Of a stretch of 64,000 nt of DNA, positions 1-64,000 are shown piece after piece. The DNA is from Lytechinus pictus (Eukaryota), in NCBI RefSeq assembly GCF_037042905.1, contig NC_087251.1, forward strand, positions 16,432,001 through 16,496,000. Reading direction: 5' to 3'. Numbering within the stretch: the stretch's first letter is position 1; every line of letters starts with the position of its first letter. The position numbers and the translations under genes were made by a program. The notes under the pieces are model-generated. The model had not been told where the DNA came from and searched no databases. It saw nothing but the letters and a program-made list of their open reading frames with translations.

Positions 1-401
1 GCCAACATGTGAAGAGATTTTAGTAATTCATTTAAATTTTTGCCGACCCACTTCTATGTTTCTAGTTCATCTTTCAAAGTTAATGTGCCATGGCACCTTT
101 ACACATGATTTTGATCATGTAGTTATGTAATATACCCCCAAATTAATAATTGTTTCCACACTTCACAGCTTTCATTACATGATATTTACCAAGTTACATG
201 TAGACAGTGTTAACAATATGCTTATTGCTTCTAAGATTTCCTGTGGGTTTTTTGTTAATAAACATTGAATGGTCTTCATATTTGTGAGCATGAAGTCATA
301 AGATAATTCTTATGTTTATGAAAAATGTCAAGGTAAATGTATCAAGAATAATGCTCATTTGCTGGAGACTGTGTCCCAGAGTTCAATTTCCCTTTAATTA
401 A

Positions 402-1589
402 ATGGGAAGTCCACCCCAACAAAAACTAGATTTGAATAAAAAGAGATGTAAAATGGGAAATATATGACATTTTGAAATTTCCCTTTATTTTTTTCACAAA
501 ACAACTTTTAAATGAGAATCTATCATGCAAAAAACTATTCCTATGTATTTTTTGTAAGAATTAACACTCTGCATACTTTTGTCTCACAATATATGGAGGA
601 CAAAAAATTCATACATTAACCCTAAAATGGACGGGGGGGGGGGGGGTGAATCAACCCCCCCCCCCCCCTCAACATTTTCAGCGATCATTCCGCCGCGCGA
701 AATTTTTTGACCGCGCCACTCGCAGAGTTTATACTTTTAAGTCTCGCGCATCTTTTGAGACCAAATTTACGACGCCCAGGTACGCGGTTCCGAAATTACG
801 CAACATTTTGTAAGTGCATGTCAGACCAAAAATTGTTCCAAAACGTGATTTTGTGTACAAAGTCAATGCAAATTGAGTTTTCTCATCTTATTCATAAAGA
901 TATGATTATTTTTACTTTAAACAGCTGAAAGCAATTGTTTTTAGCATAATTATGCTTCAAAAAGGTTGTGCAATAAATCTGGTGAAAAAAACAAAGAAAA
1001 ACAAAGAAATACATAAGAAATTCATAACACAATAAAATACATAAGAAATTTATTTCCAAACCGAAGTTTTTTTCAATTGCCATTGTTAAGAATGCTACAA
1101 AGAATATTTTTACCAAAAATTAGCATTCTAGGAGCTTTATTTAGTGAATTAGAGCAAAAAGTATGATTTATGCATAAATTAGCATAATTAATTCATATAA
1201 AATAAAATCTCTTTATTTTGGAAAATTTTACCATACAGCCTTGTAAATTACATCGCACACTACCAGCGTGCAAATTTTTGCGGCGCTCGCGCGATCGGCG
1301 GCCGAGATCTCAGGGGGGGGGGTTGAATCAACCCCCCCCCCCCCCCCCCCCCCCCCCCCGGCCACAGAACAGCCAAAAAAGCCCGGCCTAGTTAGGGTTA
1401 AAGTACAAAATAGTGAGTGGGTGATGTCGTCATCCATTCCCTCACTTGTATACTGATCAGGAAGTGTATGTGAAATAGAGCAATAAGTCAAAACTTTCCT
1501 ATTTTACATCTGATTTTGATGGATTCTTATCATTTTTGTTCAATTTTTTCCTTTAATTCAACAAACTATTTGTCAAGGTGGAGCTCCCT
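402..1589. mobile_element. Decayed TTAA-flanked MITE (Kolobok-like) carrying a nested insertion
   Basis: TTAA-ATGGGAAGTCCACC ... GGTGGAGCTCCCT-TTAA; related copy near 57206-57759. Confidence 0.5.
620..1397. mobile_element. piggyBac-like MITE
   Basis: TTAA at 616-619 and 1398-1401; termini CCCTAAAATGGACGGG / CCCGGCCTAGTTAGGG; internal G-run/TGAATCAA/C-run hairpins; CpG retained. Confidence 0.8.
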
Positions 1590-2334
1590 TTAATATATCA
1601 TCAACGACATCGTATGGTAAAATAATAAAGCAACGTATTCATATGAGGTCATGTGCGAGGTTCTTACACTTTGAATAATAAACACAAGAGACTGCAATTT
1701 TTTTCAGAGTTTTCATTTTGTTTATTTTTTTTCTTGAAACTTCCTCAGCTTCACTGAGAAAAAGATTGCTCAAAATACATACTTCCCAGACAAGGTCTAC
1801 TGTTAACACATCAACTACATGTTCCCTCCTATATGATCTGTGAAGAATGTTCATTTCCTTTTTCATAAAAATTGTTGTCAATGATTTATAAAATACCTTC
1901 ACAGCCAAATGTAACGATTTCAATGATTAATATTGATCTTATCTCCTTCGTATTGACAAGTTGTTTTTCAAACTGACCCATTTTCACAACAAAGTTCTAC
2001 GAACAAAAATAAAAGTGACCAGTTACGATGATTTGTTGCATGAACATATGATCCACTACATTGCCAATCTTCCAATCAGGACCATTGTTCCATGAAGCTT
2101 ACTCAGTGCTGACAACTGAAACACCCCCTGAAATTTGATCACAGGGTTTCCATCATTGCATTTGGTTAAAAATCCCAGAGTCCATATCAGGACTATTTCA
2201 TAAAACCTGTAATCAATGACAAGCAATATAAAGCTATTGCTTCTTTTTCCCCCAGTAATTTATGTAACAGGACAGCTCTTTTGTATTTGTTTGTCCTCTT
2301 TTCGCTCAAAGTACTTGAGGGGTGTGTTTCACAA

Positions 2335-2677
2335 GGTTAAGACTATATTGGCGTCGATTTGGCACTCGTAATCAATGGGGTTTATTTAGTCAGACTACGC
2401 CTCGTGAATATTCATGGGAATAGAATGTGTAATTTCCAACGCAACGATCAGCTCGACTGGTGTAAAGGATGCACTATTGTGAGTTTACTGCAGTCAAAAC
2501 CACTGACGCAGGTTAGAGTTTCACCTTGAACGATTTTAAAGTTCTCTTAATTATTGAGGCAAGACTGAACAAAAATACAAGTCCAAGATTTGTAGTCCGA
2601 TTCAAAGCCTCCAAAACAGAGTCAGCCCTTATCATATTGGTTGAGTCTGCCGAATTAACACCAATATAGTCTTAACC
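2335..2677. mobile_element. MITE with 9-bp TSD (Mutator-like)
   Basis: 17-bp perfect TIR GGTTAAGACTATATTGG; TSD GTTTCACAA at 2326-2334 and 2678-2686. Confidence 0.9.
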
Positions 2678-4040
2678 GTTTCACAAAGAGTTAGATTTAA
2701 GCCTAATAAAAAGTCATGCTTAAGTGCAAACAGGCACATGTTTATTCGTGTATCAATCATGTGCAGTCCTTGAATACCGGAAAACTGAAAGATTTGCTCA
2801 TTTGAAAGATCTGCTCATGTACAAATATATACGCTGTGCACAAGTAGACTGCTCAATATATGATGATCCCTAAAACTGTTTAAAAAATCTTATAAGCCTG
2901 TGGTTCCAAGGATTATCAAAGCTGGATTCCATAAGTCAAAAACACAATTTCATAATTATAAATGAAGTGTACGTAATCACAATTTTTCAATTCAATACTG
3001 AATTTCGATGACCCGTTGCAAATTTTCCAATATTGTGAATGCCTGGAGAAAAAAAATAGATTTCTAAAAATAAAACAACACCAATCGACTCCTAATGTAA
3101 GTCACAGAATACAGGTATTATTCACACACATTCTGATATCAGAATGTTTGAATCATATACCCATTCGAAGAAGAAAAAAAGAATTCTAAAATATTAAACA
3201 ACCTCGTCTGGTACTTGTATGTTTGAGCATTTTTTTATTATTTAATACTATTAAATACAAAGACAGACACTGAGACACTCTCATTCGCAGTATGTTTGAT
3301 CTAAGACACCAAATACTGCATATCGGTATTTTACACTTTACAACATTTGTACAAAAATATCCTCTCCCACTGATCACATTATTTCCTTTTACAGTACATA
3401 TATGTTCAGCTATCGTCACATGTTCAGACCGTAAAACATGCCATTGTTATATTGTCAGACATATCATGCTGCTGCCATACCTTTATGTGAAGGCTACCCA
3501 TCAATGTTACATAGATGTAGAGCCATTTTGATTTAACATGCTGAATACTAATTCTGCAATACTCGTAGGCTTTACACCATGATACTTAAGTTTCAGTAGG
3601 CAATGGGTTAAAATCCAAAATACAGTGAAACCTGTATAAACAACACAACAAAAACAAAACGGGAGGTCTTCATGGTCGGTTTTATGTTTGTACGTGCCCC
3701 AGTGATAAATATTTCATGGAACCAAAATGTGGTTTTAAGTAGGGCACCTTGTCAAAAGTCTACAGCTTCGTCTTGCAGGAATCCCACAGCAAAGGGTCTT
3801 TTTGCGTCTTTTGATTGCAGCTTTCCCTCATTCTCCATTGTTTTGTCTATGGTGAAGTGTGAGAGTTGGTAATGAAAGGCCGTCTGCAGGATTCCCACAC
3901 GAAAGATAAAGCTCTGATTATTGACAAGGTTAAGTTTACAGAGTGGCGATACTTATGCATAGGTGTTCGCTAAAGTGGAATAGATTTACTTGATTCAATT
4001 AATCCTACATAAAGCCTTTCAATTATTGAAACCTTGGGAA

Positions 4041-4430
4041 GGTAAATTGCCAACTCATCCACTTACCACATGGTCTATCTTTATCTACTCTAATGCCATT
4101 CCGTCCATCAACATTTCGTCCAACAACCATTTGGTCCAATAACCATTTGGTCCGATCATCACTTCGTCTAATCACCAGTTCATCTATGACCATTTCGTCA
4201 AATAACCAATTGGTGTAATACCCATGTTCTTATTGTTCATTTTGCCCAATTACTAGTAACACTCTTCCAATTAGACCAAATGGTTTATGGACTAAATGGC
4301 TACTGGACCAACTGGTTATTGGACGAAATGGTGGGTGGACGAAATGGCAATTAGACCATGTGGATAGTGGACGAATTGATGATAGACCAAATGAAAGTAG
4401 ACGAGTTGGTAATTAGACGAATTGGCATGT
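4041..4430. mobile_element. Foldback repeat built of short CATTTCGTCTAA/TTAGACGAAATG-like units, copy 1
   Basis: Left and right halves are reverse complements; related copies near 32588 and 61895. Confidence 0.7.
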
Positions 4431-5920
4431 TAATAAACCCCACTCCAAGTCTGCAAAGAAGTACAAACCATTCAACTTAAGGACCAATAAGGATGTGTTT
4501 CAAAGCTCTTTCTAAGTTTGAAAATGCACCAATGGAATTTGGTCAAACCTTCAGTAAACATGTTTCCCTCATTTTGCTGCTTTTGTAGAAAACACCCAAT
4601 GTTGGGGTCTTGTCTTGTCTAGGGTTAAGTCGGCATATGCAGGCTTGCTGTACTCCAACTTTGTTGAAAAAAGTGAGGTCACCGAGCAAGCAGGTTACTT
4701 ACTAGGCTTTTGGATGATTTTTGTTTTGAAGGAGTCAAGTGAGGTTATTAAAGTGGACTTCCTCTTTTAAATGTAAATTAAGGCCAAGTTTTATTATAAA
4801 TGCTTGCAGCAGAAAAATAAAGAGTGATCAGTGATTGCTTTAGTCCAAGAGAACTAGCAGCATAGCAATTATAAAAAAAGAGAAAACTTATACACTATTA
4901 TGATATCAAACTTTGGAATAAGAGTCTTTATTATATCCTCTGCAGCATTCCTTCTACACACACAAACCACAGTCAACCTTCATTATATAATCCCTTATAT
5001 TTCCCCTTTCTCAGTATGACAGATTATACCTCAAGAACCCACAAAGGTCCCTTAGGTTATTTGCCTGCCTAAGGATTAGGGATAAAAGATATTTCATAAA
5101 CCAAGACAATATTGGATAGTGGAACCTCACGTATCTTTTCTACATAAATGAATGAGATACATAAATGAATGTCAAATCCCAACCAAATAATTGAAAGTTT
5201 AGCATATATTTGCAAAAGGACCAAATAATTCTTCTAGAAACCTGTATGGTTACAATTATTTAAGCTCTTAAGCAACATACCAGTCCCCAATTTCTTCCAG
5301 AAAAAATTGTTATAAGTTAATCTTTATTTCTAGAAAGCATGTATTCCAATTGCTCAACAATTAAAAAGCACAGAAAGGATAGACTTACTTTCTAAGATTA
5401 GAGTACTTAGGGCATTTTTTTTCATAATATGTTTAGCATTCAAGATGTACACATTTTGGCAAGTTATTTGTGGGCTGGTCTTGGTTGATCTTCATTATTG
5501 GAGCCTAACTTGTGACACAAATGTGGTCCCCAGGCTTCTAGCATGTCATATAGCCAGCATACAGATTTATACAGATTTGCCAAGATTAAAGCAACTACAA
5601 ATATGACATCATAGGCAGAAAGTGGGTCATAGCAGAGGTTCCACAAATAGTCTGAAATCTTAACACAGTTTTGGTAGTTGCTTGACAGCATTATTCTAGG
5701 GGAACACATGATTTTTGTTTTATTTTTTAAAAAGCTCTTTTAAATCAAAGAAATGTCTATCAGCAATGGGGACACACTTTGACCATTGCTGCATAAAACT
5801 GTTAACATGACATGCTTGATATTCTAGACATATTAATAAGAAATCTAAATGGGCCGACCAACCTGGACGATCTAACTAGAGTGTGCTGACATACGTATGG
5901 CAAGCCATATTATCATTTAA

Positions 5921-6627
5921 CCATAGAAGGACTGGGCTATTTGAGATGTATTGGGGACTGGGGGGGGGAGGCTATGATGGCTCCCCCTTCTGATCTCGGC
6001 CACTGTTCGCAAATTTGGCACACACATTCTTTACCGCATAAACAGCAAGCCAGTATAAAAAAAAAATTATTTATTATATATAAAATATTCAAATTTATTT
6101 TTGAAAAACTTTATTTGCATATTGAACACCCAACTTCATTTCAAATTTTCTTTTTTCTCCAGACGTCATCTTTGTAATCATATTTAAAGGTTTCCACAAA
6201 GAATAATTGCAAGAGCCAAATTTTTCCTTGTGAATTTCTTTGTTTTTTTAATTTATGTATTTCTCTGTTTTTTCATCTTTTATTTTTCATTGTTTTTTTT
6301 CAATGGAAATAATTACAGCCCATTTAACAACTAAATTAAACCCTAAATTAATTAAGCAGACCAATTAGAATAAAACATAATCACCCTTTTTCAAATTTCA
6401 TCTCCCATAAACTTTGTACACAAGAGTATAAAAATGAGCCATTTTCGGCACAACATTGCCTCGTAAAAAGTCACATGGCATCGCGATGCTGTACCCATAC
6501 GTTGCGAATTTGGTCTCAAAAGTTGCGCGAGACTTCAAAGGAAAAAGTCATAAGATTTTGCGCAGCTTTCTTTTTGCGTTCCAGAAATGTAGTGCAAAGC
6601 GTTGAGGGGGGCCTAGTCATTTTAGGG
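5921..6627. mobile_element. piggyBac-like MITE (decayed) inside an older TIR element
   Basis: TTAA at 5917-5920 and 6628-6631; right end TTTAGGG; enclosed by a perfect 19-bp inverted repeat GACATACGTATGGCAAGCC (5888-5906 / 6666-6684). Confidence 0.65.
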
Positions 6628-7011
6628 TTAATTTGATATCAAGAAATAGGTTAATATTTTCAAACGGCTTGCCATACGTATGTCTACAAATGCTGCTCAA
6701 TCATTTAAGTGTGACAGCCCCTACATTGATTGCTTGCCAGCAGCATCAGAAAGTAGAATAAGAATGTTCTCTCAAGTGGAAATGAAAAGTAGCACTCCAT
6801 AAAAAGTATACTCATGTACCAATGTGATATTTCTATGCAAATACTGTAAATCTAAAAAATAAAATATTAAAAATGCATATGCCACTAAACCCTATTCTAA
6901 TATAGAATCTACTTTCTACTTAACCAGAAAAATGCCCTCACGATCCTTATGTAAAAATGTATCACCACTTGTGTGTAATACCAATTGAGTAAACTACAAT
7001 AGATTCAGATA

Positions 7012-9250
7012 TTTATTCTCCTAAAAACTACAATAACATTACATCTACTTGTCAATATTTTAAGTCATTGTTTTGTTAAAGAAAATAAGTAGTTTCATTT
7101 CAGAAGATTTTATGGGTTTTAGTTTACTCTCGTCACAACCACTTCAAACCGGTCAATGTATACTAATTTCTTAGATATTAATATTTCCTTTTATAATTTA
7201 TAGGTTTTATGTGTTGCTGTGAACACGTTAACTTTCACTTATCTTTCAGTAGGAATGTGCAAGTTCAAGGGGTCCTACAAATAATTTGACAAAAGGAAGC
7301 AAGTAACAAATGTGTGAATTTCCTTTAACCCCCCCTCCAGAATATAAAATATGGCTGCCAGTTTCATAGATGTCAATGCATTTATAGCATGATGATAAAC
7401 CAAACGTCTCTACATGAAATTTTGCATTGAAGAAAGTAATTAATTTGTAACAAAATAACATGTAAATTCATTAAAAAAAATATTTTGATTAATATGTCGC
7501 TTGCTTCTATTTGTCGAATCCAAACAAGTTCAAATCAAGATTTACCATATCAAAAATTTAAATGCAACTTGCTCGAACCAAGTCATGCAAGTGAATGCCC
7601 CCATATTTTATTGGCTCCCAATGACTCTTTATATGTCCCAACAAAGAAGTTCACTCTATCCACAAGTTTGGTTACCACAATTCTGACTAACACATTGATT
7701 CATTTGATACAAGAGTAAGACCATAGATCAATGCTAGGGTTCTCTTTACTCCCATCATAACATTTTGGACCAGATCACACCATTTCAAATTGATTCGCTT
7801 TTTTCTTCATATTTATTTTTTCACAATGTTTTACCCGCTGATGATTAATCTCACAGGTCCAATTACGAAGCTAAAGCAATGATATGGAAATAATATGGTT
7901 GCTGCGTTAATGTTCACACTTGTCCAAACCTGGACAATACCTGCTTTAACCTATTCACACCAGTGACTTAATCCAGTATAATCTCCCAATACATTTGTGT
8001 TCCAATCTCCTCACCTGTTCACATCACTATCTTTAAACTTTAGATATCATACATACATCTTGATTGCACTCCTAAATTCTTTCTGTACATCCATTCAATT
8101 ATCCACTTCCAATGCAATTTTCAGTTCAAAACTATGTAGCACTCTTCCATGGCACATCATAGCGTTTAACCACTAAACCATTTGTTCTTTATCTTCAGCT
8201 CTATTTAGTTTCCACCATATAACGAGTCAAAATCTTGACACTTATGGTCTTAGAGGCATCAGCATAAATGCAATGGTTACTTCTTATTTTTCTTTAACCA
8301 ATGACTCTCCCAATAGTTGTATCCTGTCTCTGTTGGAAAGAGGAAAACTCCATAGCAATTACTGTTTATGCCTACATGGTGACACAGATACATGTCCGCT
8401 CATCATATACTTTTTGCTTTTTTAATCCACAATCTGTTACAGATGCAACATCTAAACACAACATAGTCAGGAAGAAAGAGAGAAGACATATAGCAACATA
8501 GACAGACAAAGAGAGCCAAAGAAAATAAAAGAGAAGGACAAAAGGGGATTAGGAAAAAGAATGTAAGAGTGTTGGAGAGAGAGGAAAAAGGAGAGTGAAA
8601 AACAAAATGAGAGAGTTGAAAATGGCACAATCAGGAATCCTAACTAAACCTTAAAAATGTACAAAGAGAAAGGAAATTAACACAGTGATAAAATGTCAGA
8701 GAACAAGAAATAATAAAAGAAAATTGTAAAACAAAAAAAAAGAATGGCCAATTTACGAGACCGAGGGACAGAAACAGGACATGGTGCTGCATAAGGTTAC
8801 AGAGGAATAAGTAAATGAATTCCTGGTGTGTGCACTCTCCTGTAACACTTCAAACCTGAAGTACACTACCGCCAAGGAAACTGAGATTTTCCAAATTTGT
8901 TTTCGTCCTGCCACAGTGAATGAGGTTACAAGCTCTTCCAGAATGAGAATGTTCCAACAGTATCATCACAATGCCAGAATCAACACATCTATTCCAAGCA
9001 ATCCTGGACATGTTCAAACTGCTTATCCACAAATCTGCTGCCTCAGCGCTCTCATATTACCTTCCCCCAGATCCTCAAAAGTGTCCAACATGAAGATTTT
9101 TCCATTCTGCTAAAATATTGCCCTCCAGTACAATCTCAATGCATTGGAATCAGGTAGTTTTTTCTACTTGGTAATCTCAAGTAGTCCAGCCAAGAGAATG
9201 TCCATTATGGATGTAATAGTCTTATAGTTCATTTCAGTTTCAGGTTCCTG
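7012..9250 (-). other. Probable WDR26 3' UTR (end uncertain)
   Basis: Repeat-poor sequence after the stop; minus-strand AATAAA at 7817-7812 and 7017-7012. The cleavage site cannot be fixed from sequence. Confidence 0.35.
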
Positions 9251-9276
9251 TCAAACTTCTGTGCTGCCATCGGTAT
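9251..9276 (-). CDS. WDR26: WDR26 terminal coding exon 13 (DTDGSTEV-stop)
   Basis: Acceptor CCTTTCTGTTGCAG; read from the phase-1 donor of exon 12 it gives DTDGSTEV then TGA at 9253-9251. Total CDS 1755 nt = 584 aa plus stop. Confidence 0.8.
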
Positions 9277-9736
9277 CTGCAACAGAAAGGCCAAACAACA
9301 ATATTACAAGTTAGTGCTTCAGAATGAAAGGTAATGGAGTACTATTCCTGCAACTTATTCCATGGGTAAACAGTTTTATGCAGAGACTTGATTAAAATGT
9401 GCACGATATGAACATTGAGTATTATCATACTGATAATCATATCTGAACACCCAAAAAAAATACATTAAAGTGGTTTGCCATATCTGAACACACTGAACTA
9501 ATGTTAATGAGGTTTACTGCATCATCAGGGATACTAACCTCATGAAATATTTCATTGCAATATTTTAAGAAAAAAAGGGTATTTTGGGTGGTAAAAGAAT
9601 ATTTTCAGCTTTCCTGCATAAGACATTTTGAATTTTGGGAAAATGACTTCTTTTCATGAAATCTGCAGTATTTTCATTAGTAAACTATTCTAAATTGCTG
9701 CAAAATGGAAGAGTTGGCATCTCTGGACCATATGTG

Positions 9737-10028
9737 GGCGCATCTTGGTCTAGTGGTTCTGACTCTCGCCTTTCAAACTGAGGGTCATGGGTTCCAATCC
9801 TAGCCATAACGTGTTTTCCTTCAGCAAGAAATTTATCCACACTGTGCTGCACTCAGCCCAGGTGAGATGAATGGGTACCCGGCAGGATTAATTCCTTGAA
9901 TGCACGAGCACTGAAAGGCAGCTCGAGATAACGTCAGGGTAATAATAATAACAATGCGCCTCGGAATAGATTGTTTCTAGATAGATGGCGCTATACAAAT
10001 GCCTATTATTATTATTATTATTATTATT
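9737..10028 (+). mobile_element. tRNA-derived SINE in WDR26 intron 12
   Basis: A box TGGTCTAGTGG, B box GGTTCCAATCC, (ATT)n tail, 7-bp TSD ATATGTG (9730-9736 / 10029-10035). Confidence 0.88.
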
Positions 10029-10048
10029 ATATGTGAACGAAGCTTTAC

Positions 10049-10216
10049 CTGATGACTCATCAGGACCCCAGACCCTAATGGTGGTGTCATCTGAGACGGA
10101 GACAAGCATGTTAGGAAGAATAGGATTCCAGGCAACACAGTTCACTGTCCTGGTGTGGCCCTGCAATACTGCTATTGGTAACTCCTTCTTAGTGTGCCAT
10201 ACATATACATTATTAT
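10049..10216 (-). CDS. WDR26: WDR26 coding exon 12 (last WD40)
   Basis: TTCAG| 168 nt |[62 protein letters not shown]. Confidence 0.94.
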
Positions 10217-10649
10217 CTGAAAAAGAGAAGAATCAAGATTCAAGATATTTACTTTCTATTTAAACATAGATATTTGTCCTCTACATGTGAATGATATAAA
10301 CAATAAATGAATATAAAAATTCATCGAGATAAAAAGAACAATACCATAGCAAAAACATATCACAATTTCACGTAAATTTTCATTAACATGTATAAAATTT
10401 CAACCAGTCTACCGTAGTAGTAGTAATAGTACTCCAGGTTTTAAATCCTGTTTAGTTCATGGTTGTCAAGGGAGGGGGCCTAGATTTACCTCACACAAAT
10501 GAAATTGCTCTACCCCTACCTCCACTTTGACCTTCCTACTCTCAAACAACTTTCACTCATTGGTCACCCCCCTTTCACCTCTTGACTAAACCTGAAATAC
10601 AAACACCCTCCTACTCTACACAACAACTATGTAAACACAGAAGACCAAC

Positions 10650-10858
10650 CTTCACTACCACTTGCTACAAACTTCTCATCCACGCCCCCGAAGCACGAGT
10701 GTATTGTGTAGAAGCCATGGGTGACACCCTGAAACTTGCGAATGAGCAGCTTGTCCTTGATGTCCCATAAATGAACTCCCTGGTAAGCCACACTGAGCAG
10801 GGCCTGTCGCTCGTTAGAACTGATAGTGAAGGACATGATAGAGTGATCTTCTTGAAGA
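10650..10858 (-). CDS. WDR26: WDR26 coding exon 11 (WD40)
   Basis: CCTAG| 209 nt |[75 protein letters not shown]. Confidence 0.95.
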
Positions 10859-11327
10859 CTAGGAAGGAAAAAAAGGAAGGTTAAATGCTGTACATTATTA
10901 ATACAAAAAAAAATCACAAAACTATTTTCATTATCACTCTTTTTTTTCAGAACTCTGAAACTTTGCTACTGCCATTGGAAAAGTTTAAACCTTGATCAGT
11001 CTGCCAAATGTAGCATCCTGGAGGTGTCAGGGGTCACAAATCAGAGACAGTTGTTATAGGATCTAGTTACATGTCTAGAAAGTGCCAAGGTAATTCATCT
11101 TATATTTGTGCCAAATCAGTAAGAACATAATCTCAGTAGGACCCCTTTGTATGGTATGCAGCAACAACAACAATAGCATCTTTTTATTAAGTTTCCAGAT
11201 GTCAGTCTCGCTTTTACTAAGGTCAGATGACTAGTGTATAACTTTTAAACTTCACATCACATCAACTTTTATTGAATGCTATTAAACTAATTTGAATTCA
11301 TTGGTGAGTCTTCAAAGGGGAACTTAC

Positions 11328-11473
11328 ACATGTTGGTCTGTGAGATCATCAAAGTTATACGCCCTGATGCGATGATGTGTGTCTGCTGCTAGCACCGTCT
11401 TACCATCCTTCTTCATACATAAACACTGTACCCTTACACCTTCCCAGGTGTCTAGAACATTGCCATCCAAATC
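11328..11473 (-). CDS. WDR26: WDR26 coding exon 10 (WD40)
   Basis: TGCAG| 146 nt |[54 protein letters not shown]. Confidence 0.96.
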
Positions 11474-12110
11474 CTGCAGTAATATCAAATAAGAATTGTA
11501 GACCTCCAGTATATAAAGACCACCTTTGTATAAAGACCTAAACTTTGCTTTCCTTGAGCATGGCTTGTAATCGGGGGACATTCTAAAGGAAGTTAAGGAA
11601 CCCTATCCATAAAGACAATTTGTCTACAAAGATTACTGTTTGAGTTATTTGTATACCAGATTAAAATCAGACAGCACTGATTATTTTCACTAGCTTAAAA
11701 ATACAGGAGAACCAATGTGCCCTTTTCTTATAACAGAGTAAACTCTCAAATGGAGGCATTTCATTCAAACTATCAGATATCTAGAAAGGTAGAAATAAAA
11801 CAGAAAATACCGGTACTGGAATAATGCGGTTTATGTAATTAAATGGCCAGCTCTCTCAAGAGCCCAATGAGTACTACATAATCAGAGAAAACAAAGAGTT
11901 AATGAAAGGCAATGAAGAGCAATAGCTAAACTAACAAGCTAAAGGTAAACTTGGTTATATTATATTTGAAATGTTTGAGTATTATACAAGACAGTTCTTC
12001 AGCTTAACAATGAACCGTTCAGAGTTTCAGACAAAGGATTATTGGGGAATGTGAGAACCTGAACAACTGACTCGCCAATGTCTGATCAGATTCATACTGT
12101 TCAAACTTAC

Positions 12111-12230
12111 ACACTGGTAGAACTGCCCTCTCGTCCCTCCTGTCACAAACCTCCTACAGTCAGAGTTCCATGAGGCACTTGTCAGGCAGTCTTCTGGTGA
12201 CTGACTCATCTTTGTTTTTACTTCCCCTGT
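12111..12230 (-). CDS. WDR26: WDR26 coding exon 9 (WD40)
   Basis: AATAG| 120 nt |[46 protein letters not shown]. Confidence 0.96.
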
Positions 12231-12990
12231 CTATTGTAAACAGAAATGCGTAACTGATTAGTCAAAAGCTGTATTCTAATATGAAAGTGCATTGCACTTG
12301 TGTACTCTTTGCAACATTCTTATGTTCCCTGTCCCTGCATGGGTCATCATTCAAGTCCGGTCCATGGAATATACTTAAATTTCTATAGGTTTTTTATTAT
12401 ATCTAGCTTATTATGTGGGGAGTAGCAAACAAAAAGTACAAATGTTTCACAAACAAAAATAAATCCTTGTGATTATAAAGGGGCACAAATCAATCAAACT
12501 ATTATTTTTCTTTCATTGACCATTGAGTATTAGAACCAAGCCTATCCTATCAACATCTATGAAAAAATAGCAATGGCCACAGTATGGGCAGACTTCTTCC
12601 ATATTTTCTAGTACTCTAGAACATTAAGGGAGAAATTCAACTGCAATAGGGAAAGAGTATCTAAAGAGAAAGATACAGAGAAAATAAACAGATAGTACAA
12701 GTTCATACAAATAGGGTGATGAATGGAATATTGTAAAACAATTCTGGCTAAAGAGATAAGTTAGTCAAATGCCTTTTCATGACTTTTTGTCAGTAATGTC
12801 TCCTCATCCATCAATTGATAATATCAGCTAATGCTCTTAACAATAACAAAGAAGATGCATGTACATGATGACGAAGACGATAAAGGTGATAATAATGACA
12901 GTAACTACATGTATGAGGATGATGACAATGTTTCCTGTCATCCCCTTTTAACAATGCCAACAACTTTGATGAAAATAAAATGATACTTAC

Positions 12991-13131
12991 CTCTGCATTC
13001 CAGACCCATAGTTCTGATGAATCTTCAGGTCCACAAACAATGAGGTATCGACTATCTGGACTCCAAGCTAAGAAAGACACACCAAACGCATGCCCCTCAA
13101 ATGTCTTTTTCCTCTTGATTTCTAACGTTTC
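12991..13131 (-). CDS. WDR26: WDR26 coding exon 8 (WD40)
   Basis: TTCAG| 141 nt |GTAAGT; ETLEIKRKKTFEGHAFGVSFLAWSPDSRYLIVCGPEDSSELWVWNAE. Confidence 0.96.
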
Positions 13132-13718
13132 CTGAAGAAAAAAAATATCAGAACCATAAACCTCCTCTACTGCATCACCATGCAAACCTTCAAAAAATAT
13201 CTGAAACAGAATGTCTACATTAAATTATGTTTCATTGCATAATAAGGTGTGATGATAGTTGAATGGCTTACTTCTTGACTGAATAAATGCTTTTCAGAAT
13301 GGAACGAATGCAATTGACTTCAGACCCAAATATAATTAATCTGACACTTTTCATCAATATCATCCTTTCATAAACATCATCTAGCCAGAAATATTCTTCC
13401 AAATATGGCTTAATAGAAAGATAATTTTCAATCATCTTGATTATTTCTAATTTTAATATGTCTGAAGAAAACATGCATGAAGGTCATCGAAAGATAATCC
13501 ATTTATAAGCATTCAAATTTATATTTATGGCAGTCTTCAGTGTCCCGCCTTACAAAGAAAGGGATTGATCAGAATGAGCTCAACTATGGAAATCCATCAA
13601 TGTCATAATTTTTCATACAGGGACTTTACACACCATCCCTATGGAAACAAAGAGGATCACATTGGACTCTCAAGACACTGGTGCATGCATGGTAGCACAT
13701 AAATAATTTGATGAATAC

Positions 13719-13857
13719 CTTGATAACATCCCATACAATGACTGTCATATCCTTAGACCCTGTAGCTAGTTTGGTGCCGTCCGGTGAGAACTTACAGTAC
13801 CAGACCTCATCACAGTGATCATGTAATACCTGATGAGTCTTGGAGGGAAACTGATTC
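13719..13857 (-). CDS. WDR26: WDR26 coding exon 7 (first WD40)
   Basis: TGTAG| 139 nt |[52 protein letters not shown]. Confidence 0.96.
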
Positions 13858-14463
13858 CTACAAGAAGAAAAATAGAAATACACATATGGAAGACAATCAT
13901 TGTGTTTTTATATCTTATTGCAACTTGACTGTACACAATGTTATAAAGGCCCCCTATGAGAACGGTATTCCACTTGTGGAAGGGGACCACCATATACAAA
14001 TAAAACATGCTGGTAATCACATTAAATATAAGAATGCAAATATAATGGCTACCTGTATCATATACTGTGCATGCAGCTAGGTTGATGCTAGAGTAGCAGG
14101 ACATGCCAAATATTGATATTACCACTAAATATGCAATATTTGAAATTCAATTTTATAAAATGGGTTTGTTTTTCTTCTAAAACTTTACCTTGAAGGTCAC
14201 TGTCTCAACTAGCAAAGAAGGGTTCATCTAATATACATGTATCATAATCAATAGCTCTTCCACACCAATATAGATCAAGCAACTCTGAAAACTAGTATCA
14301 TGAAAAATTTGAACAGTCACATGAAAAGCCACGGATAAAACACCGCTTCCAATTAATCGTAGTATGCACTCTCACAAAATATCTAGCTATTAAACACTTT
14401 ACACAACTATATTGGATACCTAAATATAATAAGCTGTCTAGCCTAGTCATGTAATTGACTTAC

Positions 14464-14623
14464 CTATTACACACATGATCAAACAGTAAGGACATATTCT
14501 GGAGGGATTCTTCCCCTAGCCTGGTGTTGTGGAAAGGACACCTTGTCTTCTGGAGGTCGACGGCTTGACCAAGTAAAGTATAGAGGCGACGGGGAGGTAG
14601 CATCACTGATGCCGGCAAGAAAG
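14464..14623 (-). CDS. WDR26: WDR26 coding exon 6
   Basis: ACCAG| 160 nt |[60 protein letters not shown]. Confidence 0.96.
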
Positions 14624-15093
14624 CTGGTCAAAAACAATAATGAAAATAGTAATAACAGTGGGTTCTTGTACTCTTATGTTCAGATACATCAGATATGACA
14701 CTTCTAGCACTCAACAAGTATTACCATACAGTAGCTTAAAACTAGCTGCCAAAGCATTTCTGGGAAAATAACAATATTTACAAACTGAAGATTTAAAGTA
14801 GATCTAAGATATTTGTGCCATCCATCAAGATACCCACTTCCATTAGGTCATAGAAGTATTAGTAGTAGCCGTGGTAGTCAAAATCAAGGTTAATATTTGG
14901 TTTAGTAAGAATCCCTGAACACAGGGTTGCCAGATTACCTTGAACTATTAAACAGAAAATTGTTTCTCCCTCTCCCTCCACTGAAATAATAGTCAACTGG
15001 GGGGGGGGGGGTGGCTAAAGTTGCCTCACAAAATTTGATACTTCTTCCTCTGCTGACCACTGAAATAATATATTCTTTAGTGTATATACTCAC

Positions 15094-15191
15094 ATTGAAG
15101 CTGCTCCATAAGTTTACCTCTGGATTCTGGTCCTTTACCAGCCCAGCTAGCTTTCTCTCTCAGCTCATCTTTATTGGAGCACATTAAGAAC
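15094..15191 (-). CDS. WDR26: WDR26 coding exon 5
   Basis: TATAG| 98 nt |GTGAGT; FLMCSNKDELREKASWAGKGPESRGKLMEQLQ. Confidence 0.96.
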
Positions 15192-15636
15192 CTATAATAC
15201 AAAACATAACATTTTTTTCTGTAATAAACAAAACATTCTAATGTGCCATCTGGAATCAATGTAATGTATATTTAGCCAATGTGGTCCAAAATGATTGGAT
15301 TTCCATACTCCAGTCATGCAAAGACTGATGGAAGACTCTCCTATCAGTTAAAATGAACACCACTATTAACCAAATTATAGATCCTGTTAAAACAAGAGCA
15401 CAGAATCAAAAACAGTAATATGGTCATTAATTATAATCACCCACAAAAGGCTGCATTGGAAAAAAATGTAACATGCTCAAAATGGTTTGTAAGTTATCCA
15501 TGACCAGTGACCCTTTCTAGTGCCAATGGAGAATGTGAGATATCACAACTATTTCTGTTTTAGCCCATGGGGAGGGCATTTCCGTGGACACTACTCAAAT
15601 TTGGAACAACATTGAATTTTCCTACAAACAGATGCC

Positions 15637-16900
15637 CAGAGCTGCCAACCATTACGTTTTTGCCGTAATCATTACGTTTTTTCATTCAAATTACGGCATT
15701 ATGGTTTTTCTTTTCAAATTACGTTTTTTGACAATTTTGATAATGTGTGTACATAATTGTATGTATGTGGAGTGCGTGTTGAGCCCACTGAACTAGAAAT
15801 ACGTATTTCTAGTTCAGTGGTTGAGCCCGAGATGAGCCTGGTATTTGCGCGTGCGTAGTCGCCCGCCGGCCGGTTTTCCAACGCACTTTAATAATTTGAT
15901 AGCGTGCACGTACATATACGTTAGTTGAATATGCGAGCGGCATGCATGGTACGAATCGCGATGTATAGCGACTGGTAAATACGTCTGTAAGGATGATGAC
16001 GTCATCCAAGATGGCAACTTACGATGACAAACGAAAGGATCGAGGATGATTATGTTTTGATCATCATTTGAAAGGAAATAACAGTAACTGCGGTCTAAGG
16101 TACGATATTTCTGAATTTTATATATTTTATCTTAAATTTGCATGTAATTTCTTTCCTATAAAGTGATGTTTTATGTACAAAAAAACGATCCGAAAATCAG
16201 ATTTCAGAATTTAGATCTAACGTTACTGCTAATACGTTGTCTTTACGCACGGGCCAACACTCTTCAGGTGATCGAGCCAACGTTTGTTCTTGCAGCGCAG
16301 AGCGAGGAGTACGATGAATTGGGTAGGGTAATTCCCAAATGTAGTAAGAGAAGAGTCCATTTGTAATGGAGGGGGATTTGGAGGTTTGAGGGAAATTATT
16401 ATTCCATTTGCAAAATTTTACAAAAATACTCATCATATATATTAAAGATTGAATCATCAAAAGATATTTTTCATATACTTTAAAATTAATTGTTGTGATA
16501 AAGAAATGAAATTTTGAGGCTATTTTCTTGAATTGATTAATATCAATTCCCTTCGGATAACGGTACTGTCTGGTTAATTTTCATCAACTCGTAATCGTAT
16601 CAAACACGATGAATTCGGCTTTGAAAAGACCTGGAAAGCTCTTCATTGTCCCTTGAAGTAATAATTCTGGGTGATTTTAACATTTATTGATAGTTTCACA
16701 TGATTTATACTAGAGAGATGTCCTACTGCCTTTGGAATTCATTAAAAAAGTCGGCACTTTAGCATTCAGTTTAGCAGGAATGGGAAGATTTCTTCCCCGG
16801 TTCTGGCGGCCTAGATGTCTGCTCTATAGTGCCGTCACTGCTGGGGATGATTGAGTGTGCGTGCAGTGTGATTGAGGCTGAGCTGTGCACATCGTGAAGT
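15637..16900 (+). mobile_element. Truncated hAT-like transposon end with CpG-rich interior
   Basis: Starts CAGAGCTGCCAACC followed by repeated ATTACG motifs; no matching right end or TSD found; right boundary approximate. Confidence 0.45.
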
Positions 16901-18089
16901 GATTTACGATGGGACTTTTGTGGAATGATTTCAACTTCTTATCTATAGATCTATTTGAATTTTAGATTAGATTGATTTATGAATAATTTTTCTATATTTG
17001 TGGAATGTTACATGTACACTTCCATTTTACGACACTTTAATTTTAAAGGGTACTGTTTGGCAAAAACAATGTTACTTGGGAAGAGAAGTCTGAATTGATG
17101 TCAACTTTTTTTTTTTTTTTTTCTCTTAGTCTACAATTTGGTAGTTTTGTCAGGAAACTCAACATAAAACAATTAATTATTTTAGAAGTGGAAAGGAAGC
17201 CCCAGAAAAATGGGGCCCTAAAAATGTTCACCAGAACTGATTTTGGTGCCCCTGAAAGAATTTTTTCTCGACAGATCTTCACTTTGATAAGTGCCGGAGT
17301 AGGTTGCACTACAAAATGAAAGGCCTACTTGTCATTTTTAGAAAAATTTGCCTAGGTGCCCATTTGACTAGAATAAAAGTGGCCTTCATGTCCTTTAGAA
17401 TGGCCTTGATACCCCTTGAAATTTTGGGGCATCCAAGGCCACTTTGCCGGTTGCCCCAAGCTGAAAGTGCCCATTTGAAAATGGCCTTGCCCCTCTCAAT
17501 TCTTAATTCAAGCCCTGCTACTGACTTAATTAAAATAAGGGTCCAATTTGTAATAAATAATAATAATAATACAAAACATTTATAGGGCGCTTAATACGGG
17601 CGTTTCTAAGCGCACTGTGTTCTGAATTTTACTTTACATGGGGGAAACAAATATTAAATGGGCATATTAACACAAGGTGTGACACTCCGTTACTTAGCCC
17701 AGACTAGGCCTAGAGATTAACTTTTTTTAAATTGTTCACTGCATACATACTTTTTGCATTGGATGTTTGTCGCATGTCGTTTTAAGGTTCGTTTTAACAC
17801 ATTCCTTTTTTTTGTTGGAAATTCCTTTTTTTGGCCATAATGATTCCTTTTTTTGCTTGCACAAGGTTGGCAGCTCTGGTCATGCCTATTTAAAAAGGAA
17901 GGATGATAATCTAAAAACTTTACCTGATGGAAATTAAAATGATTGTGAATCTGATTTAGCACCAATCGATTAACTTTAACTACACTCAAATGTATACTTT
18001 CTGTTGTACCTATCAGACAAACATTCAATTGCAAATTTGTAATTAATAAAAACTGAGTTTATGATGGTCTACAATTAATTTGCAATAGA

Positions 18090-18285
18090 GGAGGTGCGAT
18101 AGCTCAGTCGGTAGAGCGGGAGTTTTAGATTCAGGTGACCCGGATTTGATTCCAACTTGGTGCGCTAGTGCCCTTTGGTAAGGCATTAATCGTCATTACC
18201 AGGTCCCTCGGAGAGGACCTTAAGACGTTGAATCCTCTGGTTGCTTGCTTACAAGCATTCATGCTTTCTTAGCAATCAGGTACAC
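18090..18285 (+). mobile_element. tRNA-derived SINE (second family)
   Basis: A box TAGCTCAGTCGG, decayed B box GATTTGATTCC, then non-tRNA body. Confidence 0.75.
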
Positions 18286-18358
18286 AATCACTCCCATTTA
18301 CTATTTTACCATTTTTAACATCCCATAAGTTTATGACTAGCAGCGTTCTTGAACTCAC

Positions 18359-18495
18359 CCGCTAAGTACATGGACCCGATCTGTATTATATTTGAGTGGA
18401 GTGAGTTCCTTCCGGAGGCAGTCTAATGCTTCGATGATGGACCCATCCTCAAGAAGTTCCAGGAACTTCTGCTCTAAGATCAGGAACCTCATCTT
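18359..18495 (-). CDS. WDR26: WDR26 coding exon 4 (CTLH)
   Basis: TTGCAG| 137 nt |[52 protein letters not shown]. Confidence 0.96.
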
Positions 18496-19189
18496 CTGCA
18501 AGTGGGGAAAAATGATATTAATGCATGTCTTACCTTAAAAAGAATGAATGGATTACATTCAGAGAGATCTGGAAAACTCAGGTAGTAGACTCCCATCAAA
18601 GGAATATTATTTTGAAGGTTACAAAATATACTATACATGTACATGTACATGTACACATTCAATAGAAGAGAAACAGAGATATAATCTTTATCCATGATAA
18701 ATAACAAACTCGGAGAGCAGGGCAAAGATCTTGTTGGAGCTGAAGTAACGTGGGTCCCATAACATAAAGGTTGATTTTTACGATTGATTGTACATTGTAG
18801 TCAATGCAGTCAATGCAATCAATCATAAATTATTTTTCTATAATGATTATTAAGCTTTGTGCTCTGGGCCCCAGAAGGCATCAATGTGACAATCTTCCAT
18901 CAGGTTGAATTTATTTCATTTAAAATTACACCAACCAACCATCTAAAGCAAAATAATCTAGACTCATACTACACATGAGTTTACACTGTTTATCATGCTT
19001 AACCAAAATTGTGCAATTAAATATGTATGACACAGTCATGCTGAGGATAATGATGACATCATCATGGTCAGGTGCCCATGATTATTATACGTGAAGATAA
19101 TTTAAATGCAATAAAGTAGCACTTGCAGTTCTTTGAGTTGATACATGTATACTGATTTGCATGAATTACTGCAATTTTCTTTTCTTTAA

Positions 19190-19773
19190 AGGAGAATGAA
19201 ACTCTTGGAGCAAGTTAGCTTTTGTGAAAGCAGAAAAATCAAAGAATAAGATCAACAAAAGTTTGAGTAAAATAGGACTAGCAATAGAAGAGTTATGAGC
19301 ATTTGAATGTCGAGATCCCTAATGCTATGGAGATCCTCATATTGGCAATGCGACCAAGATCTATGATGTCACAGATGAACAACTCTCCCCTTTTGGATAC
19401 TGAAAATATACCCCAAAACATCTCTTTTTGCTCATTCTAATCATATGACAAATGATTCATCAATTATATAATGTTGTGAAACCTCTGTACTTGTCCTCTC
19501 ATAAAGAGAACACCTCACCTTGTGATAGACTCTATAAAAGTGAGAATATAAGTGAAATAAGTACTAAAGTAATGAGGGAGTTGTACGTGTGTGACATCAC
19601 AGATCATGGTCGCATTGCCAATTGGAGGATCTACATGGCATTAGTGATCTCAATATTCAAATGCTCATAACTTTTTTATTATTCATTCAATCTTCCTCAA
19701 ACTTTCAACAATATCTTTCTTTGATTTTTCTCTTTGATATGGATTCGGCTGGTTTCAAGGGTTTCATTCTCCT
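19190..19773. mobile_element. Kolobok-like palindromic MITE
   Basis: TTAA at 19186-19189 and 19774-19777; TIR AGGAGAATGAAAC; long imperfect internal inverted arms. Confidence 0.88.
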
Positions 19774-20228
19774 TTAAAGACTAAAATAACTCTTTCAGAT
19801 TTGAAAAGAAAAAATTAAAATTTGATTTCATCTCAAATATCGTAATAAAAAAATATCAACAGGAAGCATATTCTAATAGTAAAAATCTGTGCTGATAATT
19901 TCAATTCCTTGTAAAAATATCATACTAATATTTTTTAATACAGTACTAAAAATTGTGTTGACTTACAAGTGTTTAATACATGTAGCTTATAAAGACATTT
20001 ATCTAAATGTCTTAAATTGTAATATCTATGGGATGTATTTTAAAATAGTGAGAATCTGAGCATACTAAATGATTGATTCCTATAATCACAATCATTGTCA
20101 TTTTTCACTTTAACATATCCCGATTATGGAGAACTATGTACATTCAGATTTGACTATCTACATCTATCTTTTCTTTATACCCTAAACATGTGTCCCTTGA
20201 AGAACTAATTAGAGGTTACAATGATTAC

Positions 20229-20285
20229 CTTAGCACCCTGTGGGCATTCCATTAGTGACTTCAACTCATCAAGATCCTCATCAGC
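20229..20285 (-). CDS. WDR26: WDR26 coding exon 3
   Basis: TTTCTTGCAG| 57 nt |GTAATC; ADEDLDELKSLMECPQGAK (cf. vertebrate AENDLNELKPLV). Not in the ORF track. Confidence 0.92.
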
Positions 20286-22666
20286 CTGCAAGAAAAGAAA
20301 AGAAATACATGAATATAGTGCTACTGCACAGCAAAGAATGATTTCAAGTGATTACACCAACAAGAAATATCAACAAAAAGAGACAGTGATGAAAAAAAAG
20401 TTCATCTTATCATCTATCTGTGCAGCGATGTCACTGCACTATTGCTTGTTAGCAAATTCATGCCATCAGTGTTCTTGTTCACTTTTCACCATGCAGGTAT
20501 AACACTATCTCTCTCACTCTAATTTCATCACTGATTAAACAATCTCCACTTGCACGTTTCAAAGCAATTATTTCCTTCAGCTAATGCAATTCCTAAAGAG
20601 ATAAAATTATGATCCAGGAACATGTCTCTTGGAAGAGATTAATAATGAGTGTTTTCACTTTCCCAATAATTTACAGTACAATGTACATTTATATTCATTG
20701 CACAAAGAGGCAATCAAGTCATCTCAATTTTGTTTCTGCTTTCATCAAAACCAACTTGACATCAGGGTGAACTCCCCCTTTAAGGTAATATTAGCATTAG
20801 CTGCCTATAACAGACAGAGACCTATATGGAACTGGTGCTTCAAGCTCATACCAATTTATGAGTTTATATCCATCTTTAAATCCAATAAATAGACATCCAG
20901 ACAAAAGGGCTACACTTGCAAATCATTCAGGATTCTAAAAATAATGAGAGCTTTCTTTCTGCAATGAAAGAAGACACTATTGAGACTACATTCTAGATGT
21001 CTTTGAGTATTATATTTCTTGCTTAATCACAGTTTCTCTCAGAATATAAAAAAATATGCAAGGCAAGACAGCATGTTTTATAGGAAAAATACAAGCTTAT
21101 GATAAAACAAAACTGAACTTAATAGATACTATACCCGACATTTTCATTGATAATGAGGGTAGAGGTGGTGCTCTTTTTTTTATGGGGGGGGGGCACTAAC
21201 ACTGTTGACTATTTTTTCTACAGTTTTCCAAATTTTGCATTGTTTATCTTATTCATATACTGCATGCTTCTAATAATTATTTTATTTTTTGATGGATCAA
21301 AATAATCTTTGATAAATTCTAGCAAAACAATGTCTTGATGACAAGACTACTACATTGATAACCCATGATTTGGATAAATGGATGAAACTAATCGACAGTA
21401 AACCAGGGAAGGGAGATGCTTTCAATCATTGTGACAGAAAGCAGGCTTCAAATAAACCTGAAGAAATGGCATAACTGGCAATAAATGGCATTAGCCCTGT
21501 TCATATTAATAAGTTCCTCAATATTGCTGTTTTATTATTTTGCAAGAGAGAGAGAGAGAGAGAGAGCAATATACCTGGTCCACCGTCATGTGAATTTTAA
21601 GTTCAGTGTTGAAAGCTTCATGTCTAGTGTTTATTGTTCAGTGATGAAAGCTATTGCTGATATTCAGTTTTCAGTGAAAGTTGGTGTTCATGTGACACCA
21701 ACACTAAACAAAAAACTTAAATTGAAATGAGAATAGTGTTTGAATCATTATTATTCAGTGTTGAGCCAAGAATCCAAGACTATGGTGTCAGCAAATTGGA
21801 CTACAACACCCGAGTGAGAAAGACTGACTATAAATTATCCAGTGCAACAATGATACTGCAGTCTGAAATACTATATGATGGGTGTATCCTTATGAGGACC
21901 AATGAAAGCAGTGAATGATGTAGCTTTTCAACACATCAAACATGTCTGTCACTAAAAAAAGCATAGAATAAAATCTAGAGGGACAAGAATTTCAATGAAA
22001 GTCTCAAAACTACTTCTGTGCATACAAACAAAACAATGTTTTTTCCACCCAGAAAACATCAAACCACAAGGGGCATTTTGATTGATTTCCACCCAAAAGC
22101 ATAAATGCTAACTGTTCTAAAGCTATGAATCAAATATTGTTTCCAGGAATGAGAGAGTAAGAACATACATGTACACTAAAGAGAAACACAGTTCTAGCTC
22201 TGATATTGAAGAAGGTCTATTAAGAACAACCCTGTTTCTAATAACAACTGGAATTGAAAAAAATGTATCATTACAACAATTGAAGTACAATAACAAATCC
22301 CTCATCTTGCTTTCTTTGCTGATATAATTTCCACAACACTTAATTTGTATCATTATTATGTTGGATATTCGTCCATATTTTTTGTCTATACATGTACGTG
22401 TGTTGATTTAAGTATATTTTCATTAGTGTGTTTTATGAATTTCCAAAATGGACAACAAATCAACAAAAGTATGTCCCATCAGGAGCAAATCCAAAGCAAT
22501 ACATTTACATGTATCACCAACAGATATTTTTAATCCCAAGGAACTTGTTAGTAGAATGTACATTGTATGCACATTGATGTTTTTTTATCCTGTATGGCAG
22601 TTACAAACCAATATATACTGTAGGGAAAAGTTAAACCTCTTGCTGAATAAGCCAATGAGAGTTTAA

Positions 22667-23601
22667 GGACGTTCCACAGTTAAAGTGAAATCCATGTCAT
22701 TTTCACCAAACTTTGCACATAGATACTTTAGAACCTTAATATTCGAAATATGCAAAAATTAACATAGGTCCATGTGCTTGATTTTTTGCTATAGCGCTTC
22801 AAAGTTCACCCAAATTGATGTTCTTAAAAATTGCGCATTCAAAAGAATTTGGCATTTTTAGACCGCCCAAGATTACTACAATGAGTTTAAACCTCTATTA
22901 CTCAGTCAAAATACATGAAAAAGTCATCAAATTTCGCAAGAGAGTTAATAATTGTATCGTTAGAATGGAGAATCTATTTATAGTGCTATTTGTTTGCAAT
23001 TTTAAGTTTAACAGCTCTGTCAGTTCTTAAAAAAGGCGTAAACGATAACAAAATCCCAATCTGAAAAATTTAAAATTTCAGTAACAAACTACAAACGTAC
23101 AATAAATGCTGCACTTTATTCAAAATCCATGTCATTTTCACCAAAATTTGCAGAGTTGTAGAGGAAGGTATACCTAAGAGGTACAAACATTGAAAAATAG
23201 GGGTTCATGTGCTTGTTTTTAAACTATCAGCATTTTTATTAGAGCAAATGGGCTTTTTAAAACACCAAAAATGCGCCGAATGCTTTGTATCTATGTGAAG
23301 AAAAAAATCAAAATCACTCTACCATTTATTCAAACTCGGGGTAATATCCGTGATTCTTGGCAGCAATGCAGAGTAAAGTATTTTGAAATTGTATAATTTT
23401 TTTTTCAATGGTCCATGGAATAATTCAATTTTTTAGCTTCATGAAATAACGCATCGGATCTGCAGTTAAAGTGCAGAAGATGAGAAAAATCAGCTCATAC
23501 CCGCAGCTAATTAATCACTTGTTCATCCATTGTGACGTCAGCGCGCAGAGTGTAAACTATGCGCAGATCATAATGCGCACAAACATAACTGTGGAACGTC
23601 C
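22667..23601. mobile_element. Kolobok-like MITE
   Basis: 16-bp perfect TIR GGACGTTCCACAGTTA; TTAA at 22663-22666 and 23602-23605. Confidence 0.9.
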
Positions 23602-26600
23602 TTAATTGGGGATATTTTGTACAGAGGGAGTGGTGAAGAAAGTAGATAAAATAATGAAGCAAGAATGTAATAAAGGCCATGCCATTGGCCCTACATACTA
23701 ATAAATAGTTGATAGAGGAATGGGTCAGTGTTCTTTCTAGAATCTCTATATGAAAATCGTCATGAGAGTAACTGATTTCCTCATAATATCAATAAACAAT
23801 CATTCAATATTTTCTCCTGATAAGCAAAAATAAGCAGACAAATTGTGTGATAGTGCATTAAAACATTCATGAATAGCAAAGATGTGAACACAAATCCACT
23901 CAGTGTATTATATTTCTTATTTTTATAGGTTATATGTTAACCGATTAAATTGCTTATTTATATTTCATTTCTAGGTATAATATTCAATTTCAAATTAAAA
24001 TTATATTTTCTATTTTCTTGATATCAATAAAATATCCATCAATGACTGTTTTTAAAAGAAGATCTGTCAACACAACACATTCATGATTCAATTTTTCTCA
24101 TGCAATTTTTTATGGACAAGGACAAGATTCATAGGCCTACTTCATCAAACAATTATAAATAGATACAATTGAAGCCAAAAGTATACACCCATGGAATTCA
24201 GTGAAATTTGTTCGCTTGCAAAACATTGTAAAATTACTATATCTTCAGAAATATAAATACTACCACAACAAATTTGGTATAAAATGAAAGAGCATATTCA
24301 CATGATTGGGATGACACTGTGATTAAAGTATATTTCAGGTGGAATTTTCTTTGAAAAAAAAGTAATATTTGTACCAAATGTATTCTATTGTTTGTTATTA
24401 TATTCTTAAACATCGTTTTATGGAAATATATAAATGTCAAACCTCTGATTTATATTACATTTTCGATCATGATATGTCACCACTGAACAACAAAAGTGTA
24501 ATCTGAAATGTTTGTGTTGAGAACTGGCTCAAATATAAAATGTTTTTTGTCAAGTTTTCACTTTTAATTTGTCTAAAATATGAAGATTTGGGGGGGGGGA
24601 ATGACACATAAAAATATTTTTCAGCTCCTAATGACAAAACAATCTGATTAAGGGGCATGACAGACTCATTTGTTTGATATCAAATTTGTCATGATAGCAC
24701 AAATATTTTAAAAGATACAGTAAATTTTATGATGTTTGGCAAGTGTCAACTTTTCTTTGAATTTCCTGGGTGTACATGTACATGTATGTAAACTTCTGGC
24801 CTCAACTGTATATTCCATCATAACTTTGGCATGTAGATGTATTTTCATTTCTTAAAAGCATTCAGTGGTTACTGGTAATATTCACAAAATAGTTTTTTTT
24901 TTCTAGTTCATGTACCACTGCTGACATACTATACATGTAATAGTGCTGTTGAACAAACAAAATAAGAGAATTTAAAATCACTTTGAAAATTGTAGCATGT
25001 AATCTTTAATTACACAGGGATACAATGTGTTTCACCTCAGTCTCAGAGTAGAATAATAAAACACAGCTGTCTCTCAAGATACAAACAGAGGCTCGTATTT
25101 GCATGAATTTTTGATGAAGCACGATCCACCTCAAACATGTTGCCAATTGAATGTCTCCACAGGTATGTCACATGCATGGAGGCAGAACATGAGTACCATG
25201 GTTGACATGTAACCTGATTCCCCATACAGGTAAATCATCATCAACTCTCGTTCCTAATGTTGTGTCGTGTCGCATTTACAAGCAATGGAAAGTGACCCAC
25301 ACAGTATTTGGCCCAATGAAGGCTTCATGTCTTGTACAGAATTTGTGAATTTTTAAAGCATGTACTGTATGTCATTAATTTACCATTCAGACAGACTTCA
25401 ATAAAGACATGCTCACAGTACGAATATCAGCGACACATCGCCATCAATATAATATGGATGTCATCAACTAAATAGGAATACAGAAATGTCACCATAATCA
25501 ACATTGTCTGAATGTCACATCGCATCTAACTCATTTCCAGTCACAGCTCATGCTAGACATACACGTAATAGTGCAATAAGCATCATTTCACAATGAATAT
25601 GAGAAGCATGTCATCATTTTCACAATGTAGGCCTACATTTTATGTGATGGATGAAAATCCACATGGAACTGAAGGTTTCAACCCCTGTTAAACCTAAGTT
25701 ACAGTGTACATACTGTTAATGCACACAACAAGGACAGAAAAATAAATTTCGGTATTTACAAGCATCAGTGAAGAGGTTCAATGAGAAAACAATTGATCTT
25801 CTTTATTGGAATCAGATTAATAAAGTTTTAGAAATACAAATTTAAAAACAATAATGAAATAACAAATCACAGGACGATTTAACAACTTATCAAAATAGCA
25901 AAATATAGAGCAATCACATAATCTATAGTACCTTTGTTTACTGTATGTCAAAACAAGGACAATGTTACCATCACTGGTCACATATTATTGATCACATATC
26001 ATTATACATTATGTTCATGTACGCATACTTAGAATGTTCATGTATCAGTGTTTTGAAGAAAGAAGGACAGAGAGGTCTCAGGGCCTCAAGCAGTCAAGGG
26101 ATTATGAAAAGGGCCTAGATACTGAAAGAGAGTGACTGGGAAGGGGAAAGGAGGGGGAGGGGTGTTCAGCATCAGTAGGAAGTGATAATGTGCAAGAGGA
26201 TGCTATCACATCCTTGTAACACCCAATGGCACAGTGATTTACAGACAAGATCTATCCAGGGATATATGATATCAAGTTCAAGAGTTCAAATGACCAACTG
26301 ACCCAACTCAACTGCTTGACTGCACTGAATGCATGCAGCCAAGCTATGAAGGATCAATAATTGACTTGGAGCTGTACTACATCACATGCATGCCTCAATG
26401 AGAAAATACACAGCAGCGAAGGGTAATTTGGCTCAGAAGAGACTGTCCGAAGGAGATTTTCCATAGCTGTATCTCTCAAATATGATCCCTTGCATGAAGC
26501 AATAACATACAAGCCAGGAAAAGAAATAAACTTACTGTACATTTTAAAGGTATATTGTATGATTGGTTGATCTCAGATTAGGGCAATGAATCAATTTTGA

Positions 26601-29600
26601 AATTATTACATTCATTAAATACCTATATTATTGCTCTATTTTATCACGGAAAAGAAACTTGCATAACTTTTCTATTTTCATGATATTGAGGGGTAAAACA
26701 TATATTATGACTTGATCGGTTAACCGTTATAAGGTCGAGCTTTCTTATTGACGCCCTCTCGGGTTAAAAAATAAATTGATATTAGAACACCGTTCGAATC
26801 ATGCATATTCATTACGACTCATGCATATTGATGAGTACGTCATGGCGCATGCGCAGTATCAAGAAATCCCCGTGCAGTACAACAAAGTGCAGTACTGTGT
26901 GTGTGCATAGTAGCTGAGTAGAAAGCAAACAGCGAACGGTGCGTGCAAGCTCAATGATCCGATGCTAGCCGAGCCGGCTAGCGACATGCTTGCGCTCTGC
27001 ATTAGTTTCAGATATAATGCACTATTAGCGATAGCACACACAGGATAAGAATATATTGAGCTGTAGCTCCATGATTGTATCGTACGTGAAAAGGGATTCA
27101 GACACGCTGATTATCTGACGTGAATGACGAAGCAAATGGTTGCCCAATACGGCTTACTTTCGGAATCTTATGTCATGAATCTGAAAGTACTCCAAGACCA
27201 TGGACCTATTACGAATAGGTCCATGCCAAGACTAAAAGAGATACGAGAATCCCAGAGATGGGCAAGGGCCGAGTTCCGAGTTTGATCTTTATTCTGTGGA
27301 TTGTAGCTCTTTTATGCACCTTTTCCCTTCATACATAGCTTGGCGTGCTATATACGGGAACTAGAGCGAGGTGCTAGCGCAGCTTACTGTATACTGACTC
27401 CTTGGCCCTTCCCAAAGGAAAGGGGGAGGGGGGAGAGAGAAGAAAGAAAGAAGTGGATTGGTGAAAGAGAATCAGGAGAGCCATCATAAATACAACATAC
27501 CCTGATTTAATATCTTTCCTAAATGTTTCAGTCAGTTTCAGATTATTTGGCTCCACTCGCAAAGTACAGAGGAGAAATTGGAAAAAAAAGTTAAAACAAA
27601 AGTATTTAAAACTCTGAACAGACGGCCACCACCATTCTGTCTACAGGCACAGCCAAGCATGAAGAAAGGGAAAGGGCGAAGAGAAAAACGATTACTTTCA
27701 GGGCGGGTTCTACGATATAAAACAGGGTTTATTTCATACGGGGTTAAATATAGGCCTATAGTAAAACAACGAAGATTCAACCCCAATGCAGGGTTAAATA
27801 TAGGCCTATAGTAAAACATAACGAAGATGCAAACCCAATGCAACACTAGACTACTCTTCGTTTGTTTAGATTGAACTCGCGAGGTCAAAAGGTGAGCTGA
27901 GAAACCTGTTGATGCGAAGTACGTACGTGTAGTCTACATTGTGTAGACCGTGATAGCACGCATCAAGTTGCAAATTTCGAACAAGCAGAGTAGAGGCGTC
28001 ATGAGCCAAAAAAAAATGAGGGGGCAGACATGACCGTACCGGCACCCCCACGCGCACACATAACCAACACACACACGCCCTCCACTGATTCACTTACCCC
28101 CAGTGATTCACCTAACCCACTGATTCACTTTCCCCGAAAAAAAAAAGTTGTTTCGTGTGACTATTCAGGGGTGTGTGTATGCGTGTTATGGGGATGTAGT
28201 GTGTTGTGTTTGGTAGTCGTATCGTACAAAATACCAACAGTCCAGGAGGTGGACTAGCTAGCGATATGCTTGCGCTCTGCATGCACGTACGTCTACTTTA
28301 GACATGATCCACTATTAGCGACAGCACACACTGGACAAGCATATTATATGGAGCTATATAGCTCCATGATTGTATTGTACGTGAATAAGGATTCAGACAC
28401 TTGGATTATCGAACGTGAATGACGAAGCAAAGGATTGCCCAATACGGCTTACTTTCGGAATATAATGTCATGAATCTGAAAGTACTCCAAGACTAAAAGA
28501 GATACGAGAATCCCAAAGAAGGGCAAGGGCCTAGTTTGATTTGACGGCCACCTCGCTCTTTGCGCTCGCATCAATATTGTTAGGTAGATGACAATCAGAG
28601 ATATCTATGATGACAATCCTGTTCATGATAACCAAAAGTGCTTAGAATGTCAGAATTTTAGTTCAGAATATCAATCACTTTTTAAGCCCAAGTGATTGAT
28701 ATTCTGACCTAAAATTTTGACATTCTAAGCACATGTGGTAATCATGAACAGGAATGTCATCTAATTTTAACTAAACAATATTGAAGCGCGTATAAAAAGG
28801 GCGAGATGAAAAATTGTCATATGTATATATATAGACGGCCACCCCCATTCTGTCTAGGGCCGAGTATGAAGAAAGGGAAGGGCGAAGAGAAAAACGATTA
28901 TTTTCAGGGCGGGATACAAAATAGTAAAACATAGAAGGAAAATAAAAGTTGATGGGACCATGGAGGACACACAGTATTGACATGAAAGTAGGATTATTCT
29001 TCGTTGTTTAGACTGAACTTGCGAGGTCAAAAGGTGAGCTGAGAAACCTGTTGATGCGAAGTATGTAGCGTAGTCTACATCGTGTAGACCATGACAGTGT
29101 GTGTATCCGACCATTGTCAAGTTGCAAATTTAGAATACAGTGTTATTTGGTCAATGGGGGTCAATCTTTACAAGCAGAGCAGAGGCGTCATGAGCCAAAG
29201 CAAAAAAATTAGGGGGGGGGGTAGACGTAAGGGGCAAGATTTCTCGGAAAACTCTTATTCTTGCAGCCACACAAGAAAGCTTGTAGCTAGATGTGGAGTA
29301 ATGAGAAGTTGAGTATATTCAATATGGTCTATGGTAGAACCGTTGCGCTCTAGGTATGCAGAGGGGTGAATTTCGGAGCCGACCCCGGGGGCCGACCGGC
29401 ATGTTTTACAACAGAACTTTACAAGTCATGCCGTTTGAAACAGGGCAACGAAGTACGTGAAAGAAGACTAAGCAAACTTGGAGAAGCAACGTCCGAGGGG
29501 ATAGTAATTTACGTCTGCTTTGAAACGTGTATCAATAAGGATTTCCAGAGAATGGATCGCAGAGTATTTCTCCAGTATGGGGAGGGTGGGGGTAGCCTAT

Positions 29601-29682
29601 AGGCCTAATCAATCCATCAGTGGATGGATGGATGGATGACTGAAAGAATGAATAGATGGATGAATAGGCATATATATGAATG

Positions 29683-30461
29683 CGTATCCGGACATCTACC
29701 CCCTGGACATCCACCCCCCGGACATCCACCAACCGGACATCCACCCCCCGGACATCCACCCCCTTAGGACATCTACCCCCTAGGACAAGTACCCCCTAGG
29801 ACATTTACCCCCCGGACATTTACCCCCCGGACAAGTACCCCCCGGACATCTACCCCCCGGACATCTACCCCCGGACATCTACCCCCCGGACATCTACCCC
29901 CCGGACATCTACCCCCCGGACATCTACCCCCCGGACATCTACCCCCCGGACATCTACCCCCCAGACATCTACCCCCCGGACATCTACCCCCGGACATCTA
30001 ACCCCCGGACAAGTACCCCCCGGACATCTACCCCCCGGACATCTACCCCCGGACATCTACCCCCCGGACAATAACCCCCCGGACATCTACCCCCCGGACA
30101 TCTACCCCCCGGACATCTACCCCCCGGACATCTACCCCCCGGACATTTACCCCCCCGGACATCTACCCCCCGGACATTTACCCCCCCGGACATCTACCCC
30201 CCGGACATTTACCCCCCCCCCCCCCCAGACAGGCTACCCCCGGGCATCTACTCACGGATATTTTGGATACGGGGGGTAAATGTCCAAGGGGTAGATGTCC
30301 GGGGGGTAAATGTCCGGGTGGTAGATGTCCGGGGGGTAGATGTCCTAGGGGGTACTTGTCCTAGGGGGTACTTGTCCTAAGGGGGTGGATGTCCGGGGGG
30401 TGGATGTCCGGGTGGTAGATGTCCGGGGGGTGGATGTCCAGGGGGTAGATGTCCTAGAATC
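29683..30461. mobile_element. Foldback element with 14-15 bp minisatellite arms (GGACATCTACCCCCC)n, Mutator/Foldback-like
   Basis: Forward array then inverted array; 9-bp TSD ATATGAATG at 29674-29682 and 30462-30470. Confidence 0.9.
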
Positions 30462-32587
30462 ATATGAATGGATGGACAAAGACAAATGGATACCAATGAC
30501 GAATAATAGATAGGGGCGCCCCATGGGAGCTGTTGTTGAATGGGCTACCCCTTATTAAATAAACGATAAACAATTAAAAATAGATGGAAAGATGAACTTT
30601 TATTGCAACAAATGAGAGGAAGATAGGCCTCCGGGATACACGCATACAGTGTGTGCACGAGCATGGACCTATTCGTAATAGGTCCATGGCACGAGCAGTT
30701 CAACTGTTGAAAAAATGTGAATGACTGTGGTGCGTGGCGACGTGAGCAGGACAAAGACATCACTCACATCTTGATTGGCATAACGTAGACTTATTTAGCA
30801 ATGAAAGTGGAACCGGGAATTGGGACTCCCATTTTCCTGCTATAAATATAGGAAAAACGAATGATAACTGTTGTTTTATAGCCGAGGAAATGTATTCTTC
30901 ATATTGGGATTGGGACCAAGGAGATCCCGGCGTGTCAAAATTTCACAACTCATGGGGAAAATAATATAATAATCATTTTTTATGATTGAAAAAAAAATGT
31001 GCTCAGTTCACACTGTCACGATTTTTTTTTTGGTGGGGTTACCTGCAGAAAATAATTTGACAAAGCAAAAGAAAAACATCGTTGGTCATTCCATACATTT
31101 CTCAAATTTGACACCTATCAGAATTCCAGGGGGTGCTGCCCATGGAAAATAATACATGCCGCATCCCCAGCTCCCCCCCCCCCCCCCCCCCCCGCTTCCA
31201 AGAGGCATATAATCGAGGAATAATTAATCGTATCAGCAAGTATCAGATCAGTCAAGGCGATCGTATTGATCGTAGAAAGTGTTGGAATATGGTTCAACTA
31301 TTTTGGAGATCAGTTATGAAAGGCCAATCGTGCATGGTGTTCGTGACGGATTGCACTATTGTAGGAATAAGAATATTTTGGGGCGGGAAAGTCGCCTACT
31401 TCCAAGCGGTGATGACTTTCGGGGAAAAAAAGAAATTTGTGTTTGAAATTTTTGGGCAAGCCCATTCTGGCGAGGTTCAATGGGTATACGCCTATTCTGA
31501 TGTATTTAATTTATGGTGATGTGATGCAAATATGTTGCCGATAAAAATATAATATTTTGCCTTTATGTGTGTTTTACAACTCACAGGGGGGGGGGGAGGG
31601 GTCAAGGAGAATACAGTAATAGCTCTGAATACTGACTGAGAGACACTCCGATCTGCAAAAGTGAAGGCAAAGCTGTCATGGGGCAAGCAAACAAGTAATA
31701 CTTTCTTGAATAGGCATACCATAATAAAGTTTGTGAGAATAATATTGAAATAAAGAGAAAAATAACATTGAGAATGCGAACATAAGGAATACACACAACC
31801 TAAGGTTAGGAATTGTATAAACAGCGAAAAATACAGAAAGATGTTATGAACATGCTTTCACTATTCATGAATGTATAATGCAATGATATAAAGGGAAAAT
31901 GTTTTAAGTTGAATTTAATTTTAACCAGTGGCGTAAATAATGAACATAACAAATGAAGGGGCCAGATATACATATAGGGCACAAATCTTGATTTTTTTTG
32001 TTGTAATCTATGATAGATTTTGACATGATATTCAGATAATAGTTTCCCTTATCTCTTTCCTTTTTTTTCTTGGCCGTGGCAAATTTGGGAATCCATACAG
32101 CCCCAAGCCTTATTTTGAACGCCACTGATTTCAACTGAATATCATCAGAAAAATATTTACAAGGTAGTCAAGTGGCAGCCGACGCAGCGTGTAAAAACAG
32201 TATGAATTTCATTGCATGATAATAATAAAATGATAAATAATGTCATGTGTGGTTAGCGGAAACGAGGATAGGACGTTTTGTAATTCGCTATGCAGTAAAA
32301 TAATGAGAATGACTGAAACGATATATATTCAAAATATAAATTTCATGAGAGAGAAACGATTCAAACAATAACAGAGTATAATATTATGTTGCGTTCAAAT
32401 TCCCTTTTGATCGTTCTTTTGATTCCCTTTCAACAATCTATTTCTTTCTTCCTTTCTTCTCTCTCCCCCTTCCCTTTATTGGGGCGGCCGAGCTAAGGAT
32501 GGAGGGGGTATCGGATATAAGGAAGCAGTTTAGGTGTTATGGCACATGACAAGTTCAATTCAGTGGCCTAGTACTAGTAGGTCCATT

Positions 32588-32890
32588 GGTAAATTGCCAA
32601 TTCGTCAACTGCCAACTCATCCATTCACCACATGGTCTACATTCATTTAGTCCATGCAATGCCAATCCGTCCATCAACATTTCATCGAACAACCATTTGG
32701 TCCAGTTAGTCCAGTATCCAATTCATTTTCATTCATTTTGCACAATAACACGTCCAATAACCAAATTGTATATGGACTAAATGACTATTGGATCAGATGG
32801 TTATTAGACGGAATGCTGTGGATAATGAACGAACTGATGGTAGACCAAATAATGATAGTAGACGAGTTGGCATCAGACGAAATGGAAGTA
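32588..32890. mobile_element. Foldback repeat, copy 2
   Basis: Shares GGTAAATTGCCAA...CCACATGGTCTA...GTAGACGAGTTGG with 4041-4430. Confidence 0.7.
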
Positions 32891-33399
32891 AACCGATCCG
32901 ATCAGTGGACTAGCGCCTAGTATCACGCCGGTATAGATAAGGAGGTACAATGTTGGAAACGATGCCCAACGGACATGCCCGTATCCAGGATCCATGATTG
33001 AGCCCGACTATTTTGGCGCCCCTGTGAACTTTTCGGAAAATGGCACCCCGACCCGCCCAGCACGGCTATCATAGGTGCCTTAAATGCAGTTTGAATTATC
33101 GTATTTCATAATCACGTGAAAAAGGCATCGAAGACCACTTTTTAATGTGTTCATGAAAAAAACCATCCATGAATATGTTTTAACCACCTTTTGAAAAAAA
33201 TAAATGCGACCAGAAAGCACAGAATTTTAAACATTTTTGGGTTTCAATTTAGTTCAACTTCTCATCAGAGTGGTAGACCATACTAAAATTATGTGCGGGA
33301 GCTGTAATTTCTTAACCGGGGGCGGATCCAGCTTTCGCCAATAGGGGAGGGGATATTTTCATCTCTTTTCCGATCGAACATTCTGAGTTTTATTGCAAC

Positions 33400-34875
33400 C
33401 GTGAACATGATGGGTATATGTATTATCTAAACAATATTGATGCGAGCGAAAAGAGCGATATGAAAATTGTTCATATTCTTACCTAGAATTTGGAAAAATC
33501 TATGAGCACTTTTGGTAATCAAGAACAGGGTGGGTATCTATCAACATTTTATGCGATCGCGAAGTGGAAGCTGACAATTTTTGAATTTCCAACCCAACAC
33601 TGGACATTATAAGTACTTTTCACATGTGTTTTATAATCATGAACAGGATGGGTATCTAATTAAATAATTAATGCGAGCGCGAAGCGCGAGTTGAAAATTT
33701 TTGATTTTCTGACATAAAATTTGGACATTCTAAGCACTATTGGGTAATCATGAACAGGATGGGTATCTAACAAATCATTTAATACGAGCGCGAGGCGCGA
33801 GCTTAATTTTTTTGATATTCCAACACAAAACTGGACATTCTAATTTGTAATCATGGAAAGGATGGGTATCTATTTAAACAATTGTTTGTGCGAGCGCGAG
33901 GCGCGAGCTTAAAAGTGATTGATATTCTGAACTAAAATTTTGACATTGACTAAGCACTTTTGGTAATCATGAACAGGATTGTCATCTAACTAAACAATAT
34001 TGATGCGAGCGCAAAGAGCGAGATGAAAATTTTTCATATTCTTACCTAAAATTTGGATAAATCTATGAGCACTTTTGGTAATCAAGAACAGGGTGGGTAT
34101 CTGTCAACATTTTATGCGATCGCGAAGTGCGAGCTGACAATTTTTGAATTTCCAACCCAACACTGGACATGATAAGCACTTTTTATAACCATGAACAGGA
34201 TAGGTATCTAGCTAAATAATTAATGCGAGCGCGAAGCGTGCGTTAAATTTTTTTGATATTCTGACCTAAAATTTGGACATTCTAAGCATTATTGGGTAAT
34301 CATGAAAAGGATGGGTATCTAACAAATCATTTAATGCGAGCGTGAGGCGCGAGCGTAAAATTTTTGGTATTCCGACCCAAAACTGGAAATTCTAAGCATA
34401 TTTTATAGCCATGGAAAGGATGGGTATCTATTTAAACAATTGTGCGAGCGCGGAGCGCGAGCTTAAAAAGTTATTGATATTCTGGCCTATAATTTTGACA
34501 TTGACTAAGCACTTTTGGTAATCATGAACAGGATTGTCATCTAACTAAACAATATTGATGCGAGCGCAAAGAGCGAGATGAAAATTTGTCATATTCTTAC
34601 CGAATATTTGGACATTCGAGTAAGCATTTTCGATTATCATGAACAAGATGAGCACTAACAAAACAGTTTATGCGAGCGTGAAGCGCAAGCTGATTTTTTT
34701 TTATATTTCGATCCAAAGTCGGACATTCTAAGCACTTATCTAACCATGAACAGGATCGTCACCTTACTAAACAATTAATGCGAGAACGTAGAGTAGGATG
34801 ATTTTTTTTGTATTCTGATCTAAAATTATAGGCACTTTTGGTAATCATGAACAGGATGAGTATTTGATGCGAGCA
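33400..34875 (+). repeat. Tandem array of ~110-120 bp units (core GCGAGCGCGAAGCGCGAGC, CATGAACAGGAT)
   Basis: About 12-13 diverged units; related units at 28550-28820, 36500-36850 and 63720-64000. Confidence 0.9.
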
Positions 34876-34884
34876 AACATGAAT

Positions 34885-35640
34885 TTGGCGCCCACCCCCC
34901 TCCCTTGGTTAATTGAACCTGAATTTGGCGCACCGGGACAAACATAAAATAGGCGCCCTCGTGTGGTGAACATCCATTAGGCACCCCCTAGGTTGAACAT
35001 CAATTCGGCACCCCCCTATGTCAAACATCGATTCGGCAACCCTATGAAAAAAATCGATTCGGCGCCCCAGCCCCTAGGTTGAACATCAATTCGGCGCCCC
35101 CTCGGTGCCCCTATGTCGAATTTCAATGCAGCCCCCTCTTATGTCGAACATCTATACGGCGCCCTGAGGTAAAACATTAATTCGCCCCCCCCCCCCTCCA
35201 CCTAGGTTGAACATCAATTTGCCACCCCCTATGTTGAACATCAATTCGGTGCCCCCCTATGTCAAACATCTATTCGGCAACACTATGGAAAATATCGATT
35301 CGGCGCCCCAGCCCCTAGTTTGAACATCAATTCGGCGCCCCCTCGGTGCCCCTATGCCGAACTTCAATGCAGCTCCTCCTATGTGGAACATCTATACGGC
35401 GCCCCGAGGTAAAACATTAATTCGCCTCCCCTCCCCCCCACCTAGGCTGAACATCAATTGGCACCCCCTAGGTCGAACATCAATTCGGCGCCTCCCTAAT
35501 TCGGACATCAAGTCGATGCCCCCAATGTCGAACATCAATTCGGCTCCCCTATCTATGTTGGACTTAAATTCGGCGCCCCTATAGGTCGATTATCAATTGG
35601 GCACCCCCCTCCCTAGGGCGAACATCAATTCGGCGCTCCC
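34885..35640 (+). repeat. ~28-35 bp minisatellite (AACATCAATTCGGCGCCCCC)
   Basis: Many diverged units with a ~240 bp block repeated (about 34990-35230 and 35230-35470). Confidence 0.85.
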
Positions 35641-38600
35641 CTTTCCCTCTTTTGTTTTCCTCCTCTCTTTCTTTCCCCCTTTTCTCTTTCTATTGTTCTT
35701 TCCCTCATTTTTTCTCCCCTTTTCTCCCTATTTTTGGCGCCCCTTTTTCGCCTACCCGGGGGGGGGGCGTGCCCCGAGGGCCCTCGAATACGCGCATGGT
35801 GGAGCTACGGATATAGAGAAATAAGGACAAAGATGTAATGCAAATATAAGAACTCTTGAAATATTTTACATTTTCTAGGCAAACAAGAATCCAAAGCGTA
35901 TAAATAATGCGCGGCTGAATAGACCTCCGTTTGCATCCTGTTTGATATGCTCGCGTTTAAATAAAATTTCCTGCAAGTTCCATTGCAGGCTAAATAAAGG
36001 GCAGAAGTAAAAGTTTTTTCTTTGAGAGGGGGGAATGACGATAAATAAAAATACCAGCAAGTGCGATGGGTGATAATCAGGGGCGGCGGAACGTATTTTC
36101 ATTTGGGGGGCAAAAGAGGGCATTAATATGTGTTTTTTATGCAATTGAAATTTTCACCATGAGATTATCATCTGCGTTAAGTAGTTGTGCGTTTTATACT
36201 AATTAAGTTGAGCAAAGCCTTTTTGAAGTCTTTTCTGATTGATTAAATATGTAATCAGGCTTTATTTTTCCGGGAGCGAGCGTAGCAAGCAAGCGGTTGG
36301 AAACATTTTCAAATCTGAAGTTGTGAAACTCGCTTTTTGGTCAATTATTACCGCGCAAATTATTGTTAAAAGAGCATCCTTGCGAGATGTTGTAAGCGCA
36401 AATCGCGGGCTCAAAATTTTGGACATTGCATGTACTAATAAGACCTGAAAATCAAGCATTCCGAGCAATTGTTTTTGTTGTCATGAAAAAGATGTGTATG
36501 TAACTGAATAATGGACGCGAGTGTGATATTCCAACCTGAAAATCTAAGCACTTTTTTAAACCAATAAATAATAATTGATGCGAGCGCGAGCCGAAAATTT
36601 GTGATATTTCAACCTGATGGACATTCTAAGTTTTGAATCCAAGAATAAACAATAATTGATGCAAGCGGAAAGCGCGAGCTGAAAATTTGTGATATTCAAA
36701 CTTGAAAATTGAACATTGTAAGCAGAAGTTGTAACCAAAACACTTGCACCCCTCTCCCAAAAAAAATCCCAGTAGGGAAAAAATGGAAAGTGCCCTTCTT
36801 TCAAAATGATGTGAGTGCGAAGCGCGAGCCAAAATTTTTGTGATTTTCTAACCTAAAATGTATTGTTTGACTTCAAAAAAGGTATTTTATTTTGAAAAGG
36901 GGCACACATCATTTGAAAGAAGGGCACTTTCCATTTTGAAAAAAAAAGATTTTTTTTCCTACTGGGATTTTTTTTTTTGGGGGGTGCAAGTGCTCTCTGC
37001 CCCCCCCCCCCTCCCCCCCCCCCCCCCCGGTGCTAATATGGCCTTGGGTTAAAATTTTTAATGTAAGTTGAAACTGGTATTAACAAAACATGTTGGTTTG
37101 ACTGCATCAAATTTTGATAACGATGGTTTTCTTTAAAATATATATTTTTTACCATTTCGATCCATTACATGTTTGCATTTATTTTGTTATTGTCCGTTGA
37201 CATGCCCAGCGCTTAGAAGTCGTGCCAAAACGTGATTTTGCATAGAGCACATTCGCTGAACCATCATCGGAACTTCGGAATAACAAATAAATGGAAGACC
37301 CCTTCCCCAAATAATTCCGCCTAGCTGTATGTCCTCGATATATCTCTCCATGATACGTACGCAATTTTATTCGCCAAGCCCAGAGGACCAAGGAGGAGTG
37401 GGGTGAAGGGGGAGGCACCTAGGATACGTCATCATCAATTTCACTGAGAAAACCGTACTAAAGTTTTGGTCACAAAGTTGGACTAAGTCAAACGTGATAC
37501 TTGTTTAGTATATACTACCATAACAAGTTGAAAAGAAAAATACAAATAGAAACTTTCGGGGGGGGGGGGTTAATCGATGTTACATAAACATCAATTGCTT
37601 ATAATATACAGGCCTGACGTACCGGTATCATAGGCGGATCCAGGAGGCCAACGGGGCGCCCCCACCCCCGGTGCATAATAGGGGGAAAGAAAGGGAAACA
37701 AAAGCAGAGGGTGGGGGGAGAAGAAAAAATATAAGGAGGAAGAATGAATAAAATGAGGTGAGGGTAATTCAGACTTGGGGGGGGGGAACCATGTCACTGC
37801 ATAAAACAATTAGCCCGCGCTTCGTGTTCGCATTGCCTCAGGTTCGATGGAATATCTATTTATCAATACCTATTGATTTATTCATTCATTCAGTCATATT
37901 TAAAAAGGTTCACAAGATCAGAGTTGTAATTACTGTTTTTTTTTTCATCTTGGTCCTTGTATAATAAAACATAGTAAAATAGCGATTACAATAAAAAGGT
38001 ATTATTCATATCAAATTAAAGAAATATCAGCTAATCGATATAAACAAAAACAGGCCTTAGTAAAACAAACAAGGGAACTACCATATACTAATTCAAATGC
38101 TTGAGCGCAGTTAGCCCAGCTAAAGCCGGGGTATCAGCATGGCCCGCTGGGAGAACAGTTTACGGAACTGAAGTCGCTATACCCGGTGCACCATAGGCCC
38201 TACGTACCGTTATGATCAGAGGCAGATTTAGGATTTTTCAAAGGGGGGGGGGGGCACATTTTCCCGAGGAAAATTTGACAAGCAAAAAAAAATGATTATA
38301 TCGATAGATTTTTACATAAGAAATATTGATTGTGCCTCTGAAGGGGGGGGGGGGGGCGGGGGCACAGCCGGCACGTGCTGCATGGATCCGTCAATTTTCA
38401 GGACACAATACACGATTTCCGAAAATTTTACCTCGCGCTCGCATTTTTTATAGGGCTTATGAGTAACTGTTACGACTATATAGATACAAAAAAAAATAGC
38501 TTTGAGCTGCGGATCGATCGGGGAAAATATTTTTCAACCCCCCTCCCTCTTTATTAGTGAAAGCTAGCTGGATCCGCCCCTGGATATTGTAAAAAAAAAC

Positions 38601-41600
38601 ACTAGGCCACGCGGTATTTGTCCAATTTAATTGATAAATACGTTGAGGCAGTATATTGACGAATTCAGTGGTGGAGAGCTATAGGACACACAAAGCAAAT
38701 AACGAAATTGGCGGCCAAGCTAGTTCAATACAAAATGATTTCTAATTTTTCCTTTTAAAAAAATGTAGCATAGGCCTATTATTCAAACAATTAAGAAATT
38801 ACAACGTACTACATGTGATAATAATGAACACATCAAAATACAGAACCTGAAGAAAATGATGACAATTCAGTGAATCGGAAACAAAACAAAAATACATATA
38901 AAAAACTAGAAAAAATATAATTAATAAGAATATAGCCCTCTCTCTCCCTTGTACCTTTCTCCCTCCCTCCCTCCCTCCCTCCATACCCTGGAGAAATAGA
39001 GAAACAATACAAATCAACGAAGCAAAGATGAAAGCAAGGAAAAAGCCGTCAGACTTTGTTTTCAATGTACACGCTTTCTACGAAATGCAATAGAAACCGG
39101 GAAAGAAACCCGTGCATTCACGGTGTACAGACTCCGTACCCGCCCATGCGTCTGTACTAGTCTGCAGGCTACGTCTGTACCGTGCATCGGCATTTGATTG
39201 AGACTCGCGCAGAGGCGAGAGCTAGAGATATGAATATTCATGAGCAGGTATTGATGTCATTTGGTCTCAAGGTGGCGCTCTTCATTTTTTATGTTAGTTC
39301 GAAAAATAAATCAAAAAAAGCTCACTCGGCAAATCTTCTCATCTTTATATATTTTTTTGAGAATAAAAACAGTTCTTTCTGGCCAATGCAATACATTGTA
39401 TGGACTCAGAACTTGTTTATGAATATCGTGGAAAGCAAAGAGTGAAATTTAAAAGAAAGTTTTGAAATAAACCAATGACACAATTTACCTTTAAGAAGTG
39501 GCGATTTCATTTATGATTCCCATTTTAGATACAGATATATTGTCCCCCTTTTCCATTCTATTTGTTGTCTTACACACAGTAATATGCTTTATGTGATTGT
39601 ACATGTATGCAAATTTATTGCACAAGACCTGTAATCCCCTCTATCCGTCCCCACATATCGATTAAATGTATTCCTGTAAGGAATGTTCGGCATTGAAACC
39701 GACAAGGATTTTTTTTGGGGGGATGGGGTACATTACTCCGATACAATACTATTGTTTTCCTTTAATTTCTGTAAGGTCACCTCTTTATTATTTTCTTATT
39801 CTTTTGTTTTTGTGAAGTTTTTTTTACTTTTGAACAGTTTCTAATAATTTTCAATTACTTGGAAATATTGCGTTTGTATGTGATTAAAAATACTAATAAA
39901 ACACATAATTAAAAAAAAAGCAATAACATACAAAATGAATAGGGCCTACCATTTGAAAAAAATATATAAATATCTAATTTTAATTTTCAGGTACATGTAA
40001 CTCTGGAAATGAGATTCATGAACAAAGTGCTATTTTCACCCTGGGACATGCACTAAGAATATTTGCAGGGTTTTTTAAGAAGAAAGTTTAGCACACAAAA
40101 AAAATTCTGCTGTTGATTATGCTAATGAAAATGTCTACCAGTATTATCAAAGCTTTCATGATTGGTGACACTTCAAGGAAGGTATCATTCTTCTTCAGAA
40201 ATTTGATGCATTTAAAGCTCAGCTACATGTAACTGAAATTTTAAATGGAACATATTGTTATTCCTTGATGGATTTTTGTTAAACTTTCACCTCTATGTTT
40301 CTCTACTTTTCTGCATTTACAAAAACCAAGATTATCAGGATGAAATTCCCTTTTACCCTTCGAACCAGGAAAGCCGGGAAACTGGCTTCACCATGACCGC
40401 GCATATACCCTAAAAGCCAGAATAGCGGCTTCAAGTCATGATGTGACTCAAAAAGCAAGGGTTTTAGATGGCAGGTGACCTTTTAAAAATGACATCATGT
40501 TGGAGATATTAAGTCAATAACTTCAGTTTATAATTTCATCAATACTGGTTTTCATTTGTAAGGTTTTAGCATAAAATATGACCAAAATATACTACCCTAC
40601 CAAGGAGGCTTGTGCGATAATACACGGCGAGTAGTACACGGACTATGCATAAGCTAATAATGAATTTCACCTCCGTCAAAGCAGTAATTTTGAGACAAAA
40701 TTTGAGACTATTGTTATTACGGGAAGCTACAGAACATCAGCGGGGCCAGGCCTGGTACCAGCGGAGTAAGGTGCTGCTGGCATGGCTGGACTCGAATCAT
40801 GAGACTAAAAGGTTATTTCTTTCCAATGTCATGTATTTCTTCATTTTGCCGATAAGCTTGATATCTGCAATAATTCAGGGTGAGGGTCAAGACCGTCCCA
40901 AGTAATTCAGGGTTCAAAGGATTATTAAGGGCCCAACATGTACATAAACGAGCACTTCATATACATGTAGATGAATAACACAAAAGTTGCCTCAAAGTGC
41001 CATGTATCCATTTAAAGCTTTGAAAAAATTATTTGAAAATGGTATTCTGCTGCTATCACTATATGCAACTAGTAGTACATTTTCTTTAAAAAGAACCATT
41101 CCATGTATGTTGTCATGGTTACTACTCTATTCATCTCCATCAGTGCCTTCTTATGAAATTACTGTTCTGGCAATTCAAGGTCATATAATACTCTTGCATC
41201 ACTGGAAGTCATAATGGAGAAAATATATGCATTTTCAAGAAAATTTATCAAAACTAGCGCTGACATATCTTTTCAAAGGTATTGACAGTTTTTTCTTTGT
41301 ATAATATTGATTGATGACACAATACCAGCTAAAATACAAAGGAAGATGAGACAATTGCTAAAGAAAGTAAAGCTATGGCAATCCAAAAAAATAATCAATG
41401 GCTTCAAGTAATATCAAGCATAATGGTTGATCATTTTTTACAAATGTAAATTTCATATACGTTTGTTACAATGCAGGCAAAAAATGTTTTTTTTTATTTA
41501 TTTTCCAGGGCTCTTGTGCACATTTCGGGGGCAAAATCGCCCCAATCCCCCGTGTAATTTCTTCCCTGTTACAATGATCCTAATTCAAATGATTACCAGT

Positions 41601-41995
41601 TTCACAAAGTATGCTTATTATCTAAATTTTTAAAATTCTAAAATTTAAGAATGTCAAATTCTGAGTTTGACTCTAATTCAAACTGCCATTTTGATATCTT
41701 CAACTGCAGTAGTTTTTTAGAAAGGATATCAGTTCATGAATCATGCCTTTGCTACACTGTTTGAATGCACACTAACACATGCTACACATCCATACTGTGC
41801 CACAATAATGGCATACCCTGTAAAACAGAAATTCTTAAAGCTGTTTCCTTCCTAGAATAAACCTTAAAATTAGTTTCATTTTTTAAACATGATTATCTCT
41901 TAATCTTGTTTTGAAACCTTGTGCACAAAACACACACTTTGTGAAACAACTCTAATAAAAATATTGGAGTTCATTGTATCCCCTCCTTTACAGTG

Positions 41996-42183
41996 CAGTC
42001 TGCAGGCGCAGACCTTTGGTTTTCGCAATTCGCATTTAATGCAGAGTCTGAAGTAGTGAGAATAGATTCACTATGTACTGTGGCTGGCTGTTATTTGACA
42101 CAGACAAAGCCTTTGGCATCTAGTCTTTACTTCAGACCTGTTATTGCTTAAAGTGTCAAATGTGATTCTGTGCTTGCAGACTA
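41996..42183. mobile_element. Small decayed TIR element with (T/C)AGTCTGCA termini
   Basis: CAGTCTGCAGGCGCAGA ... TCTGTGCTTGCAGACTA; inner inverted pair GTCTGAAGTA / TACTTCAGAC. Confidence 0.55.
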
Positions 42184-43335
42184 TTCAAAATGCCCGTCTA
42201 GATCTTCATCCCCTCCATATAAGTATTATACCATGTAATACATGTAAGTCAAAGCTCTTTATAATTTAGACAGGTAATAATTTGAACAATTAAAGTACTA
42301 TTCAGAACTTCCAAGGAATAAGATGTGGGAACTACGTATGTGAACTTATGGGAATTCAGTTCTCATATTTGAATTTTGAACTAAACATGTCGTGCATACA
42401 TGTACAAACTTGGAAAATTTTCTCTTTATTTTCTTTTTCTTTTTAATTTTTAAAGTACCAAGGTATATTTTTTTCTGACAAAACACCGGGAACTTTTCCT
42501 GATCGGGGAAGTGTGAAAGTACCTGGTAAGGAGAGGGAGATGCAGCTGAAATGAGACACCGTCAGTCGCTCATAAAATATTCACAACCAGGAGCACTACA
42601 AATTGGCAACCTCATCACTCATGCTTCATTCCAACACTTTCCTTTTGATTTCCATACCAATTACAACATGTACGAGGCGGAATAGAAACATGACTTCACT
42701 TTTTATGACGTTAAACATCAAGTCTAGTCTGGTATGACCTCAAACTAAATGATCACAGCTTCTTGTTTTTAACTAGTGAGTCACAAAAAAGATAACAATT
42801 TTTGTTTCTCTCTAAACGGAATAGTACAGTAAATGAAACGAGGCAAGAACAATCAGAATCTACAATCTACCAAAGTATCGTCACAAATCTCAGCTCTGAT
42901 ATGGCACCTAAGAACGGGTCACCAGTCATGCAATAACTGTACAGTCATATAACATACAAGTTTACAAAGCTTTTGAGCAGCTTTATGAAACACCATCCAG
43001 CTCTAATTAAATTGCATAAAAAATACTAATAGATACACTGTAGCTCTTTTGTATTTTACAATAAGCAGATTATTCTGAAAATTTTTAAACTGTACGTCGA
43101 AACTTCTCTTTATATAAATGCAGAATGCTCCTTGCAGTTGCACGATGGCTTCAACTGATTTTATAATATGGATCAATTTCATTTGGTGACTTTCATTTTC
43201 ACACCTTTTTCACATCAGTTTACAGCACTGCTAAGCAACATCACGCTGTTTGACCCGAAACAGGAAAGAGATAAATGCATTCAAAACAGTTTATGTAAAT
43301 TGTGCAGAATTGTAAAGAAAAGTACATGTAGAAAA

Positions 43336-44688
43336 GGGCAAGTCCAAGAATTCGCGCGCGTTACGTATGGGACATTTCAGAGGCTTTAATGACCTGAAAA
43401 ATAGTGTTAAATGACTTTGATTAAATTGAATACCCTCATGATGGTAGACATCTAGGAGAAGAATAATCATGCAAAAAATTGTGTCATATGGCCTTGACCT
43501 TGACCTTTTAGAGAGAAAAGATGTGCCGTTACGTATGGGACGCAGAAAAAAGACCAATTTTTATATTTAACCTTTTTTTCAAGTTGAGAATTCTCTGAAA
43601 GTATTTCATTTGACAGCTTGTAACTTAGTGTGATAGAAGTCTGTACACTCTAGTATATCTATGGCAAGTTTCATGTCATAAGCCAAGACCCTCTAATTAC
43701 AGACTTTAATTAAACAAATTAATGAAATGTTACGAATGGGACATTTTGTCCCCATAGAGAACGTACATAATTTTCCCCATAATTTCAAAAATCCAAATAA
43801 TCAAAAATATGGAAATACCAAGAGTTTTTTTCTTTTAAAATGTTCTATTGAGACATATTTGATATGACTGAAAAGAAAATTAGCCATTTCAACAATTTTT
43901 TTTCTTGTTTTTCATGGTTTCATGAATTTCTTATGTATTTCTATTGTTTTGTTTTTTTTCATATTGTTCCATTTTCACAGTTTTTTTTCACTTTGATTGT
44001 TTTTTATCAATCAGTATTCATAACAAATTAGTCTTTAAACACTAAAGAAAAGGTAAATAATCACTTTTTAGAGCACTCTTGAAATTGGTTTTTCTCCATT
44101 CACTTCGTACACGAATCTCCCCATTGACATTGTGTGTAAATGTCCCATACGTAACATGTTGTCCCATACGTAACAATTTTTTAATTAAGTTTTAATTAAA
44201 AAGTAAACTTTATTTTTGAAACTTTTTGTGGTATAACAATTTCCTACTTAATGAATTAGAACTTCCCAGAGATACAACAAAACAAGTATTGTATTATGAG
44301 AAATAACTTAAAAAAACATCCTCAAAATGTTACGTATGGGACATTCCATCATTGGACAAGACCTAATTTGCATATTTAATTAGATGACACCACTTTTTTC
44401 CCCAAAAAGTAATAAAAGATGTTATGGGGTCCATGTCCCACCTATGACTAAATCTTACAAGTTTTGTTTTGATTTTCTATGAGTTTTTATAATTGTCCCA
44501 TACGTAACGCCCATTTTACCAATTATGCAAATTAGGTGCCCCAAATTAGCATAAATATGTATATTATCAAATTTTTCTTTATGAAATTTTAAAATTCAAC
44601 ATTTGGGCTTTCTTACCCCACCAAAGATAACTTCTTAAATTAAAGATGAAATTTTGCCTTCTAGGGTGACCTTTTCTTGGACTTGCCC
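43336..44688. mobile_element. MITE with 4-bp TSD (Sola2-like)
   Basis: 15-bp perfect TIR GGGCAAGTCCAAGAA, AAAA on both flanks, repeated TTACGTATGGGAC motif in both orientations. Confidence 0.85.
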
Positions 44689-44786
44689 AAAACATAACAT
44701 GTCCATCGAGTTGTTCGAACACACTCAAACATCATGACAAAGAAACAAATCCATTATCATATACTACATGTACCTTGTAACATTAT

Positions 44787-46633
44787 AAACAAGTGGAACG
44801 CCTCTGGCAGTCTCGCCTGCATTACGCGATTCGATACAGCAGCAGTGCTGACTTTAAAAACAGCTATTAAATAATTATTCACAAAAAGAAAACACTCATA
44901 TGATAATAAAATACTATGTCGATTGACCCAACATGACCTTTGACCATGATCACGTGACCTATTACAGGTGCAAAACAATAATTCATACTTGATTACCCTT
45001 GATGTCTTGATGTCCATGTTTCATGAACTAGGCTGCGTTTATGCGACCTCAAGCCAGAATCATGATTTGAATCATGATTCAAAACACAAACATGAATCAC
45101 AATATCACAGAATCAGCGTTTAGACGACCTTCATTCCAATGCCGTTTCTCCTCAGATTCGGGCCAATCCAGTGCGCATCACTAGTGCGCAGTTTGACAGA
45201 GGAAGTTTTTCGCACGTGTTTCGGCTCTCGAAAAATCTTTTGCTTCCAGAATTCAGTCTATACCTCATTTTGTTTACTTCTATCATATATGGTCCATATG
45301 CTTCTATTCATCTTCTTAGTTTATCCAAAATGGTGTTCGGAAGTGAATTTCAGCGTAGATCCAATTTAGTATTGATACTGTATACTCAACAACTGAGATC
45401 ATTGTCTGTCCAGTTAATTCATTTACTATAGAACTTGAAGTTGAAGACATGACCAATAAATGAAAAGTAGTGGACGATGCGATGACCAACACAGAGCTTG
45501 AACATGACAAGAAATGCATGCGTAGTACATATTCATGTACATACAGCGCATTGAGCTAGGCAAGAGTCAAACCGAAAGTAGCCCGACACAACAGTGAGGT
45601 CATAGAATCATGATTCAAATCACGATATCGTTTATTCGAACATTTTCGTACGTGATTCTGCAGAAACGTCTTTCCAAACGCCCCTTTTTTCGTGTTTCAT
45701 GTTTGTGATTCTAATCATGATTATATTCAATTTCGACTAAACGCAATCGTGATTCTGCAGAATCATGATTTGAATCATGATTCAGATCATGATTCTAGGG
45801 TAAAAAAGTGGCGGATAAACGCACCCCTAGACGCATAAACTTTCAAAGTTATGATGACACTTCAACAAATACCCCCAAAATGGCCAAAGTTCATTGACCC
45901 TATTACCTTTGATTTTGGTCATGTGACCAGAAACAAGCACAAGATATTCAGGGATACATGGTTACTCTTATGTCCCAAGTTTCATGAACTAGATCTATAA
46001 ACTTGAAAGTTATGACAATTCCACAAATACCCCCAACATTATCAAAGTTTGTTGACCCTATTAAATGACCTTTGACCTTGGTTATGTGACCTGAAACTCG
46101 CACAAGATGTTCAGGGATACTTAGTTGCTCTTATATCTACATGTAAGTTTCATGAACTACATGTAGATCTATAATGTCAAAGTTATGATGACAATTCCAC
46201 AAATACCCCCAACATGGTCAAAGTTCGTTGACCCTAAGTGACCTTTGACCTTGGTCATGTGACCTGACACTCAGGCAGGATCTTCAGTGATACACTATCA
46301 CCCTTATGTCCAAGTTTCATGAACTAGGTCCATATACTTTAGAAGTTATGACGACGTTTCAAAAACTTAACCTTGGTTAAGATTTCAATATTGATTCCCC
46401 CAACATGGTCTAAGTTCATTGACCCTAAATGACCTTTGACCTTGGTCATGTGACCTGAAACTCAGGCAGGATGATAAACCTTATGTCCAAGTTTCATGAA
46501 CTAGGGTCATATACTTTCTAAGTTATGATGACATTTCAAAAACTTAACCTTGGTTAAGATTTCAATGTTGACACCGCCGTCACCGGAAAAGCGGTGCCTC
46601 TAGTCTCGCTCTGCTATGCAGGCGAGACAAAAA
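44787..46633 (-). mobile_element. Helentron-associated (HINE/Tsp-like) element with internal ~170-190 bp tandem repeats, copy 1
   Basis: Subterminal inverted GTCTCGCCTGCAT / ATGCAGGCGAGAC, terminal hairpin, insertion in an A/T run without TSD; homologous to 55883-56922. Confidence 0.8.
45031..45826. mobile_element. PIF/Harbinger-like MITE nested in the Helentron-like element
   Basis: TIR GGCTGCGTTTATGCG / GGGTGCGTTTATCCG, 3-bp TSD CTA; sister repeat units show the empty site GAACTAG. Confidence 0.85.
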
Positions 46634-47090
46634 TGTTGCTAAGCTCCGTCGCATCATATCTCAAAGAGGTTCATTATTCTTTTTCTCTTTGATTCTAAAT
46701 TGCACTTGAGGCTGTAATCCTAGCAGACACACATTAAAGACCAATGATTACACAAGTATCAATCCATTAGCATTCACACTTCCCCAAAAAATATTGAAGA
46801 CCTTTTTTAATCTGGTAAAAATATTGCATGAATCCACGGCAGAATGCACAATTTTTTTCCGGGGGGGTAGCAAGACGCATACAAATTACTGAAGAAACTA
46901 TGCAAAAGTGAGGGAGCGAAGTGTCTGAGCTTGTCATAGGGAACATTTTGCAAAATTCATTAAAGTGAAAAGGAAAAAATTATTGCACATGTTTGGTGAG
47001 TTTTTTGAAAAATTTCAGTTAATTCCATTTTTTTTTTGGGGGGGGGTTATTACAGCTATGATTGTATCTTAATTTAAAACAAAATAATAT

Positions 47091-47754
47091 AAAACTTGAA
47101 ATTTGACGTGTCAATAGCACAGATGCTCCCGCTTAATGCAATCAGAAATTAATTCAATACGATTGAACTAAATATCGTGCAGAAACCTACACACCAATAA
47201 TTTTTTTAATCTGTTGATTATTCCCTAAGTTACTATGCAGAAACCAACTTGCATATCTATAATGAGCTGTGACCTTTGACCTGTGGGCTCCAATTTCAAA
47301 CTTAGCCTGTATTTTGGTGTCATCTACCCAGACACCAAACAATTTTAATATCTCGTGAATACATGTACAGTACATGTATTTCCAAAGTTATCATGCAGAA
47401 ACCAACTCGCATACATGTATATGAGCTGTGAGCTTTGACCTGTGAACTCCGATTTCAAACTTAGCCTGTATTTTGGTGTCAACTACCTACACACCCAATT
47501 TTTTTTAATCTGTTGAATATTTCATTAGTTATCATGCGGAAACCAACTCGCATATTTAATGAGCTGTGACCTTTGACCTGCGGACTCTGAATTCGAACTT
47601 AGCCTGTATTTTGGTGTCATCTACCTACACACCAACAATTTTTAAAATCCATTAAATATTTTTTGAGTTATTGCACAGAAACCAAGTGAGGGGACGGACG
47701 GACAGGGGCAACGCTTAATGCCCCCTCCGGACTTCATCTGCGGGGGCATAAAAA
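47091..47754 (-). mobile_element. Second Helentron-like family with three ~150 bp tandem units
   Basis: Units containing GAGCTGTGACCTTTGACCTG...CTTAGCCTGTATTTTGGTGTC; terminal hairpin ATGCCCCC...GGGGGCAT next to an A run. Confidence 0.7.
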
Positions 47755-50018
47755 CACAATAGAGGTAAAGGACTTATTACCTAGCTACCCCTCCCCCCCC
47801 CCCCCTAGTGAGAAATATGTTTGTAAGACACAAATGGGCCCTTATACATGAAGATTCCAATTGAGTTCAATACAACTCTCATCTTGCCAAGTACCGGTAC
47901 AAATAAGAAAAAATACTCCTGAAGAGGAAATATGTATTCCCCAATCTTTCACGTGCAATGTATGACATTCTGACATTCAGTCTTTGGGTGCAGTCATATT
48001 AAAGTAACAAGTACCTTTAAAGCAAATATGAATTTAATATTGTAAACTTACATCAAATACCTTTATTCTGATCAAAACATGTAGCTTTAATAAACTAAAG
48101 TACACTGATTTTTCTTCTATTATCCTCTCACGAATCACGATGCTTACGGTATCTAGGTTTTATATTTCAGATGAACAAAAAATTAACAAAATATGACAAA
48201 AATAAACTCCAATAAAACATTTGTCTTTTCTCAGCAAGCCCAGGAAGCTTGAAATGTTTAGTAGATTCTATACTATTCATTAAAGGAAATCTTTCAGCTT
48301 TCCTTCCTGTTGTAAAATAGGGTGCTGCACAACTTGAGATAATTTGCTCATTCTCTTTACCAATGAAGATATGTGGCTTCTGTTGCATGTACATGTATCA
48401 ATGATTAATCTAACTGTATAGAAAAAAAGGATTACAGAAATAAAGAGATCCATAGCCACACATCCCCTCCCTCTTATAATGTACAGGTATGTAATTTTTT
48501 GTTCTAGGTTTAGGTACAACTTATAAAGGCTTTATAATACAAAAAGACTTTAATTTAGGAACAGGGAGAACATGATTTTCTTCTGAGGATCTACAAAAAT
48601 ATGGGATCATATGTAGTTGTCCATGCAGCATGCAAAATTGGAACTTGGAAGGCAATATTGCTGTGATCCCTAAAGCATGGACATGGGGTGGAAAATGATG
48701 TCAATGTGAGGTACGGTAATACTTTTATTGAGCATGTACTGTGCATTGCCATTTTACATCATACCATGGATCCTATGAGAAATAATTGTGGTACCCATAT
48801 GTATTTATTAAACTACAATGTTAAAAATAATTTTGTCTATGCATAGGTACATGTACACCAATAACATTGAGTGCCCCCCCCCCCCCACCACCCTGGATGC
48901 ACATAGAAAACAAAGAGACAGAATGAAACATGACATTGACAGAGAGAAAGAAAGAAAGATCATGGAGCCAGAATATGCATGTAAATAAAGAGAGAAAATG
49001 AGAGAAAGTGTACCAAAGGAGAAAAATCAATAGGATTGTCAAAGACAAAGAGGGTCATGCAGACATGACAGAGAAGAGCACTGGCTGTGACCTCATCATG
49101 GCCTAAAACCAAGTCAGCCAGCAAAGTATATTATTGGGCATGGAATTGACCGACCCCTTGCTGCTGTGTGTGAGAAAGAAATTGTGCATTGGTTTGTTGT
49201 CATAACACTCACTGAATAGAACACGTCTGATTGCCTGTAAAGGCCAGACATTGCTCCCTTTCCATCCATTATACTATTACATGAACACTGCGAAGCTGGG
49301 ATTTGATTATATTACTTGATATTGTCACAGCACTCACATTTCCATGTATGCTGTTCATTTTATATATCAAGGAGACCTTTTCTCTACACTCAATTGCAAA
49401 AATTCTTCATTTGTATGATACCTGTCACACAATTTACTTGAAGTACTTGCCAATAGGCGATGTACAGTGTAGCTACTGTATACTCATATCTCAATATTTG
49501 CACCGTATTGAACATGTTGTCTATCTCAATAACTTAATGTACATGTACATGTCAATGTAAACAAAAATGGACAAATATCCTTGTCTTTAATACCCAGAAA
49601 GATTAACGCCTTCAAAAATATAATTTATGTTGTAGCAAACAATTGTTTAAACTTCATTCAAAAATATTTGCTGAATCATTTTGCTGAATACGTTTATAAA
49701 TTCAATACATAAGAACTTGATCTACAATGCAAGCTACATGTACATGAACAACTGATCATTATACATAGTAACCTCTAACAAAAAAAATCTTCATCATTAA
49801 AGTTCAACTTAAAATACATTAAATTGACTGAATTCAAAGACTAACATAGAGGATATCATTTGCAAGAATATGTTTCCAAGAACATACATGTAATCTTCAA
49901 GTTCATAGGTAGACCTACCCTCTTTGTTGCTCTTGGCAGAGTTCAATTCCAATTGCTCAAATTGAGATTAAATACATTGTACACTTTCTGCTCTCTGACC
50001 CAGGGGGGGGGTCATTCA

Positions 50019-51220
50019 CTATCCACATGGACTGCTACACACCCATGTCCGACAACGTCAGAAATGCAACCTAAATGGTGTAACTACATTATTTGCAACC
50101 CTAGTTACCCTACAAAGCATAACCCATGAAAAGCCACTAAAGTGGCGTGAACAGGGAAATCCCCTGATTTGATACCTTAAGTGGCGTTAACATTGAAAAC
50201 GATTAATTTGATACCATAATGATGACTGATGTGAAATTGATGTTGAATACAACAGGTATGAATTCCATTTTTTGAAGTTATTGAGAGGATTGCCAACATG
50301 ATTACTCTCAAGGACACCTCTCTATAGCCACTTTGAATAGCCATCTTTTAAACTATTAAAATCAATGAATGCAAGTGAAAAATGTTGCTTGCCTTGACTG
50401 ACTGATGCATCACTTACCGTTCGTTTTACCAATTCTATCAAAACTTGAAAAAAATGGAATACATACCATTAAGCCTGTATCTTTTATTTTAAATATTTTT
50501 ATTGATAATAAAAAACAAATCAATATATGAATTTAAAAAAAGACAAATACAAAAACCCAGCATTACCAACATAATACATTTCCCCTATATAGCAAAGTGT
50601 ATAGTAATAGATGGTTCGAGTGCATGCGATATGCAGGCAAGGAAAATACCGGGCAAATCGCGCAGGGTATTGCATCCTTGCAAGCCAAGCATAGTCGCTT
50701 CAAACAGGCCCGGAACAGTTGCATTAGCAATATACAGTAATGTATATATATATATATAATAATAATAAAGCATATCATCCTCTGCAACCCGTGGGCATGT
50801 GGTATAGGTAACGCGTGCTGCCTAGTATAGAGCCAGGTGTAAGAGACTAGCTAGGACTGTATGGGGTAACTCTAATAAGTGCTGCACTGGCCGGCGTGTG
50901 CGAGGATTATTTTGTATGTCTGTCCCTTAAAATCATGCCCTTCATGGTGTTTATGGCTTAGGCCTGCTCCCGGGTCTCCTCAAATTTGCATCCCTAAATG
51001 GCGTAGATCTACTCAAATGGTGTACTGCAATCTTCATTAGCAACCCTAAATGGCGTGAAGAGAGAGAAAAGGCTTTACCAGCAAATGGTGCTGAAATGCA
51101 ACCCTTTTGGCCAAAGACGTCGACGACTCCTGAGTGCCTGAAACGGGACCCTTTTCAACGCTTTTTCTGGACACAGGTATGTAGCAGGCCATGTGAAGAG
51201 TGACCCCCCTCCCCCCCGGG
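50019..51220. mobile_element. MITE with CCC(G/A)GGG-type termini
   Basis: Imperfect TIR including CACATGGACTGCTACA / TGTAGCAGGCCATGTG; repeated CCTAAATGG(C/T)GT motifs near both ends. Confidence 0.7.
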
Positions 51221-51524
51221 CTCTCTGCTATGAACATTGTATAGTTTAAAGGCCAATGTGCTAAATCAGTAATCTACTTCATGAAGGCCTACATGTATAT
51301 ATATTCCCCCCTCAAGTGGGTCATTCAAATGACACAGAAAGTGTACACATCCATTTTGATATTTATATCTCGAACCGAGTATTATTTCTTTTCATTACAG
51401 TTTGATTATGAATGGTTTCACTATTTTTTTTCTCAATTTTTACTAATTAAATATTTCTAATTTGAAATGAAAATGAAAATCCACACTGTACTCCAATGCA
51501 AGTGAAAAATGTAGGTTGCCTTGA

Positions 51525-51659
51525 CTGACGAGGCTCTATCCCTAATTGTGGAACGCCAAAAAGGGTAGCAGCAACTCCCATCTTTTAGCGCCTTTTGGTC
51601 TGATGCGGTTGACTTCCCGGTTGGGAGACGGACGCTCTACTAACTGAGCCACACACCGG
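51525..51659 (-). mobile_element. Partial tRNA-derived SINE
   Basis: Minus strand GTGTGGCTCAGTTAGTAGAGCG (A box), B box missing, then SINE-like body. Confidence 0.55.
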
Positions 51660-52283
51660 TTTATTTCATTTATTTTTTCATCCCCAAAACACGGTACACA
51701 AAACATTTAAATGTGTTTTTAAATCTGAGAGACTTTTAAAAAAAAGATCTCAATGATGAAATTAATCTCACAAAAGTGTTGACAACAGAATTTTGATTTA
51801 TAAGTTTATGGGTAAATGCTGGGTTTATGGGGGAAAATTGGGGTTAGGATTGGGCAAGGGGTATACATGTATCTTCACACACTTATACATACTCTCACTT
51901 TTCACTAGGCCTATAGGCAATATCATACAATTTGAAATAGCAGATAAAAAAATTGTAAAACGTCTTTGTAAGCAGGAGCTTATCTTTGTTAGAAAAAAAA
52001 AGAAAACATGGGCAACCAATTACCAACTATTCCAAGCTTGTGTTATCAAATCTGTAAATTCATGTTAATTCCCTTTTTTTCCAAAATAACAAGATGGCAT
52101 CATCAACCTTTTCTCAATTTAGCAGTGACCTTTTCGTTGAAAAACTTCCTCCATGCACCCATCTGGCTTTGTCTACAAAATCTCTCTGATCAATCCCCTT
52201 CTCAGTTCCTATCATACTGACTTCCTACTCATTTCCTAGTGTTGCTTCAATGACCCATCCCCTTCCCCACTCCTCCCCATCAC

Positions 52284-52858
52284 CCCCGGGGGGGCCACTT
52301 ACATTGACGAGTGGATACCATGCGCGACCAAAAAAACACGTAAAAAGGATGTCTTTTTCAAGACAGGGCATGTTACGTACGTAACGTGATAAGGGTGTCA
52401 AAAACACAAAAATAATGAAAAAAGGGTATCTATTTTGCTAGGAAAGCTACGTGTTTAGGGTCAAATTTGCGGGGATGATAAACAAAATTAAAATGTTGTA
52501 TAAAGGATGTCCTTTTTGCCCCAACACAACGTGTTTAGAGTCCCGATTTGCGCGAGGTGAGGAAGGTGGGGCCGTACTAAACCAAATGGTGTACGTAAAT
52601 TAGGTAAAACCGACGACCAACGGACCCGCGACACAACAATAAAATATCGCTGTATACTTGTTTAGGGGTTCATTTCAGGGAATACTTGCCAAGAGTATAG
52701 TTTTGTTTCCAATACTTGTTAAGGGTATGGTTTCAGACGCCAATAATTGTTAAGGGGTGCATTTTCAGAACATGGAAAATACGTGTTTAGGGTGCTTTTC
52801 GAGACCCCGTGGTCGCGAATGGTATCCATTCGTCAATGGAAGTGGCCCCCCCCCCCAG
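52284..52858. mobile_element. MITE with ~40-bp TIR
   Basis: GGGGGCCACTTACATTGACGAGTGGATACCATGCGCGACCA vs GGGGGCCACTTCCATTGACGAATGGATACCATTCGCGACCA. Confidence 0.85.
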
Positions 52859-53238
52859 GCCATCACCTCCTCAACTTTCTTTTTATTGCAAGCTCAGAAG
52901 TGTCAAGCATTATTTTCTATCCCCCCCAACCACACACACACTATCTCCTAATTCACTTCATACATGTACACGTAGACCAAAATATGATTTTTTTATGTTT
53001 TTTTTCACAACCTGCAATCCGTAATGTTCTGCAATTACAAACATAATTATCCCTCAATGCAGGTCTATTATGATCTTGATGATGGGTCGGTTTGGATTGC
53101 TAGACATTTGGTGTCAACTTTCCAAAAGTTTCCACATTTAGATACATGTTTGACATAATCTGGCCCCAATATGAGGATCAATTTGATGTATAGCATACAG
53201 TTGGCCCTGTTTTACACAGGAAAAAAAGGTGGGCTGAG

Positions 53239-53895
53239 CCAAGGGGGGGTACTCAAATTATAACATGATACCTATGTGCCGTACCAAAATCGAAAGTGGG
53301 GGCTCTGAAAAAAAAAAAAAAATTCTCCTTTTTTTTTACCTTGTAAATGTGATTATTTGTGATTTCTTCAATCTCAATGAATAACTTTAAATATTGTAAT
53401 TTGATCTGATTCTTAATAAAAACATAAATACAAAAAAAATTGGTCCTAAAACGGAGGTCTCCAGAACAGCTCTTGGATCTACGATTGCTAAAAATACAAT
53501 GTTCTGGATCTGACTACATAAAAAACGGGGGTCTCCGGATCGTAGGCTAATTGGTAGCAGCTATGGGAAAAAACGTGCGCGTCTAGCTACATGTAGATTC
53601 ATATCGAGCCAGCGCTAGTTATTTTCAGGCGCGGGGGGGGGGGGGGGTTGGGGGGGCTTCGGGGACCAGGCGCTATGGCTCCACTCCGACCGGCTGAGTA
53701 GTTCATAATTGGCGTGCATTGGAACGAGAAATCACAAATTTAAGGGCCTTCGGAATGGGGAAAAAGAGCAATTTCTATAGCTTCCTGCATTGGTGATTCT
53801 CTGGAACGGAATTTTAGGCTGAAAATGGGAGTTTCAACCACAGCACATACGTATCATACATTTATACTGAGTACCCGCCCCCCCCCCCCTTGGGG
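53239..53895. mobile_element. Decayed MITE with GGGGGTACTCA termini
   Basis: CCAAGGGGGGGTACTCA ... TGAGTACCCGCCCCC..TTGG. Confidence 0.55.
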
Positions 53896-54436
53896 GCGCA
53901 GCTGAGCCATGTACGAATACTAGACAGACATACAGGCCTGCATGTACTGTACACGAATAGTCAAGTACTGTACACTGTATGAGTTTAGTTTACAGACCCT
54001 CTTCTTTTCCACTCATTCACAAATTTTCTTTAAAAAATTTAATTTCTTCCTTATACAAAGTTCCTCATTGCTACCTACATGTACAGTAGTTTAAAGTACA
54101 TCAAAATGCACTAAAATAAATTACATTTTTTAAAATAGCAATTTTCCTCGCTATCCTTTCAATAAATGAAATAGGTTTTTGTTGTTGTTTATTAATAATT
54201 TAAACAGGCTTACATGTACATATACTCACTCACCTTGCTGAGTGTAATTTTTCTATTTGATTTGTTAACAGAGCAAATTGTGACTTTTTTCAAGATCTTT
54301 TTATGATTCACTTTGTTTTTCTGTCTTTGTGCTGATTTATCCTAATACAACTTGTATTTTTATACAAAGTAGGCCTAATGATGTAAAAAGTATTGTTTTT
54401 GTCTGATGCGTGAAAATACCTTATAATCAGACTCAC

Positions 54437-54536
54437 CTTGCTGAATTCCCCAGTCATGATGTGTGACCTGAATTTGGCCGCTGAATCATGCTCCAGCCTA
54501 CAGCCTGATTCCCTCATCAAAAGATCAACAGTCTTC
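54437..54536 (-). CDS. WDR26: WDR26 coding exon 2 (LisH/CTLH)
   Basis: TTAG| 100 nt |[39 protein letters not shown], in frame with exon 1. Confidence 0.96.
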
Positions 54537-55454
54537 CTAAAATGGACAAAACAAACAAAATTTTTGCCTGAAAACTAAACTGGATAAACACACAGCTCAT
54601 CTACTTCCCTACAGGCTAATCTAGATCCTCGTAGTGAACTACACATTTGTTAAACCATTGCTTTCTGATTGTTTCTGATTTTATTATGTAATTGGTTCTG
54701 TAATGGGGCATCTTGGTCAGCAAGCACAATGTGAATAACAAAATGAATACATTGAAAACAATATTCTGTTTGCTTAGTTGCCTCTGGAATGGATGAATCA
54801 TGGTAAAAAAAAACAATAACCCCCCCCCCCCCCAATACTGGTAAACATCTAACAAATCTCAATGGGCACATATCCAATGACAAGATCAACTTATAATTCT
54901 TTATATACACAGAGACCTATAAAATGCTTGAAATATTTTAGATGAATATTATTCTTCTATCATACGACACTGGTACCATGGGTAAATATCTGTCCAGCCC
55001 CCTTATACTCGGTAGACACAATCTAAACAGAGAAAAAGAAAGCATGATTCTCATTTCATAGGCAAAATCAAATGCTAGATTCACAAGAATGACAATAATA
55101 ATCAGAGAATAATCAAGGAAACATAAAAAAAACATTTCGCATTGATTCTGAGTGGTGAATAATTTTATCAACATATATATTTTCATGTACATGTAACTAG
55201 TGTATACATGATGTATAACATGGGATATATAATGCAAGTACATGAACTACACCTGCAAAGCCTTTCATAGTTGACATCCAGCCTTTATGATCTCAAATTG
55301 AGTCACAGTCAGCCAACTGCCAAGTCCAATAGCTATGACACAATCAATGGGAGGAGTTAGTCTTAATCCAAGGCATGAGTGCCGTGCATCCACAGACATC
55401 TTGATTTCTCAGCCTAATCTCTCAAATTCTTGAGTCATCAATGCGTCTGAGGAG

Positions 55455-57014
55455 CAGGGTTGGGCTCAATTGTTTACAAGGTAATTGATCAATTATGTAA
55501 TTAATTACATTTTTTTGAGCAATTGTAATTGTAATTGAAGTTTTGAAAGGGAAAGTAATTGTAATCGAATAAATTTAATTGACTTCAATAACTGTCAATT
55601 ACATTTAATTTTCAATTACTTTACAATAAACTTACTTAATTTATGATTCAATTTCATAACCTTTTTTCATGTAAAATTCTTCAGCATCAAATACATGTAG
55701 AGTGACAGGCAGAATCCATGCTATTTAACCTAAACCTTCATCTTGTCAGTTTCTTTGTAACTATGTTGAAACAGGTGGTACTGGGACTATATATGGAATG
55801 AAAATTAGTTTCATTTATGACTTTTCTAGAAAGTAATTGAAATTTTAATTGACAAAAGTAATTGGTAATTGTAATTGAAAAAAAACAAGTGGAACGCATC
55901 TGGCAGTCTCGCCTGCATTACGCAATTCAATGTAGCAGCAGTTATTCACAGAAGAAAATACTAATATGATAAAATATTATGTCCATTGACCCAAAATGAC
56001 CTTTGACCATGATCATGTGACCTAAGACATGTGCAAAACAATCATTCATACTTGATTACCCTTATGTCAATGTCTCATGGGCTAGATCCATAAACTTTCT
56101 AAGTTATGATGCCAATTCAAATGTATACTCCCAACACGGCAGAGTTCATTGACCTTTAATGACCTTTGATCTTGGCCATGTTACTGAAATGCACACAGGG
56201 TATACAGGGAAACATTGCTGCTCCTATGTCCAAGTTTCATGAACTAGATCAATAAACTTTTAAAGTTACATGTACGATGACAATTCCACAAATACCCCCA
56301 ACAGGCCAACATTACCAAAGTTTGTTGACTCTAAATGACCTTCGACCTTGGTCATGTGACCTGAAACTCGCACAGGAAGTTCAAGGATACTTAATTGCTC
56401 TTTGCTCTAATGTCCACGTTTCATGAATTAGATCCATAAAATTTCAAAGTTATGATGACAATTCCTCAAATACCCCCCAAAATTGCCAGTTTGTTGACCC
56501 TAAGTGACCTTTGACCTTGGTCATGTGACCTGAAACTCGCACATGATATTCAGTGATACACTATTACCCTTATGTCTAAGTTTTATGAACTAGGTCCATA
56601 TACTTTCTAAGTTATGATGACATATCAAAAACTTAACCTTGGTTAGGATTTCGATAGAGTCCCCCAACATGGTCTAAGTTCATTGACACTAAATGACCTT
56701 TGACCTTGGTCATGTGACCTAAAGCTCAGGCAGGATGTTCAGTAATACTTGATTACCCTTATGTCTAAGTTCCATGCATGATCTAGGTCCATATACTTTC
56801 TAAATTATGATGACATTTCAAAAACTTAACCTTGGTTAAGAATTAAGATTTCAATGTTGACGACGCCGCCGTCGCAAAAGCGGTGATTATAGTCTCGCTC
56901 TGCTATGCAGGCAAGACAAAAATGTAATTTAATTGAAAAAGTATTTGTAATTGAACGTTTCTTCAATTACGCGAATGCAATTGTAATTGAAGAAAGAAAT
57001 TGAGCCCAACCCTG
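55455..57014. mobile_element. hAT MITE in intron 1
   Basis: 17-bp perfect TIR CAGGGTTGGGCTCAATT; 8-bp TSD CTGAGGAG (55447-55454 / 57015-57022); GTAATT subterminal repeats. Confidence 0.93.
55883..56922 (-). mobile_element. Helentron-associated element, copy 2, nested in the hAT MITE
   Basis: Same termini and repeat units as 44787-46633. Confidence 0.8.
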
Positions 57015-60000
57015 CTGAGGAGCTAAGACATTGTTACGAAGGATGTTACGTTCACAAGGCTTGTCTGAAACTATTATTGACCGTCCTTGCTTTGCTGTAC
57101 AAACCAGTAGGCTGATTGCTACATGTATGCATGAAAATATTGTTCTGCAGACATGAAACATCATTCCCCACCAATATGTCATAACAATGAATCGTTGATA
57201 TTTGAAGGGGAAGTCCACCCAAACAAATAATGAATTTGAATAAATTAAGAAAAATCAAGCAAAAAAAAAAAATTCCCATAATCGAATGTAAAATAAGAAA
57301 AGATTTGACATACATGTGTACATGTATGTTTCACAAAATATACAGTAGTATGCAAGATATCCATGGGTGATATGAGAGCCATTGATGCTACACACTCACT
57401 ATTCCTTTTGCATTTTTAGGAATATACAACAAAACACTCTGATTTTTGCAGATTGGACAATAACTTAAGGAAAGGAAGCATCTTCATTAAATCACAGTAT
57501 TAGTTGCAACAATATTACATGAAGAATCAACCATGTTTCACATCATATTTCCAAAACACAATTAAAGAAATAATGAGTGGGAGACATCAGATTCCCTCAT
57601 TGCATAACAGCAAGGATGTGCATATGGATTGTGAAAATAAGCGAAACCTACGGTACATGTAAATGCAACTTTCTAATATTTCACATCCAATTTTGATGAA
57701 ATTTTCATCTTTCAATCCATAATCTACCTTTTTTTTTGGGGGGGGGGGGGACTTGCCCTTTCATTTGCATTTCTTACTCACTGACTATTTCATATTTTCC
57801 TCAGCTAAGTGAATTATTTCAAGGATAAGAATATACAATTATAATCTGCAATGTTTGTATTTGCAGGTTTTAAATTCACATTGTGATTTTCTTTTTGTTT
57901 GGAAGGTGTATAGGCGACAACAACAAACAAAAGGACTAAGACAGTTTTAATGTTGTACACTAAACTGGGGGGGGGGGGGGCATGTACAGCAACCGATGGA
58001 GAGGGGTGTCAATTGATCCCATCCCTGAACAAGACAAAAAAAGGGGAAAACTTGAGAAAACATCACATCTGAAAATGGGGTTTTGTTGAGAAAATACTAC
58101 AGTATGTCTATCTATGGTGTAATATTTTTATTTCAGACCAAAAATTATTTAAAACCTTAAAAGTTGCTTCATTCAATAAATATTAAAAGTTATTCAATTG
58201 CAAGTGAAGTTATAAATATATTTACATTAATGGAAATTTCACCTAACAAAAATGTTATTGTAGAAATAAAATAAAAAATAATGAAAAATAATGGTGAAGG
58301 GTTTGAGGAAAATACCTAAAATATTTATACCTTTTGTAATCTTATCCAAATTTTCAGTTTTTGATTTGTGACATCACATGTATGCAAGCAGCTTCACATG
58401 TATCGTGAATTCAAAAGAATCAATGAAATTTCATTTTCTCAAAAAATAGAAAAAGGTTTAATTGTACCTTTTATAATATATCAACAGAAATTTTATTTCA
58501 TACCCACTCCTGAAAGGAGAAAATAGTTAATCATCATGAACCAATAAATTTTTTTTGAAATTTATTCATTTTTATATTACTAATGTATGGGGCATCCTGG
58601 GCAGCTGCTCGTAGGTTTATGTCCCAAAACAAAACTAAGAATTTTTTGTAATTTTCTTAATCTTTAATGGATTTTCCTCAAACTGTTATCAATATTTTTT
58701 CTGTTATTTTTACAATAAACTTTTCATCAGGGTGAACTTTCCCTTTAAATACAAACTAATAAAATGTATGTTCTACTTCTCACTCATGTAATTTCCCAAG
58801 AAAAGGGGCAACAATACTGTTAATTACAAATGGGCATTAGAGGCAGGAAATCAATCATTATTAAGCAAGGGTGGGGCAAGTCCACAATAAAAAGTATGAT
58901 GGAAGATGGAAATGGCACACACCTCAGTTGATTAACGAGTGATGGATTTATCTTCAGCCCCAACCCTGCCCTATAACTACCCCCAACTTATAAACATGTA
59001 CAGAGGATACTTTATCAAAATTGTAAACCATTAGAAAATCATGACAAAATAAATATGTAGGCCTATATTGACTTTTTAAAAAAATCTTAAACATTATCAA
59101 ATATTAAAATAAGGCAACCTGATTTCTTCTTCTTTATCAAAATGTGACAGCTAGTGAGCAAGATGGGTTTTTTTCTTATTTCTTTCATCTTTTAATGACT
59201 CATTTTTCTATCTCTAATTAGGCTTAATAAAAAATCTGAAAATCATCTAGACTAGAATGACCCATCTCCTAGATGTTAATTAAATATGTTGTAAAAGTCT
59301 GAATTCAGAATTCAGTCCAAAAGGTTGGATCCATCGTGTGACATTAACAGGGCATTTCAGCATAATTACTACTCCCTGACATCCACTTGTGTGCACGTGT
59401 TCAGTCAACCTGCATACTGTAATATACATTATATCAATAATCAAGTCGTAAAGACTAAAGAGTGTCCTGGAGCTTTAGTAAAAGTTCACATTAATTATAA
59501 TTGGGCTATCCGTGTTGTTCTAGCATTCAAAAGTGCAGTGACTTTTAATTCATTTTCCGATGTTTGATTTTTTTTAAATTATTATTCTCAAACTTTGACC
59601 CAGATCGGCACCCTCTCTCAAATATTTTAAATCATGAAATATCTATCAACATATACACATACAGTACATGTATGTTATTGTATATCAAAGAATTACAGAG
59701 ATTGCATCCTGAACTTTCAAACCTGTTCCATGCATCAGTTGTTTATACCAAAATGGAAAATATATATATATATTCTTTACAAATTTGGGGACCCAACTTG
59801 TTCTATTCTGACATTTTAATTGCAATTTGACCTATATTAGATGCTAGATCACCTCTTGAACACTTGCTTGTTTGTTTTCATAATATACATGTATGTACGT
59901 ACTCTTTCCATTTTTATGTGAAATAGGAATTTGAAAAAGCATAATATTCAGATTTACTATGATTCAATATAAGTTGTTATTGGTTTATCTTTATCATTGC

Positions 60001-61258
60001 AATGTACACAACCTTTTATTTACAAATTTTATGAATAAAATATTAATGAGTATTAGATGAGAAAATAATAACTTCACTTCAGGTAGGTACATGAATGTGT
60101 ATAGCCCATATAACAATAAACGAAAGCTCCCACATTTCCTCATTGAGATTTTTTCTTTCTTTTCTAAATCTACATGTCTATGCATGTTTTCATTACTACC
60201 CTAAGATTTCACTTAATTACGAGAAGAATCAAATTAATCATCAAAATGGGAGAGTTAAGTCTGCCCAACTATTTCTCAAATCATCGTCTCCAATGATACA
60301 CAAAGAATAATGACAAAACACAATTTTCTCAATCCTCGTTTGATTCAATTAATTCATATTCACTTTCCTGTTTTTTCTATCTTAAACAAATCAATTCATT
60401 ATATTGGTATTCATTTTCTACAACTACCCATGTTTTGTTTTACCTTAAAAGGACAAAGAACAAATTGCACAAACAGATGGGAAGTGCTAAAATAAAATGT
60501 ACAATATGCCCTAAGGCGAAGGTTTGGATCTTTTTATTTTTTACATCATACTTCTAAATGCAAAGATTAAGATTTAGAATTACATGTACATGTAGACTGT
60601 CATTTGGTAAATGGTTAAGTTTTCAGTGGGCATCTTTTCTGTCTTAAGTATCCAAAGAGAGAGGTATGATTTTAGACTTTCATTTCCTTTTGCTGAACAT
60701 GAAGTTGAAGAAAAAACCTTAAAAGGCACACGCTAATTGCTTCTAGTTTAAAAATCAAGTGACCATATTTCAAAATAATTTCATTCTACCAACTACATTG
60801 TGTGATCTGTACAAATGTGCACTTGTATGAATGGGAGCTTAATAAATGGGTTGATATAAGAAGTCTCAGAGCAGATGTGATAACACATTTTATAAAATTT
60901 CAAAATGAAATCACCCTTCAAGCATTCAGCAAGAGGGTAATTTCATAACTGATCTTATGTTAATCATAAACATTGAAACATGAAAATAATAAGAGACAAA
61001 CTGAAATTGAAAACACAGAATTGGCGGAAAGATGAATATCATGAAAACAAAAAGAATGACAAATTGATCCACATGTACTGGAAAGGATAATGAATATTTA
61101 ACAACAAAGGGGGAAAGGGCTAGTATCATGAGTGTAGGAACAAAAGATCATCCAGTAAATAGAGATGTTATGCTGTTAATGACAATTGTTAGCTCTGCTG
61201 TGCGCATAAACAATGGTGTGTTATTCCCTTTCTACTTTTCCAAGACAGCTGCACTTAC

Positions 61259-61512
61259 GTGTAGCCAAGTCCCATAAGGTGCTGGCCAATCAGTCGAACT
61301 ATGTCCCTGTCACAGGGGGAGAGCTCAGTGGCACTGGCTTTAAAGCCATCTTCCTCATCAAATACAGGGGAGGAAGAACCATTGGCATGGTTTGTCGCTC
61401 CAGCGGCTCCGCCGGGCCCAGTCCCGTTGCTACTATGGGGGATGGTGTCTCCAGTTCCATTGTGTGCCACGGCCGCGGTACTCGTCGACGAGTCAACATC
61501 ATTGGCTTGCAT
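61259..61512 (-). CDS. WDR26: WDR26 coding exon 1 (from first AUG; low-complexity N-terminus and start of LisH)
   Basis: MQANDVDSS...DRDIVRLIGQHLMGLGY resembles vertebrate WDR26 (MQANG...DEDVIRLIGQHLNGLG). Donor AC|GTAAGT, phase 2. May extend to a CUG at 61593. Confidence 0.95.
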
Positions 61513-61777
61513 TGCACTGGCAGCAGCTACGCGTTGTTTCTTTGCCGGTGGCGGAGACAACCCACCGCTATCCGAGTCCGATGATGAGGCCAGAATTGCG
61601 ACGAGTAGGACGCAGTAAACGAGCCAGCACAGAAAAGCAGGAAATCAGGACAATTCTTCTCTTCCTGGATAGCAGCCTGTGGCCGATTTCCGTCATATAA
61701 TCGGTGCGAAAATCTCACATAAGCCTTCGTTTAGCCCCACTGATCTGTCCTCTCAATCCAGCTGTACAATGTTATGA

Positions 61778-61787
61778 ATGACGTCAT
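61778..61787. promoter_or_regulatory. Full CRE/ATF palindrome ATGACGTCAT in the WDR26 proximal promoter region
   Basis: Perfect palindrome about 270 bp upstream of the AUG, beside the CpG-rich first exon. Confidence 0.5.
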
Positions 61788-61894
61788 ATTTCTTTATTCT
61801 TTTTTCTGCTCTATTCATTTTTGTTCACAAGGGGGCGATGGACCAAATTAAACAGAGAGGGGGAGGGTGAAAGGTGACAAGCAGTTTGAACGGA

Positions 61895-62247
61895 TTATTT
61901 CCAATTCGTCTAATGCCTATTCGTCCGTTTGCGGCCACATCGTCTACTATCGTTTGGTCTACCATTAGATCTACATGGTCTAATTGCTATTTCGTCCAAT
62001 CACCATTTCGTCTAATAATGCAGTTTGTCCAAGAGCAATTAAGTCCATACTAATTTGTCTAATGAATGAAAATGGAATGGATATTATTCAGACCAACTGG
62101 TTAAGAGACGAAATGGTGATTAGACGAAGTGATGATTGGACCAAATGGCTATTGGATCAATGGTTGTATGACGAAATGTTGATGGACGGAATGGCTGAAA
62201 GAAGACCATTTGGTGAGTGGACGAGTTGGCGAATCGGCAATTTGCCA
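61895..62247. mobile_element. Foldback repeat, copy 3 (inverted), just upstream of WDR26
   Basis: Ends GACGAGTTGGCGAATCGGCAATTTGCC, the reverse of the start of copies 1 and 2. Confidence 0.7.
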
Positions 62248-62417
62248 TAATAATCAAGATCGAGGGCATCAACAGAAAAACAAGACAAGAACAGTTCTAT
62301 TTTTTATTTGGCTTAGCTAGTAGTAGTGGTGCTAATCTGGCGGTGACGGCGGTGGTGTGTGGTGCATGGTGGCGGTGTGTGGTGCATGGAGGTGGTGGTG
62401 GTGGTGGTAGCAGGCCT

Positions 62418-62457
62418 ATAGTAGTAGTAGCTAGTAATAGTAGTAGTAGTAGTAGTA

Positions 62458-62556
<99 letters not shown>

Positions 62557-62576
62557 GGAGTAGTAGTAGTATAGTA

Positions 62577-62608
<32 letters not shown>

Positions 62609-62676
62609 TATAGCCCGGGAGTAGTAGTATAGTAGTATACTTAGTAGCAGTAGTAGTGGTAGTAGTGGTAGTATTA

Positions 62677-62765
<89 letters not shown>
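62418..62765. repeat. (TAG)n microsatellite, interrupted
   Basis: About 350 bp of TAG repeats preceded by a GGT-rich tract. Confidence 0.97.
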
Positions 62766-63559
62766 TATCTCACCTTTTCTTCTTAATTGTTTTTTAATAT
62801 ATGGACCCTATTATTGTTATATTTTTTTTAAAGGCAGCGATCCTGGGGGCAGGCCGGGGCACCGACAGTCCCGGGTACAGTGCCCCCACTTATTGAAGCA
62901 CGTCAGAAACCCTTTACCACGAAAAAATGCCTCCTTAACAGTGCCCTATAGCTTTTTATCTTTATAGAAAGACCCGTTTTATGTGTTAACGTGTGCCCAT
63001 TTGCCTTGTAATAGGTGCCCATTCTCATATCAGAAAGTTACCCCCAAATTCTTAACACCGCTCTGTTTTTGTCCAGAGCCCCCGTCAGCTCCTTTTTATC
63101 ATAGTGACATTCCTCTCATGCAGATTGCCCCTTTTACCTTTGACCAAGTGCCCCATTTGAAAATGCCCTTATTTACTAAAGATAAATGCCCTTATTCTTT
63201 TCTAGCTTCTTCAAAATTTTCAGTCTATTATTGTAAGGTTAATTATTTAGCGCCCCTCCATTTCTGCATGGGCAGCGGAACCGGGGGCAGAGGTGTGCCC
63301 TTTGTGGGGTAACACTTATTTTAATCGTTAAGTTTTTATCTCTGAAGTTGTTTCTTTTTTATTTTGTTTTATATTTCATTGTTGTGAAATATTTCCCCTG
63401 TTTATTTCATTTTCTTTTCTCCCTTAATGGGCACATATATACAAAGGAAACTAGTAATATATCTTTATGGGTGAATTATATTTGACAAACATTTAACGCT
63501 TGGACATTTGGCCTCTGCACTTTATAGAGCTCTCAGGGAGGAAAACAAAATGGCCCCTC

Positions 63560-64000
63560 ACAGTGGCGTACCGTGGGTCACGGCATTGGGGCGGGGGCAC
63601 AAGCAAAAAATTTGAGTCACTTTGTGGGCGCGAAAAGTGCGCTCAATTGCCAGGTTTACTGACCTTATAGAGACATTTTAGGAATGTGTATGCCACTAAA
63701 TGGATATGTATCTCACTGATCAAATAATGCGAGCGCGAAGCGCGAGCTGAAAATTTTTGATATTCAGACCTTAAAAGGAACATTGTAAGAATTTGTTTGT
63801 AATCATGATACGTACAGTGTACCTGTCTCGCTAAACAAACAATGTGAGCACAAGCTGAAATTTTTGTAGGGTATATATTGACCCCATACAGGGACATTTT
63901 AAGGACTATGTTTTTAGGAATCCATGCGAGTGCCAAGCGCTTTCTGATTTTGTTAGAATTACATATAAACACATGAAGCACTTTTTGTAGTCATTGTAAT
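63560..64000 (+). mobile_element. Start of a repeat element with GCGAGCGCGAAGCGCGAGC units, truncated by the window edge
   Basis: Begins CAGTGGCGTACC; units resemble 33400-34875. Confidence 0.55.

What the first reader, a model, noticed from the sequence alone, without database searches (positions are those of the whole stretch)
27192..27232. 27-bp palindrome with 7-bp TSD and an empty-site paralogue: probable P-type excision scar
Seen: CCAAGAC-CATGGACCTATTACGAATAGGTCCATG-CCAAGAC. The duplicated copy of this region near 28480-28500 reads GTACTCCAAGACTAAAAG with neither the insert nor the duplication, strong evidence for an insertion. Known: P-superfamily transposons have CA..TG ends and 7-8 bp TSDs, and Drosophila P transposase cuts with a long stagger that leaves TIR remnants at the donor site. 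Inference: this is two joined TIR stubs left by excision, or a minimal mobile unit.
Basis: partly seen in the sequence, partly recalled or inferred. Interest (0 to 1): 0.72.

Follow-up and report, generated by a model that had tools for sequence, protein, structure and literature searches.

The report
P-type transposon excision scars, sea urchin
The same 27-base hairpin sits twice, each time between its own 7-base duplication, in an intron of a sea-urchin gene; it is likely the scar left when a cut-and-paste jumping gene related to the fruit-fly P element hopped out, and such scars would record how the enzyme cuts, but the parent element was not found.

Summary
Observation confirmed and extended. 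The unit at 27199-27225 has 12-bp perfect arms around ACG, flanked by a 7-bp duplication. The paralogous segment is empty (28487-28493), and public contigs skip exactly these 34 bases in 3 of 4 runs laid. All three are intronic in a Lytechinus-type WDR26 gene. None of 100 simulated windows gave a hairpin with such a duplication. The form matches published fly P-element excision junctions (two end stubs, both duplications kept), and 7-bp duplications are typical of 1360/Galileo. Best reading (about 0.6): excision scars of a P-superfamily element, joined the same way twice. Not shown: a longer element with these ends, or its transposase; no genome was held. The identity of the two copies keeps a tiny mobile unit alive (about 0.15). 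This scan noted the same class before elsewhere in this genome (e1-7810740; its genome-wide count is unchecked here). A known process in a new lineage: moderate interest.

The parts
27192..27198 (+). Left copy of the 7-bp target-site duplication (CCAAGAC), copy 1
27199..27225 (+). 27-bp unit, copy 1: 12-bp arm + ACG + 12-bp arm, CA..TG ends; likely two joined transposon end stubs
   Evidence: sequence shown; hairpin z = -8.3; origin inferred
27226..27232 (+). Right copy of the 7-bp duplication, copy 1
28487..28493 (+). Empty site (single CCAAGAC) in the paralogous segment 28257-28536
30655..30661 (+). Left copy of the 7-bp duplication (GCACGAG), copy 2
30662..30688 (-). 27-bp unit, copy 2: exact reverse complement of copy 1, at an unrelated site
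30689..30695 (+). Right copy of the 7-bp duplication, copy 2
15778..15785 (+). Left copy of the 8-bp duplication (GTTGAGCC), second family
15786..15819 (.). 34-bp perfect palindrome (17+17), CA..TG ends; likely the scar of a second P-like family; no empty site seen
   Evidence: empty-site search in the window negative
15820..15827 (+). Right copy of the 8-bp duplication, second family
26548..39490 (.). Candidate host: 12.9-kb TTAA-flanked, Kolobok-like element (21-bp imperfect inverted ends, 18 of 21 match) holding both 27-bp copies
   Evidence: laid contigs begin near 26556 in all four runs; only the left end was examined in other runs
20295..54433 (-). Second intron (about 34 kb) of a WDR26-like gene, which holds both 27-bp copies; bounds approximate, from tblastn

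Best explanation
The 27-bp unit is a real insertion present twice at unrelated 7-bp duplications, and it is likely what was left when a longer P-superfamily (1360/Galileo-like) transposon excised. Shown: insertion into a once-empty site, 7-bp duplication, CA..TG ends, two identical copies in opposite orientation, intronic position. Inferred: (1) a longer element with these ends inserted and made the 7-bp duplication; (2) its transposase later cut one strand at the very end and the other strand 12 or more bases inside, leaving a single-stranded stub of the element's end on each flank; (3) end joining through a short microhomology fused the stubs and kept both duplications; (4) the same microhomology was used at both sites, so the scars are identical. 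Two geometries give exactly 27 bp. In one, the stubs are identical and 17 nt long, and the 3' AA of one pairs with the TT at positions 11-12 of the other. In the other, a 12-bp inverted end is followed by ACG repeated directly inside both ends, so 15-nt stubs anneal over 3 nt. The two sites are 3.4 kb apart, which would fit one element hopping locally (speculative). The scar has no function that I could detect.
For: Empty paralogue with a clean 27+7 gap. Contigs skip exactly 34 bases in runs X1, X9 and X10, two studies; the X9 and X10 contigs run past the end of the in-window paralogy, so they are of the copy-1 type. Second copy with a different 7-bp duplication. All three perfect hairpin-plus-duplication units in the window have CA..TG ends. 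Fly P cuts 17 nt inside its ends (PMC7776569, passages). Fly excision junctions are stub + stub with both 8-bp duplications kept; one stub-keeping junction made up 14 of 68 sequenced, and a blunt 17+17 join was recovered (PMC2895639, parts of Tables 1-3). The 34-bp unit here has that 17+17, 8-bp form. 1360 and Galileo make 7-bp duplications (PMC3698922; PMC4168063). Fly P has separate internal transposase binding sites 9 and 21 bp inside a 31-bp end, for which 27 bp leaves no room. Stub geometries.
Against: No longer element with these ends is in the window: the 12-mer occurs exactly only in the two units, and no long CA..TG element with a 7-bp duplication was found. No transposase family was hit in 198 of 214 window reading frames scanned; the 16 left out lie in simple or tandem repeats. 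No loose end at the unit's borders was among the 24 rows shown (330 not shown). Both copies are identical to the base, which a mobile unit predicts outright, whereas fly scars are heterogeneous (and those tables come from Rad51-null flies). The asymmetric centre needs an extra assumption. The empty targets are not self-complementary (2 of 19, 2 of 19, 4 of 20 positions), although P, 1360 and Galileo target motifs are described as palindromic; three sites say little. The empty contigs may be other copies of a host repeat, not alleles of this locus.
Confidence: 0.62

Rival explanations
1. The 27-bp hairpin is itself the mobile unit, a two-ends-only miniature element cut out and inserted by a transposase supplied in trans.
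For: Two identical copies, both orientations, each with its own 7-bp duplication; no parent in the window or among the loose ends shown.
Against: It is a third of the size of MADE1, the 80-bp paired-end mini-element of Hsmar1 (PMC9062482, one passage). It leaves no room for internal binding sites or for two 17-nt cuts as in fly P. A second family of another length that matches the fly blunt-join geometry sits in the same gene.
Confidence: 0.16
2. The unit is the remnant of a longer inverted-repeat element that lost its interior without transposase cutting (stem deletion or abortive gap repair), or the scar of a non-P family that happens to have CA..TG ends and 7-bp duplications.
For: The window is rich in foldback and inverted-repeat elements. 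Microhomology-mediated miniaturisation has been described for a Tc1/mariner element (PMC3814204, search listing only). No transposase was seen, so the family is not tied down.
Against: Independent internal deletions would rarely stop at the same base twice. Stubs of 12-17 bp with both duplications intact are what the fly P cut gives. Hairpin-forming families such as hAT leave no end stubs (recalled).
Confidence: 0.15
3. Only one copy is a true scar; the other arose when a staggered break nearby was repaired by copying the hairpin as a templated insertion.
For: The two copies are only 3.4 kb apart and identical.
Against: It needs the copy to start and stop exactly at the unit's ends and to produce again exactly 7 bp of duplication; no flank is shared between the sites.
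Confidence: 0.05
4. Chance, an assembly error, or a locally templated repair product unrelated to transposons.
For: None.
Against: No hit in any of 100 simulations; the same 27 bases recur at an unrelated site; the arms are not copied from either flank.
Confidence: 0.02

Closest known systems
Drosophila P-element excision junctions (end-joined 17-nt stubs; PMC2895639 parts of Tables 1-3; mechanism in PMC7776569, passages)
   Same: Two inverted end stubs joined head to head, both target duplications kept, about 27-34 bp long, ends CATG..CATG in the 27-mer; one junction type recurs; the 34-bp unit has the 17+17, 8-bp geometry.
   Different: Natural and intronic in a sea urchin, not induced in a laboratory fly; 7-bp rather than 8-bp duplication for the 27-mer; perfect arm only 12 bp with an asymmetric 3-nt centre; parent and transposase not in hand.
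1360 (Hoppel/ProtoP) and Galileo, the 7-bp branches of the P superfamily (PMC3698922, PMC4168063, passages)
   Same: 7-bp duplication (Galileo 7, rarely 8); copies reduced to little more than two inverted ends are common for Galileo.
   Different: Those copies keep far longer ends; the word 'footprint' occurs in neither paper's main text; the targets here show no palindromic motif.
Zebrafish Pdre2/THAP9 elements (PMC10983969, passages)
   Same: A deuterostome P-like element with short (13-bp) inverted ends beginning CAT, close to the 12-bp arm here.
   Different: 8-bp duplication, subterminal repeats; the passages read give no cut depth for this enzyme.
MADE1, the 80-bp paired-end mini-element of Hsmar1 (PMC9062482, one passage)
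   Same: A short palindrome made only of two transposon ends.
   Different: Three times longer, Tc1/mariner family; its TA duplication and own mobility are recalled, not read.

Membership tests
P superfamily (parent element) | 7- or 8-bp target-site duplication | tested here: met
   7 bp at both 27-bp copies, 8 bp at the 34-bp unit; family sizes from PMC3698922
P superfamily (parent element) | 5'-CA ... TG-3' termini | tested here: met
   3 of 3 units. Fly P begins CATG and Pdre2 begins CATA. The rule for the whole superfamily is recalled, not read.
P superfamily (parent element) | THAP + RNase H (P/THAP9-type) transposase in an autonomous element with these ends | not testable with these tools
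   No genome held; no transposase hit in 198 of 214 window frames
P superfamily (parent element) | A longer element sharing the termini, with internal binding sites or subterminal repeats | tested here: inconclusive
   None in 64 kb; none among the loose ends shown; collection scans could only find short forms
P superfamily (parent element) | Palindromic target-site motif | tested here: inconclusive
   Empty targets are not self-complementary (2/19, 2/19, 4/20). The motif is a statistical consensus and weak for P and 1360, so three sites cannot test it.
P-type excision footprint | Two inverted stubs of at most about 17 nt each, with both duplications retained | tested here: met
   27 bp and 34 bp with intact duplications against the fly tables
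P-type excision footprint | The site once held the full element (long allele at the same duplication) | tested here: inconclusive
   Only the empty state was seen in public contigs; 32 pieces shown and 1379 not, 24 loose ends shown and 330 not
Two-ends-only miniature element (MADE1-like MITE) | Many homogeneous copies, each with its own duplication | tested here: inconclusive
   2 identical copies in 64 kb; genome-wide count not testable
Two-ends-only miniature element (MADE1-like MITE) | Long enough to carry two transposase-binding ends | not testable with these tools
   27 bp against 80 bp for MADE1 and against the 31-bp end plus internal site of fly P; needs a mobility assay
Kolobok (candidate host element 26548-39490) | TTAA duplication, RR..YY termini, inverted ends | tested here: met
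   TTAA on both sides, AG..CT ends, 18 of 21 match; none in 50 simulations; definition from PMC9587614
Kolobok (candidate host element 26548-39490) | Kolobok transposase, or an empty site for the whole element | tested here: inconclusive
   No transposase hit in the frames scanned; empty site not examined

The most novel reading that the evidence does not exclude
The 27-bp hairpin is a mobile element in its own right: two fused transposon end stubs that a P-type transposase can still cut out and re-insert with a new 7-bp duplication. It would be about a third of the size of MADE1 and would show that an excision scar can become a transposon.
Probability: 0.16. Interest if true: 0.8.

Novelty: new member of a known kind. 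Interest (0 to 1): 0.42.

Why it matters
The long staggered cut has been measured for the fly P transposase; in the passages read I saw no cut depth for any other member of the superfamily. If these units are scars, each scar paired with its parent's ends gives that enzyme's cut depth and the microhomology used in germline repair, from genome sequence alone, in a deuterostome. The 34-bp unit hints that 17 nt is conserved. Scars also count past hops that repeat annotation misses because they are under 40 bp. If instead the unit moves on its own, the lower size limit for a cut-and-paste element drops sharply. No effect on the host gene is indicated: all three units are intronic.

Tried and rejected
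Whole-genome search: not possible, no genome held. Collection scans for the two arms with a 0-30-base gap: 0 matches in viral contigs (for the 34-bp family), 0 in prokaryote genomes, 1 in metagenomes. That hit, L001, has no duplication and its inverted repeat runs 25 further bases out to the contig end; rejected as a foldback that holds the 12-mer by chance. These collections hold little animal DNA, so the blanks mean little. The 1-mismatch hit at 22763 lies inside a TTAA-flanked element (22667-23601) and is not an end; the 11 hits at 2 mismatches equal chance (mean 6.9). The two 3-mismatch hits to the 34-bp arm near 21600 are not element ends. No empty-site paralogue for copy 2 or the 34-bp unit in the window. 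In run X3 the depth bin holding the unit is higher than its neighbours (880 against 96 and 297) but within the run's overall scatter, and X3 shows no joint; not used. Two other joints in X9 (skips 33; five letters between) read as divergent empty sites. Whether any run carries the filled site could not be read from the cut tables. The shuffle control had a filter that dropped the candidate host element; rerun. An earlier count said 199 frames were scanned; the right count is 198 of 214. Look-ups of earlier findings by sequence and in relatives were blank.

Full report
Observation. The coordinates are right. 27192-27232 is a 7-bp word (CCAAGAC), a 27-bp unit and the same 7-bp word. The unit has perfect 12-bp arms around ACG, so it has an orientation. 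It folds as a hairpin (z = -8.3, 0 of 200 shuffles), which is expected of any such palindrome and is no sign of function. The segment 26977-27275 is duplicated at 28257-28536, and the duplicate has the 7-bp word once and no insert, a clean 34-bp gap. A scan for perfect arms of 10 bp or more between 7-bp direct repeats gave 2 hits in the window and none in any of 100 simulated windows.

The second hit is the same 27 bases, reverse-complemented, at 30662-30688, between a different duplication (GCACGAG) and with unrelated flanks. A third unit of another sequence lies at 15786-15819: 34 bp, a perfect 17+17 palindrome with an 8-bp duplication. A relaxed scan limited to CA..TG ends found these 3 and no older, degenerate ones, against 1 hit in total over 30 simulations. 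With any ends allowed it gave 52 rows, of which only these 3 have both a perfect arm and a perfect duplication; most of the rest are a GTA microsatellite.

Setting. The window holds a WDR26-like gene on the minus strand. One exon is 100% identical over 62% of the query to a protein named WDR26-like of Lytechinus variegatus, the best of 19 hits, so this is a Lytechinus-type sea urchin. Mapping that protein puts both 27-bp copies in the 34-kb intron between the exons at 54434-54541 and 20229-20294, and the 34-bp unit between the exons at 18358-18498 and 15095-15190. Both 27-bp copies lie inside a candidate 12.9-kb TTAA-flanked element, 26548-39490 (18 of 21 terminal bases match; none in 50 simulations), which fits the Kolobok end rule as stated in PMC9587614 (passages). 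No transposase family was hit in 198 of the 214 frames of 62 or more residues; the 16 not scanned lie in simple or tandem repeats.

Other DNA. No genome was held, so the obvious genome-wide test could not be run. Twelve public runs hold part of 26000-31500; I laid 4 of them, all contigs, on 26500-28800. The joint 27191->27226, skipping 34 with 7 letters fitting either side, stands in one contig each of X1, X9 and X10 (two studies; X1 may be the window's own source) and not in X3. The X9 and X10 contigs extend beyond 27275, where the in-window paralogy ends, so they are not the 28-kb copy. They differ from the window by several percent and are about three times deeper than the window-type contigs where both are listed, so they are probably other copies of the host repeat rather than alleles. 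Either way the ancestral state is empty, and the unit is a late, private addition. The tables were cut (32 pieces shown, 1379 not; 24 loose ends shown, 330 not). No loose end at the unit's borders was shown, and I cannot say whether a filled or long allele is in these runs. Collection scans for short forms gave nothing real.

Mechanism. Fly P transposase cuts at the 3' end and 17 bases inside on the other strand (PMC7776569, passages). After excision, 17-nt single-stranded tails stay on the donor flanks, and sequenced junctions are stub + stub between both 8-bp duplications. One short-microhomology junction made up 14 of 68 in Rad51-null flies, and a blunt 17+17 join was recovered once (PMC2895639, passages with parts of Tables 1-3). 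The 34-bp unit has that blunt form, though 18- or 19-nt stubs joined through a central CG or ACGT fit as well. The 27-bp unit fits in two ways: identical 17-nt stubs joined off-centre through 2 nt, or a 12-bp inverted end with ACG repeated inside both ends and 15-nt stubs annealed over 3 nt. Each predicts different bases 13-17 in the parent. The 7-bp duplication points to the 1360/Galileo side of the superfamily (PMC3698922 and PMC4168063, passages), and a deuterostome P-like element with 13-bp ends beginning CAT is known (PMC10983969, passages). Insertion, duplication, ends and recurrence are shown. The long parent, the cut depth and the joining route are inferred.

Against. No parent or transposase was seen. 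Two base-identical copies are what a mobile unit predicts and only what a dominant junction allows. The targets lack the palindromic character described for P-family motifs, on three sites. The main argument against self-mobility is size: fly P uses internal binding sites behind a 31-bp end, and the paired-end mini-element MADE1 is 80 bp (PMC9062482, one passage). This is an argument by analogy. I put the scar reading at 0.62, self-mobility at 0.16, a remnant of another family or route at 0.15, and the rest at 0.07.

Known or new. It works like a P-element excision footprint. Membership of the parent in the P superfamily is met on duplication size and termini and untested on the transposase. 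Searches of the held library for natural P-type footprints or sea-urchin P families listed no paper whose title or abstract start describes them. The library lacks most subscription journals and Repbase, and I opened no supplements, so they may be catalogued there. This scan noted the same class 15 Mb away in this genome (e1-7810740). I had recorded the same reading before seeing it; its claim of thousands of copies is unchecked here and is not counted as support. Verdict: real, probably a known kind of scar in a new lineage, with a clear test outstanding; interest 0.42.

Noticed in passing
window 15778-15827: A second micro-palindrome family: 34 bp, perfect 17+17, CA..TG ends, 8-bp duplication; the same geometry as a blunt join of fly P stubs. 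Both families have ACG at the centre.
   Followed up: partly
window 26548-39490: Candidate 12.9-kb TTAA-flanked Kolobok-like element without a detected transposase; GC 41.8% inside against 35.5% outside; its left arm behaves as a multi-copy repeat in public runs; packed with nested repeats.
   Followed up: partly
whole window; gap 24940-39599: TACATGTA occurs 49 times (3-13 in each of 10 simulations), yet 0 of 49 lie inside the 12.9-kb candidate element, where about 10 are expected by length. This suggests the element arrived after, or is shielded from, that other scar-forming process.
   Followed up: partly
window 55455-57014: 1560-bp element with an 8-bp duplication and perfect inverted ends beginning CAGGG, hAT-like by recall.
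   Followed up: no
window 2335-2677: 343-bp element with a 9-bp duplication and inverted ends, Mutator-like by recall.
   Followed up: no
window 19190-19773 and 22667-23601: Two more TTAA-flanked elements with purine-purine ends (584 and 935 bp), Kolobok-like miniature elements.
   Followed up: no
window 29688-30454: Foldback made of inverted arrays of a 15-bp unit (35 and 12 copies) between the two 27-bp copies.
   Followed up: no
window 15778, 27192, 30655: All three micro-elements sit in flanks at the 85th-88th percentile of GC and the 75th-100th percentile of CpG for the window; three sites only.
   Followed up: no
window 28609-28761: A 72-bp-arm inverted repeat (92%) built from the 111-bp satellite unit of 33.4-34.9 kb.
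   Followed up: no
L001:1-98: A perfect foldback at the end of a metagenome contig, probably an amplification chimera, that holds the 12-bp arm by chance.
   Followed up: yes
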